From positions 1 through 47,558 of the forward strand of contig JAFGVS010000001.1 of the NCBI GenBank assembly GCA_016937865.1: 47,558 nucleotides of DNA, given 5' to 3'. Shown here in pieces: positions 1 through 47,558 of the stretch; position 1 is the stretch's first letter, and every line of letters starts with the position of its first letter. The DNA comes from Alphaproteobacteria bacterium. GTDB lineage: Bacteria > Pseudomonadota > Alphaproteobacteria > Rs-D84 > NBLK01. Both the position numbers and the translations under genes were made by a program. The notes under the pieces are model-generated. The model was given only the letters and a program-made list of their open reading frames with translations, had not been told where the DNA came from and did not search any database.

Positions 1-22
1 ACAAAAAGATCATCTTGTTCCG

Positions 23-2233
23 TCATTGCTTTTTCACCAATACTGTTCGTTTGCCACTCGTGTTGGGGGCAGAAATGACACCACGATCTTCCATTTGTTC
101 AATCAATGTTGCGGCCCGGTTATACCCGATGCGAAGCTGTCTTTGAACATAGCTGGTCGAAGGACGATCGCTTTCGATCACAACTTGAACCGCTTTTTCA
201 TAAAGCTCATGGTCTTCTTTTTCTCTTCCTCCATCCAAGGCTTGATCTAATACGGACGGGGCTTGGTCTGTTTTTTCTTCGACAACGGTATGAATATATT
301 TAGGTTTTTCTTGCGCCTTTAAAAATTCCGCCACTTTTTGGGCTTCTTTTTCCGTCGCAAATGGTGCATGAACACGCACAGGGTTGCGCCCTGCCGCCAT
401 ATACAACATATCCCCATGATCTAATAATTGTTCCGCCCCTTGGCGTTCTAAAATGGTGCGACTGTCGATTTTCGAAGACACTTGGAAACTAATTCGGGTT
501 GGGAAGTTGGCTTTAATCACTCCTGTGATAACATTCACGGACGGACGTTGCGTCGCCATAATCAAATGGATTCCAGACGCCCGGGCCATTTGGGCCAAAC
601 GCTGGATAGAGGCTTCGACTTCTTTCCCGGCCACCAACATTAAATCGGCCAGCTCATCAATAATGATGACAAGGTAAGGGTAAGGTTTTAAGTCAATCGG
701 ACGTTCTTCATATTGTGGACGTCCGGTTAAAGAATCAACGCCGACTTTGACACGATGTTTGACGACTTGTTTTTTGGCCAAAATGTCATTGACGGTTTTG
801 TTATAGCCTTCCAAGTTTTTCACGCGGAGTAAGGCCATTTTTCGATACCGTTCTTCCATTTCACGCACGGCCCATTTCAACGTATTGACCGCTTCGTTTG
901 GATTGGTAACAACGGGCGTTAACAAGTGTGGAATATCATCCCAATCTTTGAACTCCAACATTTTGGGGTCAATCAGAATTAAACGGCATTCTTCCGGTTT
1001 TAATCGATAGAGTAAAGATAAAATAACGGTCCGAATAAAGACAGACTTACCAGATCCTGTGCGTCCAGCGACCAATAAATGAGGCATTTTTTCCAGAGGC
1101 ACGACAACGGTGTCTCCTCCAATATCACTCCCCAAAATAATCGGCAAAGAATAAGAGACGTCTTTGAAAGATCCACTGTTTAAACTCTTTTTTAAATACA
1201 CGATTTGACGTTTCATGTTCGGCAGCTCGACCCCAATGCGATTGGTACCAGGCAGTGGCGCAATGCGCAGCGTATCGAGACTCATGGAACGCGCGACGTC
1301 TTCGGCTAAACTGACAACCTTGGATGTTTTCGTTCCAGACGAAGGTTCAAATTCATAGAGCGTGACAACAGGTCCAGGATGAAAAGCCTTGATAGATCCT
1401 TCGACTTTAAATTCGGCAAAAAAATGTTCCAACATTTTCGCATTTTGCATCTGCATGGTTTTCGTTTCACCGGCATTGGTTGCTGTTGGCACATCTTGCA
1501 ACAAAGAAACAGGGGGCAATTGGAAGGTGGCACGTTTAGGGACCTGCATTGGCGCTACAGTACGTTGGAGAGGCAATTTTTGTTGCACCAGTTTTTTAGG
1601 GGTTCTAGGCGCAGATGCATAATTGGGTGCCGGAGACATAGGCATCAGCTTTTGCTTAAAGAGGACATAAAAAGATCGCAACCACGCGACGCATTTTTGT
1701 TCGGCGTAAGCCACATCTTTAAAAGTGAACGCAAAAGAGTTTAAGAAAAGAAAGGCACTTAAAACAAATCCACCGAGCACGGCAAAAAAAGAAACGAAAT
1801 CTAAGCCAAGCATCGTAAAAAGAAGATTCAAAGAATAGCCCAAGCTATATCCGATCAAACCACCGACAAAAGAATCCGTTGTGATTAGATTAAAAAACAA
1901 AGAAAGCGTTGTCGAAAAAGTAAACAGCAAGAAAACAAAAAAGAGCGCGCGCTTTAAACGATCTTCGATAAACGATAGTCGTATAAAAAAGAAAGGAATA
2001 AATAAGGCGCTCACCCCAAAGAGGAAAAATAAAACATCTGTGCTCCACGCGCCAGTGGTTCCCAATAGGTTTGTCGTAAAAGGACTCGTGGTGTGCCAGG
2101 CATTATCCCAAGAAGAGGCGCTGATAAACGACAACAACAACCCAAACCCAACGGCGACAAAAAAAAGCTCGATCAACCAGTCGATGCGACGCCCCGCTCC
2201 GCGGACATAAAAAGCACGTAAAAATCTTAACAT
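23..2233 (-). CDS. ftsK: DNA translocase FtsK
   Basis: N-terminal multi-TM region. Motor domain has Walker A (LLVAGRTGSGKSV) and ILIDPKMLEF. C-terminal gamma winged-helix (STSYVQRQLRIGYNRAATLIEQMEDRGVIS). Confidence 0.95.
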   Translation of the reverse strand: MLRFLRAFYVRGAGRRIDWLIELFFVAVGFGLLLSFISASSWDNAWHTTSPFTTNLLGTTGAWSTDVLFFLFGVSALFIPFFFIRLSFIEDRLKRALFFVFLLFTFSTTLSLFFNLITTDSFVGGLIGYSLGYSLNLLFTMLGLDFVSFFAVLGGFVLSAFLFLNSFAFTFKDVAYAEQKCVAWLRSFYVLFKQKLMPMSPAPNYASAPRTPKKLVQQKLPLQRTVAPMQVPKRATFQLPPVSLLQDVPTATNAGETKTMQMQNAKMLEHFFAEFKVEGSIKAFHPGPVVTLYEFEPSSGTKTSKVVSLAEDVARSMSLDTLRIAPLPGTNRIGVELPNMKRQIVYLKKSLNSGSFKDVSYSLPIILGSDIGGDTVVVPLEKMPHLLVAGRTGSGKSVFIRTVILSLLYRLKPEECRLILIDPKMLEFKDWDDIPHLLTPVVTNPNEAVNTLKWAVREMEERYRKMALLRVKNLEGYNKTVNDILAKKQVVKHRVKVGVDSLTGRPQYEERPIDLKPYPYLVIIIDELADLMLVAGKEVEASIQRLAQMARASGIHLIMATQRPSVNVITGVIKANFPTRISFQVSSKIDSRTILERQGAEQLLDHGDMLYMAAGRNPVRVHAPFATEKEAQKVAEFLKAQEKPKYIHTVVEEKTDQAPSVLDQALDGGREKEDHELYEKAVQVVIESDRPSTSYVQRQLRIGYNRAATLIEQMEDRGVISAPNTSGKRTVLVKKQ

Positions 2234-2375
2234 ACAAACAGTATATCAAAGATCGGCAAAAAGGAAAAGGGTTTTGTGTGATTGAGATGAATGGGTGGCA
2301 CACTAACTTCTTGTGAAGGAAATATTGCATCTAAAAAGGATTGAAATTTGTATGGTATCAGAATACAGTTAATGT

Positions 2376-3155
2376 ATGAAATATGGCGGAATAGAAGATT
2401 TAAAGGAAGAAACCTGGCAAAGCCTTTTGAGCAATGCTAATAGTGATTTTATAAGCATGCTCTTGCTATGGTATTCTGGAATTAATATGCGAAGCACATA
2501 TTTTTGGATGTTTTCTCATACAATTGAAAAATATTTAAAATCTTATCTGTTAAAACCACATCCCCTTCATAAAGAAACATTAATTTCTACAAAAGAACTT
2601 AAGTCTATACGTGAAAAAGGACATTCTATAGGCGACTTATGGAATAAATACAAAGAAGCAACAAGAAATACTTCAACAACAAAACCAAAATTAAATGAAG
2701 CATTCGATCAAATCATAAAAGATATTTCCACAATTAAAACAAAAACAAGATACTCTTCTGCATCAGGATCTTCATCGGATGGATTCTTATACTTTTACAT
2801 AGTTTTATGTAGCCTTCTAAGACATCGAATTATTGGGAAAACAGAATATCGAAAATCTTTGTATGGATTAGAAGATTCCTGTTTCTACCCTATGATTTAC
2901 TCTCCAACGAGTGAGGGGTATGGAAAAATAATTGTAAAGAAAATGTTGCATGTAATTTTGGAACATGCAGGTTCTTTTACAAACTTAGGATCTGTTAACA
3001 ACATGAATCTTGAAGAGTATTCAATTTCCAATACAGCTATTGGGGAGAAATTAAAAGATTGTCCTATTTGCAAGGGTTCCTCAACAGATAAATTATCTAT
3101 GATTAAATTTTACAGAGATATTCATCCGGAAGGTTTAAAAAAAGATACAAAATAA
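2376..3155 (+). CDS. Hypothetical protein with an HEPN-like N-terminal helical region; orphan, AT-rich
   Basis: 259-aa ORF. Hand-counted GC of two 60-nt samples is 25-33%, against 38-52% in ftsK samples. Helix pattern FSHTIEKYLKSYLL ... KGHSIGDLWNKY resembles the HEPN fold signature (xxEKxLKxxL ... H-x-L-x-x-L). No clear Rx4-6H motif. C-terminal CPICKG. The functional call is weak. Confidence 0.5.
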   Translation: MKYGGIEDLKEETWQSLLSNANSDFISMLLLWYSGINMRSTYFWMFSHTIEKYLKSYLLKPHPLHKETLISTKELKSIREKGHSIGDLWNKYKEATRNTSTTKPKLNEAFDQIIKDISTIKTKTRYSSASGSSSDGFLYFYIVLCSLLRHRIIGKTEYRKSLYGLEDSCFYPMIYSPTSEGYGKIIVKKMLHVILEHAGSFTNLGSVNNMNLEEYSISNTAIGEKLKDCPICKGSSTDKLSMIKFYRDIHPEGLKKDTK

Positions 3156-3282
3156 TATTTCATGGCTGGAAAGGTTAGACATAATCCGAACGGGTGACCA
3201 TGAAAGCGTTTTAGATATTTATCATTTATGTAAAACGTATATCCGATCCTGTTCCGATGGCATTAAAGAGGTTAAAAAGGTA

Positions 3283-3309
3283 TAGAAAAGCTCCCGAGTA
3301 GGGAGCTCT
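3283..3309 (-). terminator. Rho-independent terminator downstream of the orphan DUF4402-like gene
   Basis: Stem AGCTCCC (3289-3295) / GGGAGCT (3301-3307) with a 5-nt loop, followed on the minus strand by a U-run (plus-strand AAAA at 3285-3288). Confidence 0.6.
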
Positions 3310-3319
3310 AGAAGTGAAA

Positions 3320-3853
3320 TTAATAATTTACAGTAATTGTATATCCGGATCCACCAGAATTGGCAGAGGAATATGTTCCGGCCGTTTCTGCTCCGGAAAA
3401 AGTAATTTCCCCAATTACATTAAATGAAGCAAGTCCTGAGGCATCTAAAATTAGTGAGCTTGTGTGTTCATGGCTTCCTGCAGGTATAAAGTAAGGTTCA
3501 AAAGTAATAAGATGGCCTGATCCATCACTTAAGATGCCTGTGGCGCCTAGGTTTATATTAACTCCTGTGTTTGGTGCGCCAGTAAGAGCAATTTGTCCAT
3601 AATGCGTTGTTCCGCTACAAACATACGTTGCAGGGCAGCTTACAAGTCCGCCTGAAAATCTATTTAGTCCAACTGTTTGAGGACCAGTCCCAGGATCTAT
3701 TGCGATAGTTCCGAAGTTAATATTTGCAGAGTTAGTGATTGTTAGTGGATTAGAAAGTTCTGCTTGAGCATGACCTGATCCGGTTGCTGCCATTACGCCT
3801 GAAGCAAAAAAGATGCTCAACGCAAAGGTAGATGATTTAAATAAAGTATTCAT
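3320..3853 (-). CDS. Secreted DUF4402-like putative fimbrial subunit (orphan paralogue of 27318-28873)
   Basis: I start it at the internal ATG at 3853, preceded by GGAG (tttaaaGGAGaaaaatATG). Signal peptide MNTLFKSSTFALSIFFASGVMA|[11 protein letters not shown]. Shares [24 protein letters not shown] and the C-terminal AGTYSS.N.GGSGY.ITVNY with the three tandem genes. Confidence 0.8.
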   Translation of the reverse strand: MNTLFKSSTFALSIFFASGVMAATGSGHAQAELSNPLTITNSANINFGTIAIDPGTGPQTVGLNRFSGGLVSCPATYVCSGTTHYGQIALTGAPNTGVNINLGATGILSDGSGHLITFEPYFIPAGSHEHTSSLILDASGLASFNVIGEITFSGAETAGTYSSANSGGSGYTITVNY

Positions 3854-3891
3854 ATTTTTCTCCTTTAAAAGCGTGTAGAACGCACAGTCAA

Positions 3892-3920
3892 AATATACCA
3901 TAAAATAAGGAAGTGTACAA
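3892..3920 (-). promoter_or_regulatory. Sigma70-like promoter for the orphan subunit gene
   Basis: Minus strand reads TTGTAC (3915-3920), a 17-nt spacer, then TGgTATATT (extended -10; TATATT at 3892-3897). It lies about 40 nt upstream of the ATG. Confidence 0.45.
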
Positions 3921-3969
3921 GGGGAATAGATACTACTAAGTAGGCCTTGAACAAAATATTGTGAAAAAA

Positions 3970-4001
3970 CTGGGGAACTTGGACTCGAACCAGGATTGAC
4001 A
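3970..4001 (-). pseudogene. Truncated tRNA-Gln gene (3' T-arm and acceptor fragment only)
   Basis: Minus strand reads ..TCAAT CCTGG TTCGAGT CCAAG TTCCCCA G. This gives a T-stem/loop (one C.A mismatch), a 3' acceptor strand ending CCCCA, and discriminator G. These resemble the U1:A72/G73 hallmarks of bacterial tRNA-Gln. I could not fold a matching 5' acceptor strand, D-arm or anticodon arm; the sufE stop codon lies 10 nt away. Confidence 0.5.
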
Positions 4002-4010
4002 GAATATAAA

Positions 4011-4376
4011 TTAAGAACCCTCGATCCGTTCAATAATCGTCTTCAGCCCATTTTGACGCTGGGTTGAAAGAATATTGTTTAGACCGAGTTTTTCCAAAAA
4101 ATCAAAAACTGATTCGTTAGATTTTTCCGCATAAAAGGTTTTCAACAAAACCAACAGCCCTTTGACGATAATCGAATCACTATCTGCCATAATAGTTTTG
4201 GTGCCATTGGCATTATAGGTAATGTCTAGATCAACTTTCGACGCACATCCCGTCACACAGTTGAATCCTTTTTTCGGCTGGTCCTTTAAAGATCGCCCTA
4301 AATCGACTACGGCATCCATCCGCTCTTCATCGGTTTGAAAATAGCCAAACATGCTTATGAGATCTTGTTTGTTCAT
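4011..4376 (-). CDS. sufE: SufE-like cysteine desulfuration (sulfur acceptor) protein
   Basis: 121 aa with the SufE-type motif CVTGCASKV. ATGA start/stop overlap with the upstream gene. Lies in an operon with sufS. Confidence 0.8.
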   Translation of the reverse strand: MNKQDLISMFGYFQTDEERMDAVVDLGRSLKDQPKKGFNCVTGCASKVDLDITYNANGTKTIMADSDSIIVKGLLVLLKTFYAEKSNESVFDFLEKLGLNNILSTQRQNGLKTIIERIEGS

Positions 4377-4981
4377 GAAATTTCTTTCACGGTAATATGC
4401 TTATCCAATCGGGATTTTGGCGTGATAGAAGGCTGATTTGAATCGGTGGCTTTTCGTTTGCCAATTGCAACGGAAAACAGAACCTGTTCTGTGTTTGAAT
4501 CTAATTTTAAAATATCCATATAGGCCTTTGGGTCAATGCCTTCCAGTGCGCTCGAATCAATACCTTCAAAACCGAGAGAAGCCATTAAAAATCCCAGCGA
4601 TAAATAAACTTGATTTTCCAGCCAAGATTCGATTTCGGACGTGCTCATTTGGTCTTTGATATAAGTCGTATAATAATGTTGTGCCATTTCGGAGGCATGA
4701 TTTTGGGTTTGTGCTTCAAAAGCTTTTTGTTTTAAAGCGGAAAAGACAATCAAAGCAGAGGCATCGTTAATTTTTTCTTTATTAAAAGCAGAGGCTGCCG
4801 CAAGCTCTTTTTTAACCGCTTTATTTTCAACAAAATAAAATCGCCACGGCTGGGAATTAATAGATGAAGGCGCGTAGCGTAAAACATCAATAATTTTATT
4901 TTTTTCATCGTTAGACAAAACATACGTTGGATCATATTCTTTTGTCGTATAACGGGATGTTATCATTTCATGGCTATTCAT
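4373..4981 (-). CDS. NAD(P)H nitroreductase family protein
   Basis: RYTTKEYDP ... LRYAPSSINSQPWRFYFV is the classic nitroreductase N-terminus. Start chosen at the ATG at 4981, preceded by AAGGAAA; the longer ORF start at 5041 would overlap the upstream gene. Confidence 0.8.
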   Translation of the reverse strand: MNSHEMITSRYTTKEYDPTYVLSNDEKNKIIDVLRYAPSSINSQPWRFYFVENKAVKKELAAASAFNKEKINDASALIVFSALKQKAFEAQTQNHASEMAQHYYTTYIKDQMSTSEIESWLENQVYLSLGFLMASLGFEGIDSSALEGIDPKAYMDILKLDSNTEQVLFSVAIGKRKATDSNQPSITPKSRLDKHITVKEIS

Positions 4982-4994
4982 CAGGTTTCCTTTT

Positions 4995-5387
4995 TTATAA
5001 TAAGTCGAGTTCATACCGAGCTTCTTCGGAAAGCCGATCAAGCGTCCAAATAGGATCCCAAATTAATTTCACAAAAACTTCACCGGCTTCATCCAGTTCG
5101 GCAACGGCGTGCGCAGAATCATGCACCAGTTTTTCGGCATAAGGACACGTCGGTGAGGTTAGAGTCATTTCAATTTTAACGTCTCCGCTTTGGTCGATAT
5201 CAATACGATAGATAAGGCCTAAATTATAAATATCAATCCCAATATCTGGGTCTTCTACGGTTTTCAAGGCATTAATGACCTGTTTTTCCGTCGGACAGAT
5301 CGGGGGCGTGTTTTTTTGCCCCGCAGAGGTCGAAAAGTCCGGCATGTCTTGGGTTTTAATATCTAAAATGTTATTTTTTTCGGTCAT
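4995..5387 (-). CDS. DUF59/SufT-like Fe-S assembly protein (MIP18 family)
   Basis: ALKTVEDPDIGIDIYNLGLIY ... EMTLTSPTCPYAE is the typical DUF59 signature with the conserved TxxxCP. Confidence 0.8.
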   Translation of the reverse strand: MTEKNNILDIKTQDMPDFSTSAGQKNTPPICPTEKQVINALKTVEDPDIGIDIYNLGLIYRIDIDQSGDVKIEMTLTSPTCPYAEKLVHDSAHAVAELDEAGEVFVKLIWDPIWTLDRLSEEARYELDLL

Positions 5388-5769
5388 ATTTTTCCATTTG
5401 TTTATATATGAAGTAGCTTAGCAAAAGAGAAAACGGCATTGCAACAAGCCCAACAACCGGAACCACAAAAACAGCAAATGCGGACAGCGGATCCGGGGGG
5501 CCAAAAAGCAACATCCAAACCACCCAACAACTGGCGACAAAAGTGGGCATGGTGCCACTAAGCGCAAAAGCAGAGGTCAGCTGGGGGCACGCAAAATAAA
5601 GAACGATAAATAAAATCAGGGAAGGCAGGGCAAAAGAAGAAAATGTAATTAACGTTGGCAGCCAATGCGGAATTTGATCGGATTGAAAAGCGGCTTCTGA
5701 AAATAAAGCGACGAACCCAATCAAAGGCGAAAGTAAAATCAAAAAATGATGCAGGCTAAATTTAGACAT
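5371..5769 (-). CDS. Hypothetical integral membrane protein (about 4 TM) embedded in the suf operon
   Basis: 132-aa hydrophobic ORF. Its ATG shares one nucleotide with the sufS TGA (TGATG), and its 3' end overlaps the DUF59 gene by 17 nt. Confidence 0.6.
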   Translation of the reverse strand: MSKFSLHHFLILLSPLIGFVALFSEAAFQSDQIPHWLPTLITFSSFALPSLILFIVLYFACPQLTSAFALSGTMPTFVASCWVVWMLLFGPPDPLSAFAVFVVPVVGLVAMPFSLLLSYFIYKQMEKYDRKK

Positions 5770-6956
5770 CAGCGTAGTTTTCCTAAAGCTTTTTCGGTTT
5801 CATAAAGGGTCGCATCAACATCTTCCTTTGTGTTATACATCCCAAGTGAAAAACGCAAACTGGGTTTGGAAAGGTTCATCGAACAATGTAAGGGATGGGC
5901 ACAATGTTTCCCGGCGCGCACACAAACATCTTTCATCCCAAGTAGGGAGGCAAGATCCGTCGCGGACACACCATCAAAACGACAAGATAAAAGGCTTTTA
6001 TTGCCACTGCCTAAAATAAGTCCTCCCTGATTCTCTAGTCCTGTTTTTAAAGACGTTAAAAGTTTTTCTTCCGCTTGGAGAATTCCAGAAAAATCGATGT
6101 CAGAAAGCCATTTTACAACGGCCGCCAAACCAATGGCTTGGGCAACAACAGGTGTGCCGGCCTCCCAACCTTGTGGGAAAGGCTCCGGGGTAAAGGAGTC
6201 CGTTTGTACATCAGAAATCATGCCACCGCCTAAAAAAGGTGAAATCATATTTGCCGGGTCTTTGATATAAAGCACGCCGACACCGGTCGGACCATAGAGT
6301 TTATGACCGGAAAAAACATAATAATCACAATCTAAATCTGGCAAGCTGATGTCGGTGTTATGACAAATATGCTGTGTGCCATCAAAAATAATTTTGGCGT
6401 CATATTGGTGGGCAAGCGCAACGAGTTTCTTTAAATCCGGTTTTTGCCCTAAAACATTTGAAAGGGCGGACAAAGCAATCAGGCTGACGGTGCCACTTTT
6501 TAATTTTTCTTCGACAAAGTCCAGATCCACAAAGTCTTTTGCGTGATAAGGGGCGATATGTAAAGGAATATTTTTTTCTTGTGCCAATGCCATCCAAGGC
6601 AGGAAGTTGCTGTGGTGTTCAATTTCGCTTGTCAAAATCCCTTTGATGGGCTTAGAACGATAATAGAGGGCCAGTTTATTGAGGCCATCTGTGGCACCGC
6701 TGGTAAAAGCAATATGATCTTTTTGTGTGCCTAAATAGGTCGCGATGATTTCACGGGCGTTTTCATATAAATCCGAAGCCGTATTTGCCAAAGCATAGCC
6801 AGCACGATGGACGGGGCCATTTTCATACGCATAAAAGGAACTCAGGACGTCAATTAAAATCTGAGGTTTTAAAGCAGTTGCCGCAGAATCAAAATAACGG
6901 AGGTTTGGATTTTTTGAAAAAATAGGAAAATTTTCTTTCATTGTTCTATTCGACAT
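5769..6956 (-). CDS. sufS: Cysteine desulfurase SufS (class V aminotransferase)
   Basis: PLP-lysine motif SGHKLYGPTGVGVLY. Catalytic cysteine loop VRAGKHCAHPL. Confidence 0.9.
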   Translation of the reverse strand: MSNRTMKENFPIFSKNPNLRYFDSAATALKPQILIDVLSSFYAYENGPVHRAGYALANTASDLYENAREIIATYLGTQKDHIAFTSGATDGLNKLALYYRSKPIKGILTSEIEHHSNFLPWMALAQEKNIPLHIAPYHAKDFVDLDFVEEKLKSGTVSLIALSALSNVLGQKPDLKKLVALAHQYDAKIIFDGTQHICHNTDISLPDLDCDYYVFSGHKLYGPTGVGVLYIKDPANMISPFLGGGMISDVQTDSFTPEPFPQGWEAGTPVVAQAIGLAAVVKWLSDIDFSGILQAEEKLLTSLKTGLENQGGLILGSGNKSLLSCRFDGVSATDLASLLGMKDVCVRAGKHCAHPLHCSMNLSKPSLRFSLGMYNTKEDVDATLYETEKALGKLR

Positions 6957-7156
6957 TTAAAAGAAGATGCTTTTTATGTCGATAACCCTTTCATTTTTTA
7001 TTTTAATCTATCAATCTGTATTTAAAAACATTTTTCACGTTCTTGGATTTAAGCCTTCATAGGACGTATATTGATTCCTTTATTTTATTGACTAAATGAT
7101 TAGGAGGATGTTAGATTCATCCTAACTAAAGTAGTCTAAACAATAAGGAGAAAGCA

Positions 7157-7468
7157 ATGCAACAAATTAGTGATGCACAATTCGAAGAAAAAGTATTAAA
7201 AGCCAAAGGTGTTGCCGTTGTCGACTTTTTTGCACCATGGTGTGGCCCATGTAAACAATTCTTGCCAATTATTACACAAGTTTCTGAAGAACTCGGCGAT
7301 AAAGCTGGGATTTATAAAATGAATGTGGATGAAGATCAAAAATATGCAGGCGAATTTGGCGTGAGATCTATTCCAACGATTCTATTTTTCAAAGACGGTG
7401 AATTACAAGACACACATATTGGATCTATGGACGCAGATACATTGAAATCAAAAATTCAAGCGTTATAA
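7157..7468 (+). CDS. trxA: Thioredoxin
   Basis: 103 aa with the WCGPCK active site. Strong RBS (AAGGAGAAAGCAATG). Confidence 0.95.
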   Translation: MQQISDAQFEEKVLKAKGVAVVDFFAPWCGPCKQFLPIITQVSEELGDKAGIYKMNVDEDQKYAGEFGVRSIPTILFFKDGELQDTHIGSMDADTLKSKIQAL

Positions 7469-7479
7469 AAGGACGGATA

Positions 7480-7908
7480 ATGAATTACAAAACAATTAAA
7501 TTAGAAAATGGGTATAAACCTTCGGATAAAGAACCGTTTATGTGTGAGAAACACCGCGCCTATTTTTATAAAAAACTATTGGATTGGCAAGATGAGTTAG
7601 AACGACAAATTCAAGATACCTTGGCACGTTTGAAAGAATCTGCAAAAGATTTACAAGGCGCGGCGGATGAAGTAGACCGTGCGAATGAAGAAGCCGAACA
7701 ATTACTTGGAATGCGGAAAGTGGAAAGAAATCGACTACTCATTAAACAGATTCAAAAAGCGTTTGCCCGCTTAGATAACAAAAATTATGGGTATTGCGTC
7801 GACACAGGCGAACCAATTGAATTAGAGCGTCTGGAAATTCGCCTGATTGCAACGCGCACAGCGGATGCACAAGCAAATCATGAAGACAATGATTTAAAAC
7901 AAGCCTAA
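7480..7908 (+). CDS. dksA: RNA polymerase-binding transcription factor DksA (single-Cys variant)
   Basis: Coiled-coil with the acidic tip (ADEVDRANEEAE). C-terminal YGYCVDTGEPIELERLEIRLIATRTADAQ. Confidence 0.88.
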   Translation: MNYKTIKLENGYKPSDKEPFMCEKHRAYFYKKLLDWQDELERQIQDTLARLKESAKDLQGAADEVDRANEEAEQLLGMRKVERNRLLIKQIQKAFARLDNKNYGYCVDTGEPIELERLEIRLIATRTADAQANHEDNDLKQA

Positions 7909-7925
7909 GATAAAAAATAAAGAAT

Positions 7926-7957
7926 AAAAAAAGCGCCGTAATTGGCGCTTTTTTTTA
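7926..7957. terminator. Bidirectional rho-independent terminator between dksA and the usher-like gene
   Basis: Stem AAGCGCC (7931-7937) / GGCGCTT (7944-7950) with a 6-nt loop, flanked by an A-run upstream and a T-run downstream. Confidence 0.7.
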
Positions 7958-7991
7958 GCATCTGTTTAAAAAAGTTTCAGAAGACTCTTAT

Positions 7992-10900
7992 CTAATTCGG
8001 GTAGCTTTCTTGGCTTTCTTGGATCTGCGGGTAGCTTTCTTGTGTTTCTTCTACGGTATCGCTTTTTGCTAAAGGTTTTTTTAGTACAGGCCGAAGCGGG
8101 TAACTCTTTGGCGTTTCTTCAATCATATCGCCATAAGGCAAGTATTCATGAGAGACCCGATGAACAGGGTCTTTATATTTTCGACCTGGATATGATTCTT
8201 TTGTTTCTTCAATTAAAGAACGACGTTTCTTTTCTTTTTTTCTTTTTTGTTGGGCTTCCCAAAGCTTTCTTTTGGCTTTAATGTTCTTCGACCCACGCGG
8301 CGCATTGCGAGTTGCGTTCTTTTTCCGATTCGCTTCTGGGTGTTGAAGCGGGAATTTACGTGCATGTTTCTCTTTTTCAGTCAGAGGCGCGGGTTCTTCT
8401 ATTACAGTTTCAATTTTTTGAATTGGCATTGGCGGGGTATCGCCATCAAGATGTTTCCCTAAATATTTAACAGAAAGAGTCGGAAGTGTTTTAAAAACGG
8501 TTTCACGATCAACAACGAATCGAAGAGGGCGAGGAGATCCATAGCCTAAAGAACGCATTTGTTCAGGTTGAAACTCTAAAGTATAGCCACCTGGTCTTAA
8601 TTTTTCGAAACCATAATAACCGTCATTATCGGTAATGGTTTCCGCAATAACTTCATCGCCACGTTTAACAAGGAGCCGAATTCCTTTTACAGGACGATCT
8701 TTGCGTTTATAGACCAAGGCAATTTCACCGTCAATAGCGCCTAATTGCATTACAGGGAATTTAACTTTCGCCGCAACGCCTGGTCGAGCCATAACGGTAA
8801 GATGTTCCTCATTTGCATGATATGAAATATCACCTAAAGTTTCTGGGTTGAGCTTCACATTTGTCAGGTGATGGGGGGAAAGGCCAATGATAAATTCAGA
8901 GACACTGTCTTCTCTTCCGGCAGAATTCTTAGATCCATTTGTTTCATAAGAAACAGCTTTAAGGAAAGGTTCGCCTTCGGTATAGGCATCATCATAATTC
9001 TCATCTAAGAAGCTCTGTGTGGCAATGGCCCCTTGATGTGAAAGTCCTGGTTCACGTAAAAAGACTTCGCTTGTAAGTGGGTTGTGTAAAAGACTGGCGT
9101 TATAGGAAATCGAAAGGGTCTGACTGTCTGTAGAATCAAAAGAAAATCCGGCACCAATTGCACCAAAAGAAAAACGTCGAGAAGCATTGAAAGAATAAAT
9201 ATCTGTTTTTCGATCTGTATTATCGGTGTTTCGGGTCCATTTCGCCTGGAAATTTAGCGCTTGTCCACGCCAATCAAGTCCTAAGGCCGTTGTTTGAAGA
9301 AGGTCTGCTTTTAAATCATATCGACCTTCACCACGAAGGGAAAAAGCGCCCATCTGGATATTCATATTTCCTGTTGCGGTTTCTTCCTCGCTGCCTTGGA
9401 AATTAATTTTATTGCGAAGTTCTCCGGAAAGATAAAATTTCCACCAAGATAAAGATAGGGTGTTCGTAAGCTCTCGGTACTCTTCGCCATCAACGGAGGT
9501 TGCAATTTTTAACCGCGAATAAAAAGGCAAAGAAATAATATAGGGAATGGGAATCCGAAAACGGGCGCTAAAATTCGAAACATCATAAAGGAATTCATTG
9601 TCCAAAAAGGATTTTTCAGTTTTTAAACCGTTAAAAACACTATGATCGGCATATAGATTCAAACCACTGAAATTCGCTTCAAACAATCCTTCGTATGCGG
9701 GGGTATCCATATCATCCGCCAAAGCACCAGAAAGCCCAAATCGGAAAACAGAAAAACCTGTCTTTAATCCCAACATCGCGCGATCTTGGCTTTTTTCTTG
9801 GACATTTTGAGCATCTTGCATAGGTTCGTATGAAATAAATCCACCGGTTAAAGAGATGGCGCTGGAAAGTCCATACTCGGTTAAGAAACCGGCTCGGCGT
9901 GCAGTGACCTCTTGGTCATTTAAAGCAATAAGGGGTTTGACGTCTTCTTGTGCAAAAAAGCGAACGGCTAATTCGCCACCTTTTACAGCCGTTGGGGAAA
10001 GATAAACTTCTTTTTCTTCTTCTCGACGTTGACCTTGTGGGCCATAAAAGATCAGTTTGAATTTATTGAGACCCATTTGAAGGGGAAGGTTTTCAAATTG
10101 GTATAAACCTGTGCCATCGCCGGTCGAAAAATCCATTAAAACATTATTACGATAAACTTCAACTTCCCAGCCTTGGGTAAGTTGGCCTTGAAGTTTATAA
10201 TTACGTTGGGTTCCGTTCCCTTTCTCATCAAAAGAAGAAAGATTAATTCCGCGCCCAGTTGTGGACGTGGATATAAGGTCAACGTCATACGTGTTGATGT
10301 CGCCCATTTCGATAAATTTTGCAAAACCTAAAATATCAGAATTGGGTTTGTATCGACTGAGGTTAACGCGGGCAAAGCGGTCTTCACTAGCGGAATTTCC
10401 ATAAAAGTTAAAACTGGTATCTAAACCAAGGAATAGTTGATTCCCAGATAAGGTGTAAGAGGTGGTTTCGGCAACTTCTGTTGGTCGATTGTACTGTGTA
10501 TAAGAAACACCAAAATCAAGGAAAGGGAAAGAGAACCAATCCGTGTTTTCAAGGTAACCATCTTCAAAACTAGCTTGTTTAAATCGCTGTTCACGTAAAA
10601 GTTTCCGTTTTTTTTCACGTTCGACACGTTCTTCAAAAGGCATAGGCTCCAGGGCTTCAACATGTAGCATCAAATCTGCCGTGTTAACTGTCGTGCGAAC
10701 AGGAAAAAGTTTATCAACCAAAGATGAATGAATATAAATATCATCATCTGCCCATTTCACATCATCAGGGGTCAGGGAAAAAGAAACACGGTCGGAAACA
10801 AGAGAGGCATCGCTTAGGTTTAGTTTAAAGGATCGACTTTCTTTCATAAACCAACCTTCGGCTGTTCCCGTTTCAGGATTAACTGTAATCGGAAATTCAA

Positions 10901-11096
10901 AACCAGTAACCAAGTCAGACAAAGGCAAATAAACCCCTCCGTTTTCTGTCTGAGAGGGGAAAGCTTTAAAGCCGTCAACAATCGTGAAATTTTTCATCAT
11001 TGCTTTAAGAATGAAATAATCGTCACGATCCGAAAAATGCGGATCAGGTGCAAGCGTTTGTTGTGCTTGCACCCGATTGAAAACCGACAAGAACAA
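7992..11096 (-). CDS. Usher-like outer-membrane assembly protein with a CarboxypepD_reg-like domain and a basic, repeat-bearing C-terminal tail
   Basis: 1034 aa, immediately downstream of a PapD-like chaperone gene. Long beta-rich middle region with an usher-like segment (FIEMGDINTYDVDLISTSTTGRGINLSSFD). GIRLLVKRGDEVIAETITDNDGYYGFEKLRPGGYTLEF resembles a carboxypeptidase-regulatory-like fold. The only canonical start codon is a TTG at 11096. Confidence 0.6.
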   Translation of the reverse strand: MFLSVFNRVQAQQTLAPDPHFSDRDDYFILKAMMKNFTIVDGFKAFPSQTENGGVYLPLSDLVTGFEFPITVNPETGTAEGWFMKESRSFKLNLSDASLVSDRVSFSLTPDDVKWADDDIYIHSSLVDKLFPVRTTVNTADLMLHVEALEPMPFEERVEREKKRKLLREQRFKQASFEDGYLENTDWFSFPFLDFGVSYTQYNRPTEVAETTSYTLSGNQLFLGLDTSFNFYGNSASEDRFARVNLSRYKPNSDILGFAKFIEMGDINTYDVDLISTSTTGRGINLSSFDEKGNGTQRNYKLQGQLTQGWEVEVYRNNVLMDFSTGDGTGLYQFENLPLQMGLNKFKLIFYGPQGQRREEEKEVYLSPTAVKGGELAVRFFAQEDVKPLIALNDQEVTARRAGFLTEYGLSSAISLTGGFISYEPMQDAQNVQEKSQDRAMLGLKTGFSVFRFGLSGALADDMDTPAYEGLFEANFSGLNLYADHSVFNGLKTEKSFLDNEFLYDVSNFSARFRIPIPYIISLPFYSRLKIATSVDGEEYRELTNTLSLSWWKFYLSGELRNKINFQGSEEETATGNMNIQMGAFSLRGEGRYDLKADLLQTTALGLDWRGQALNFQAKWTRNTDNTDRKTDIYSFNASRRFSFGAIGAGFSFDSTDSQTLSISYNASLLHNPLTSEVFLREPGLSHQGAIATQSFLDENYDDAYTEGEPFLKAVSYETNGSKNSAGREDSVSEFIIGLSPHHLTNVKLNPETLGDISYHANEEHLTVMARPGVAAKVKFPVMQLGAIDGEIALVYKRKDRPVKGIRLLVKRGDEVIAETITDNDGYYGFEKLRPGGYTLEFQPEQMRSLGYGSPRPLRFVVDRETVFKTLPTLSVKYLGKHLDGDTPPMPIQKIETVIEEPAPLTEKEKHARKFPLQHPEANRKKNATRNAPRGSKNIKAKRKLWEAQQKRKKEKKRRSLIEETKESYPGRKYKDPVHRVSHEYLPYGDMIEETPKSYPLRPVLKKPLAKSDTVEETQESYPQIQESQESYPN

Positions 11097-11116
11097 AATG
11101 AAAAATAAAAAAGCTC

Positions 11117-12031
11117 TTATAGTTCAAACTCTTCTTTGAAATTAATATCGGGTGAATCTTTTTTGTCTCCGGTAAATTTCAAAATAAGAGTTTCTCCTTC
11201 AAGGTCCGAAGGGGTGATTTCTTCGCCATCAATATGAAGTGGGATTGAAAAAGATTTTTGATTTAAATTCGTATACAACGCAATATTGCTGATGCGACCA
11301 ATTTCGGTATCAGAAGACAAGAAGCCTTCTTCTTTATAAGCAATAATGTTTCCGCGAATAGATTGCGTCCCTTGACGGGTTAGCGTGAAATTTAACATCG
11401 CTTTCCCTTTTTCGTCACGGGTCAACTTAACAGATTCGAACGTACTTTTAACGCTTGTATCTCCAAAGCGGGCAATAATAGGAATTGTAATACCATATTC
11501 TGCTTGGATATCAATAACGATACCAGCGGATTGCCCAGCAGGTTTTGCCTCAGTTGCAACGTCTTTTTCTTGGATGTGAAAGTGCGAGCGTAGTTCACGG
11601 GCATCATTAAAACGGGCTTTACGGTTAAGCATCAAACGAACAGTTTGTGTTTCACGTGGCTTTAAGACAATTTTTCGAGGGGAATAATCAACGACATCTG
11701 AAGCAAATAAAGCTGTTTTAGTTTGCTCTGTCGTAAGTGGTGTAATTTTTTCAATTTTTTGTTTCGTTTTTGGATCAATGGAAGGATCAACAAATACAAG
11801 GCGTCCGTCACGTTTTTCAACAATGCGGTATCCGCCATTTTCTTGAGGGTAGTATTCAACAAAAGACATTTTATAGGTTTTGGGTTTGGTGTCTGTATTT
11901 GTCACTTGAATAGCCTCAGAACGCACTGGTCCTTGAAAAACAATTTTTTGTGGATGGAGCAAAAAATCTGCGGAGGCAGATTGAGCCAATATTAAGGTAG
12001 CAAGCGTTAAAAACGGGGTAAATAATTTCAT
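11117..12031 (-). CDS. PapD-like periplasmic fimbrial chaperone
   Basis: Start chosen at the ATG at 12031 (AAGGAtcctttaaaATG). Signal peptide MKLFTPFLTLATLILAQSASA|DF. LHPQKIVFQGPVRSEAIQVTNTDTKPKTYKM and YSPRKIVLKPRETQTVRLML match the two hallmark chaperone strands (P..v.F... and sP..f.L.P...q.vRl). Confidence 0.65.
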   Translation of the reverse strand: MKLFTPFLTLATLILAQSASADFLLHPQKIVFQGPVRSEAIQVTNTDTKPKTYKMSFVEYYPQENGGYRIVEKRDGRLVFVDPSIDPKTKQKIEKITPLTTEQTKTALFASDVVDYSPRKIVLKPRETQTVRLMLNRKARFNDARELRSHFHIQEKDVATEAKPAGQSAGIVIDIQAEYGITIPIIARFGDTSVKSTFESVKLTRDEKGKAMLNFTLTRQGTQSIRGNIIAYKEEGFLSSDTEIGRISNIALYTNLNQKSFSIPLHIDGEEITPSDLEGETLILKFTGDKKDSPDINFKEEFEL

Positions 12032-12307
12032 TTTAAAGGATCCTTCTTCTCTAGTCGCGAACGATACCAGAACCATAACAAATTTGGAAGAGATTCGCAA
12101 TTGTTTATTTACAAAATGTAACACATTTAAAATAGGAGGTGTATTTTTTTAAAAAAACAGGCAAAAAATAAACTTGACTTAAAAAATAACATGGTTTAGG
12201 ATCAGAAATATAAAGAAACTTTTTTGACTCTAATGAAAAAGTATGTTAGAAAATTAGAGAAGACGAATTGAATATATAAGTTGGATTTACAAATTAAAGG
12301 ATAAAAA

Positions 12308-13294
12308 ATGAACAAAGCAACATCTTTTGAAGGAGCTCTCGACAATTTAAATGAATTGAAGAAAGAGGCTGTAGAAGTCTCTACGGCAGAGCAGTCTTAT
12401 AAAGACGGAACCAAGTATATTTCTCAAAGAGAATTTCAAAAATCCCTCGCATGTTTCGATGATGCCATTAAAGCCGATGAAAATTATTGGCAGGCTTATA
12501 ATAGTAAAGGCTTTGCGTTAATGAAGATGCGCTTGTTTAAAGAAGCGCGGTCTGAATTTGAAAAAGCGCTTAAAATTAAGCCACGTGAAGTGTCTATCTG
12601 GGTCAACAAAGGAATGGCGCTTAGTCTTAGCAATTTATATGAAGATGCAAAAGATACATTTGATATCGCGCTTCAAATCAATCCAAAATCCATTGAGGCT
12701 TTAAACGGAAAAGCCATTGTGCTTCAAAAACTCTATAAATATAAAGAAGCTTTGGATGTATTAGAACGCGTGATCGAGATTGATCCAAATCGCTTGGATG
12801 CACTTATGAGTGTTGGGGTTACATTACAACGTTTAAAATTGTATGATAAAGCTTTAGAATACTTTGAAAAAGTACTTCAAATCGACAAAAATCATATTCC
12901 GGCCATCAGCGCCAAAGGCGTAACCTATAATTTAATGGACGATCCAACAAAAGCAATCCAGACATTTAAAAGTATTTTTAAAATCGACCCAAGTTCGATT
13001 TCAGCGCAGGTAAGCATTGGGTATGTGATGCAAAAACAAGAGCAATATTTAAAAGCACTGGAAGTCTATGAGCGCGCAGCTGACATGAATGGCGGGGTGT
13101 ACAACCAAAAGATTTGGGATGGGCTAGCCAGCTGTTTAACAAAACTAAGTGAATTCGAAAAAGCTTTAAAATATTACCGTGAAATCATTGCAAAAGAAAA
13201 TGGCAGCAAAAAGTTCGCCGCGGAACGTTCTGCAAGATTCGTGGAAAAAATTAAAACCAAATATCCAAACGGGGTTTCCTCAACGGAAGAATAA
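12308..13294 (+). CDS. Tetratricopeptide-repeat (TPR) protein
   Basis: 328 aa built of reiterated 34-aa TPR units (W..kG.al...g.y.eA...fe.AL.i.P). Confidence 0.85.
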   Translation: MNKATSFEGALDNLNELKKEAVEVSTAEQSYKDGTKYISQREFQKSLACFDDAIKADENYWQAYNSKGFALMKMRLFKEARSEFEKALKIKPREVSIWVNKGMALSLSNLYEDAKDTFDIALQINPKSIEALNGKAIVLQKLYKYKEALDVLERVIEIDPNRLDALMSVGVTLQRLKLYDKALEYFEKVLQIDKNHIPAISAKGVTYNLMDDPTKAIQTFKSIFKIDPSSISAQVSIGYVMQKQEQYLKALEVYERAADMNGGVYNQKIWDGLASCLTKLSEFEKALKYYREIIAKENGSKKFAAERSARFVEKIKTKYPNGVSSTEE

Positions 13295-13298
13295 ACAA

Positions 13299-13334
13299 AA
13301 AACACCTTCTTTTAGCAAGAAGGTGTTTTTTTTG
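13299..13334 (+). terminator. Rho-independent terminator after the TPR gene
   Basis: 11-bp stem AACACCTTCTT (13301-13311) / AAGAAGGTGTT (13317-13327) followed by a T-run. Confidence 0.75.
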
Positions 13335-13502
13335 ATTGAGAATCATTGGATTCGGGTAGGATTCTTTCACAATCAAGTCCTTTTTACACTTTTTTCCGAA
13401 AAAAAAGACTCCAATATGCCTCTTTTTTTTGTTAGGATAGAACACGATATACAATAAACACGATAAAAAAGGCGAATCGCCGACAAAAAGAGGATCAAAT
13501 AT

Positions 13503-14108
13503 ATGTTAATACCGATGGTCATTGAAACCACAGGACGCGGGGAGCGCTCTTTCGACATTTACTCTCGTCTTCTAAAAGAACGTATTATTTTTCTATCGGG
13601 GCAAGTAGACGACCAAGTGGCGTCATTGATTTGTGCACAGCTGCTACATTTGGAAGCAGAAGATCCAGAAAAAGATATTTATCTCTATATTAACTCACCA
13701 GGTGGCGTTGTAACGGCTGGGATGTCTATTTATGACACAATGCAATATATTCGCCCAGATGTGGCGACGGTTTGTATTGGACAAGCCGCATCTATGGGGG
13801 CCTTTTTGCTTGCCGGTGGTGAAAAAGGGAAACGCTCGTCTCTGCCAAACTCACGTATTATGATTCATCAACCTTTGGGTGGGACCCAAGGACAAGCAAC
13901 GGATATTGAAATTCATGCCCGTGAAATCCTGCATCTGCGGAACCGATTGAGCACGATGATGGCAGAAAATTGTGGAAAAGATTTGGAAACGGTTGAAAAA
14001 GCCGTCGAACGCGATAATTTCATGTCTGCGGCGGAAGCAAAAAGCTTTGGGCTGATTGATAATATTGTGACACATCGTGAAATGAATGAAAACAAAAGGA
14101 ATAAATAA
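13503..14108 (+). CDS. clpP: ATP-dependent Clp protease proteolytic subunit
   Basis: [18 protein letters not shown] and [11 protein letters not shown] (catalytic Ser); MIHQPLGG (His). Confidence 0.97.
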
Positions 14109-14110
14109 AC

Positions 14111-15382
14111 GTGACGACTGAAGCAAAAAAAAATGTGCGCTATTGTTCCTTTTGTGGAAAGAGCCAAAATGAAGTAAAGCGTTTGATCACAGGACACTCT
14201 GTTTTCATCTGTGATGAATGTGTGCATTTGTGTAACGATATTTTATCAGACGATTTGAAGTCAAAACAAATTAAAGAATTTAAAAACATTCCGTCTCCAT
14301 CTGCAATTAATGCGATTGTGGATGATTATGTGATTGGCCAAAGTGCGGCGAAAAAGACATTGGCCGTTGCCGTATATAACCATTATAAGCGTCATTTGCA
14401 CAGGTTTCAAAACAATGATGTGGAAATTCAAAAATCAAACATCTTGATGATTGGAACGACTGGAACCGGAAAAACACTATTGGCAAAAACATTGGCGCGC
14501 GTTTTAAACGTACCTTTCACAATCGCCGACGCAACAACATTGACCGAAGCCGGTTATGTTGGGGATGACGTTGAAACCATTGTGACAAAATTATTACAAG
14601 CAGCAGATAATGATGTCGAAGCGGCACAAAAAGGGATTATCTATATCGACGAAATCGATAAAATCACCCGAAAATCAGACAACCCTTCTTTAACCCGGGA
14701 TGTTTCTGGGGAAGGTGTGCAACAAGCGTTATTGAAATTGATCGAAGGAACAACCTGTACGGTATCTCCAACTGGAAAACGAAAGAACCCAAGTCAAAAA
14801 GACTTAATTCACTTTGATACGTCCGAAGTATTGTTTATCTGTGGCGGCGCATTTGCTGGACTTGAAAAAATCGTCGCAAATCGTACAGAAAAAAGCTCTA
14901 TTGGGTTTGGTGCAGAAGTAAAATCGAAATCTAAAATAGACACAACTAAATTATTTAAACAAGTTGAAGTCGAAGATTTAACGAAGTATGGGTTAATCCC
15001 AGAATTAATTGGGCGTCTGCCAGTAATTGTATCTTTGGAAAGCTTGGATGAAAAAGCCTTGATTCAAATTTTAACAGAACCAAGAAATTCATTGGTAAGA
15101 CAATATCAAAAATTATTTGAAATGGAAGATGTGAAACTGACATTTGCAGAAGAATCCTTGCATGCCATTGCACGTGAAGCCATTAAACGCAAAACAGGGG
15201 CACGTGGACTACGGTCTATTGTGGAAAATCTGCTTTTGGAAACGATGTATCATTTACCAGACCATAAAGATGTGGTGGAGGTGATCATCAGTGAAGATAC
15301 GGTTGTGAACCGCAGTGAGCCTTTAAAAGTATTTGGTGAAAGAACCGAAAAAGAACAAGAGAAGAAAGTGATTTCTTCCTAA
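14111..15382 (+). CDS. clpX: ATP-dependent Clp protease ATP-binding subunit ClpX
   Basis: GTG start 2 nt after the clpP stop. N-terminal zinc finger (CSFCGK...CDEC). Walker [21 protein letters not shown]. Confidence 0.97.
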
Positions 15383-15395
15383 AAGCTCCTTCCCC

Positions 15396-15422
15396 GTCCC
15401 GCCTCCAGGCGGGACATTTCTT
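15396..15422 (+). terminator. Rho-independent terminator after clpX
   Basis: Stem GTCCCGCC (15396-15403) / GGCGGGAC (15408-15415) with loop TCCA, then ATTTCTT. Confidence 0.65.
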
Positions 15423-15442
15423 AAAGTAAAAGGAATAATGAT

Positions 15443-16094
15443 ATGAAAGTTATTACTGTAGATGGGCCGAGCGGTGTAGGCAAAGGAACGCTATGTAAAT
15501 CATTGGCAAAAAAATTAGAGTATGCTTTTGGATACAGGGTCGCTGTACCGCGTCGTAATGCTAAAACTAATCCTAGATGGAAAAGGATTCGATGAAGACG
15601 TTTGCATTAAAACCGCGAATGCACTTACGCCAAATCAAATTGCGGAATTGCTAAAAAAACCGGATATTCGGGAAAATCCCGAAGTCTCACGACTTATTCC
15701 GATTACAATTGCAAAAATTCAAGAAGTCCGTGCACGTTTAGTCGAAATCGGAAAAGAGTTTTCTGAAAATCCCCCACTTTTAGAGAACGGAAAAACCCCA
15801 TTAGGCGTCGTTTTGGATGGACGGGAATGTGGAACAATGACCGCTCCAAACGCAGATTACAAATTCTATTTAACGGCACGCCCAGAAATTCGGGCACAGC
15901 GTCGATTTGAAGATTATAAAAAACGGGGAAAAGAGCAGCCTTTTGAAAAAGTATTGGCAGATGTCATCGCCCGGGATGAAACGGATGGGAACAATCCATT
16001 AATTCCAAAACCAACCCCAGATACGATTCAGGTTGATAGTTCGGATTTAAATAAAGAGGAAGTTTTGGCGAAAGTAATGTCTTACCTAAAGTAA
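15443..16094 (+). pseudogene. cmk: Cytidylate kinase, interrupted by a +1 frameshift (pseudogene or sequence error)
   Basis: The ATG at 15443 (RBS AAGGA) encodes the P-loop MKVITVDGPSGVGKGTLCKSLAKKLEY, then runs out of frame to a TGA at 15593. The rest of Cmk (LLDTGSLYR ... DGRECGT ... RAQRR ... ARDETD) is in the +1 frame, open from 15519. Deleting one T of the T4 run at 15526-15529 gives a continuous 216-aa Cmk. Confidence 0.7.
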
Positions 16095-16421
16095 AACGAA
16101 GGCCCACGTCATGACCATAAAGAGCAGAGAAATTAAAACAGCGGCACTGCCAACATCTTTAGCTTTTTTAGAAAGCGGATGTTTGGCTTTGCTAATACGA
16201 TCGACTGTCATTTCAATACCTGTGTTTAAAAGTTCAACGATCAAAACAAGTAAAACAGAACTCACCAGTAGATAACGTTTTAAACAAGAGGGGACAATAA
16301 AAAAGGCAAGTGGAATTAAAACAAGCGCCATATAACATTCTTGACGAAATGCGCGCTCTTCTTTAAAAGCCGAAACAAGGCCGGCAGTTGAATTTAAAAA
16401 AGCATTCCAAAGGTTGTGCAT
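16086..16421 (-). CDS. dgkA: Diacylglycerol kinase
   Basis: Start chosen at the ATG at 16421. 111 aa, 3 TM, with LLVLIVELLNTGIEMTVDRIS and AKDVGSAAVL, typical of DgkA. Confidence 0.85.
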   Translation of the reverse strand: MHNLWNAFLNSTAGLVSAFKEERAFRQECYMALVLIPLAFFIVPSCLKRYLLVSSVLLVLIVELLNTGIEMTVDRISKAKHPLSKKAKDVGSAAVLISLLFMVMTWAFVLL

Positions 16422-16583
16422 GAGAAAAACATATCCCTTTATAAAAAAGAAAGCAAGCGGTTTTTTAAAAGCCAAAGTTATATGGCTTGATTTTTTGAAC
16501 TGAAACAGGCATTCTAAATTAAGTACAAAACGTAAATAAAACACATAACCCGTAAAACCAAACAAAAGAATAAGTAGAAACAG

Positions 16584-17027
16584 ATGAAAAAAATATTAAG
16601 TATAGCCTTGTGCATAGCCTTTATGGGGTGTGGTTCAACAAAAACAACACCACAATGCACCAAAGACAGCGCCTCACCGACAGGGTGTCAGATCTCGCGT
16701 AATAACGCGCATACCACAAATTTTTTAGCCAGTTCTCTCTACTATAAAAAGGGGCAAACAGGCATGCCGTCAGAGGCATCAAAAGCCGTGTCTGAAATTG
16801 TACGGTTTCAAAAACTATATAATGCGACCATTCATTTGATGAGTCATAGTTTGGACGAAACGACGGCCATACAAAACAAACGTTTAAACACCCTTATCAA
16901 TTATTTGATACAAAGGGGCATTTCAGCCGATAAAATCAAAAAACAGACCGGGGAATTACCCCTCTATCGGAATGGTCAAAAACAAACAGAATTATCGCGT
17001 AGAATAGAAATATATTTAGAATATTAA
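16584..17027 (+). CDS. Lipoprotein with a divergent OmpA/Pal-like C-terminal domain
   Basis: Lipobox AFMGC|GS. C-terminal IHLMSHSLDE..NKRLNTLINYLIQRGISADKI...SRRIEIYLEY resembles a degenerate OmpA_C-like domain (GHTD..N..LS..RA...L...G......NRRVEI). Confidence 0.5.
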   Translation: MKKILSIALCIAFMGCGSTKTTPQCTKDSASPTGCQISRNNAHTTNFLASSLYYKKGQTGMPSEASKAVSEIVRFQKLYNATIHLMSHSLDETTAIQNKRLNTLINYLIQRGISADKIKKQTGELPLYRNGQKQTELSRRIEIYLEY

Positions 17028-17049
17028 GAAAAGAAAAAAGAGTAGAAAA

Positions 17050-18819
17050 ATGAGCATGGTGTTAACAGAGCAATCGATATTGAATAAAAAATGGGTGTTG
17101 GAAGACTACAAAGAATCACTGGCAACGAAATTAAAAACACAATTTAATTTACCAGAACTTGTCGCACGGATTATTTCTCAACGATGTCCAGATATAGAAT
17201 CGAGTGTGGCATATTTAAATCCAAAACTTCGATCTTCATTGCCTAATCCTTTCGACTTAAAAGACATGGAAAAGGCCGCCAGACGATTCGTTGAGGCCAT
17301 TGAAAAAAAAGAACGCGTTGCAGTCTTTGGGGATTATGATGTCGATGGGATCACGTCATCTGCGATTATGCACCTGTTCTTTGACGAGATTGGATACACG
17401 AATTGTGAGTTTCATATTCCAGAACGCGAAGAAGACGGATACGGGCCATCTATTCCAGTGTTTGATAAATTCATTAAAAACAAAGCCGATCTTATTGTAA
17501 CGGTGGATTGTGGAATTACGGCAAACGAACCAATTGCCCATGCTGTGGAAAAAGGGGTTGATGTCGTTGTGCTAGATCACCATGAACCACAAATCCTTTT
17601 GCCCAAAGCACATGCGCTTGTGGATCCCAAACGGTTAGATGAAGACGGCGAAAATACATACTTTGCCGCTGTGGGAATTGTGTTTCTCTTTTTGGTTGCC
17701 GTAAATAAATTGTTGCGGGAAAGCGGCTGGTTTACGGAAAACAATAAAAAGCCGGTGGATCTCTTGCAATTTTTAGATCTTGTCGCACTTGGAACCGTCT
17801 GCGATATGGTACCCTTGATTAAAGCAAACCGTGCGTTTGTGGCAACGGGATTAAAAATTATGAAACAGCGCGAAAACCATGGGATAAAGGCCTTGGCGGA
17901 TGTCGGTAAAGCCGGGGTGATTAAAGAATATCATTTGGGGTTTGTGTTAGGACCACGGATTAATGCCGGGGGACGGGTTGGATATTCCCGCATTGGACTA
18001 GATTTATTAACCGCCAAAGATACCTTAACCGCAGAAATTTTGGCCGAAAAGTTGGATCGCTTTAATACAGAGCGTAAAGAAATCGAATCCGCTATTTTCG
18101 TGCAGGCACAAGAACACATCGATAAAGAAGACGAAAAACATACGCCACTTATTCTCATTGCAAAAGAAAACTGGCATCCAGGCGTCATGGGCATTATTGC
18201 GGGACGTTTAAAAGAGCATTATGGCCGGCCGACGTTGGCGGGGGTTATTGATGAAAACGGAATCGTGAATGGATCGGGGCGGTCTATTACAGGGATTGAT
18301 TTTGGACAACTCATTATGAAAGCCAAAGAAAAAGGCCTTGTCCTCGAAGGTGGCGGCCACATCATGGCGGTTGGATTTACCTGTCGAAAAGAAAAATTAG
18401 AAGAGCTTCGGGTATTTTTAAAAGAAGAAATTCAAAAAGAAATCGGGGAAGGGCCGTTAACCCGAACCCTTGGGATAAATGCCGTGATTGATGCGGGTGG
18501 ATTGTCGTTTGAAATGGCCAACACACTCTCACACTTGGAACCCTTTGGGGTGAATAATCACGAGCCGATATTCATGTTAAAAAATGCACAGCTCGCAAAA
18601 GCAACCCTGTTTGGAACAGGACATTTGAAATGTTTTTTCCGGGCCTCGAATGGGAAAAGCTTGGTTGTGTTGCTTTTTGGTGGCTCTTCCAACCCGTTGG
18701 GTCAAACCGTACTTAATCATATCGGCGAAACATTTGATTTGGCTGGCCACTTGCGGGTAAACGCCTGGCAAGGCCAAAAAACAATCCAGTTTCACCTCCT
18801 CGACGCGGTGAAAGCATAA
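17050..18819 (+). CDS. recJ: Single-stranded-DNA-specific exonuclease RecJ
   Basis: DHH motifs (VFGDYDVDGITS, VDCGI, VVLDHHEP) and the DHHA1 motif GGGHIMAVGF. Confidence 0.93.
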   Translation: MSMVLTEQSILNKKWVLEDYKESLATKLKTQFNLPELVARIISQRCPDIESSVAYLNPKLRSSLPNPFDLKDMEKAARRFVEAIEKKERVAVFGDYDVDGITSSAIMHLFFDEIGYTNCEFHIPEREEDGYGPSIPVFDKFIKNKADLIVTVDCGITANEPIAHAVEKGVDVVVLDHHEPQILLPKAHALVDPKRLDEDGENTYFAAVGIVFLFLVAVNKLLRESGWFTENNKKPVDLLQFLDLVALGTVCDMVPLIKANRAFVATGLKIMKQRENHGIKALADVGKAGVIKEYHLGFVLGPRINAGGRVGYSRIGLDLLTAKDTLTAEILAEKLDRFNTERKEIESAIFVQAQEHIDKEDEKHTPLILIAKENWHPGVMGIIAGRLKEHYGRPTLAGVIDENGIVNGSGRSITGIDFGQLIMKAKEKGLVLEGGGHIMAVGFTCRKEKLEELRVFLKEEIQKEIGEGPLTRTLGINAVIDAGGLSFEMANTLSHLEPFGVNNHEPIFMLKNAQLAKATLFGTGHLKCFFRASNGKSLVVLLFGGSSNPLGQTVLNHIGETFDLAGHLRVNAWQGQKTIQFHLLDAVKA

Positions 18820-18915
18820 AGGAATGAGAAGAAACAAAACGAAACAATAAAAACAAGCAAAACAACGAAAAAAACGAAGACCTCGATATAGAGATTAATT
18901 TCCAGGAGAACAAAA

Positions 18916-19794
18916 ATGAGTAATATCAAGAAATGTGGATTTGTGGCCGTCGTCGGCGAAACTAATGCCGGAAAATCAACCTTGATTAACGGACTGGTTG
19001 GACAACGGGTTTCCATCGTATCCCGAAAAGTGCAAACAACGCGGTTTAATATTCGTGGTATTTTGACGACCGATAAAGCGCAGTTAGTCTTTGTCGATAC
19101 ACCCGGTATTTTCGCACCGAAAAACGTGCGCGATAAACTCATGGTACGTCAGGCATTTGATTCGCTGTCCGACACGGATGCTGTTTTGGTTGTCGTGGAC
19201 GCGTCAAAAAAATTATCAAAACCAACAGAGCGTTTGTTTAAAAGCTTACAAGAAAGCAGCGTGCCATTGTTCTTGGCGTTAAACAAAGTGGATAAAGTAC
19301 ATCCGAAAGAAAAGCTTTTTGAAATCGCACAAGACTTATCGGCCAAAGCAACTTTTCAAAATGTTTTTATGATTGATTCATTGCATGAAAAAGGCACAGA
19401 GACATTGGTAGAAGAAATCACAAAATACCTGCCGGAATCACCTTTGTTCTATGATGAGAAAACAAAAACAGACTTGCCACTGGCGCTGACAATTTCGGAA
19501 ATGATTCGCGAACAAGTCTATGGCTTTATCCATGAAGAAATTCCATACGGGATTACAGTGAAAACCGAAAGCATCACCGAAACGGATAAAACCGAAATCC
19601 AGGCGGTAATCTACGTCGCCCGGGAAGGATACAAAAAAATTGTACTTGGCGAAAAAGGATCAAAGATTAAAATCATCGGACAAAACGCCCGGCAGAATTT
19701 GGAAAAATTACTGGGGGTTGAAATCCGCCTGTCCTTGTTTGTGAAAACAGATAAGAAAATCCTGATGCGCTCCGAAATGGAATTGGATGGTTAA
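18916..19794 (+). CDS. era: GTPase Era
   Basis: G1 GETNAGKSTL, G3 DTPG, G4 NKVD, and a C-terminal KH domain (LGEKGSKIKIIG). Confidence 0.95.
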   Translation: MSNIKKCGFVAVVGETNAGKSTLINGLVGQRVSIVSRKVQTTRFNIRGILTTDKAQLVFVDTPGIFAPKNVRDKLMVRQAFDSLSDTDAVLVVVDASKKLSKPTERLFKSLQESSVPLFLALNKVDKVHPKEKLFEIAQDLSAKATFQNVFMIDSLHEKGTETLVEEITKYLPESPLFYDEKTKTDLPLALTISEMIREQVYGFIHEEIPYGITVKTESITETDKTEIQAVIYVAREGYKKIVLGEKGSKIKIIGQNARQNLEKLLGVEIRLSLFVKTDKKILMRSEMELDG

Positions 19795-19883
19795 AAGAAA
19801 TAAAAAACCTTTCGCTTGAAAACTTAAAACCATGTCTTTATCCTAGGCTCGATCAAATAGATAATTTATGCAGGGAATTTAAT

Positions 19884-22361
19884 ATGAATCTACTCGTTGT
19901 CGAATCACCAGCCAAAGCAAAAACCATTTCAAAATATTTGGGAAAAGACTATACCGTTATCGCGTCCGTCGGACATGTGCGCGATTTGGATTCCAAACAA
20001 GGCTCTGTTCATATTGATGGCGATTTGGAAATGGATTGGCAGATCGATCCGAAGAAAGAAAAAAACCTCAAAGAAATGGAACGGGTTTTAAAAACCGCCG
20101 ACACACTGTACCTTGCACCCGATCCCGATCGCGAAGGGGAAGCCATTGCATGGCACGTTTATGATATTTTAAAAAATAGAAAAGCATTAGAAGGCAAAAC
20201 CGTTAAACGCGTTGTCTTTCACGAAGTTACAAAAACCGCCGTTCAAAAAGCGTTGGAAAACACACGCGAAATTGATTATGACATGGTCGATGCTTATCTG
20301 GGTCGTCGTGCCTTAGATTATTTGGTGGGCTATACATTATCCCCTGTTCTGTGGCGTAAATTACCAGGCAGCAAATCTGCTGGTCGCGTTCAATCCGTCG
20401 CATTGCGTTTGATTACAGAACGCGAAGACGAAATCGATCTATTTGTTCCAAGACCGTATTTCTCACTAACCGCAACGTTCGCAACCCAAAATAAAAAAAC
20501 ATTCGAAGGCCGCCTGTTTACCTATGGTAATGAAAAAGTCGAAAAGTTCTTTTTCAAAACCAAAGAAGAAGCAGATAAGGCAAAATCCCAGCTGGAATCG
20601 CAACAATACAGTGTTTCAAACATTGAAAAGAAACAAGTTTCCCGTCATGCATTTGCCCCATTTACAACATCAACATTACAACAAGAGGCCGCACGGAAAT
20701 TACGTTTTTCTGCAAAAAAAACCATGATGGTGGCCCAAGGTTTATATGAAGGCGTCTCCGTAAATGGTGAGACTGTTGGTTTAATTACTTACATGCGTAC
20801 AGACTCAGTTAACTTATCTCAAGAAGCGTTAACCAAAGCCCGCTCTGTCATCGGCACAAACTATGGCGAAAAATATTTACCAGAGAAACCAAACTTCTTT
20901 GCAAACAAATCGAAAAATGCACAAGAAGCGCACGAAGCCATTCGTCCAACACACATTGATTACACACCAAATAAATTGAAAAACACACTCAGCAGCGATC
21001 AACAAAAATTATACGAGCTTATTTGGAAGCGCACCGTTGCGTCTCAAATGACGCCAGCTCTGTTTGATCAAGTCAGTGCCGACATTCAAAGTGCCGATCA
21101 AAATCACCTGTTCCGTGCCGTTGGAACCACCCAAATCTTTGATGGATTTTTAACGCTCTATCAAGAAATTGACGAAGACAAAGAAGATGAAAAAACACAA
21201 AAACTCCCGGCCTTGAACCAAGGAGACAAAACAGATCTGAATAAATTAGATTTAGGCGAACATGAAACCAAAGCGCCGCCGCGATATACGGAAGCATCCT
21301 TGGTAAAAAAATTAGAAGAAATGGGGATCGGACGTCCGTCAACCTACGCCTCTATTTTATCCGTGAATCAAGACCGTGGATATGTGCGTTTGGAAAACCG
21401 TCGCTTTGTGCCGGAAGATCGGGGACGCTTAACAGTTGCATTTTTACAAGCGTATTTTGAAAATTATATGCACTATGATTTTACCGCGAAAATGGAAGAA
21501 ACACTCGACGATATTTCGAATGGTAAAATCAATTGGAAAAAAGTGATTAAAGATTTTTGGCATACATTTATTGCAAAAATCGACGCGATGGAAAATGTCA
21601 CGTTTGACGACGTGCGCGCTATGTTGCATAAAAGCCTTGGTAAATTTGTCTTTAAAAGTGAGGATGAAAAATGCCCAAAATGTGGCAGCAAGATTGATAT
21701 CCGCCTGGGCAAATTCGGTGGCTTTATTGGGTGTGAAAAATACCCAGAATGCAAATACACCAGTCCGCTTTTTGGAGGAGAAGAAAACGGGGACGCACCT
21801 TCTATGGAAGGCGTACCACTGGGCGTTAACCCAGCAACAAATTTAGACATCTTTATCAAAACAGGCCCTTACGGAGACTACATCCAAGAAGGCGATGGCG
21901 AAAGACCAAAACGTATTTCATTGCCAAAAGGACTGGAAAAATCATCAGTAACCTTGGAAACAGCCCTGTCTTTGATTGCATTACCTCGAAAATTAACCGA
22001 CACCATCGAAGCCGGCCTTGGCCGCTTTGGCCCGTTTTTGAAAAGCGAAGGCGCGTTCTATCGCTTGCCAAAAGAATATGATGTTTTAACGGTGACCGCA
22101 CAACAAGCCGAAGAAATTTTGGCCAACACGCCGAAAAAAGATCCCGGAAAAGAAATCGGATTGTTTAAGAAAAAACCAGTGTTGTATTTTTCATCAGGAC
22201 GCTATGGCCCGTATGTAAAACAAGGCAAAACAATGGTCTCGATTCCAAAAGATAGCCAAGGCCAAGAACCAACCATTGAACAGGCAACACAGTGGCTGGA
22301 AAACAAATTAGGCAAAGATAAACCCAAACCCAAAACAAAGGCAAAACCTAAAAGAGAATAA
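19884..22361 (+). CDS. topA: DNA topoisomerase I
   Basis: Toprim N-terminus (LLVVESPAKAKTISKYLG). Active-site YMRTDS. One C4 zinc ribbon (CPKCGS...CEKYPEC). Lys-rich tail. Confidence 0.97.
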   Translation: MNLLVVESPAKAKTISKYLGKDYTVIASVGHVRDLDSKQGSVHIDGDLEMDWQIDPKKEKNLKEMERVLKTADTLYLAPDPDREGEAIAWHVYDILKNRKALEGKTVKRVVFHEVTKTAVQKALENTREIDYDMVDAYLGRRALDYLVGYTLSPVLWRKLPGSKSAGRVQSVALRLITEREDEIDLFVPRPYFSLTATFATQNKKTFEGRLFTYGNEKVEKFFFKTKEEADKAKSQLESQQYSVSNIEKKQVSRHAFAPFTTSTLQQEAARKLRFSAKKTMMVAQGLYEGVSVNGETVGLITYMRTDSVNLSQEALTKARSVIGTNYGEKYLPEKPNFFANKSKNAQEAHEAIRPTHIDYTPNKLKNTLSSDQQKLYELIWKRTVASQMTPALFDQVSADIQSADQNHLFRAVGTTQIFDGFLTLYQEIDEDKEDEKTQKLPALNQGDKTDLNKLDLGEHETKAPPRYTEASLVKKLEEMGIGRPSTYASILSVNQDRGYVRLENRRFVPEDRGRLTVAFLQAYFENYMHYDFTAKMEETLDDISNGKINWKKVIKDFWHTFIAKIDAMENVTFDDVRAMLHKSLGKFVFKSEDEKCPKCGSKIDIRLGKFGGFIGCEKYPECKYTSPLFGGEENGDAPSMEGVPLGVNPATNLDIFIKTGPYGDYIQEGDGERPKRISLPKGLEKSSVTLETALSLIALPRKLTDTIEAGLGRFGPFLKSEGAFYRLPKEYDVLTVTAQQAEEILANTPKKDPGKEIGLFKKKPVLYFSSGRYGPYVKQGKTMVSIPKDSQGQEPTIEQATQWLENKLGKDKPKPKTKAKPKRE

Positions 22362-22363
22362 AA

Positions 22364-22392
22364 TAAAAAAATCCGCATGATGCGGATTTTTT
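22364..22392. terminator. Bidirectional rho-independent terminator (topA / HAD gene)
   Basis: Palindrome ATCCGCAT-g-ATGCGGAT (22371-22387), flanked by an A-run and a T-run. It overlaps the stop codon of the HAD gene. Confidence 0.7.
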
Positions 22393-22999
22393 ATTTTTTG
22401 GGATATCCCTTATAATACTTCCCCGACGGCGGAACAGTATACGCCTGCTTCGCCAGGTCGAGCAGGGGTTTATCGACAATCGCATCTGAAAACATGGTTT
22501 CAATGGTGTAATCATACTTATTCTTTTTGGCCCATTTATTTAAATAAACAACTTTTTCCGCGCCACGTGCGCTGGGACCTGAAAGTTTAAACGGGCTGTT
22601 GCGTTTTGTGGGGCTGGCAATCAACACGTCCCATCCCATACATTTGGAAAGCGGTTTCAATAAAAAATCGGGGGAGGCAGAAATACACACAATCATGCGG
22701 CCTTCTTTACGGTCTTTTTCAAACTGGGAGCGCACCCAGCAAAACGGGCGCGTCGTACGCCAGAAAAGGTTTAAATCTTTTTTAATTGTTTTGGGGGAAA
22801 ACGATTTTAAAATGCCGTCTTTTAGAGTATCTTTTGAAATCAAACCGAAGGTATAAAAAAGACAATAGGACAAAGAGTGAGGCAACATAATCCAAGGTTT
22901 AGTCTTATGGCATAAAGCCCAAGCCCAAAATTTGCGCAGTGTATCACCAGGATAAAGGGTGCCATCAAAATCATAAACGGCGAGTCTTACTTTCTTCAT
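22391..22999 (-). CDS. HAD-superfamily (subfamily IB-like) phosphatase
   Basis: Motif I AVYDFDGTLYPGDT. Cap-like insertion. Motif II ISASP. C-terminal MFSDAIVDKPLL (motif IV-like, SD..D). Confidence 0.75.
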   Translation of the reverse strand: MKKVRLAVYDFDGTLYPGDTLRKFWAWALCHKTKPWIMLPHSLSYCLFYTFGLISKDTLKDGILKSFSPKTIKKDLNLFWRTTRPFCWVRSQFEKDRKEGRMIVCISASPDFLLKPLSKCMGWDVLIASPTKRNSPFKLSGPSARGAEKVVYLNKWAKKNKYDYTIETMFSDAIVDKPLLDLAKQAYTVPPSGKYYKGYPKK

Positions 23000-23008
23000 T
23001 GTTGTCTC

Positions 23009-23479
23009 CTAAAGAATAATAAAAGGTTTGTGAATTTTTTCCAAGAATAGTTTTAAATCATTAGGGGCCAAGACAATTGTCGCGGTATTTATCATAGGAT
23101 GAAATCCTAATTTATTACAACCCATCATATCAAGATCTAATAAACATTCAACCTTATTTTCGATGTCATACATTAAAGAAAAAGGATTGACCGATCCGGG
23201 CTTTACGTTCAATAAATCGTATAAAACATCTGGGGTGCCGAAAGATAAGCGTGACGTCATTAATTTTTTTGACAGCGCCCCAATATCGATTCGCTTTTCC
23301 GCGAGTGTTGATAACAAAAAGCATCGATGCTTGTTCACCAGAAACAGCGTTTTGCAGTGCGCCGCTGGAATGTTAACATTATGTTTTTCTGTATCTTCAC
23401 ACGTAAACAATGCCGGGTGATTGTGTTCCTCGAACACCACCCCCGCATCGTTCAGTAAATCGTATAATTTCTGTTTCAT
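23009..23479 (-). CDS. ProX/YbaK-family aminoacyl-tRNA deacylase-like protein
   Basis: 156 aa with H.HP..FTCE, CKTLFL, RLSFGTPDVLYDLLNVKPGSVNPFSL and GFHPMINTATIVL, matching the stand-alone prolyl-tRNA-editing-domain (ProX) pattern. Confidence 0.75.
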   Translation of the reverse strand: MKQKLYDLLNDAGVVFEEHNHPALFTCEDTEKHNVNIPAAHCKTLFLVNKHRCFLLSTLAEKRIDIGALSKKLMTSRLSFGTPDVLYDLLNVKPGSVNPFSLMYDIENKVECLLDLDMMGCNKLGFHPMINTATIVLAPNDLKLFLEKIHKPFIIL

Positions 23480-23482
23480 GTA

Positions 23483-24550
23483 TTATCTATTTCTTTTTCG
23501 AAGTTCTTTAAGGCCTTCCTCAATATAAGAGACAAAGTCTTTGGTGTCTGCAAAATAGTTTCTGAAAGCATCTTTTATAGATTTTGCATCAGATTTTACA
23601 AGAACAATATCCGCGTCTGGGTTTTCTTTTTCAAGTCTAAAATATTCCTTATTTGCAGCAGATAAAGAGGGCTGTGGCTCCACAATAGATGCAGGAGGTC
23701 CCCCAGGTTGAGAAAAGGTAAGCTTTATTATGAGAATATTTGATTTTATTGCATCAGATTTTTTTATTAGTTTCAAATGTCTAAGTCTAGTTAAAAGATT
23801 CGTTTTCTTATTGATTATAATGAACTCTCTAATTAGGTCTGCATCGGAGAGTTTTGGTTTGCATGATTTTTCATTTTCGTAAACACGAGCAATTATTTCG
23901 CTAGATAAACGGAAAAACTCTTTTTGATCTTCAGATCCTTCTCCAAATTTTGTTCTGTTTTGAGTCATAAAATCTGCAACTTCTACGGCTGTAGCCCAAG
24001 CATGTTGAAAAATAGTTCTATATTGAATTTCAATTCTTAACCCATCCCATTTAGGAGATCTGTCTTTTCCTTTTTTACTTTTGTATTTATAAACATCATG
24101 AATGCCTCTATAGCCACTGTCTTGAGGAGTTTGAATATAATTATACGGATAGGGTTTTTCATCCTGTTTAATTAAAGAATGCAACATTTTTTTAGTTTTA
24201 TGAAGTGAGCTTCTGTAATTAATAAGGTCTTTATAGGATTTAAAAATTAGGCGGCATCCTGCTATGTCGTGCATTCTAGAAAGGGACATACCAGATTGAC
24301 GGTTAGACAGTTTATCAAATATAGTGATTTTTCTTTTCAATCTTTGAGCATAAACAACTTTAATATTGGATTTATTAATTCTGTTTTTTAAAATAGAGGA
24401 CCAAGTGTTTAGCACATGAACATGCGAAGCTCTCCAATTTTCAATAATATCATAATCTTCTCTTGTGGCTGTATTTTCTCTAACATTTTTTCCAGCTAAA
24501 TCGACTCTTTTTTTTGAAAATATCGGGTAAATCTGGAGTCTTTTAGACAT
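23483..24550 (-). CDS. Stand-alone RelA/SpoT-synthetase-domain protein (toxSAS / CapRel-like) with an unassigned C-terminal domain
   Basis: QRLKRKITIFDKL, DIAGCRLIF, DSGYRGIHDVY and RIEIQYRTIFQHAWATAVE form the RelA_SpoT nucleotidyltransferase core. No HD, TGS or ACT domains. About 130 extra C-terminal residues. Hand-counted GC of two 60-nt samples is 30-32%. Confidence 0.8.
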   Translation of the reverse strand: MSKRLQIYPIFSKKRVDLAGKNVRENTATREDYDIIENWRASHVHVLNTWSSILKNRINKSNIKVVYAQRLKRKITIFDKLSNRQSGMSLSRMHDIAGCRLIFKSYKDLINYRSSLHKTKKMLHSLIKQDEKPYPYNYIQTPQDSGYRGIHDVYKYKSKKGKDRSPKWDGLRIEIQYRTIFQHAWATAVEVADFMTQNRTKFGEGSEDQKEFFRLSSEIIARVYENEKSCKPKLSDADLIREFIIINKKTNLLTRLRHLKLIKKSDAIKSNILIIKLTFSQPGGPPASIVEPQPSLSAANKEYFRLEKENPDADIVLVKSDAKSIKDAFRNYFADTKDFVSYIEEGLKELRKRNR

Positions 24551-24567
24551 TTGTTTCCTTTTAATGA

Positions 24568-24579
24568 AATTCGCGAATT
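24568..24579. promoter_or_regulatory. Perfect 12-bp palindrome AATTCGCGAATT upstream of the SAS gene (candidate operator)
   Basis: Exact self-complementary dodecamer located 18-29 nt upstream of the SAS ATG (24550), just beyond its RBS (AAGGAAACAAATG). Confidence 0.3.
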
Positions 24580-24714
24580 ACAAGCGCAGCGAAATTAAAA
24601 CGCAGTGGTGATGGCGAGGGAAAATTGTCGTTTCAGAACGAAGATGTACGTTGGGGTACATCGAATGATGTTCGCAAAACGGCAATTTACACCGCCAAGA
24701 TTAATTTCCCAGAA

Positions 24715-27180
24715 TTAATAAACCTCTCCTAAATCCGCGTCATAATTTTGTACCGGCGTTGTCGTCTCATCTCCGTCTTCAACGTTTTGCTTTACCGGAG
24801 GCTGCGATACGCGTTGCATATCTTCCGCGGTTAAGGCTTCCCGTACAATATCCTCAGGAGGTGTTTTTTCCGTTGCCAAATAACCGGTATTTTTATCCAA
24901 ATTCATAAAGCCAATACCTTCAGGCACAGGGAAATCTTTCACAGGAACTTCATTTTTAATGGTGGTAAAAAATTCTTTGAAAACAGGCGCAGCCAATGTG
25001 CCGCCAGCATACCCTCTACCCAATGTGCGTGGTTGATCAAAGCCAAAGAAGACGCCAACGGCAAGATTTGGTAAAATACCAACAAACCAAGCATCTTTAT
25101 AATCATCCGACGTTCCGGTTTTTCCGGCAAGGTTATAACCTTCAATACGGGCCCGTGTCCCGGTTCCACGTTGGATAACGCCTTTGAGGATATTGACCAT
25201 TTGATAGGTCGTTGTTTGCGGGAAAATAATTTCATCCTGATGTGCTATTTGTGGCGGCAACATGTTCGGAGAAAATTTTTCGACATGACAATCTTCACAT
25301 TTTTCATCTTTGGCATAAACAAGTTTGCCATCCCGGTCGTGTACTTTTTCAACCATGTATGGTGTAATTTTACGTCCACCGTTGGCAATCATAGCATAAG
25401 CGTTTGTTAGTCTTATCAAAGTCGTTTCGCCCGTTCCAAGTGCCAGGGATAAACCTTTGTCAGTTAACTTTTCATCTTCGTCGTATAAGCCAAATTTTTT
25501 CAGGGTATCTGCAATGGGTTGAACACCAATGGCATCAGCAATTCGAACGGTTGGGGCATTTCGAGAAAGCTCTAAACACCGGCGCAAAGGGAGTTCCCCT
25601 TTGAAATTTTGTTCATAGTTTTCCGGTTTCCAAAGACCCTCTGTGTCGGTCCGCTCCATTACAACAGGGGCATCCAAGATTCGTGTAAACGGGCTATAAT
25701 CTGGACGTTCAAGTGCCGTCATATAAACAAAAGGTTTAATGGTCGATCCGATTTGGCGCAAGGCCTGTGTCGCACGGTTAAACGGACTTTGCTCAAAAGA
25801 AAATCCACCAACAAGCGCATAAACTTCGCCGGTTTGCGGGTTCAATACAATCATGCCAGCTTCGACGTTCGGCTGTTGATGCAAAGTAAGATCGCCTGTT
25901 TCGGTTTCTTCAACCAAAATAATATCGCCTTGTTTTAAAACATCCGAAGGGGCCGTAACCTTTGGTCCCAACGTTTGATTGGTTGGAAGATTTTGACGTG
26001 CCCAAGCCAAGTTAGATAAAGGCAGAGCCGCAATTTTTTGATCAGGTAATCCAATCATCGCTTTTTCTGCGTCCATGGAAAGAGCAATCCCAAGGCGCCA
26101 TCCTTGCGGCATCCCAAGCGGGCGATCATATTGCATGAGCTGTTTGTGCCAATCTTCTTTGAGATTAACATGAGTCACAGGTCCGCGCCATCCATGATCT
26201 TTATCATATTGCAGGACTCCATTGCGCACCGCCATCAAAGCCGCGCGTTGAAAGGTGGGTTTCATAGTAGTGTGAACGGCCAAGCCTTCTTGATAAAGGA
26301 CTTCTTCGGGAAACCGTTCAGATAAGAATTTGCGCACCTCTTCAGAATAGTATTGTGCGTATTGAGAAAGATTGTTTTTAAATTTATCACTAACTTTAAT
26401 AGGGGTTTCCTGTGCGGCTTTCATCTCTTCTTTGGTAATAAAGCCTTCAATTTCCATACGGGACAAGACCCAGTTTCGGCGTCCCAAAGCTTTTTCGTAC
26501 CGGGTAATGGGATTGTAATTATTCGGCGCTTTTGGCAGAGCGGCTAAAAAAGCCATTTCGGACAACGTGAGGGCGTCTAAAGATTTATCGAAATAACTCT
26601 GCGAAGCCGCGGCAACGCCATAAGCATGGTAGCCTAAATAAATCTTATTTAAATAAAGCATCATAATATGTTCTTTGGAAAAAGAGCGTTCTAAACGAAG
26701 CGCCAAAATAACTTCTTTTATTTTTCGTGCAAAAGAACGTTCAGAAGAAAGGAAAAAGTTTCGGGCAACTTGTTGTGTAATCGTAGAGGCACCACCGGTA
26801 CGTCCATCAGATCCAGAAAGCTTCATACCAATATTCGTAATCAAAGCCCGGGCGACACCAAATAAATCGATTCCATGGTGTGTCCAAAAGTTTTGATCTT
26901 CGGCGGCAATAAACGATTCAATGAGTTGCTTCGGTAAATCTTTGTATTCGACATAAAGACGTTTTTCAACCGCATATTCGGTTAATAAATCGCCATTGCC
27001 AGCGTAAAAACGACTGGAAACAGAGGGGCGGTACGTCGACAGTTTTTCATAATTTGGCAGGTCTGATCCGAACCAGAAAAAAACGAATGTAGTGAATGCG
27101 AGTGTGAAAATAGAGCCATAAAAAAAAGCATAGGCCAGAAATTTTAAAAATTTATGTTTACGGGGTGTGGTGGTGATCAT
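24715..27180 (-). CDS. mrcA: Penicillin-binding protein 1A (bifunctional transglycosylase/transpeptidase)
   Basis: N-terminal TM. GT51 motifs EDQNFWTHHGID and GASTITQQ. Transpeptidase motifs STIKPF and KTGT. Confidence 0.93.
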   Translation of the reverse strand: MITTTPRKHKFLKFLAYAFFYGSIFTLAFTTFVFFWFGSDLPNYEKLSTYRPSVSSRFYAGNGDLLTEYAVEKRLYVEYKDLPKQLIESFIAAEDQNFWTHHGIDLFGVARALITNIGMKLSGSDGRTGGASTITQQVARNFFLSSERSFARKIKEVILALRLERSFSKEHIMMLYLNKIYLGYHAYGVAAASQSYFDKSLDALTLSEMAFLAALPKAPNNYNPITRYEKALGRRNWVLSRMEIEGFITKEEMKAAQETPIKVSDKFKNNLSQYAQYYSEEVRKFLSERFPEEVLYQEGLAVHTTMKPTFQRAALMAVRNGVLQYDKDHGWRGPVTHVNLKEDWHKQLMQYDRPLGMPQGWRLGIALSMDAEKAMIGLPDQKIAALPLSNLAWARQNLPTNQTLGPKVTAPSDVLKQGDIILVEETETGDLTLHQQPNVEAGMIVLNPQTGEVYALVGGFSFEQSPFNRATQALRQIGSTIKPFVYMTALERPDYSPFTRILDAPVVMERTDTEGLWKPENYEQNFKGELPLRRCLELSRNAPTVRIADAIGVQPIADTLKKFGLYDEDEKLTDKGLSLALGTGETTLIRLTNAYAMIANGGRKITPYMVEKVHDRDGKLVYAKDEKCEDCHVEKFSPNMLPPQIAHQDEIIFPQTTTYQMVNILKGVIQRGTGTRARIEGYNLAGKTGTSDDYKDAWFVGILPNLAVGVFFGFDQPRTLGRGYAGGTLAAPVFKEFFTTIKNEVPVKDFPVPEGIGFMNLDKNTGYLATEKTPPEDIVREALTAEDMQRVSQPPVKQNVEDGDETTTPVQNYDADLGEVY

Positions 27181-27317
27181 AAAGAATCCTTCTGTTTGTC
27201 ATCGCCGAGTCTAGGCGGGTTTTCTGTAAAAATCAAGAAGATTGACGGTCTTCTTTTAGTTGGACTCGGATAAATAAAAATGGTAAGGTTCCCAGATAAA
27301 AAAGAGAGAAAATAAAA

Positions 27318-27851
27318 ATGAACCTATGTAAAACAGCATTATTTGTAATTATGGCAATCTTCAGCAGCACAAGCACCTTCGCCGCAACGGGGAGTGGAGA
27401 GGCAAAGGCACAACTCACAAATCCTTTGTCCATTGAACAAACAGCATATATCGTAGACTTTGGAACTGTCGCGATTGACCCCTCTGCGGGCACACAAACA
27501 GTAAGCATAACAGCGAGCTCTACACCTGTTCGAACCTGTCCGCCCAGTTATGTGTGCAGTGGGGGGCCTATTAGAGCTGGGAATTTTTTAATTAAAGGAT
27601 TGAAATATACCCCTGTGTATCTAGACATATCGGGGTCAACCGCAATACTAAGTGATGGAGCTGGAAATACATTGGTCTTTGACCCAGATTTCCTTGGACC
27701 GTCAGACACACGCGCGACTTCGTTGGATGGGGCCGGGCGCAAATATGAAAACATAGGCGGTTCTATTACGTTTACCGGGAGCGAGCCTGCTGGAACCTAT
27801 TCATCAAGTAATGCGGGTGGAACAGGATATCAAGTAAATGTGGTCTACTAA
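27318..27851 (+). CDS. Secreted DUF4402-like putative fimbrial subunit 1
   Basis: Signal peptide ..SSTSTFA|ATGSGEAKAQL. DFGTVAIDP, CPPSYVCSGG, LSDGAGN and the C-terminal [21 protein letters not shown]. Confidence 0.8.
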   Translation: MNLCKTALFVIMAIFSSTSTFAATGSGEAKAQLTNPLSIEQTAYIVDFGTVAIDPSAGTQTVSITASSTPVRTCPPSYVCSGGPIRAGNFLIKGLKYTPVYLDISGSTAILSDGAGNTLVFDPDFLGPSDTRATSLDGAGRKYENIGGSITFTGSEPAGTYSSSNAGGTGYQVNVVY

Positions 27852-27864
27852 AAAAGGAAAAGAA

Positions 27865-28365
27865 ATGAAAAAAGTATTTTTTGTATTAACGTTATTATTT
27901 ACATCAAACGCCTTTGCGGCAACAGGATCCGGACATGCACAAACGGAATTAGAAACGCCGCTTAAGGTAACGAGTCTTGCGGATGTTACTTTCCAAACGA
28001 TTGCGATTGACCCATCTGCGGGTCCCCAAGTGTTAACAATGGAAGAATGCCCAGCGACTTATGTGTGCACAGGCCCAAAACTATATGGTTTTTTAGATAT
28101 AAGGGGGGCGCCAAGTACGGTCGTACATGCATCATTAACGGGATCAACCGCAACTCTAAGTGATGGTGCAGGAAATACGATTACATTTGATCCTTTTTTC
28201 AGAGGAGCGCCAAGATATGAAACCCTGAATACAGCACTTAGTGCAGGTGGTGCGTTATCATTAAATGTCGATGGTTTGCTGTATCTAACAGGAAATGAGC
28301 CCGCGGGAACATATTCATCTAAAAACGCCGGTGGATCAGGGTATCAAATCACGGTTAATTACTAA
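27865..28365 (+). CDS. Secreted DUF4402-like putative fimbrial subunit 2
   Basis: Start at the ATG at 27865 (AAAGGAAAAGAAATG). Signal peptide MKKVFFVLTLLFTSNAFA|[27 protein letters not shown] and PAGTYSSKNAGGSGYQITVNY. Confidence 0.8.
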   Translation: MKKVFFVLTLLFTSNAFAATGSGHAQTELETPLKVTSLADVTFQTIAIDPSAGPQVLTMEECPATYVCTGPKLYGFLDIRGAPSTVVHASLTGSTATLSDGAGNTITFDPFFRGAPRYETLNTALSAGGALSLNVDGLLYLTGNEPAGTYSSKNAGGSGYQITVNY

Positions 28366-28375
28366 GGAGAGGGCG

Positions 28376-28873
28376 GTGAAGAAATTATTTTTTATATTCA
28401 CACTATTGGTCTCATCAAATAGTTTTGCGGCAACCGGATCTGGCCATGCCCAGGCAGAGCTCTCAACGCCTTTAAGTATTTCAAATAGTGTACAATTAAA
28501 TTTTGGAACAATTGCGATTGATCCTGGTTCTGGTGGACAAGTGCTTTGGATTGGCATTTCGGATAATATTGCATGTCCTGCAACATATGTTTGTACAGGA
28601 AGTCCGCAAACAGGTCATTTAATTATACAAGGGGCTCCAAGTAGTTTAGTAAATGTAAGTGTGGTATCAAATGCTGTTCTTTCAGATGGCAACGGGAATA
28701 CATTAATTTTTGTGCCAAATATTGGTGGAGGAACAGAAAAAACATTATCAGAAAGTGGTTCATTAGATATCGCCTATAATGGGACAATCAGCTTTACAGG
28801 AAGTGAAGTAATTGGAACATATTCTTCATCTAATGCAGGCGGATCAGGGTTTCAAGTTACCGCAATCTATTAA
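28376..28873 (+). CDS. Secreted DUF4402-like putative fimbrial subunit 3
   Basis: GTG start at 28376, 6 nt after AAGGAG. Signal peptide [18 protein letters not shown]|[36 protein letters not shown] and [19 protein letters not shown]. Confidence 0.75.
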
Positions 28874-30072
28874 AGATTCACTTCGCCATCATGGAAGATT
28901 AAACTGGTCGGGGTTTGCGCTTTGGCTTTCGCGGCGGATGAAACAACCCCGTCTTTATTTTTTGCAATCGCAAAACCACGTTTTAAAACTTTCTTAAACG
29001 AATAGCTTTCAAGCAATTGACCAAAGTGATTTAGGTTTTGATCGGATTTTTCTAAACGATATTGCATTTTTTCAACCAGACGATTGCTGGTGTCATCGAC
29101 ACGACGAATTTGATCTTCGACCAGCGCCATCGGGGTACGGATTTTGCCGACCTTGGCGTCAAAGCCCAACTTCTTAACTTTCAAAATATTCACCAAATTG
29201 CGCCACAAGACTTTGCGTTTTAGGTCAATGCTTTCAATTAAATCAGTCCGCACAGGCACAGCTTTTTCCGCGGCTCCTGTTGGCGTCGGTGCACGTAAAT
29301 CAGAAACATAATCAATCAAAGTGGTGTCTGTTTCATGGCCGACGGCGGAAATTACGGGGATTTTAGATCGGGCCACGGCGCGCACAACACTTTCTTCGTT
29401 GAATGGCATTAAATCTTGGAGCGATCCACCCCCACGTGCCACAATCAACACATCCGGACGTTGATCTTCGGGCAAAGCATTTAATCCATCAATCCCGGCG
29501 GTGATAAATTTTTCGGCCCCATCGCCTTGAACAGCACACGGCCACACAATCACTTCGACGGGGAAACGATCGGATAAACGATGTAATATGTCGCGAATAA
29601 CGGAGCCAGTCTCAGAAGTCACAACCCCAATTCGTTTCGGTAAAAAAGGAATCCGTTGTTTGCGATCTTCATCGAACAAGCCTTCGGCCGCGAGTTTTTT
29701 TCGGCGTTCTTCGATTTGTTTAAGCAGGAGTCCTTCGCCTTCCACTTCAATCTCTTCAATCGTGATATTATAACTAGAGCGTGCAGAATAGGTCGTGATT
29801 TTACCCGTTACGACAACTTCCATCCCGTTTTCCGGGACAATAGAAAGTTTCGTCCATTTCCAAACAATCCCATTTAAAATAAAATCACGTCCGCCAACTC
29901 TTTCTTTCAGATCTAAATAAATGTGTCCGCTACTGTGTTTTTTACATCCCGCGATTTCGCCTTTGACACGGATACGACTAAAGGCCGTTTCAACAACATT
30001 TTTCAACAGGTCGGAAACAAAGCTAACCGATACGATTTCTTTGATACTTAAAACAGGTTCTGGTCTTTGCAT
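28870..30072 (-). CDS. xseA: Exodeoxyribonuclease VII large subunit
   Basis: N-terminal OB fold ([22 protein letters not shown]). Catalytic core ([35 protein letters not shown]). Confidence 0.93.
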
Positions 30073-31071
30073 TTATTTCACGTCCTCTAAGTTTTTACGC
30101 GGATAAGGGGCAACATCCAATGAACTGGTTTTGCCCAAACGAAAGCGCTCATAACCGGCCCATGCAATCATTACGCCATTATCAACACACAACGCTGGGT
30201 CTGGCACAAAAAATGGAACATTGTTTTCAGCGCAGATATTTTTTAATGTTGCACGCAGAGCCGTATTCCGTGCGACACCACCGGCAAAGGAAAGACCATG
30301 AATTTGGGGAACTAATTTCAAGACAACTTTTGTCCGATCGGCAACTGTGTCACAAACCGCTTCCTGAAAAGAGGCACATAAGTCTTCCTTGGTATAAGGC
30401 TGGGTTTTTTCTTTTACAATGCGACGCACCGCAGACTTTAATCCAGAAAAAGAAAAATTGGGTTCCGGCGTGCCTTTTAAAGGGCGTGGCAAATCAATAG
30501 TTGCCCTTCCTTTCTTGGCAAGGTTATCAACGTATGGACCTCCAGGATAAGGTAAATCCAAAAGCTTTGCGGTCTTATCAAAGGCTTCCCCAAGGGCATC
30601 ATCAAGGCTGGTTCCAATAATTTTATAATCGCCAATTCCATTGATCAAAACAAATTGGGTGTGTCCACCGGAAGCTAGAAAAACAAGATGGGGAAAAGGA
30701 ATTTCATCCATGATACGTGGAATAAGGGCGTGAGCCTCTAAATGATTAACGGCAACAAAAGGTTTATCTAGGGCGAAGGCCAAAGCTTTGGCATAAGTTA
30801 AACCAACGGCAACACCGCCAATCAACCCCGGTCCTTGTCCTGCAGAAATAACATCAATATGTTTGAGTTTTAATTTCGCTTCTTTTAAACATTCCGCAAC
30901 AAGAGGATCTACTTTTTCAGCATGCGCACGTGCCGCGATTTCTGGAACGACGCCACCATAAAGAGCATGAGTATCAATTTGTGAAAATATTTTATGTGAC
31001 AAGATGGTGCGACCTTTAATGATCGCAACGGCTGTTTCATCACACGAACTTTCAATACCAAGAATTATCAT
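30073..31071 (-). CDS. tsaD: tRNA N6-adenosine threonylcarbamoyltransferase TsaD
   Basis: Start at the ATG at 31071 (MIILGIESSCDETAVAI). HLEAH metal motif. Its stop codon directly abuts the xseA start codon, with no spacer. Confidence 0.93.
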   Translation of the reverse strand: MIILGIESSCDETAVAIIKGRTILSHKIFSQIDTHALYGGVVPEIAARAHAEKVDPLVAECLKEAKLKLKHIDVISAGQGPGLIGGVAVGLTYAKALAFALDKPFVAVNHLEAHALIPRIMDEIPFPHLVFLASGGHTQFVLINGIGDYKIIGTSLDDALGEAFDKTAKLLDLPYPGGPYVDNLAKKGRATIDLPRPLKGTPEPNFSFSGLKSAVRRIVKEKTQPYTKEDLCASFQEAVCDTVADRTKVVLKLVPQIHGLSFAGGVARNTALRATLKNICAENNVPFFVPDPALCVDNGVMIAWAGYERFRLGKTSSLDVAPYPRKNLEDVK

Positions 31072-31149
31072 AGGAATAAGCCTATAAAGATGACAAACAA
31101 TAAGCAATAGAAATAATTCAAGGAAAGGGTTTTTTTTTTATTAATTTTA

Positions 31150-31158
31150 TGATATACT
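31150..31158 (+). promoter_or_regulatory. Extended -10 element (TGaTATACT) upstream of the 828-aa gene
   Basis: TGATATACT matches TGnTATAAT with one mismatch and lies 34 nt upstream of the ATG at 31192. No good -35 was seen. Confidence 0.35.
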
Positions 31159-31191
31159 ACCCTGTGAGAAGAAATCATTTCGGAGGAAATT

Positions 31192-33678
31192 ATGAAAAAA
31201 ATATTTATTTTATGCAGTGCTTTTGCCGTTTTGTTTATGTTGGCAAGCAGCGTGGATGCACAAACAAGACGATCAGCTCGATCTGCTCGGTCTGCGAGAT
31301 CTGCAGCAACACAAGATGATGTCAATGGGACACAGGTGAGAAGACGTAGAACGCCACAATCAGCTCGATCCCGTAGAACGGCACAATCGGCTCGATCCCA
31401 ATCAGCAGTAGAAACAGAAAACGGTGCCGTAGTACGTTCAGGACGTCAAAGTGGCCGTGTTGGACGAACTGCAATTATCGGAACACCATCATCTTCCGCG
31501 CTTGTGCCAACAGAGGAAGCAGTCTCCTCCGCTGTCACTTCAGAAGAAGTTAAAAAAGAATACGCGGTTGATCTAGAGGCATTAGAAACAGGGGCAAATT
31601 CTGTTAAAGTGTGCCAGTCAAAAATGCTGGACTGTGTTAAAGGTATGCTACCAGAAGAAACGAAAAAATCAGTTGGATTAGGTCTTTGTTACCTATCTGC
31701 AAAACGGTATGGGTTTGAAAACAAAGAAAAAGCATTACGCGATGTTGAAAGAAAACTATTTTCGATAATGGGAAATGCCGGGTTTGCAAAATTAAGTCCA
31801 CAAGAACAAGCGATTTATAAAGGCTTAGATTTGCAGTTCGAATCAGAAAAAAAAGACAATACAAATGGTGATTTTGAAGAAGAAGAAGATTCAATTACAT
31901 CTATGATGGCTGAAATGGATAAACAGATGGCCTCAATTGATGCGGTTGCGGATTATAATGGACGTGAAGCAACACCGAAAGAATTATTCAGCGAAGCCTT
32001 TACATCATGTAAAGCCGTTGTTGATACCTGTGAATCTGTATTGGGCGAAGACTCTTTGCAAAAATTTATTAGAGCGAAATCAGATTTTGCCTGTGGAACA
32101 TACGATAACGCATTACAAGATAAATACAGAAAACAAACATTAATGCTAACGCAAGTAGAAGCGAAGATGAAGGGCGATTATTTAAAAACACGTCGAAAAG
32201 AAATGCTCAGCATGCAAGAAGGGTTCCTTAAAATTGAAGAACAATTGGAAGGATCCATTTGTGGAAAAGGACTACAAGACTGTTTGTATTGTGGTGAAAA
32301 TCAAACGAACGAAGAGGCTTGTTCTATTGACTTAGTGAATAAACTTGAAAGTCAAAAACCCGTTGTTCAAGATCTTTTAGATCAAATTAGTTACGGAGAC
32401 GCTGAACGCGGCGAAACAATCTGGCGTGCGTTTATTCAAAACAAAAAAACGACGATAGACCGATTTGCACGTATGGCAAACTACAGTGCAAAAGAACAGG
32501 CTGTGCGTGGATTGGAAGACGTAACAAAACAATATCGCAAAGAATTTACGAAATGTTTGAACGACGTATGTGGAGACGATCAAATTGCCTGTGCAGACGT
32601 AGATGCAATCAAAGCAGGATTTGATGGATTGCAACGTTCAAAACCAATTACGTATACAATCACAAACACAGAAGGGGAAATTGAAACAAGAACAATGCCT
32701 TTGTCAGAATTTTCATTCGATAAGCTTGTAAATGTGACAGTTGATTTCTCAAAAGCGAATTCAGCATGTCGTGATCGCATTGATTTGTTTGCGAACGAAC
32801 TTCGATTGTTGCAATCAAATCCGAATGTAGATAAATCATTATTGCCTTGGTTTAATGCGGAAGAATATGACGCAGCAAACCCAGAAGAATGGGATGAAAG
32901 TGTAATTCGTAAGTTAACACAATATGCAGACAGTATGTTCCGGAAAACATATGCAGCTGTAAATGCCAAAGCAACACAAAACTTGGATGCAAACAAGTCT
33001 CAATTGTTAGACAACCAATTGGCGTTCTTAGCCAAGCGTGTAGAAGGCTATGAATCGAGCCGTGCGGCGGAACTTCGGATCAGTAATGCAGATAAGGAAA
33101 CAGCGATTGCAATGCGTGAAAAAGATACAGAGGTCTATGAGCGTGATCGTGGAATGGAGGTCGCCCGGGACACAATGGATAAAGAAGTCGCTGTGACTAA
33201 AAATTTAAATGCGGCAGAAATTGATACTTCTGAAGCAACGCTTGAAAAAACCAAAAATTTAAATATAGCAGAAATTGATACTTCTGAAGCAACGCTTGCG
33301 AAAACAAAATCTACAAACCTCGCAGAAAAAGATACTGCTGCTGTTGAAGCAGAAAAAACCTTAAAAGAAAATAAAGACACAAGAAGAGAGCTTGAATTGG
33401 TTGAAATTTGTTATAAGCAGGATATTTCAAGAAAGAAAAGCTGGCGTAAATATGTGAACTATTCATGGAGCGAACCTGTGTGTAAGAAGTTTAAACCTGG
33501 AACAAAAGGGAAATGTATTCCGCAAAACTTCGGTGTGATAAACACAGGTCTTCACAGTATCAGAGCAACCTCCTGTACGACAGCAAACGGCGAAGCCCTT
33601 GCAAGAGAGGCTGATGGAAGCTATGTCGTTCCAGGTGGCGAGGAAAGAGAAGCATCAACAACAACAAGATCAAATTAG
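31192..33678 (+). CDS. Secreted Cys-rich repeat protein of unknown function
   Basis: Signal peptide MKKIFILCSAFAVLFMLASSVDA|Q. Arg/Ser-rich repeat region (RSARSARSARSA, TPQSARSRR/TAQSARSQS). About 20 Cys in the body. 18-aa tandem repeats near the C-terminus. RBS GGAGGAAATTATG, with a terminator downstream. Confidence 0.75.
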   Translation: MKKIFILCSAFAVLFMLASSVDAQTRRSARSARSARSAATQDDVNGTQVRRRRTPQSARSRRTAQSARSQSAVETENGAVVRSGRQSGRVGRTAIIGTPSSSALVPTEEAVSSAVTSEEVKKEYAVDLEALETGANSVKVCQSKMLDCVKGMLPEETKKSVGLGLCYLSAKRYGFENKEKALRDVERKLFSIMGNAGFAKLSPQEQAIYKGLDLQFESEKKDNTNGDFEEEEDSITSMMAEMDKQMASIDAVADYNGREATPKELFSEAFTSCKAVVDTCESVLGEDSLQKFIRAKSDFACGTYDNALQDKYRKQTLMLTQVEAKMKGDYLKTRRKEMLSMQEGFLKIEEQLEGSICGKGLQDCLYCGENQTNEEACSIDLVNKLESQKPVVQDLLDQISYGDAERGETIWRAFIQNKKTTIDRFARMANYSAKEQAVRGLEDVTKQYRKEFTKCLNDVCGDDQIACADVDAIKAGFDGLQRSKPITYTITNTEGEIETRTMPLSEFSFDKLVNVTVDFSKANSACRDRIDLFANELRLLQSNPNVDKSLLPWFNAEEYDAANPEEWDESVIRKLTQYADSMFRKTYAAVNAKATQNLDANKSQLLDNQLAFLAKRVEGYESSRAAELRISNADKETAIAMREKDTEVYERDRGMEVARDTMDKEVAVTKNLNAAEIDTSEATLEKTKNLNIAEIDTSEATLAKTKSTNLAEKDTAAVEAEKTLKENKDTRRELELVEICYKQDISRKKSWRKYVNYSWSEPVCKKFKPGTKGKCIPQNFGVINTGLHSIRATSCTTANGEALAREADGSYVVPGGEEREASTTTRSN
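31267..31404 (+). repeat. Coding Arg-Ser-Ala micro-repeats (9-bp SAR units; 27-bp TxQSARSxx units)
   Basis: cga tca gct / cga tct gct / cgg tct gcg / aga tct gca (31270-31305). acgccacaatcagctcgatcc (31351) versus acggcacaatcggctcgatcc (31378). Confidence 0.8.
33199..33360 (+). repeat. 54-bp (18-aa) tandem coding repeat: two near-identical copies plus one degenerate copy
   Basis: aaaaatttaaatGCGgcagaaattgatacttctgaagcaacgcttg at 33199 recurs at 33253 with a few substitutions (KNLNAAEIDTSEATLEKT / KNLNIAEIDTSEATLAKT / KSTNLAEKDTAAVEAEKT). Confidence 0.8.
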
Positions 33679-33691
33679 AAAAATAAAAAAG

Positions 33692-33715
33692 AAAGAGCCT
33701 TCGGGCTCTTTTTTC
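33692..33715 (+). terminator. Rho-independent terminator after the 828-aa gene
   Basis: Stem AGAGCC (33694-33699) / GGCTCT (33704-33709) with loop TTCG, followed by TTTTTT. Confidence 0.7.
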
Positions 33716-33752
33716 ATTGCCTTTATTTGCGGTCTTGACATAGTCTTGAAAG

Positions 33753-36700
33753 ATGAAACAGGATCTAATCGTCAAAGCCACGGAAACGCAACAACAAGCC
33801 ACCCATCCACATCAATCATTTTGGGTGTCTGCATCCGCTGGAACCGGGAAAACAAAAGTGCTGGTGGACCGGGTCATCCGATTACTATTGGAAGGCGCAC
33901 TGCCATCTCAAATTCTATGTCTGACATTCACGAAAACCGCTGCAGGTGAAATGATTGAACGTGTGCTCGGCACCCTGAAAAGCTTTATCCATTTGGGGGA
34001 TAACGAGCTCATTGAAAAGCTAAAATCCTTTGCCATCACACCAACTGCGGAAAAACAAAACAAGGCGCGCACACTCTTCGCAAGCGTCCTGGATAACATT
34101 CACACATTAAAGATTCAAACGATTCATGCCTTTTGCCAATCAGTATTGCAAAAATTCCCCATCGAGGCAGATCTTAGTCCATCTTTTGCCATGATGGATG
34201 ACGCCACACGGCAGTTTTATATCCAACAAGCCTATGATCGAATGTTAAAAGAGGCTTTTGCGGTAAACGGCAATCAAGAGCTGCGACGTGCGTTTGAATA
34301 CACGGCTGAAAAAATGACCGCTTTTTCATTTGAAAAACAAAAAGAAAACATTTTAGGGCAATTCCAAAATTTTTCGGCACTATATCACGACCATTCTTTA
34401 GACAAGGTCCGCGCGCTCATCCAAGAAAAATTAAGCTTAACAGAAAAAGAATTATCCAAGACCGAAAATGATTTTTTCGAAGACATGCCTTTAAATGTAT
34501 TGCGTGTCAGCCAAGATGAAAAAGTCATTAAATTATTGCCCAATATTGAAAGCATTCTTCAAAAAGAAAATCCATCGTTCGACGCGTATAAAGATTTATT
34601 TTTAACCCAAAAAGGCACCGTGCGAAAAATACATGAAAAATCGCCAGAGCTCTATCGCGAAGCACAGCGGACAGAAGAGTGGGATGAGCTGTTTAAAACG
34701 CAAACCGTATTCAAAGATACATCCGCACTTCTAACCGTAGCGTACGCTTTTATAGAAGATTATGAAAAAATTAAAAAACAAGCCGGGGTGCTTGATTTTG
34801 ATGACTTGATTATGAAAACGGCACGATTGTTCGATATCAAGACAAATCTGCCATGGATCTTGTATAAAATGGATGGGGAAATCAATCATATTTTGGTGGA
34901 CGAAGCACAAGACACGGCCCCTGTCCAATGGAAAATTGTGGATGCCTTAACCGCTGAATTTTTCACCGAAGGAAAAACAAAAGATAAATTAAAAACACTT
35001 TTTGTGGTGGGGGATAAAAAACAATCAATTTATCGGTTTCAAGGTGCAGATGTAAAGAGTTTTCAATCCTCGTACGAAGCGTTTAAAGAAAAGTTAAGAG
35101 GCCAGAAATATCCACTTACAAAACTGCCCCTGTCGATCTCTTTTCGAACAACGCAAGATGTGTTGGATTTAGTTGATGCCGTCTTTGCGGGGGAGGCAAA
35201 AGGCGTTCGGGAAACAGAGGAAGTATTAAAACATAATTCCGCACGAACGCACACGGGTCGTATCGAGCTTTGGCCTGTTTTGGAAAAAGAAGAAACAGAT
35301 GCAGGGGATGAAGAATTTTTGCGCCCAACGACAGATATACTGTCCAAAAAAACGGTCGAAATGAGGCTCGCGGATAAAATAACGGACCGCATAAAAGAGC
35401 TAATAGAAAGCGCCGTTGTCCTGCCTTCCACAAACAAACCAGTTCAGCCAAAAGATATTTTAATTTTGCTACAAAAACGGCATCCTCTGGCAAAGCCATT
35501 GGCAAAATCCTTAAAGGAGAAAAATATTCCATTTGAAGGGTTGGATCGATTCCAATTAAAGGATGACTTGGCTATTCAAGATTTGCTGGCTTGTGCCAAA
35601 TTTGCGCTCTTTCCGTCCGATGATTTAAACACCGCGGCGCTTTTAAAAAGCCCGCTGTTTAAACTGTCTGAAAACGATATTTTTGACCTGTGTTATGACC
35701 GTGAAGAAAAAACCGTTTATACGCGCATCAGCGAAGTTCAAAATTTTTCAGAACAAAAAGAATTGCTCGATCTTCTGAAAAAAAATCGTCACCAAAGCCC
35801 ATTTGATTTTTTTTCTTTGATTTTGGAAAATTGTGACGGGCGGTATACGCTTCTGCAAAGCTTGGGGCAAAAGCATGCGCAATCCATTGAAGAACTTTTA
35901 AATCTAGCCTTTGATTATAGTAAGAAAAGCGACGGATCGCTCGCGGGTTTCCTGACATACATCACAACCATCAATCCGGCAATTAAGCGAGAGTTCAAAA
36001 AAGATGCGTTAAAAGGCGTCCGCTTGATGAGTGTTCATGGATCCAAAGGCTTGGAGTCACCCATTGTGATTTTGCCGGACACCACGCGGGGATCCAGAGA
36101 CAAAAAAACAATTTTTTTCAACAAAGAAAACATCCCTTTTTCAACAGCCTACAGTGAGACCCGAAATACGTTTCTAAAAGAATTGGTCGAATCTGAAAAG
36201 CAAGAACGGTTTGAAGAAGGACAACGTTTGTTGTATGTGGCTTTGACGCGCGCCAAAGACAGTCTCTTAATTTATGGTGCCGGAAAGCCCAGTGAGGAAT
36301 CTTGGTATACAGCGATTTCAAGCGGGATGGAAAAATGTGACAGCCGTAAGGAAATGCAAGGCGAAGAAGAAATCTGGGTCTATGGCACAACATTTGCAAA
36401 AGCTGGAAACAGTATTATGGAAAAACCAGAAAATAAAAATAGAACACCGCGCCCCAAAGCCCACTTACCAACAGAAAAAGAAATTGAGTGGCCAGAACCT
36501 CAAAATGAAGAGGCTAAGATTGGAACACAGATTCATGCTATTTTAGAAAAACTGACAAAAACAAATCCGGAAGACCGAAAAAGATTTATTGAAAAAGCGG
36601 TACAAAATTTGATTGAAAAAGACTTTTGGCAGGCGGCTTTGGAAAAAGTATGCCAACCGGAATTTGACTTTTTATTTGACGCAAATGTTTTAGGTGAAAA

Positions 36701-36941
36701 AGATATTATAACGCCATCTGGGCAAATTTTGCGTCCGGATCAAATTTGTTTCAAAGGGGAAGAAATTTGGATTATTGATTATAAAACAGATATTCCAAAA
36801 GAAATAGTGCCGGTAGAATACGAAAAACAGTTGATAAAATACATTTATTCTGTCAAAACTATCTTTAGGCAAAAAAAAATACGAGCCTTTATTTTGTGGG
36901 TGAAAAACGCAGAGTTGAAAGAGATTTATGATAGAAGATAA
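33753..36941 (+). CDS. addA: AddA-type double-strand-break repair helicase-nuclease (UvrD family plus C-terminal PD-(D/E)XK)
   Basis: Walker A VSASAGTGKTKVL. ILVDEAQDT. VGDKKQSIYRFQGA. LYVALTRAKDSL. C-terminal nuclease motif RPDQICF..EIWIIDYKTD. Confidence 0.85.
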   Translation: MKQDLIVKATETQQQATHPHQSFWVSASAGTGKTKVLVDRVIRLLLEGALPSQILCLTFTKTAAGEMIERVLGTLKSFIHLGDNELIEKLKSFAITPTAEKQNKARTLFASVLDNIHTLKIQTIHAFCQSVLQKFPIEADLSPSFAMMDDATRQFYIQQAYDRMLKEAFAVNGNQELRRAFEYTAEKMTAFSFEKQKENILGQFQNFSALYHDHSLDKVRALIQEKLSLTEKELSKTENDFFEDMPLNVLRVSQDEKVIKLLPNIESILQKENPSFDAYKDLFLTQKGTVRKIHEKSPELYREAQRTEEWDELFKTQTVFKDTSALLTVAYAFIEDYEKIKKQAGVLDFDDLIMKTARLFDIKTNLPWILYKMDGEINHILVDEAQDTAPVQWKIVDALTAEFFTEGKTKDKLKTLFVVGDKKQSIYRFQGADVKSFQSSYEAFKEKLRGQKYPLTKLPLSISFRTTQDVLDLVDAVFAGEAKGVRETEEVLKHNSARTHTGRIELWPVLEKEETDAGDEEFLRPTTDILSKKTVEMRLADKITDRIKELIESAVVLPSTNKPVQPKDILILLQKRHPLAKPLAKSLKEKNIPFEGLDRFQLKDDLAIQDLLACAKFALFPSDDLNTAALLKSPLFKLSENDIFDLCYDREEKTVYTRISEVQNFSEQKELLDLLKKNRHQSPFDFFSLILENCDGRYTLLQSLGQKHAQSIEELLNLAFDYSKKSDGSLAGFLTYITTINPAIKREFKKDALKGVRLMSVHGSKGLESPIVILPDTTRGSRDKKTIFFNKENIPFSTAYSETRNTFLKELVESEKQERFEEGQRLLYVALTRAKDSLLIYGAGKPSEESWYTAISSGMEKCDSRKEMQGEEEIWVYGTTFAKAGNSIMEKPENKNRTPRPKAHLPTEKEIEWPEPQNEEAKIGTQIHAILEKLTKTNPEDRKRFIEKAVQNLIEKDFWQAALEKVCQPEFDFLFDANVLGEKDIITPSGQILRPDQICFKGEEIWIIDYKTDIPKEIVPVEYEKQLIKYIYSVKTIFRQKKIRAFILWVKNAELKEIYDRR

Positions 36942-39081
36942 GTCCGCACTTGTTCCTGTTGAAAAACTAATTGAGAACATCAAAAAATATATGCCATCTT
37001 TTGATGAGGTTCTTTTACGCACGGCATATGACTATGCCAAAGAACAACATGCGACTCAAATGCGCCACAGTGGCGAACCTTATTTCTCTCATCCAATTGC
37101 CGTTGCTGAAATTTTAATTGAACAACGCCTTGATTTAGACACAATTATCACAGGGTTGTTACATGATGTCTTAGAAGACACGCCTGTTTCAGAAGAAGAG
37201 ATGGAGGCGGTCTTTGGAAAATCAATTATTTTCCTGGTCAAAGGCGTCACAAAACTTGCGAAGATCAAACTAAGATCAGATAAAGTTCACGAGGCGGAAA
37301 ACTTTCGAAAGTTTATTATTGCAGCAGCAACAGACTTACGGGTGCTTGTGGTTAAATTAGCGGATCGTTTGCATAATATGCGTACACTTGGATTCCATCC
37401 CGTTGCAAAAAAACGACACCGTAAATCAATTGAAGTGATGGAAGTATACGCACCTCTAGCCGAGCGTATCGGGATGAACCGGATGAAGGACGAGCTAGAG
37501 TTACTGGCTTTTGAACACATTGAACCCGACGCCTATATGCGAATCCAAAATCAATTATCGAATATTCGTCGGGAAGGAAAAGACCTGCTGGCGCCAATCA
37601 TCCAGGAATTGGAAGACCTTATTTCACAACATGGGGTCAATGCGGTTGTTCAAGGGCGGGAAAAAACAGCACCATCTATATGGCTTAAAATGCAAAGAAA
37701 AGGCCTCTCCTTCGATCGTATTTTTGATATCATTGCGTTCCGCTATATTACAAAAGATGTTACAAATTGTTATCGTATTTTGGGATTGATCCATGGAAAA
37801 TATGCGATGGTTCCGGGGCGTTTTAAAGATTACATCTCTACCCCAAAACCAAATGGTTATCAGTCTATTCATACGACCGTTGTTGGTCCGAAAAACATAC
37901 AAATTGAAATTCAAATCCGAACACAAGACATGCATGATGTGGCGGAATTTGGCGTGGCCGCACATTGGGCGTATAAATCAAGTTCAAAAATGGATGAAAA
38001 ACCAAAACTCTGGCTCAGCAGCTTAGTTGAATCAATCCAAAGTACCGAAGACATTGACGAGCTCTTGGAACATACAAAATTAGCAGGTTTCAACGATGCT
38101 GTTTTTTGTTTCTCGCCAGGCGGAGACCTAATCGATTTGCCTTATGGCGCAACGGCTTTGGATTTCGCATATGCGATTCATTCAGACATTGGAAACACAT
38201 GTATTGGGGCGAAAGTAAATCGTAAAATCGTCAGCATTTCAACACAGCTCAAGACAGGAGATCAAGTCGAAGTCCTAACATCAAAAACACAAGAGCCAAG
38301 TCAAGAATGGCTGTCTTACGTGCGAACCAGTAAGGCTAAAACCTATATCCGTCGATATTTAAGACAACAAAAATATGAAGACATGGTGGTCTTGGGGCGT
38401 CAAATTTTAAAGTTAGCCTTCGAACAGGTAAATTTAAAATTCAAAGAAAAAGACCTCATTAAAGTTTTGCCGGTGATCAGTGAAGAAACATTGGAAGATG
38501 TCTATTCACAAGTTGGTGAAGGATTACGCACCGCAGAATCCATTCTATTTCTAATTCATCCAGAGGCCAACAAAGCAGACCGAAAAAAACCAATTATTGA
38601 ACTAGATAGTTTAGACGGGAAAGAAAAAAAACAAAGACCGGTTTCTGGGACATTCTTTTCAGGGATCGCCGTCAAATTTGCAGGCTGTTGTCACCCTTTA
38701 CCAGGCGATGCAGTCGTTGGGGTAATCCATACGGGGGCCGGAATTACGGTCCACAAAATCGGATGTCGTGAAGCAAAAAAATGGGAAAGAGACCACTCGC
38801 ATAAAATGATTGAAATTCGATGGGATGCCTTGATGAAAGAAACCGACATTTTCTTTGGGCAAATCAAAGTAATGTCTGACTATAAGCAAGGCTCTTTGAA
38901 TACGATTACACAAACTTTGGCCACACAAAAAATGCGACTACATGATATTCATGTGTTATCTCGTTCTTCAAATTTTATTGAGTTTTTAATTGATGTTGAA
39001 GTAAAAGATAGACATGACCTTCAAAACTTAATTAACATACTTCGAACCATGGACGATGTCGTCAGTGTCGAACGTGTCTAA
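36928..39081 (+). CDS. spoT: Bifunctional (p)ppGpp synthetase/hydrolase (long RSH)
   Basis: HD hydrolase (RHSGEPYFSHP...LLHDVLEDT). Synthetase core (GREKTAPSIWLKM, GYQSIHTTV, EIQIRTQDMHDVAEFGVAAHWAYK). TGS (VFCFSPGGDLIDLPYGATALDFAY). C-terminal ACT-like domain. Overlaps the addA 3' end by 14 nt. Confidence 0.93.
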   Translation: MIEDKSALVPVEKLIENIKKYMPSFDEVLLRTAYDYAKEQHATQMRHSGEPYFSHPIAVAEILIEQRLDLDTIITGLLHDVLEDTPVSEEEMEAVFGKSIIFLVKGVTKLAKIKLRSDKVHEAENFRKFIIAAATDLRVLVVKLADRLHNMRTLGFHPVAKKRHRKSIEVMEVYAPLAERIGMNRMKDELELLAFEHIEPDAYMRIQNQLSNIRREGKDLLAPIIQELEDLISQHGVNAVVQGREKTAPSIWLKMQRKGLSFDRIFDIIAFRYITKDVTNCYRILGLIHGKYAMVPGRFKDYISTPKPNGYQSIHTTVVGPKNIQIEIQIRTQDMHDVAEFGVAAHWAYKSSSKMDEKPKLWLSSLVESIQSTEDIDELLEHTKLAGFNDAVFCFSPGGDLIDLPYGATALDFAYAIHSDIGNTCIGAKVNRKIVSISTQLKTGDQVEVLTSKTQEPSQEWLSYVRTSKAKTYIRRYLRQQKYEDMVVLGRQILKLAFEQVNLKFKEKDLIKVLPVISEETLEDVYSQVGEGLRTAESILFLIHPEANKADRKKPIIELDSLDGKEKKQRPVSGTFFSGIAVKFAGCCHPLPGDAVVGVIHTGAGITVHKIGCREAKKWERDHSHKMIEIRWDALMKETDIFFGQIKVMSDYKQGSLNTITQTLATQKMRLHDIHVLSRSSNFIEFLIDVEVKDRHDLQNLINILRTMDDVVSVERV

Positions 39082-39085
39082 GTTT

Positions 39086-39637
39086 TTAGCTAAGTGAGCC
39101 AAGATTACAATCTGTGATCAATGTAGGCGTTTGATCCACAAGCTTTTCAAGTAACGGCACTAAGGAATCCAGCTGTTCTTTTGAAAATTTTTGCAAAACA
39201 TAATCACTGACATCTCCAAATTCCGGACGTCCAACACCAATGCGCAGCCGCCAGTAATCTTTACCAATCGCACGGGTAATATCTTTCAGGCCGTTATGGC
39301 CAGCGTCGCCACCGCCACATTTGATCTTAACTTCAGAAAATTTCAAATCAATATCATCATGAACAACAAAAAGTTCTTCGGGTTTGATTTTAAAAAATTG
39401 CATTGCGGGTTGGACAGATTGACCCGACAAGTTCATAAAGGTGTGTGGCTTTAAAAGAATAACAGGATCAGAATCAATGGTGACTTTTGAAAATTCGCCT
39501 TTGAATTTTTCTTTAAATCCGTCGAAATTAAAGGTATGCGCCAACGCATCGACAAACAAGAATCCAACGTTATGGCGGGTCAGCGCGTACTTCGCCCCGA
39601 CGTTTCCCAGACCAATAATCATTTTTATTTTTGGCAT
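39086..39637 (-). CDS. pth: Peptidyl-tRNA hydrolase
   Basis: IIGLGNVGAKYALTRHNVGF and GGGDAGHNGLKDI. Confidence 0.95.
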   Translation of the reverse strand: MPKIKMIIGLGNVGAKYALTRHNVGFLFVDALAHTFNFDGFKEKFKGEFSKVTIDSDPVILLKPHTFMNLSGQSVQPAMQFFKIKPEELFVVHDDIDLKFSEVKIKCGGGDAGHNGLKDITRAIGKDYWRLRIGVGRPEFGDVSDYVLQKFSKEQLDSLVPLLEKLVDQTPTLITDCNLGSLS

Positions 39638-39650
39638 ATTTACCTCTATC

Positions 39651-40001
39651 TGTCATCCCGAGCGCAGCCGAGGGATCCAGTTATATTAAGTTATAGTATA
39701 AATCCTCCCAAGAAGGATTTTCATTTTCAAATAGGTTTAGTTTCTTTTGTCGTCCCCAACGTTTAAGCTGTTTCTCTCTTAAGATCGCCGATTCAATATC
39801 TTCATATACCTCAAAGTAAACAAGTTGGTCAATTGAATGTTTTTTCGTAAAGCCATCAGCAAGCTTATTCTTGTGTTCCCAAACACGACGAATTAAATCA
39901 TTCGTCACCCCAACATAAAGAGTCCCGTTTTTCTGACTCGCAAGAATATAAATATAATAGTTTTTCAAATCCTGGATCCCTCGGCTCCGCTCGGGATGAC
40001 A
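39651..40001 (-). mobile_element. GIY-YIG nuclease minigene cassette bounded by 30-nt terminal inverted repeats
   Basis: The reverse complement of TGTCATCCCGAGCGCAGCCGAGGGATCCAG (39651-39680) matches 39972-40001 (CTGGATCCCTCGGCTCCGCTCGGGATGACA) at 29 of 30 positions. The 351-bp unit fills the gltX-pth spacer, 1 nt from the gltX stop and 13 nt from the pth start. Confidence 0.55.
39681..39968 (-). CDS. GIY-YIG nuclease family protein (UPF0213/YhbQ-like, about 95 aa)
   Basis: YYIYILASQKNGTLYVGVTNDLIRRVWEHK ... REKQLKRW is the canonical GIY-YIG signature. TTG start. The reading frame stays open through the upstream inverted repeat. Confidence 0.85.
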   Translation of the reverse strand: MKNYYIYILASQKNGTLYVGVTNDLIRRVWEHKNKLADGFTKKHSIDQLVYFEVYEDIESAILREKQLKRWGRQKKLNLFENENPSWEDLYYNLI

Positions 40002-40002
40002 A

Positions 40003-41457
40003 TTAAGCCTTTAATCGTTTTATACACTCTTCCATTCCTAATGCTTCCATTGATTCAGACAATGGAGGGGTAATCGTTGAAAAACAAATCTTCGCACGTA
40101 CTGGTTGCAGGAGCTTGCCTATTTTAACATTCATTTCCTCTGCAATATGCATAAAAGAAGATGTGAGAGCATCGGATTCCCATTTGAGATATGGACGATC
40201 AGAGTTTGTAGGTTTTACAAAGAAATCTGAAAAATGTTGTATAAGTAGATTTATTGACTCTTGTGGCGAAATTTTATCTTCACTATCCGTAATTGGAATA
40301 GGTTTTTCTAAGATTTTTTGTGCTTTTTCATCCAGGGGCAGAGTCACAAATAAAAACGCTCCAAGGTCGGCCATTTCGACGAGGGTTTTGACGCGGGTTT
40401 TAAGCTCTGGCATCATGGCTAACAAAGTCTTTTTTTCAGATTCCGTCAACATGCGTTCAATCTTTTTTTCAAAGAAAGGAGCCGCCAAATCCGTCAATGC
40501 TTGATCGTCTTTTTCCCGGATGTAATGCGCATTAAGAGATAACGCTTTATCCAAATCAAACCGCATGCCAGCCTTTGAAACATCTTTAAAATCGAACCAT
40601 TCGATGGCTTGTTCTTTAGAGATGATTTCATCATTGCCATGTCCCCAACCAAGGCGCAAAAGATAGTTGAACAAAGCCTCCGGCAAAAAGCCCTTTTCTT
40701 TATAATAATCGATCGTAACCGCACCATGACGTTTGGATAATTTTCCGCTTTGTCCGGCGGGGGCTAAAATCAAAGGCAGATGGGCAAACTGAGGCACGTC
40801 CCATCCCATGGCATCATAAATTAATTTTTGTTTAAAGGTATTGATCAAGTGTTCTTCGCCACGGGCAACATGCGTAATCTCCATGTCGTGATCATCCACA
40901 ACGACGGTCAAATTATAAATAGGGCTTTCGCCATCAGAGCGAATAATCACCAAATCTTCTAGATCTTTCGCGGGTATTTCAACGTCACCCCGAATAATGT
41001 CTTGAATTTTAATGACTCCCTCTTGAGGTGTTTTTAAACGAATGGCAAAAGGTTTGTCCATTGGATAAGTGGATGGATCCGCATCCCGCCAAGGGCTTTG
41101 AAACTTGAAGGATTTCGATTCGGCTTTTTCTCGCGCCGCATCAATTTCTTCCTTGGTCGAAAAGCATTTATACGCCGCCCCTTTTTCCAATAGCTGATTC
41201 GCAACTTCTAAATGACGTTTACGCAATGCGTATTGAGATGGAACCAACTCATCCCATTCAACGCCAATCCAAGTCAAATCTTTTTTAAATTCCTCGATGG
41301 CCGCTGGGAAATAACGGTCGCGATCGGTATCTTCGATCCGCAACGCAAAAACACCGCCGTGCTTTTTCGCATAGAGGTAATTCCAAATCGCACCGCGGGC
41401 AGTCCCCACATGCGCAGATCCGGTCGGGGAAGGGGCAATACGTGTTTTTACAATCAT
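40003..41457 (-). CDS. gltX: Glutamate--tRNA ligase
   Basis: RIAPSPTGSAHVGTAR (HIGH-type) and KLSKRHG (KMSKS-type). Confidence 0.95.
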   Translation of the reverse strand: MIVKTRIAPSPTGSAHVGTARGAIWNYLYAKKHGGVFALRIEDTDRDRYFPAAIEEFKKDLTWIGVEWDELVPSQYALRKRHLEVANQLLEKGAAYKCFSTKEEIDAAREKAESKSFKFQSPWRDADPSTYPMDKPFAIRLKTPQEGVIKIQDIIRGDVEIPAKDLEDLVIIRSDGESPIYNLTVVVDDHDMEITHVARGEEHLINTFKQKLIYDAMGWDVPQFAHLPLILAPAGQSGKLSKRHGAVTIDYYKEKGFLPEALFNYLLRLGWGHGNDEIISKEQAIEWFDFKDVSKAGMRFDLDKALSLNAHYIREKDDQALTDLAAPFFEKKIERMLTESEKKTLLAMMPELKTRVKTLVEMADLGAFLFVTLPLDEKAQKILEKPIPITDSEDKISPQESINLLIQHFSDFFVKPTNSDRPYLKWESDALTSSFMHIAEEMNVKIGKLLQPVRAKICFSTITPPLSESMEALGMEECIKRLKA

Positions 41458-41471
41458 TATTTTTCTTTCTT

Positions 41472-41723
41472 TTATTTTCTAAGGTTAAGCCAGAGTTTTT
41501 TCACAACGGGAATCGTTAACGTCGACAGAAGATAACCGCCTGTTGGAATAAGGGCATTCAAATAAAAATTTTCAACAGAAATAGAAGCCATAAAAACACA
41601 GGCTAGTCCATAAGTAATTAAAGCAATCAAGACACGGCGGGTGTAACTGCCTTCCCAAGCTTTATCCGATTCAACTTTTTGATTCCGTTCTTGAAGTTTT
41701 TTTATTTCTTTTTCAAAATTCAT
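41472..41723 (-). CDS. Conserved-looking small membrane protein (2 TM), function unknown
   Basis: 83 aa with an N-terminal charged helix (EKEIKKLQERNQKVESDKAWEGSYTRR) followed by two hydrophobic spans. Its ATG overlaps the stop of the 54-aa ORF upstream (ATGA). Confidence 0.55.
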   Translation of the reverse strand: MNFEKEIKKLQERNQKVESDKAWEGSYTRRVLIALITYGLACVFMASISVENFYLNALIPTGGYLLSTLTIPVVKKLWLNLRK

Positions 41724-41884
41724 CGCTTTCCCTTATGTTTTTTGTCATCACAATCGCAAATTTTCTCTTTAAGCTTTTGTGAGCTTTTCATTTTAAAATA
41801 AGCATACTCTAAAATTAAACCCGCACAGGCATAGCCGACGGCAAGCTCAATAATTTTAGCAATATCAATTTCAGTAAAAACCAT
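41720..41884 (-). CDS. Unannotated 54-aa ORF (one hydrophobic span, Lys/Cys/Asp-rich tail)
   Basis: Too short for the supplied ORF track. ATG at 41884 preceded by AAAGGAAAAATAAA. Encodes MVFTEIDIAKIIELAVGYACAGLILEYAYFKMKSSQKLKEKICDCDDKKHKGKR. Its TGA overlaps the next ATG. Confidence 0.4.
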   Translation of the reverse strand: MVFTEIDIAKIIELAVGYACAGLILEYAYFKMKSSQKLKEKICDCDDKKHKGKR

Positions 41885-41959
41885 TTTATTTTTCCTTTGT
41901 TTAACTACGATCTACCCCGCACAGCGCCAATAGAATTAATTTCCAACAGAATACGGTTC

Positions 41960-42448
41960 TTATTTTTTCCCTACAACAACCATCGCTTCACGGATAATTC
42001 TATCGTGCAACTTATAACCCGCTTGCTTTATTTCTAGAACGTTATTCGGTTCACCTTCTTTGAAATCAATGGCTTTATGTTGCGTTGGATCCAAAGGGAC
42101 ATTTATTTGGTTAATTTGTGTGATGCCATTATTGGCGACGGCTTTTAATAAATCTTGATAAATAAAATCAATGCCGATCAATAAATTTTTCATATCTTGC
42201 GTTGCGGCGTCACGATCAATAGAGTTCATAGCGCGTTCAAAATTATCCAAAACGGGCAATAAGTCTTTTGCAAAGTTTTCAAGCGTGATTTGAGATTTGC
42301 GCTGAACGTCCAAATGGGCGCGATGTTTCACGTTTTGTACTTCCGCCATGGCGCGCAAATAATTGTCATTGGCTTCCGCCAATTGTGTTTGCAAATCCGC
42401 AAGAGGATCTTTTTTTTCAATATCTGGTTTTTGATCTTTTTTAGACAT
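41960..42448 (-). CDS. grpE: Nucleotide exchange factor GrpE
   Basis: YLRAMAEVQNVKHR, LLPVLDNFERA and the C-terminal GYKLHDRIIREAMVVV. Confidence 0.93.
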   Translation of the reverse strand: MSKKDQKPDIEKKDPLADLQTQLAEANDNYLRAMAEVQNVKHRAHLDVQRKSQITLENFAKDLLPVLDNFERAMNSIDRDAATQDMKNLLIGIDFIYQDLLKAVANNGITQINQINVPLDPTQHKAIDFKEGEPNNVLEIKQAGYKLHDRIIREAMVVVGKK

Positions 42449-42475
42449 AAGATTTCCTTTTTGTTTTTACCAGCA

Positions 42476-42506
42476 CAAGATAGCGTAGAGAAGAAGAATT
42501 TTCAAG
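42476..42506 (-). promoter_or_regulatory. Sigma32-type heat-shock promoter candidate for grpE
   Basis: Minus strand reads CTTGAAA (42500-42506), N14, then CGCTATCT. Compare the E. coli sigma32 consensus CTTGAAA-N13-15-CCCCATnT. It lies about 28 nt upstream of the grpE ATG. Confidence 0.4.
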
Positions 42507-42572
42507 TTTTTGTTGAAAGAGCATAGTAAAATAGTGTATTCTTATAAAGGATGATAAAAGAAAGAGAAAAAG

Positions 42573-43814
42573 ATGACTGGCTTTATTTTTTCAAGTGATT
42601 TTGGAAAAACACTTTTAGTGGGAATATCACAATTTTTAACAGTTGTGCGGGAAGCATTTTCGTGGGGACAACAACACCTTCTCTTACGTATTGTTGGGGC
42701 GTTTTTGATTTTTTCCTTTTTTTTGATAATTAAATCTTTAATTACACAGGTCATTTTAAAAAACATCGAATGGTTTATTTTAAAACACCAACCAAAAATC
42801 AAGCAAAGAATTTTGGCGGAAATTGAAAGACCAATTAGCTTTTTACCAGTGATCCTAGGGGTATATGCATCTTTAGAATATCTGATGCCGGATATGGATT
42901 TAAAATACAAAGTCCCATTATTCATGTCTCTGGGAAGTATTTTCTTCTTTTGGGTGATATATAATCTTATCCATCCGATTGCCTATTTTTTCAATACGGT
43001 TGCAAAATTAAACACGGCTATTTTGGAATGGGTTGTGCGTTTGATTCGTTTAACACTTGTTTTGGTTGGACTAGCGAGTGTTCTGGAAATGTGGGGGATT
43101 CAAATTGCGCCAATTATCGCGGGACTTGGATTGTTTGGTATGGCCGTCGCACTCGGGGCGCAAGATATGTTTAAAAATATTTTAGCCGGACTGGCAATTG
43201 TGTCTGAAAAAAGGTTTAAAGTCGGGGAAATTATTCGACTCAGCAATGACGTCGAAGGGGTTGTGGAACATATTGGCTTTCGCTCAACCTTGATTCGCCG
43301 TTTCGACAAAGCACCTGTTTATGTGCCAAACGCAGATCTAGCGGACGCAGCCGTGGTAAATTTTTCGGAACGAAATAATCGTCGAATTTCCTGGAGAATT
43401 GGCTTGGAATACAGAACAACGGCCGATCAATTGCGTTATATTCGAAATGAAATTGAAGCATTCATCTTGAAAAATAATATGTATTCACAACCGCCAGAAT
43501 CACCCATTCAAGTGCGTCTTGATTCTTTTGGGGAATCTTCGGTGACCTTAATGATTTATTGTTTTACAACGACAAAAGTATGGGAAGATTATTTACGGGC
43601 AAAAGAACAGCTCGTATTGCGGGTAAAGGAAGTCGTGGAAGCCGCCGGTGCCGCATTTGCATTCCCATCACAATCGCTCTATATAGAACAACTCCTAGAG
43701 GATCGTTCGATGCGGGGAAAGGTTCCAAGGGCACATTTAGCGCAATCAGAGCAGGTTGCCAAAAAGAATAAACCGAAATTAAAAGATGTAGGACGAATAG
43801 GTGAAGATTATTAA
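42573..43814 (+). CDS. MscS-family mechanosensitive ion channel
   Basis: Several N-terminal TMs. Pore helix plus beta domain IIAGLGLFGMAVALGAQDMFKNILAGLAIVSEKRFKVGEIIRL. Confidence 0.88.
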   Translation: MTGFIFSSDFGKTLLVGISQFLTVVREAFSWGQQHLLLRIVGAFLIFSFFLIIKSLITQVILKNIEWFILKHQPKIKQRILAEIERPISFLPVILGVYASLEYLMPDMDLKYKVPLFMSLGSIFFFWVIYNLIHPIAYFFNTVAKLNTAILEWVVRLIRLTLVLVGLASVLEMWGIQIAPIIAGLGLFGMAVALGAQDMFKNILAGLAIVSEKRFKVGEIIRLSNDVEGVVEHIGFRSTLIRRFDKAPVYVPNADLADAAVVNFSERNNRRISWRIGLEYRTTADQLRYIRNEIEAFILKNNMYSQPPESPIQVRLDSFGESSVTLMIYCFTTTKVWEDYLRAKEQLVLRVKEVVEAAGAAFAFPSQSLYIEQLLEDRSMRGKVPRAHLAQSEQVAKKNKPKLKDVGRIGEDY

Positions 43815-44529
43815 GAAATTTTTTTCAAAAGATTGGGTTGTGGCTGTAATGGCTCGCCTAATTGCTTTTCTCGTCCGCCTTTTAAGCTGTACGTATCGAT
43901 TTGAAATCATAGGTATAGAAAATATTAAAGCGTTCACAGATAAAAACAAACCCGTGCTCATTACATTATGGCACGGGCGTTCAATGGTTTTGCCGTATTT
44001 CTGGTCAAAGAATTTTAAAAAGAAATCAGGGGCGGCGGTTTTCTCTGATCATAAAGACGGGCGCTTGATGCGATCAATTTGTGCACACTTTGGGGTAAAA
44101 CCAATTATTGGCTCTTCAAAGAAAAAAGGGGCGATGGCTGCGCGTGGGATAATAGAGGCTTTAAAAAGTGGTACATCCGTGGCAATGACACCCGACGGGC
44201 CAACGGGACCACGAATGCGGTTAACAACCGATAGTTTGCTCTTTTTTGCGGGGCGCCTAAATGTGCCTTTGATTTCATTTACGCCGTCCTCTTCCAATGC
44301 AAAAATATTGGGGTCTTGGGACCGGTATATGATTCACCGCCCGTTTGCAAAAGTAAGAATTAAGATTGGGGAACCCGTTTGGATCAAAAAAGAACAGGCC
44401 GAAGACCATGAAACAAAAGTACGGATAGAGGCCAATCTAATTACAGAATTGCAAAACCTAGATCAGGAAAATGGTTTACCAAAAATCGAACCACAACCCC
44501 GCGATCTGAAGAAAAAGAGTCGGATATGA
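43801..44529 (+). CDS. DUF374 lysophospholipid-acyltransferase-like protein
   Basis: GTG start. TLWHGRSMV...SDHKDGRLM...GSSKKKGAMA...MTPDGPTGPR is the typical DUF374 pattern. 4-nt overlap with lpxK. Confidence 0.8.
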   Translation: MKIIKKFFSKDWVVAVMARLIAFLVRLLSCTYRFEIIGIENIKAFTDKNKPVLITLWHGRSMVLPYFWSKNFKKKSGAAVFSDHKDGRLMRSICAHFGVKPIIGSSKKKGAMAARGIIEALKSGTSVAMTPDGPTGPRMRLTTDSLLFFAGRLNVPLISFTPSSSNAKILGSWDRYMIHRPFAKVRIKIGEPVWIKKEQAEDHETKVRIEANLITELQNLDQENGLPKIEPQPRDLKKKSRI

Positions 44530-45455
44530 TATCCTTCCTGTTAAAATTGTTGGCACCCATTGGTTGGCTGTATTTCTTGGGCACCAAAATACGCATGCGT
44601 CTTATGCCGTCCTTTCGCACAGAGATCCCAGTTATTTGCGTTGGAAATATTATGGCCGGCGGTGTTGGGAAAACGCCCTTGGTTATTGAAATTGTAGAAT
44701 ATTTAAAAAAGAAAGGTCAGATACCGCACGTGATTTCGCGTGGGTATGGGGCAAAACTTCAAAACGTCAAAGTGGATCCGAATAAGCACAATGCTAAAGA
44801 GGTGGGGGATGAACCCTTGATGTTGAGCCAATACGTTCCGGTTTGGATTGGAAAAAATAGAAAATACACAGCCAAGTCCGCCATGCGGGAAGGGGCGACG
44901 ATTTTAGTCATGGATGATGGGTTTCAAAATAAAAACATTCGAAAAGATTTCGCCATCATTGTCTTTGATGGAAAGGTTGGAATTGGAAATGGTTTAGGGT
45001 TGCCAATAGGTCGTTTGCGGGAACCGTTGTCTGAAGGGTTAAAGCGTGCAAATGCGGTGGTGATGGCGGGAAAAGACCGGACAAAACTATGTAAAAAAAT
45101 TAAAAACGTGCCGGTATATTTTACAGAGGTCGCCCCACAAAAGATTCCAGATATGCGGAAAAAATATTTAGCGTTTGCCGGCATTGGGCGGCCAGAAAAA
45201 TTTTATGAAAGTTTGCGGATACTGGGAACACGTGTGATTGAAACGCACTCATTTCCGGATCATTATATGTACAAAGAAAGTGATTTGCGACGTTTAAAAA
45301 GAGCCGCCGATAAAAAAGGTTTGAGTCTGATTACGACCGAAAAAGATTATGTGCGGCTACCTAAAACATTTCAAAAAGAAACGACAACATTGCCAATTAA
45401 AATGGTTTTTCAAAAGCCAGATTTCTTTAAAGAAATAGATCGTTTGATTGATTAA
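44526..45455 (+). CDS. lpxK: Tetraacyldisaccharide 4'-kinase
   Basis: P-loop VICVGNIMAGGVGKTPLV, SRGYG and GDEPLML. Confidence 0.92.
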   Translation: MISFLLKLLAPIGWLYFLGTKIRMRLMPSFRTEIPVICVGNIMAGGVGKTPLVIEIVEYLKKKGQIPHVISRGYGAKLQNVKVDPNKHNAKEVGDEPLMLSQYVPVWIGKNRKYTAKSAMREGATILVMDDGFQNKNIRKDFAIIVFDGKVGIGNGLGLPIGRLREPLSEGLKRANAVVMAGKDRTKLCKKIKNVPVYFTEVAPQKIPDMRKKYLAFAGIGRPEKFYESLRILGTRVIETHSFPDHYMYKESDLRRLKRAADKKGLSLITTEKDYVRLPKTFQKETTTLPIKMVFQKPDFFKEIDRLID

Positions 45456-45473
45456 AAAGAAGGGCAATTGAAG

Positions 45474-45683
45474 TTACTTATAAAATGCCTTATAAAAAGA
45501 AAAAAGCCAAAAAACAATCGTCCATCCAAAAATAATATTAAAATAAATATATAAACGTTTCTGTTTACCCCCATGTGTTTTCAAATAGAAATGAAGCGCT
45601 GTTGGGGATAAATAGACACCACTGATAAACATCAGGTCGAAAGAGTGTTTTGCCACCAAAAGAGAAACATCTGGTATAATCAT
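45474..45683 (-). CDS. Small membrane protein resembling the T4 Imm superinfection-immunity family
   Basis: YLSPTALHFYLKTHGGKQKRLYIYFNIIFGWTIVFWLFSF fits the family pattern Y.xP..xA...xH.....I...N...GWT..GW. No SD was seen. The start could instead be the internal ATG at 45632. Confidence 0.45.
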   Translation of the reverse strand: MIIPDVSLLVAKHSFDLMFISGVYLSPTALHFYLKTHGGKQKRLYIYFNIIFGWTIVFWLFSFYKAFYK

Positions 45684-45878
45684 TCTAAATAGAAATAAAT
45701 TCTTCCCTCTGTTTTTATAACATCATCACGTTCGCAAGCTTAAGGAACTAAATCTTATAAATCAACCCTATTTTAACATAAAAAAGAATGCCTTTAAAGG
45801 GCAATTTTTAGGGTTTCATAAAAAGAAAACCAGAGGGCGAAATCAGTTTTATTTTTCTTCAAAAAAGATACTCAAAAA

Positions 45879-45910
45879 GGAAAAAAAGACGGTTTATAAA
45901 AACCGTCTTT
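45879..45910 (-). terminator. Rho-independent terminator after rpsD
   Basis: 10-bp stem AAAGACGGTT (45885-45894) / AACCGTCTTT (45901-45910) with a 6-nt loop. The U-run on the minus strand corresponds to the plus-strand A-run at 45879-45887. Confidence 0.75.
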
Positions 45911-45930
45911 AGTATTCTGAAAGTATTCAC

Positions 45931-46566
45931 TTACTGGCGTGAATAGAACTCGATTACCAATTGTGGATCCATTTCCACTGGGTAAGGCACTTCTTCAAAC
46001 GCAGGCATGCGTGTAAATGTTGCCGTGAATTTTTTCACATCAACATCAACATAGTCGCAGAAATCACGTTCGTTAGAAGCCATTCCTTCAAGAACCATTG
46101 AGATATTTTGTGATTTGTCTTTTAAAGAAACCACATCACCTGGTTTAACAGAGTAAGAAGGAATAGTAACTTTCTTTCCGTTTACAAGAACATGTCCATG
46201 GCTAACCAATTGACGTGCTCCGAAAACAGAAGGCGTAAATTTCGCACGATACACAACGGCATCTAAACGTGCTTCTAATCCACCGATAAAGTTTGCAATT
46301 GTATCTCCGGCTTTACGCACAGCGTCATCATAATAACGACGGAAGCGTTTTTCAGAAATATTGGCGTAATATCCTTTAATACGTTGTTTTGCATGCAACT
46401 GTTTACCGTAATCAGTTTGTTTGCGACGCAATGTTGGCCCATGTTGGCCTTGTGGATATTTACGTTTATTGATAGGTGATTTCGCACGTCCCCAAAGGTT
46501 AATCCCTTGTCGACGGTCGAGTCCGAATTTTTGATTGTGGCGTTTACCACTATTTACTTTAGCCAT
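45931..46566 (-). CDS. rpsD: 30S ribosomal protein S4
   Basis: 211 aa with the S4 N-terminal domain and the S4 RNA-binding domain (LDAVVYRAKFTPSVFGARQLVSHGHVLVNGKKV). Confidence 0.97.
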   Translation of the reverse strand: MAKVNSGKRHNQKFGLDRRQGINLWGRAKSPINKRKYPQGQHGPTLRRKQTDYGKQLHAKQRIKGYYANISEKRFRRYYDDAVRKAGDTIANFIGGLEARLDAVVYRAKFTPSVFGARQLVSHGHVLVNGKKVTIPSYSVKPGDVVSLKDKSQNISMVLEGMASNERDFCDYVDVDVKKFTATFTRMPAFEEVPYPVEMDPQLVIEFYSRQ

Positions 46567-46665
46567 TAAGGTCTCCTTTGTTTGGCAGTGAATGCTGATA
46601 GCCTCAAGAGGGAGAATAGATCTGGAGGGAGCCCCATACGGTATTCTACGTTCTCAGCGCCGCCC

Positions 46666-46694
46666 ATCATATATAAAAAAAACGAAAGAGTCAA
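46666..46694 (-). promoter_or_regulatory. Sigma70-like promoter for rpsD
   Basis: Minus strand reads TTGACT (46689-46694), a 17-nt spacer, then TATGAT (46666-46671). This predicts a leader of roughly 90 nt. Confidence 0.4.
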
Positions 46695-47501
46695 CTAGTT
46701 AGAAACAACCACAACCCGGTCATGTCCGCCGAGGTCTTTAAGAACGTTGGTATGTTTAAACAAAGCAGGGACGGATTTACCTTGATCGTGCCCAATTTCT
46801 AAATAAAGCTTACCACCAGGCCTTAACCATTTTTGATACTGCGCGGCAATGGCACGGTAAAAATCAAGTCCATCCTCTCCACCATCTAATGCATCGATCG
46901 GATCAAAATCCTGCACATGTTGATCCAATGCCAAAACATCCTTACTTCGAATATACGGCGGATTGGAGATAATCACATCAAAAGTGCCATCCATATTTGA
47001 ATTCAACATATCATCCTGCACAAAAGAAATCCGCTCTCCCAGGTCCAGGTTGTCCGCATTGTGTTGCGCGCAGGTTAGGGCGTCCACGGAAATATCTGTC
47101 GCGACTGCGGTTGCATTTGGAAATTCAGCCAAAAGGGTTAAGGGTAAACATCCCGTGCCAGTCCCCAAATCTATAATAGAAAGAGCCGATTCAGCCGGGA
47201 AATCAGTTTTGACGGCGTCAATGATCGTCTCACTGTCTGGGCGCGGTTCAAGCGTTGCATTGTTTAAATAAAACTGACGGCCATAAAACTCTCGCCAACC
47301 GAGAATTCGATATACGGGTTCACCAGAAACAAGGCGTTCTATCGCATTATTCAGCGTCACAAGTTCTGTATCTGTTAGCATTTTTGAAGCATGCAAAATC
47401 AAATCCCCAGGGGTGATATCCAAAACACCTGCCACTAAATGTTTCAGGTCGGTTTTATCGACGGTTTGTTGTGAAAGAAAGTCTTTTAAAATCATATCCA
47501 C
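46695..47501 (-). CDS. prmC: Release-factor glutamine N5-methyltransferase PrmC/HemK
   Basis: SAM-binding motif IIDLGTGTGCL. Catalytic motif IISNPPYI. Confidence 0.9.
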   Translation of the reverse strand: MDMILKDFLSQQTVDKTDLKHLVAGVLDITPGDLILHASKMLTDTELVTLNNAIERLVSGEPVYRILGWREFYGRQFYLNNATLEPRPDSETIIDAVKTDFPAESALSIIDLGTGTGCLPLTLLAEFPNATAVATDISVDALTCAQHNADNLDLGERISFVQDDMLNSNMDGTFDVIISNPPYIRSKDVLALDQHVQDFDPIDALDGGEDGLDFYRAIAAQYQKWLRPGGKLYLEIGHDQGKSVPALFKHTNVLKDLGGHDRVVVVSN

Positions 47502-47558
47502 ATTGACGCAAGAATATAGACAAATTGCAAGGGCTTTTTAAAGGGTTGACTTTAAATC

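Follow-up and report, generated by a model that had tools for sequence, protein, structure and literature searches.

The gene pair at positions 7992-12031 of the window, that is, of the whole stretch of 47,558 nucleotides that was analysed, probably encodes the machinery by which a very divergent chaperone-usher (CU) system assembles fibres from DUF4402 subunits. The system belongs to a branch of CU systems that is not annotated as such, and our search found no published paper on the usher family. The central claim of an earlier note on this DNA, a chaperone-usher-like system that assembles DUF4402 subunits, was supported.

The two-gene operon

Both reading frames described earlier, one for a 304-aa protein with a signal peptide and one of 1034 aa, were confirmed. 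The gene for the periplasmic PapD-like chaperone (11117..12031, reverse strand) was assigned from its ORF, start context, family alignment, PapD_N matches and hhalign. It starts at ATG 12031 with GAAGGA 9 nt upstream, and its product carries a Sec signal peptide (MKLFTPFLTLATLILAQSASA, followed by D as the first mature residue). The large ORF (7992-11096, reverse strand) opens with a TTG codon 20 nt past the chaperone stop, which agrees with the gap reported in the earlier note, and from this start the signal peptide is reduced to a stub. No canonical start codon stands in front of the usher signal peptide. When the same frame was read from ATA 11120, the product began with (M)RAFLFFILFLSVFNRVQA, cleaved before QQ, and the closest homologues have signal peptides that align with this segment. 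ATA is a rare but accepted initiation codon in translation table 11. Here it is preceded at 8 nt by GAAGAG and overlaps the chaperone stop (ATAA), and therefore the 20-nt gap is probably not real. On the sequence, the outer-membrane usher (7992..11120, reverse strand) is more probably translated from ATA 11120, giving 1042 aa, than from TTG 11096.

The operon contains no pilin gene, as had been noted before, and it is closed downstream of the usher stop by a strong terminator-like hairpin (7926..7955, reverse strand) with a 12-bp stem and a following T-run. On the other side, a TPR gene (12308-13294) is divergently transcribed, also in agreement with the earlier description.

Predicted usher fold and homology to known ushers and chaperones

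The AF2 model of the usher (pLDDT 78) was compared with PDB structures by Foldseek. Its best 18 matches were FimD or PapC only (E 1.1e-30 to 1.3e-14), and the next match, 5 orders of magnitude weaker, covered the transthyretin-like domain alone. The alignments to FimD and PapC complexes were full-length (913-960 columns), at a sequence identity of about 10-13% to the classical E. coli ushers. The usher family was also aligned by hhalign to five E. coli ushers with 97.4% probability (E 1.4e-11, 567 columns), with the pre-plug motif, the plug and CTD1 in register with FimD. These comparisons showed that the large protein has the predicted fold and the homology of an usher, and the structure search assigned it to no other outer-membrane protein family, in line with the earlier proposal. 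By sequence search, in contrast, no match of the window usher to any solved usher was found. PF00577 (Usher) was absent from it and matched one of 26 relatives at E 0.09, and NCBIfam gave no match to it.

All usher domains are encoded on the reverse strand. The N-terminal periplasmic domain (residues ~25-150, 10647..11024) was defined by the secondary structure of the AF2 model, where its pLDDT is 85-91, and is followed by a long helix at residues 153-174. In the modelled translocation barrel (residues ~190-672, 9081..10529) 24 beta-strands were counted, and comparison with the isolated FimD and PapC pores (3ohn, 2vqi) gave TM scores of 0.54-0.59, normalised by target length. The usher-like segment pointed out in the earlier note (residues 265-288, GDINTYDVDLISTSTTGRGINLSS) was placed by the profile alignment on a conserved FimD motif, LGDGYTQGDIFDGINFRGAQLASDD. 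The plug domain (residues ~299-366, 9999..10202), located between barrel strands 6 and 7 by strand order, conserved columns and hhalign, is a beta-sandwich in the model and aligns with the FimD plug sequence. Its motifs GWEVE(L/V)YRN and F(Y)GPQGQ(R)REE are the most conserved in the family. C-terminal domain 1 (residues ~689-780, 8757..9032), which was delimited by the model and by hhalign to FimD CTD1, shares with FimD the motif TD..G.a.l..l..Y....V.vD..SL.D. At the CTD2 position there is a transthyretin-like beta-sandwich (CarboxypepD_reg / SdrD_B; residues ~786-880, 8457..8741), assigned from Pfam and the model. The CarboxypepD_reg-like module recognised earlier was recovered at residues 797-848 with 29.9 bits, just below the Pfam cut-off of 32.3, and the related SdrD_B model exceeded its cut-off of 29.7 with 37.1 bits. 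Such transthyretin-like Pfam matches are present in 25 of 26 usher-family members. The C-terminal tail noted before is present, but with a length of about 150 aa (residues ~881-1034, 7995..8456) and not about 170. It is Lys/Glu-rich and probably periplasmic, contains three EETxxSYP repeats, and is predicted to be disordered, with a pLDDT below 50 except for one helix. Other members of the family end in SPOR domains (4/26) or AMIN domains (2/26).

The earlier identification of the 304-aa protein as a chaperone was borne out at the family level. Pfam detected PapD_N in 26 of the 30 proteins of this family (best E 8.7e-8), the window protein by itself reaching 14.4 bits against a cut-off of 23, and hhalign aligned the family to E. 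coli chaperones with 95.2% probability (E 2.5e-8). The D1 proline, the sole invariant residue of the CU superfamily (PMC4654587), corresponds to P118, which is invariant in this family and aligns with Pro60 of EcpB. The F1 arginine, which serves as a carboxylate anchor, is typical of the archaic and alternative chaperones and reported only there (PMC4654587); it corresponds to R148 in the sequence ELRSH, which is near-invariant and aligns with Arg89 of EcpB. A G1-like strand (GITIPIIARFG) was also recognised, and the basic residue of the A1 strand lies in PTR in most members and in PQK in the window protein. For the C-terminal domain no alignment to any known chaperone was obtained. Homology of the N-domain and the hallmark residues, as read from sequence profiles, show this family to be PapD-like.

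It is extremely improbable, and already largely refuted, that the large protein is an unrelated beta-barrel of a type such as the TonB-dependent receptors, LptD-like proteins or porins, that its 304-aa partner is a generic Ig-like periplasmic protein and that the likeness to CU components is a coincidence. The lack of Usher in the Pfam and NCBIfam results would fit this reading, as would the RefSeq name of a plasmid-borne usher member, "carboxypeptidase-like regulatory domain-containing protein", and the weak matches of fn3_5 and other Ig-like models to the chaperone family. However, LptD, porins and TonB-dependent receptors were matched by Foldseek at E values of at least 5e-7, against 1e-30 for ushers, and the position of the plug, the strand count and the pre-plug and CTD1 motifs agree with FimD. 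Moreover, PapD_N is the family that matches most chaperone members, and the hhalign controls (the chaperone profile against pilins, the DUF4402 profile against chaperones) gave probabilities below 1%.

DUF4402 genes in the window and at related loci

All four DUF4402 genes listed in the earlier note match PF14352. The solitary one (3320..3853, reverse strand; 177 aa, E 8.8e-11), predicted to encode a pilin-like subunit, lies 4 kb from the chaperone-usher pair as described, while the tandem trio lies 15 kb away, not 16 kb. The trio is on the forward strand and encodes proteins of 177 aa (27318..27851), 166 aa (27865..28365) and 165 aa (28376..28873, GTG start), the last corresponding to database protein P0065 of 165 aa. 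Each of the four proteins has a signal peptide and the mature N-terminus ATGSG(H/E)A(Q/K)(A/T)(E/Q)L. The segment at residues 23-37, which is not part of any strand in the monomer model, shows a strictly conserved alternating hydrophobic pattern, and the C-terminal Tyr is conserved too. For the AF2 model of the solitary protein (pLDDT 86), the best PDB matches by Foldseek were FimG, the PapG pilin domain, FimF, CsuE, PsaA and PapA, with probabilities up to 1.00; these matches are weak, none reaching E<=1e-3, with TM scores of 0.4-0.56. In Pfam searches and profile comparison, no sequence link of DUF4402 to the Fimbrial or SCPU families was found beyond marginal SCPU matches in 2 of 26 subunits (E 0.076), and SCPU was absent among the 25 families listed for 79.

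In related genomes, 44 loci were compared at which the DNA extends 4 kb or more to either side of the usher. DUF4402 genes (1-7 per locus) occur within 8 kb of the usher in all 44, which confirmed the predicted co-occurrence, and 43 of them have a chaperone gene no more than 500 bp from the usher. The prevalent order is subunit(s)-chaperone-usher on one strand. For example, one locus (L093) has DUF4402, chaperone, usher and a two-domain DUF4402 gene, which is a pilin-chaperone-usher-adhesin layout. No conserved neighbour other than the chaperone and DUF4402 genes was seen at the related loci. This linkage indicates that the uncharacterised DUF4402 family is the likely cargo of the pair. DUF4402 genes with no chaperone-usher pair nearby also exist, for example in Mucilaginibacter.

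Another reading, in which the machinery is functional and builds no pilus, is distinctly improbable. In that case, DUF4402 proteins would be secreted as a surface coat or matrix layer, or the substrate here would not be DUF4402. Such a coat has been proposed for the spore coat protein U of Myxococcus, the export substrate of an archaic chaperone-usher system, and some DUF4402 proteins are labelled "spore coat protein U-like" by JGI; the window has no two-domain adhesin gene, and the pilin likeness of the DUF4402 structure is weak. However, the SCPU sequence link is negligible, and the tight linkage at the 44 loci leaves no alternative cargo candidate. The conserved N-terminal extension is a requirement of a polymerising subunit, and the two-domain DUF4402 protein that follows the usher in some operons resembles the arrangement of adhesin-tipped pili.

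For the preferred fibre-assembling system, the term "dispersed, atypical" used in the earlier note fits the gene layout of this lineage, to which the dispersal is particular; elsewhere the canonical subunit-chaperone-usher order is found. Alternatively, the pair could be a decaying remnant, in which the operon was fragmented, the ATG of the usher was lost and nothing is built, and the DUF4402 paralogues are inert or repurposed. We consider this unlikely. The signal peptide of the usher is restored by ATA only, while TTG or ATT truncate it. The closest usher relative (L088, 56% identity) is an orphan with no chaperone or DUF4402 gene in 10 kb upstream or in about 3.5 kb downstream to the contig end, and therefore the system may be decaying in this lineage. 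Furthermore, a related MAG has its DUF4402 genes in separate clusters, and no upstream motif common to the three window loci (the pair and two DUF4402 loci) was detected. On the other hand, the six ORFs of the window (chaperone, usher and four DUF4402) are all intact and all have signal peptides, the 3.1-kb usher ORF keeps every family-invariant residue, and P118 and R148 are retained in the chaperone. The position of ATA 11120 behind GAAGAG and over the upstream stop suits translational coupling, and the signal peptide, N-terminal extension and C-terminal motifs are preserved in all four subunit paralogues despite pairwise identities of 43-52%.

The usher family comprises 5,117 clusters at E<=1e-30 from several phyla. 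A host-interaction fibre of an intracellular bacterium, as suggested in the earlier note, found no support in the window. The neighbours of the pair are ordinary core chromosomal genes, and environmental samples and free-living isolates account for most of the relatives.

Proposed assembly and relation to known classes

For this organism we infer a fibre, its activity and the following steps. The four DUF4402 paralogues would be exported by Sec, and cleavage after (A/S/T/V)-(F/M)-A would free the mature N-terminus. In the periplasm, each subunit would be held by the PapD-like chaperone through donor-strand complementation, in which the chaperone G1 strand (GITIPIIARF) fills the subunit groove and R148 anchors the carboxylate of the terminal Tyr, as Arg89 does in CsuC and EcpB. 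The usher would receive the complexes at its N-terminal domain, and the plug would vacate the 24-strand barrel. By donor-strand exchange, the N-terminal extension of the incoming subunit (A-x-A-x-L...P-L-x-I) would oust the chaperone strand from the previous subunit, and the polymer would exit through the barrel with its base held by CTD1 and the transthyretin-like CTD2. The ancestral subunit-chaperone-usher operon would have been split up in this lineage, so that a single chaperone-usher pair handles the products of subunit genes from two separate loci.

The earlier note named the archaic (sigma) class as the closest variant, and Csu of Acinetobacter baumannii, CupE of Pseudomonas aeruginosa and SMF-1 of Stenotrophomonas were compared. 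The resemblance stood. Both have small secreted subunits with an N-terminal extension and an aromatic last residue, a PapD-like chaperone with the D1 proline and the F1 arginine (Arg89 of CsuC anchors the subunit C-terminus) and an usher, and some DUF4402 operons end in a two-domain subunit, as with CsuE. The phylogenetic spread also reaches well past beta- and gamma-proteobacteria (PMC4654587). However, the subunits are DUF4402 (PF14352) and not SCPU (PF05229), and the cysteine pair that is invariant in archaic pilins is missing from 126 of 163 DUF4402 proteins. The usher is undetected by PF00577 and has a transthyretin-like domain at the CTD2 position, behind which SPOR, AMIN or repeat modules are frequent in the family, and CsuC was missed when PDB sequences were searched with the chaperone-family profile. 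Since the family departs from the class in two of its defining traits, "archaic" describes a resemblance and not membership.

With the classical type 1 (FimA/C/D/H) and P pili (PapA/D/C/G) of E. coli, the system shares the full-length usher architecture (N-terminal domain, 24-strand barrel, plug between strands 6 and 7, CTD1, CTD2) with aligned pre-plug, plug and CTD1 motifs, a homologous chaperone N-domain that includes the A1-strand basic residue, and the canonical order subunit-chaperone-usher(-adhesin) in the family; FimG, FimF and the PapG pilin domain are the best structural matches of DUF4402. It differs in the low identity, in the lack of Pfam Usher or Fimbrial matches, and in an F1 Arg where hhalign puts Leu of FimC; for Lys112 of the chaperone G1 strand, no equivalent could be aligned. 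The family is centred on alphaproteobacteria, Acidobacteriota and further environmental phyla, and not on enterobacteria.

The alternative (alpha) class, represented by the E. coli common pilus (EcpA/B/C/D/E) and CFA/I, has subunit families unrelated in sequence to those found here. Its chaperone, in contrast, is alignable, with Pro60/Arg89 of EcpB on P118/R148, and when EcpB and EcpC were added to the E. coli profiles the hhalign probability rose from 87% to 95% for the chaperone and from 96.8% to 97.4% for the usher. In one relative (L004), the usher is followed by a second chaperone-like gene, an arrangement also seen with ecpE.

The two-gene operon and its large outer membrane protein

The pair consists of two minus-strand ORFs. 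The upstream ORF runs from an ATG at 12031, with GAAGGA 9 nt ahead of it, to a stop at 11117 and encodes a protein of 304 aa with a Sec signal peptide (MKLFTPFLTLATLILAQSASA, cleaved before D). The downstream ORF, from a TTG at 11096 to a stop at 7992, encodes 1034 aa. Since the stop of the second ORF is closely followed by a terminator-like hairpin (7955-7926, minus strand; 12-bp stem, then a T-run), the operon comprises two genes and no subunit gene. The earlier note had described the two ORFs in this way, with four DUF4402 genes elsewhere, and its description was borne out except for the start of the second gene. From the TTG, merely MFLSVFNRVQA precedes the mature sequence, and the ATG start used in the database also truncates the signal peptide. 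The frame is open up to an ATA at 11120, and only from this codon is the signal peptide complete: it reads (M)RAFLFFILFLSVFNRVQA followed by QQTLAPDP and matches in the alignment those of the two closest homologues. The ATA overlaps the TAA stop of the chaperone gene (ATAA) and lies 8 nt after a GAAGAG (11096-11126, minus strand). It is possible that the protein is translated from a rare non-canonical ATA start coupled to the chaperone gene; another possibility is that its start codon has been lost.

The family of the large protein was aligned from 26 homologues, and its AF2 model had a mean pLDDT of 78 and a pTM of 0.62. In the model, an N-terminal domain (residues ~25-150) is followed by six barrel strands, a plug formed by a six-stranded sandwich (residues 299-366), the remaining 18 barrel strands up to residue ~672, which makes 24 strands by count, and two C-terminal sandwiches (residues ~689-780 and ~786-880). 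When the model was compared with the PDB by Foldseek, the best 18 matches were all FimD or PapC (E 1.1e-30 to 1.3e-14), including both full-length complexes and isolated translocation pores. The 19th match was SdrD (2.5e-9), which covered the transthyretin-like domain alone, and LptD, porins and TonB-dependent receptors were found at 5e-7 or weaker.

Profile-profile alignment agreed with this result. With a profile of five E. coli ushers (FimD, HtrE, SfmD, YehB and EcpC), hhalign gave a probability of 97.4% (E 1.4e-11) over 567 columns. Three segments were in register: GDINTYDVDLISTSTTGRGINLSS, the segment already singled out as usher-like in the earlier note, on LGDGYTQGDIFDGINFRGAQLASDD of FimD; the most conserved part of the family, GWEVEVYRNN...FKLIFYGPQGQRREE, on the FimD plug (AQVTIKQNGYDIY...GDLQVTIKEADGSTQ); and the motif TD.G....l..Y....V.vD..SL.D on the first C-terminal domain (CTD1) of FimD. 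The comparison reached significance only when E. coli sequences were combined into small profiles, single sequences being too weak (2.4% for FimD). Curated models did not recognize the protein: the Usher model PF00577 had no match in it at E<=1 and was found in one of the 26 relatives (E 0.09), and NCBIfam returned nothing. Pfam recovered only the transthyretin-like module at residues 797-848, with SdrD_B above the cut-off and CarboxypepD_reg just below it. Searches of PDB sequences with the protein alone or with the family profile retrieved no usher, and the profile matched only SdrD- or NOMO-like transthyretin domains. On the evidence of the model and the profiles, the product of 7992-11120 is a predicted usher that the curated models miss, which upholds the identity first proposed for it.

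The usher ends in a tail of ~150 aa (residues ~881-1034; 7995-8456, minus strand), which is rich in Lys and Glu, is predicted to be mostly disordered, and contains three EETxxSYP repeats (IEETKESYP, IEETPKSYP and VEETQESYP). Because other members carry SPOR (4 of 26), AMIN (2 of 26) or extra transthyretin-like repeats (at least one member) at the same end, the tail is suggested to be a periplasmic or peptidoglycan-contacting appendage.

The chaperone and the candidate subunits

Direct searches with the 304-aa protein against Pfam, NCBIfam and PDB sequences gave only a sub-threshold match to PapD_N (14.4 bits, cut-off 23). Among its 30 orthologues gathered from related loci, PapD_N was the most widely matched family and was detected in 26, with a best E of 8.7e-8. 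The hhalign comparison of this family with four classical E. coli chaperones gave 87%, which rose to 95.2% (E 2.5e-8, 109 N-domain columns) when EcpB was added to the E. coli profile, and control comparisons stayed under 1%. A single FimC gave 18.6%, and the family profile reached FimC among PDB sequences at E 0.097. In the alignment with EcpB alone, P118, which is invariant in the family, fell on Pro60 of EcpB, and R148, which is near-invariant and lies in an EYRSH motif, fell on Arg89. It has been reported that the proline of the D1 strand is the sole residue invariant across the chaperone-usher superfamily, and that the F1 arginine (Arg89 of CsuC and EcpB), typical of archaic and alternative chaperones, anchors the carboxylate of the subunit (PMC4654587). 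By analogy, R148 would have the same anchoring role in the DUF4402-linked chaperones. In classical chaperones (PapD and FimC), the subunit carboxylate is anchored by the pair Arg8 and Lys112. The Arg8 position in the A1 strand is occupied by Arg in most members of the family (PTR) and by Lys in the window (PQK); the G1 strand, to which Lys112 belongs, lies beyond the aligned region.

The members of the family are 260-330 aa long. Their C-terminal half is conserved (R219, S224, Y253 and R259) and its size fits a second domain, from which we infer a two-domain chaperone fold; this half had no PapD_C match, and the hhalign alignments to known chaperones stop short of it. The 304-aa protein is thereby placed, by profile comparison, in a PapD-like chaperone family, as had been proposed. 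An insertion of ~30 aa, GRLVFVDPSIDPKTKQKIEKITPLTTEQTKT, was found between its C1 and D1 strands (residues ~74-104; 11720-11812, minus strand) and is missing from all 29 aligned relatives, the closest included. With both proteins considered, we are highly confident that the 7992-12031 pair belongs to the chaperone-usher pathway.

The four DUF4402 genes of the window, which encode small secreted proteins, are a solitary minus-strand gene at 3320-3853 (PF14352, 43 bits; gathering score 25.2) and three plus-strand genes at 27318-27851, 27865-28365 and 28376-28873; PF14352 was the only Pfam match in any of them. They share the mature N-terminus ATGSG(H/E)A(Q/K)(A/T)(E/Q)L together with its cleavage context. 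At the amino-acid level they are 43-52% identical and are thus old paralogues; the same identity rules out a recent duplication.

DUF4402 was modelled from a 79-sequence alignment (pLDDT 86) as a beta-sandwich; its first strand begins at residue 38, and residues 23-37 of the mature protein belong to no strand. The best PDB matches of the model by Foldseek were all pilins of chaperone-usher systems (FimG, FimF, the PapG pilin domain, CsuE, PsaA and PapA). These matches were weak, with probabilities of up to 1.00 at E>=3.7e-3 and TM scores of 0.4-0.56. Across 163 family members, the N-terminus follows an alternating pattern, A-x-A-x-(I/V)-(V)-x-P-(I/L)-x-(I/L), with hydrophobic residues in 92-99% at alternate positions. 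A conserved Tyr stands at the C-terminus; one more residue follows it in 129 of the 163, for which most relatives add Asn or Gln, and the window copies end exactly at the Tyr. A donor strand, and a C-terminus bound in the cleft of the chaperone, would be expected to show such features. The DUF4402 profile retrieved only an unrelated carbohydrate-binding module among PDB sequences, and hhalign against classical pilins aligned signal peptides alone. A relationship to SCPU (PF05229), the subunit family of archaic systems, was also considered; SCPU matched 2 of 26 DUF4402 sequences (E 0.076) and did not appear in the list of 25 families for the 79-sequence set, so the Pfam link is negligible.

Gene order in other genomes and dispersal in the window lineage

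The usher family was confirmed at no fewer than 577 places among the first 600 pattern matches, with one genome taken per species. Eighty loci were retrieved, their ORFs were called, and these were searched with profiles seeded by the window proteins and the operons of two relatives and iterated over the loci. Linkage was counted only where 4 kb or more of DNA was available on each side of the usher gene, which left 44 loci. One to seven DUF4402 genes were located within 8 kb of the usher in all 44, and a chaperone gene within 500 bp in 43. In the sole exception, the chaperone gene was part of a divergent subunit-chaperone cluster, at a distance of 1.8 kb. The usual layout is one or more DUF4402 genes, then the chaperone, then the usher, on the same strand, and no other recurrent neighbour was found in the related loci. 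This linkage supports the DUF4402 proteins as the cargo of the pair, which had been suggested from the window alone, and we consider it likely that the 7992-12031 pair assembles DUF4402 polymers.

Several Acidobacteriota loci and a groundwater contig (L093) have, directly after the usher, a DUF4402 gene of ~313 aa with an extra N-terminal half (L078, 12580-13521; L080, 12517-13458; L061, 12525-13487; L028, 4202-5143; L026, 12574-13509; L093, 8001-8945). In position and size it resembles the two-domain tip adhesins FimH and CsuE, and the order in these loci is that of pilin, chaperone, usher and adhesin, as in classical and Csu operons. No such two-domain gene was found in the window. In an alphaproteobacterial MAG (L004), a second chaperone-like gene follows the usher (5416-6192), which recalls EcpB and EcpE of the E. 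coli common pilus. A DUF4402 gene of Mucilaginibacter ginkgonis (Bacteroidota; L092, 8001-8519) has neither chaperone nor usher within 8 kb. Therefore, DUF4402 is not invariably linked to chaperone-usher machinery, and the DUF4402 proteins of Bacteroidota may use another route.

The window is the only locus among those examined without subunit genes beside the pair, from which they are 4.1 kb and 15.3 kb away. The earlier note had described a dispersed, atypical system, and this holds for the window, whereas the usual order elsewhere in the family is subunit, chaperone and usher; dispersal seems to be a trait of the window lineage. The L088 usher, the closest one at 56% identity, has no chaperone or DUF4402 gene in the 10 kb upstream or in the ~3.5 kb downstream to the contig end. 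In L088 (5074-9060 and 14886-16058), this orphan usher has genes for a DNA methylase and an HNH protein on one side and for a phage-type integrase on the other, which hints that it is located within or next to mobile or rearranged DNA. As for DUF4402, the closest homologues in a related alphaproteobacterial MAG are encoded by four tandem genes that stand on their own (L091) and by a single isolated gene (L089). A search for a shared upstream motif that would unite the three window loci in a regulon gave nothing above shuffled controls.

Because the subunit genes are dispersed at the level of the lineage (the window, the L088 orphan and the L091 and L089 loci) and the usher signal peptide is complete only from an ATA, decay of the system in this lineage is a real possibility. 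Against it, the six ORFs for usher, chaperone and DUF4402 proteins in the window are all intact and keep every hallmark residue, and we consider decay unlikely. If the assignment is correct, the window adds an example of a chaperone-usher pair encoded apart from its subunit genes.

Spread of the family, relation to known classes and genomic setting

With a threshold of E<=1e-30, a full HMMER scan of 1.84 billion cluster representatives (clusters at 50% identity) recovered 5,117 proteins of the usher family; relaxing it to E<=1e-10 raised the number to 14,382, which may include matches to the transthyretin-like domain only. Among the carriers are Alpha-, Beta- and Gammaproteobacteria, Acidobacteriota, Nitrospinaceae, Desulfobacterota, Bdellovibrionota, Chlorobiaceae, Akkermansiaceae and Zixibacteria. 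A complete DUF4402-chaperone-usher operon (3360-8625) is present on the 65-kb plasmid pE5SP1 of Polaromonas sp. E5S (L094), beside IS elements and toxin-antitoxin genes, and relatives occur on seven PLSDB plasmids; the system can therefore be mobile. In RefSeq, the three products of the Polaromonas operon are named "DUF4402 domain-containing protein", "molecular chaperone" and "carboxypeptidase-like regulatory domain-containing protein", the last being the usher, whose name derives from a minor domain, and thus the chaperone is vaguely recognized and the usher is not. No paper was found by full-text searches for DUF4402, PF14352 and IPR025514, which is no proof that the family is unpublished, and the literature on archaic or novel chaperone-usher systems yielded nothing on a DUF4402-linked family. 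The family is a sizeable chaperone-usher branch not annotated as such, of which the window holds an unusual, dispersed member.

The usher of the family has the FimD/PapC fold in the model and would work as in the chaperone-usher pathway. Its partner chaperones resemble those of the archaic and alternative classes in the F1 arginine, and the family resembles these classes in its broad taxonomic range. It differs from the archaic (sigma) class in that its subunits are DUF4402 proteins rather than of the SCPU or Csu type. Archaic pilin domains also have an invariant cysteine pair, Cys16-Cys62 in CsuA/B (PMC4654587). This pair is missing from 126 of 163 DUF4402 proteins, which contain no cysteine, and the two cysteines in all four window proteins, CP(A/P)(T/S)YVC, are merely six residues apart. 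The family further differs from the superfamily as curated, since PF00577 fails for the DUF4402-linked usher. The operon of subunit, chaperone and usher that characterizes the superfamily is present in the family but not in the window. No Greek-letter clade was assigned, because two archaic characters and the curated Usher model failed, and a separate, very divergent branch is the most fitting description of the family, whose usher profile was compared with those of E. coli ushers.

A more far-reaching reading is put forward tentatively, at slightly less than even odds. DUF4402 proteins, PapD-like chaperones and "carboxypeptidase-regulatory-domain" outer membrane proteins would together form a fourth major chaperone-usher lineage beside the classical, alternative and archaic ones, with its own mostly cysteine-free pilins, and an usher whose second C-terminal domain (CTD2) is transthyretin-like and whose C-terminus carries peptidoglycan-binding modules in some members. 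This lineage would have thousands of members in at least eight phyla, be missed by current usher models and be absent from the literature searched; in the window lineage, one pair would act in trans on unlinked subunits, and translation of its usher would start at an ATA coupled to the stop of the chaperone gene. If the main interpretation, a chaperone-usher pair with DUF4402 subunits, is correct, a function can be predicted for DUF4402 and for a very large outer membrane protein family, both now unannotated, and the pathway extends to Acidobacteriota, Nitrospinota, Bdellovibrionota, Chlorobiaceae, Desulfobacterota and many free-living alphaproteobacteria, in which surveys based on PF00577 would miss such systems. 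With cultivable organisms such as Novosphingobium, Brevundimonas staleyi, Geothrix fermentans, Erythrobacter and Qipengyuania, which have the canonical operon and are tractable, adhesion or biofilm fibres could be tested outside pathogens, and the transthyretin-like CTD2 and peptidoglycan-binding additions would provide a variant usher for comparison.

A host-interaction fibre of an intracellular bacterium, as once suggested for the window, found no supporting feature. The window is ordinary core chromosome, encoding FtsK, a SufS-like protein, thioredoxin, DksA, ClpP, ClpX, RecJ, Era, TopA, PBP1a, XseA, TsaD, an AddA-like helicase, SpoT and GltX, and the sources of the relatives are mainly water, sediment and soil. 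The divergent TPR gene reported beside the pair (12308-13294, plus strand) is real and encodes seven TPR repeats. It was excluded as a component of the system, not being a conserved neighbour elsewhere, and is probably unrelated to it. The 47.5 kb contain no tRNA gene, and no Rfam family exceeded the gathering score. The clusters of ClpX, ClpP and PBP1a at 90% identity include no named members, which places the organism in a poorly sampled lineage of alphaproteobacteria. Two plus-strand ORFs, 2376-3155 (259 aa) and 31192-33678 (828 aa), had no Pfam match at E<=1e-5; the latter lies directly upstream of the gene for the AddA-like helicase-nuclease, and its product may be a divergent AddB.

Follow-up and report, generated by a model that had tools for sequence, protein, structure and literature searches.

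Whether a stand-alone RelA/SpoT synthetase gene, lying alone in a housekeeping neighbourhood of an uncultured alphaproteobacterial genome, is a small alarmone synthetase, a toxin or a defence gene is the question raised by this locus, which we addressed in a stretch of 47,558 nt (here called the window). The gene is an ATG-start ORF of 355 amino acids on the minus strand (23483..24550, with a TAA stop codon at 23483-23485). As a preliminary description of this DNA had reported, the ORF carries the RelA/SpoT motifs QRLKRKITIFDKL, DIAGCRLIF, DSGYRGIHDVY and RIEIQYRTIFQHAWATAVE and has no HD, TGS or ACT domain; RelA_SpoT is its only Pfam domain, and the proposed check with PF04607 placed this core at residues 69-187 (23990-24346; E=6.5e-14). 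The same description considered the gene an extra copy, and this is so because a complete long RSH (SpoT), with HD_4, RelA_SpoT, TGS, AH_RIS and ACT domains, is encoded at 36928-39081. We consider it highly probable, by homology, that the 355-residue protein is a fused CapRel-type toxSAS toxin-antitoxin, most likely acting in abortive-infection defence against phage.

The ORF list, PADLOC, phmmer, a family profile and Foldseek all describe the gene as a complete CapRel-family ORF. The PADLOC family PDC-S33 matches residues 8-348 of 355 (315 bits, E=1.4e-94) and also matches residues 15-367 of CapRel-SJ46 (E=1.9e-85), the fused CapRel toxSAS toxin-antitoxin of Salmonella phage SJ46 (PDB 7ZTB, 9ERV) described by Zhang et al. 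2022 (PMC9712102). Direct comparison with CapRel-SJ46 aligned residues 11-344 with residues 15-367 in phmmer (E=6e-28) and gave 27% identity in BLASTP (E=7e-32). When the family profile was searched against the PDB, 7ZTB was matched along its full length (E=5e-51), while the next solved RSH, RelQ/YjbM, was matched in its N-terminal domain only (1.9e-12). The phage protein family phrog_4773 matched along the full length (E=2.8e-65), and among 50,697 phage records the best match was to phage SJ46 (E=2e-24, 94% coverage); mycobacterial PhRel-type and prophage RSH proteins in these records reached only E=0.03, restricted to the catalytic core. On sequence scores, this ranking strongly favours assignment to CapRel over RelQ and the mycobacterial prophage RSH proteins. 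The closest homologue is 55% identical, the protein's clade comprises over 100 members (45-55% identity), relatives are spread over diverse phyla and occur on 86 IMG/VR viral contigs, and all 48 of 48 family-invariant positions are kept in a protein of family-typical length. The gene belongs to the known CapRel family, of which it is a complete though divergent member.

The same comparisons bear on the other classes of synthetase. A housekeeping small alarmone synthetase of the RelQ, RelP or RelV kind, adding (p)ppGpp capacity beside SpoT, would likewise have a RelA_SpoT domain without a hydrolase domain, and weak matches to RelQ and RelP structures are found on the catalytic core (Foldseek E about 1e-7). 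However, these solved synthetases match the N-terminal half only, by profile some 40 orders of magnitude less well than CapRel, the NCBIfam RelQ equivalog GTPPhKinYjbM, whose cutoff is 320 bits, gives a score of 33.5, and the protein has a CapRel-type C-terminal domain of 155 residues, a foreign composition and a position in a variable slot, so that a housekeeping role is extremely improbable. A long RSH is rejected on the missing HD, TGS and ACT domains and on the long-RSH model TIGR00691 (28.3 bits, cutoff 499), and a bicistronic toxSAS of the PhRel type on the fusion of the antitoxin-homologous region into the ORF, the downstream gene being an unrelated core gene of the YbaK type. With the housekeeping, PhRel-type and long-RSH placements all rejected on scores and domain layout, the suggestion that the gene might represent a new toxSAS subtype finds no support.

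The N-terminal domain (residues 1-200; 23951..24550, minus strand) is recognised by PF04607 and the Syn motifs as a toxSYNTH, that is a RelA/SpoT nucleotidyltransferase toxin domain, and would act as a RelA/SpoT-type pyrophosphokinase. Its invariant Syn motifs are Q69-R70-x-K72-R73, D95-x-A-G-C-R100, G146-Y147-R148, E174-x-Q176-x-R178-T179 and H183-x-W185. Within them, R70 and R100 align with R79 and R116, the ATP-coordinating arginines of CapRel-SJ46 (PMC9712102), and Y147 (24110..24112, minus strand) aligns with the G-loop tyrosine Y155, which binds substrate and whose replacement in Y155A abolishes defence (PMC9712102). All three residues are invariant in 44 of 44 family members.

The region that follows had been left unassigned in the preliminary description, and can now be given an identity: by profile and structure model, residues 200-355 are the CapRel C-terminal antitoxin and sensor domain. 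An AF2 model of the full protein is confident throughout (pLDDT 89.3, pTM 0.85), and the structure comparison that had been proposed returned CapRel-SJ46 chains as the top three PDB matches in Foldseek (E=1.5e-19), with a TM of 0.66-0.68 over 360 columns at full length. A model of the C-terminal domain by itself (pLDDT 85.8) matched CapRel-SJ46 chains, and these only, below E=0.01 in the PDB (best E=2.6e-4, TMq 0.55; next match E=0.39). The pTM of 0.85 indicates a confidently predicted domain arrangement, and the rmsd of 9.4 A over 360 columns on superposition of the full-length model on the open crystal form fits, without proving, a predicted arrangement unlike that open form.

Elements of this domain can be followed along the model. 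Three linker helices (H207-225, H236-250 and H252-257 by DSSP on the AF2 model, and the same in the domain-only model), equivalent to alpha7-alpha9 and spanning residues 207-257 (23780..23932, minus strand), join the toxin domain to a predicted pseudo-zinc-finger core, the pseudo-ZFD, at residues 272-319 (23594..23737, minus strand). The model topology of this core is strand 272-279, strand 286-293, helix 296-309 and strand 314-319, and residues 258-325 are free of cysteine, so that the pseudo-ZFD has no zinc-binding Cys. A helix at residues 325-354 (23489..23578, minus strand; DSSP H325-354), which carries an FxxY motif, forms the C-terminal anchor. This agrees with the pseudo-ZFD described for CapRel, an antiparallel sheet of three strands, the last two of which are separated by a helix, accompanied by linker helices and an anchor helix (PMC9712102).

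Sequence similarity in this domain is faint. A single-sequence search of the PDB with the C-terminal domain found no CapRel match, and a profile together with the structure model was needed: the domain profile reached the C-terminal domain of SJ46 at E=8e-5 (shuffled controls at most 7.7 bits), and a profile of residues 295-355 alone matched the C-terminus of SJ46 (E=1.7e-4 at PDB scale). Even a profile detects no resemblance in sequence between SJ46 and either the hairpin (residues 258-322) or the linker helices, so the putative sensing surface is placed by structure only. Conservation within the family is also lowest here, the majority-residue fraction being 0.27-0.47 per 10-residue block at residues 261-300 against 0.8-0.94 in the catalytic motifs, which makes the first half of the pseudo-ZFD the most variable stretch of the protein. 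The sensor region is likewise the least conserved in CapRel (PMC9712102).

In CapRel-SJ46, neutralisation depends on a YXXY motif (Y352, Y355) in the C-terminal hinge, with A77, V338, L339, A341 and A351 at the interface (PMC9712102). By alignment, F329-R-N-Y332 (FRNY; 23555..23566, minus strand) corresponds to Y352-P-N-Y355, with F329 and Y332 in the places of Y352 and Y355; the other interface equivalents are A68 for A77, I315, V316 and V318 for V338, L339 and A341, and A328 for A351. The mapped catalytic and interface residues are all invariant or conservatively replaced. N331, Y332 and F333 are invariant, and since 23 of 44 relatives have Y at position 329 and the other 21 have F, the phenylalanine found here is a common natural variant. 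The C-terminal domain is located almost only at positions ~190-350 of proteins of 330-395 amino acids. Short matches to it among 1.84 billion proteins were considered as possible stand-alone antitoxin homologues; they look like fragments of fused ORFs, and therefore give no independent support.

These features suggest how the protein may work, with toxicity, tRNA substrate, autoinhibition, a phage-protein trigger and abortive infection all drawn by homology from CapRel-SJ46 (27% identity), in which a toxic N-terminal domain is neutralised by the C-terminal domain, tRNA is pyrophosphorylated, and activation by direct binding of a phage protein leads to abortive infection (PMC9712102). In uninfected cells, the aromatic FRNY motif, carried on the terminal helix that follows the three linker helices and the cysteine-less strand-strand-helix-strand pseudo-zinc-finger, would lie between R70 and R100 and block the ATP (adenine) site. 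A phage protein made during infection, which in characterised CapRels is the major capsid protein or another phage protein, would bind the hypervariable pseudo-ZFD and keep the enzyme open. The open enzyme would then move pyrophosphate from ATP onto the 3' CCA ends of tRNA, translation would halt, and the infected cell would yield no phage.

An enzyme of this fold might instead serve another role or catalyse another reaction, as a selfish or stress-related toxin-antitoxin without anti-phage function or as a toxin making (p)ppApp or (p)ppGpp. The protein shares only 27% identity with SJ46, the chemistry of toxSAS enzymes varies between (p)ppApp synthesis and tRNA pyrophosphorylation (PMC9712102), and the gene sits amid housekeeping genes; we found no further defence genes near it, and the PADLOC matches to GajB and LeoA in the window fall in AddA-like and Era proteins, where they reflect generic UvrD-helicase and GTPase similarity. 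CapRel, however, is the translation-inhibiting, tRNA-modifying subfamily (PMC9712102), and the active-site surroundings and G-loop residues match those of SJ46. An arms race between host and phage would be expected to leave just such a hypervariable sensor beside a conserved core, and relatives, which form a PHROG, turn up commonly on contigs of viruses and prophages. We therefore regard a different role or chemistry as unlikely, and abortive-infection defence by a fused CapRel as the probable function.

A fused toxin and antitoxin should need no partner, and none was found. No antitoxin-sized ORF flanks the gene, in agreement with the preliminary description, there being no ORF of at least 40 amino acids and no conserved small ORF beside it. 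The 265 neighbours of 152 family loci fell into 222 clusters, of which the largest had 9 members, so that the family has no conserved partner gene; other members are likewise lone genes amid housekeeping genes. The immediate neighbour (23009..23479, minus strand), earlier called proX-like, encodes a YbaK/ProX-type aminoacyl-tRNA editing domain (Pfam tRNA_edit, E=2.2e-21). It does adjoin the synthetase, its start lying 3 nt past the CapRel-type stop, but it is a conserved core neighbour and not a partner. The two genes might still form a module in which the YbaK-like protein binds the CCA ends of aminoacyl-tRNA as an antidote or modulator; they are on the same strand with a gap of 3 nt and are probably co-transcribed, and both proteins plausibly act at the tRNA 3' end. 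Against this, a YbaK-like gene occurs at 0 of 160 CapRel-family loci, and a related contig (L242) keeps the ybaK-like and HAD genes, at 81% amino acid identity, with another upstream gene and without CapRel. The ybaK-like gene also has a host-like GC3 of 41%, as opposed to 22.5% for the CapRel-type gene, and the latter has its own antitoxin domain. Such a two-gene module is very unlikely, and a self-contained CapRel remains the preferred reading.

The L242 contig, found by a search with the ybaK-like gene, is the sole informative case of synteny. It is 78% identical in nucleotide sequence, and homology ends exactly at the ybaK-like ATG. Because a different AT-rich gene stands upstream of that ATG in L242, the CapRel-type gene occupies a variable slot, of which the ybaK-like start marks the right-hand edge. 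The L242 cargo, seen as a C-terminal fragment of 122 amino acids, overlaps the ybaK-like ATG by 4 nt, compared with the 3-nt gap in the window, and had no match in Pfam, NCBIfam, PADLOC, PHROGs, the PDB, plasmids or the locus set. Among TopA-anchored loci from 185k species genomes the closest relative was 48% identical and none kept the neighbourhood (one locus, L081, was the same genome and 100% identical). The best relative of the mrcA C-terminus (65%) was the only one with downstream sequence, and there rplS-mlaD-DUF2155 follows. A strict empty site, with mrcA adjoining the ybaK-like gene, had been proposed as a comparison and was not found among the relatives compared. The best relatives are consistent with the alphaproteobacterial background proposed earlier.

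Two genomes that are 78% identical across the ybaK-like and HAD genes thus carry unrelated AT-rich genes, each abutting or overlapping the same ATG, and from this one may imagine that, in this lineage of uncultured alphaproteobacteria, the site just upstream of the ybaK-like ATG is a cargo hotspot precise to the ORF. The slot itself is missing the hallmarks of an integrase, repeats or a tRNA: within the window we found no flanking direct repeats, tRNA genes, Rfam matches, integrase or transposase. We regard such a hotspot as conceivable but rather doubtful; if it exists, the L242 cargo might be a defence gene not yet described, and the swapping might follow an unusual mechanism. In a weaker version, any cargo in the slot may be transcriptionally coupled to the tRNA-editing gene.

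Base composition sets the gene apart from its surroundings. The two 60-nt samples on which the claim of an AT-rich island was first based were re-counted at 31.7% and 30.0% GC, and the claim holds when computed over the whole gene, which has 32.1% GC where the window as a whole has 40.4%; among all segments of the same length (1068 bp), only 0.34% have equal or lower GC. The GC3 of the gene (22.5%) is the lowest among 34 ORFs, and with amino-acid composition controlled its synonymous GC3 is 0.205 where 0.323 is expected (z=-4.9), the second most deviant value of any ORF. The low-GC tract has sharp edges, one at ~24600 and the other at the start codon of the ybaK-like gene, and GC is back to the host level (48%) by 24600-24699 in a 100-nt profile. 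This deviation is real, yet not unique, with z<-3.7 in 5 of the 34 ORFs. Since four further ORFs, some of them apparently housekeeping, have low GC3 as well, composition alone is weak evidence of transfer.

Together with the GC, GC3 and codon-usage deviation, the closest homologue at 55% identity and the content of the L242 slot point to horizontal acquisition, most likely as a single-gene insertion of ~1.1 kb between mrcA and the ybaK-like/HAD pair. The earlier proposal of a horizontally acquired, fused CapRel-like gene is supported by full-length homology in sequence, profile and fold, conserved residues, the lack of a partner, deviant composition and the exchange of slot content in L242.

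It might be asked whether the gene is a defence gene that has decayed to a relic, now inactive and without function. In the upstream intergenic region (24551..24714, minus strand), examined by sequence, terminator scan and GC profile, no minus-strand promoter resembling the sigma-70 type was called, and the gene is alone, without mobile-element context. The ORF, however, is intact, of family-typical length and complete in its invariant positions, the structure model is confident throughout, and a ribosome-binding site, AAGGA (24556-24560), lies correctly spaced 5 nt before the ATG; a terminator-like hairpin follows mrcA at 24643-24662. A relic is highly improbable, and we favour an active CapRel-type defence gene.

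For specialists the finding is unsurprising, because among toxSAS subfamilies CapRel is already on record as the most widespread. It does add a deep-branching uncultured alphaproteobacterium, whose best TopA relatives are only 48% identical, to the range of an innate-immunity module of understood mechanism in which toxin, antitoxin and phage sensor are a single protein. It is also useful for annotation that the PADLOC candidate family PDC-S33, a string that a literature search found in no paper, and the function-unknown phrog_4773 are both CapRel. As the sensor hairpins of this clade have diverged beyond sequence recognition, its members form a natural set in which to look for triggers other than enterobacterial capsids.

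Of the known systems, CapRel-SJ46 is the closest parallel. The two proteins are of similar length (355 and 373 amino acids), have the two-domain architecture in one ORF and belong to PDC-S33. The G-loop tyrosine, both ATP-coordinating arginines, the interface residues and the xxNY(F) motif are kept, and both have a cysteine-less strand-strand-helix-strand pseudo-ZFD, here predicted, with the sensor as the least conserved region. Unlike in CapRel-SJ46, the first tyrosine of YXXY is phenylalanine, a 7-residue insertion after the first catalytic helix is missing, and the gene is a lone chromosomal gene amid housekeeping genes rather than a prophage gene. Since no similarity in sequence can be detected between its sensor hairpin and that of CapRel-SJ46, its trigger specificity surely differs. 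PhRel/ATphRel of Mycobacterium phage Phrann (gp29/gp30) is a sister toxSAS subfamily (Jimmy et al. 2020, PMC7229694) with a related toxSYNTH toxin, an antitoxin homologous to the CapRel C-terminal domain and a role in prophage-encoded defence; it is bicistronic with a separate antitoxin gene, whereas toxin and antitoxin are here joined in one partnerless ORF. RelQ and RelP (PDB 5DEC, 6FGK, 6EWZ) share the fold of the RelA/SpoT nucleotidyltransferase core, but are non-toxic (p)ppGpp synthetases without the C-terminal antitoxin and sensor domain that characterises CapRel and the protein described here.

The CapRel gene, a 355-aa ORF on the minus strand (23483-24550), begins with an ATG 5 nt downstream of a ribosome-binding site (AAGGA), and its translation contains all four motifs quoted in the preliminary description. 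Pfam recognises RelA_SpoT alone in the protein (residues 69-187, E=6.5e-14), with no HD, TGS or ACT, in agreement with that description, and as a complete long RSH (spoT; HD_4, RelA_SpoT, TGS, AH_RIS, ACT) lies at 36928-39081, this synthetase is indeed an additional copy. Residues 11-344 align end to end with residues 15-367 of CapRel-SJ46 (7ZTB, 9ERV), the characterised fused toxin-antitoxin of Salmonella phage SJ46 (E=6e-28, 27% identity), and a profile built from 44 relatives matched 7ZTB over its full length (E=5e-51), the next solved RSH being RelQ/YjbM, at 1.9e-12 and over the N-terminal domain only. PDC-S33, a candidate single-gene defence family of PADLOC, matches both residues 8-348 of the window protein (E=1.4e-94) and CapRel-SJ46 (E=1.9e-85, for residues 15-367 as rebuilt from the printed alignment), and this shared match identifies PDC-S33, at the level of sequence, as the CapRel family. 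The PHROGs counterpart is phrog_4773 (E=2.8e-65), annotated as function-unknown, and the top match among 50,697 phage records was phage SJ46 itself. On match scores a PhRel-type identity was rejected, mycobacterial PhRel-type proteins reaching only E=0.03 and in the catalytic core only, as was identity as RelQ or a long RSH, for which the NCBIfam RelQ equivalog and long-RSH models scored far under their cutoffs.

A confident AlphaFold2 model computed with the family alignment (pLDDT 89.3, pTM 0.85) gave the same picture. The preliminary description had proposed a structural comparison with CapRel-SJ46, and CapRel-SJ46 chains took the first three places in a Foldseek search of the PDB (E=1.5e-19, TM 0.66-0.68, 360 columns), generic small alarmone synthetases matching the N-terminal half only (TMq about 0.4). 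As full-length matches could stem from the catalytic domain, the C-terminal domain (CTD, residues 200-355) was tested separately. A single-sequence phmmer search with these residues found no CapRel match in the PDB, but a CTD-only profile matched the SJ46 CTD with 26 bits (E=8e-5 at PDB scale), whereas none of 500 shuffled versions scored above 7.7 bits. The signal was confined to residues 295-355, with none from the hairpin (258-322) or the linker helices. For a CTD-only model (pLDDT 85.8), CapRel-SJ46 chains were the only PDB matches below E=0.01 (best E=2.6e-4, TMq 0.55; next match E=0.39). The domain initially described as unassigned is thus, by profile, CTD-only model and full-length alignment, the CapRel C-terminal domain. 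Of the two readings offered initially, the full-length sequence, profile and fold matches to CapRel-SJ46 uphold the fused CapRel-like one and lend no support to a new toxSAS subtype; this is a fused CapRel-type gene.

The gene had also been described as a compositional island acquired horizontally. The GC of the two 60-nt samples then counted by hand was recomputed as 31.7% and 30.0%, and over the whole gene GC (32.1% vs 40.4% for the window; equalled or undercut by 0.34% of all 1068-bp windows), GC3 (22.5%, the minimum among 34 ORFs) and synonymous GC3 with amino-acid composition controlled (0.205 observed vs 0.323 expected, z=-4.9) all deviate low, so that the island holds. Host-level GC is regained within some 50 nt ahead of the ATG and, downstream, right at the ybaK-like gene (23009..23479, minus strand), which encodes a YbaK/ProX-type aminoacyl-tRNA editing domain protein. 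However, z is also below -3.7 in four further ORFs of the window, of which one is probably a housekeeping gene, and composition by itself therefore does not prove foreign origin.

A TopA search of 185k species genomes found no close relative of the host (best 48%, Rickettsiales and Alphaproteobacteria MAGs), and locus L081 is the window's own genome and not an independent relative. The ybaK-like protein has an 81%-identical homologue on L242, a metagenomic contig of 1,265 bp (Logan SRR31444222_1136373), where ybaK-like and HAD are both kept (81% amino acid, 78% nucleotide identity) and nucleotide homology to the window starts exactly at the ybaK-like ATG. The gene upstream there (L242:3-371; GC 31%, GC3 20%), known from a 122-aa C-terminal fragment only, overlaps this ATG by 4 nt and is unrelated to CapRel and to mrcA, the gene upstream of CapRel in the window; the fragment had no match in Pfam, NCBIfam, PADLOC, PHROGs, PDB or plasmids. 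In two related genomes the slot just upstream of ybaK-like is thus occupied by different genes, both foreign-looking, an observation that, with the deviant composition, supports horizontal acquisition of the CapRel gene. A strict empty site, with mrcA adjoining ybaK-like, was not found in relatives, including a more distant mrcA relative (65%) with other genes downstream. It is possible that the position is an ORF-precise cargo hotspot, with the L242 gene as a candidate for alternative cargo or for a defence gene. The ybaK-like gene was rejected as a CapRel partner: it is kept with HAD on L242 without CapRel, beside differing cargo, and is a core neighbour.

The surroundings are housekeeping throughout (clpP, clpX, cmk, recJ, era, topA, HAD, ybaK-like, CapRel, mrcA, three DUF4402 genes, xseA, tsaD, addAB-like, spoT, pth, gltX, grpE), and no integrase, transposase, tRNA genes, flanking repeats or other defence systems were found in the window. 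The CapRel stop and ybaK-like start are 3 nt apart (TAA-TAC-ATG, 23483-23479) with no canonical ribosome-binding site seen, and ybaK-like is therefore probably expressed by read-through from the inserted gene or by coupling to it, or else from a promoter-like site within the CapRel 3' end (23550-23522). The minus-strand string mrcA-CapRel-ybaK-HAD is closed by a bidirectional terminator-like hairpin with a perfect 12-bp stem (22366-22392, AAAAAATCCGCAT...ATGCGGATTTTTT) between convergent topA and HAD. Elsewhere in the window, the 259-aa ORF at 2376-3155 (+) lies in its lowest-GC stretch (GC 30.6%, GC3 23.5%, synonymous GC3 z=-4.4), had no match in Pfam, PADLOC or PHROG, and is a second candidate foreign gene. 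The strongest synonymous-GC3 deviation (z=-5.1) is that of the 828-aa ORF at 31192-33678 (+), without match in Pfam or PADLOC; as a UvrD-helicase/PD-(D/E)XK protein is encoded directly downstream (33753-36941), this ORF is probably a divergent AddB-like partner, and low GC3 in this genome thus extends beyond obviously foreign genes. Three tandem, partly overlapping DUF4402 paralogues (27318-28873, +; about 45% mutual identity) adjoin mrcA, a fourth copy lies 24 kb off (3320-3901, -), and several copies are low in GC3.

The CapRel family gave more than 3,300 matches, nearly all of 340-390 aa at 96-99% coverage, spread over Alphaproteobacteria, Cyanobacteria, Acidobacteriota and others and present on 86 IMG/VR viral contigs. 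The window protein, only 55% identical to its closest relative, adds a divergent member from a poorly sampled lineage to this known and widely distributed family. None of 160 fetched family loci had a YbaK-like neighbour, and 265 flanking ORFs formed 222 clusters of at most 9 members; without a recurring neighbour, the system is self-contained. Sampled members on long contigs are likewise lone genes amid unrelated housekeeping genes. The CTD is almost confined to positions ~190-350 of proteins that share the CapRel architecture, and shorter matches look like ORF fragments. One protein from the CTD search (P0170, 1,173 aa) has an unusual architecture, its CapRel-type residues 1-340 (including AFKNYFSD) being followed by a ~830-residue extension that opens, by eye, with a TIR-like 'FYSYAHEDKSF' motif.

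Residues of known function in CapRel-SJ46 (Zhang et al. 2022, PMC9712102) have equivalents in the alignment that are invariant or conservatively replaced across the family. These are the G-loop Y155, whose replacement in Y155A abolishes defence (here Y147); R79 and R116, which coordinate ATP (R70 and R100); Y352 and Y355 of the YXXY neutralisation motif (F329 and Y332); and the interface residues A77, V338, L339, A341 and A351, substitutions of which cause constitutive toxicity (A68, I315, V316, V318 and A328). Among 44 relatives the first YXXY position is occupied by Y in 23 and by F in 21, which makes FRNY an ordinary form of this motif. Within the protein, conservation is lowest in the first half of the pseudo-zinc-finger (pseudo-ZFD) sensor part (residues 261-300).

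The analysis establishes that the protein belongs to the CapRel family and shares its fold, that the functional residues are conserved and the sensor is variable, and that the system is a single autonomous gene. Beyond this, a mechanism can be proposed by homology with the model of PMC9712102. At rest the CTD would be folded onto the toxSYNTH sheet, with the FRNY turn placed between R70 and R100, where it would occlude the adenine site. Binding of a phage protein to the variable pseudo-ZFD would stabilise an open state, in which the enzyme would pyrophosphorylate tRNA 3' ends, stopping translation and aborting infection. Superposed on the open CapRel-SJ46 crystal form, the full-length model gives an rmsd of 9.4 A, which is compatible with, without proving, a domain arrangement other than the open one. 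For CapRel the trigger-binding region is reported to show the same low conservation as residues 261-300 here, and this has been read as an arms-race signature (PMC9712102). The modelled CTD has three linker helices, strands at 272-279 and 286-293, a helix at 296-309, a strand at 314-319 and a terminal helix at 325-354, with no cysteines in the pseudo-ZFD, and this predicted topology corresponds to that of the pseudo-zinc-finger reported for CapRel-SJ46 (PMC9712102).
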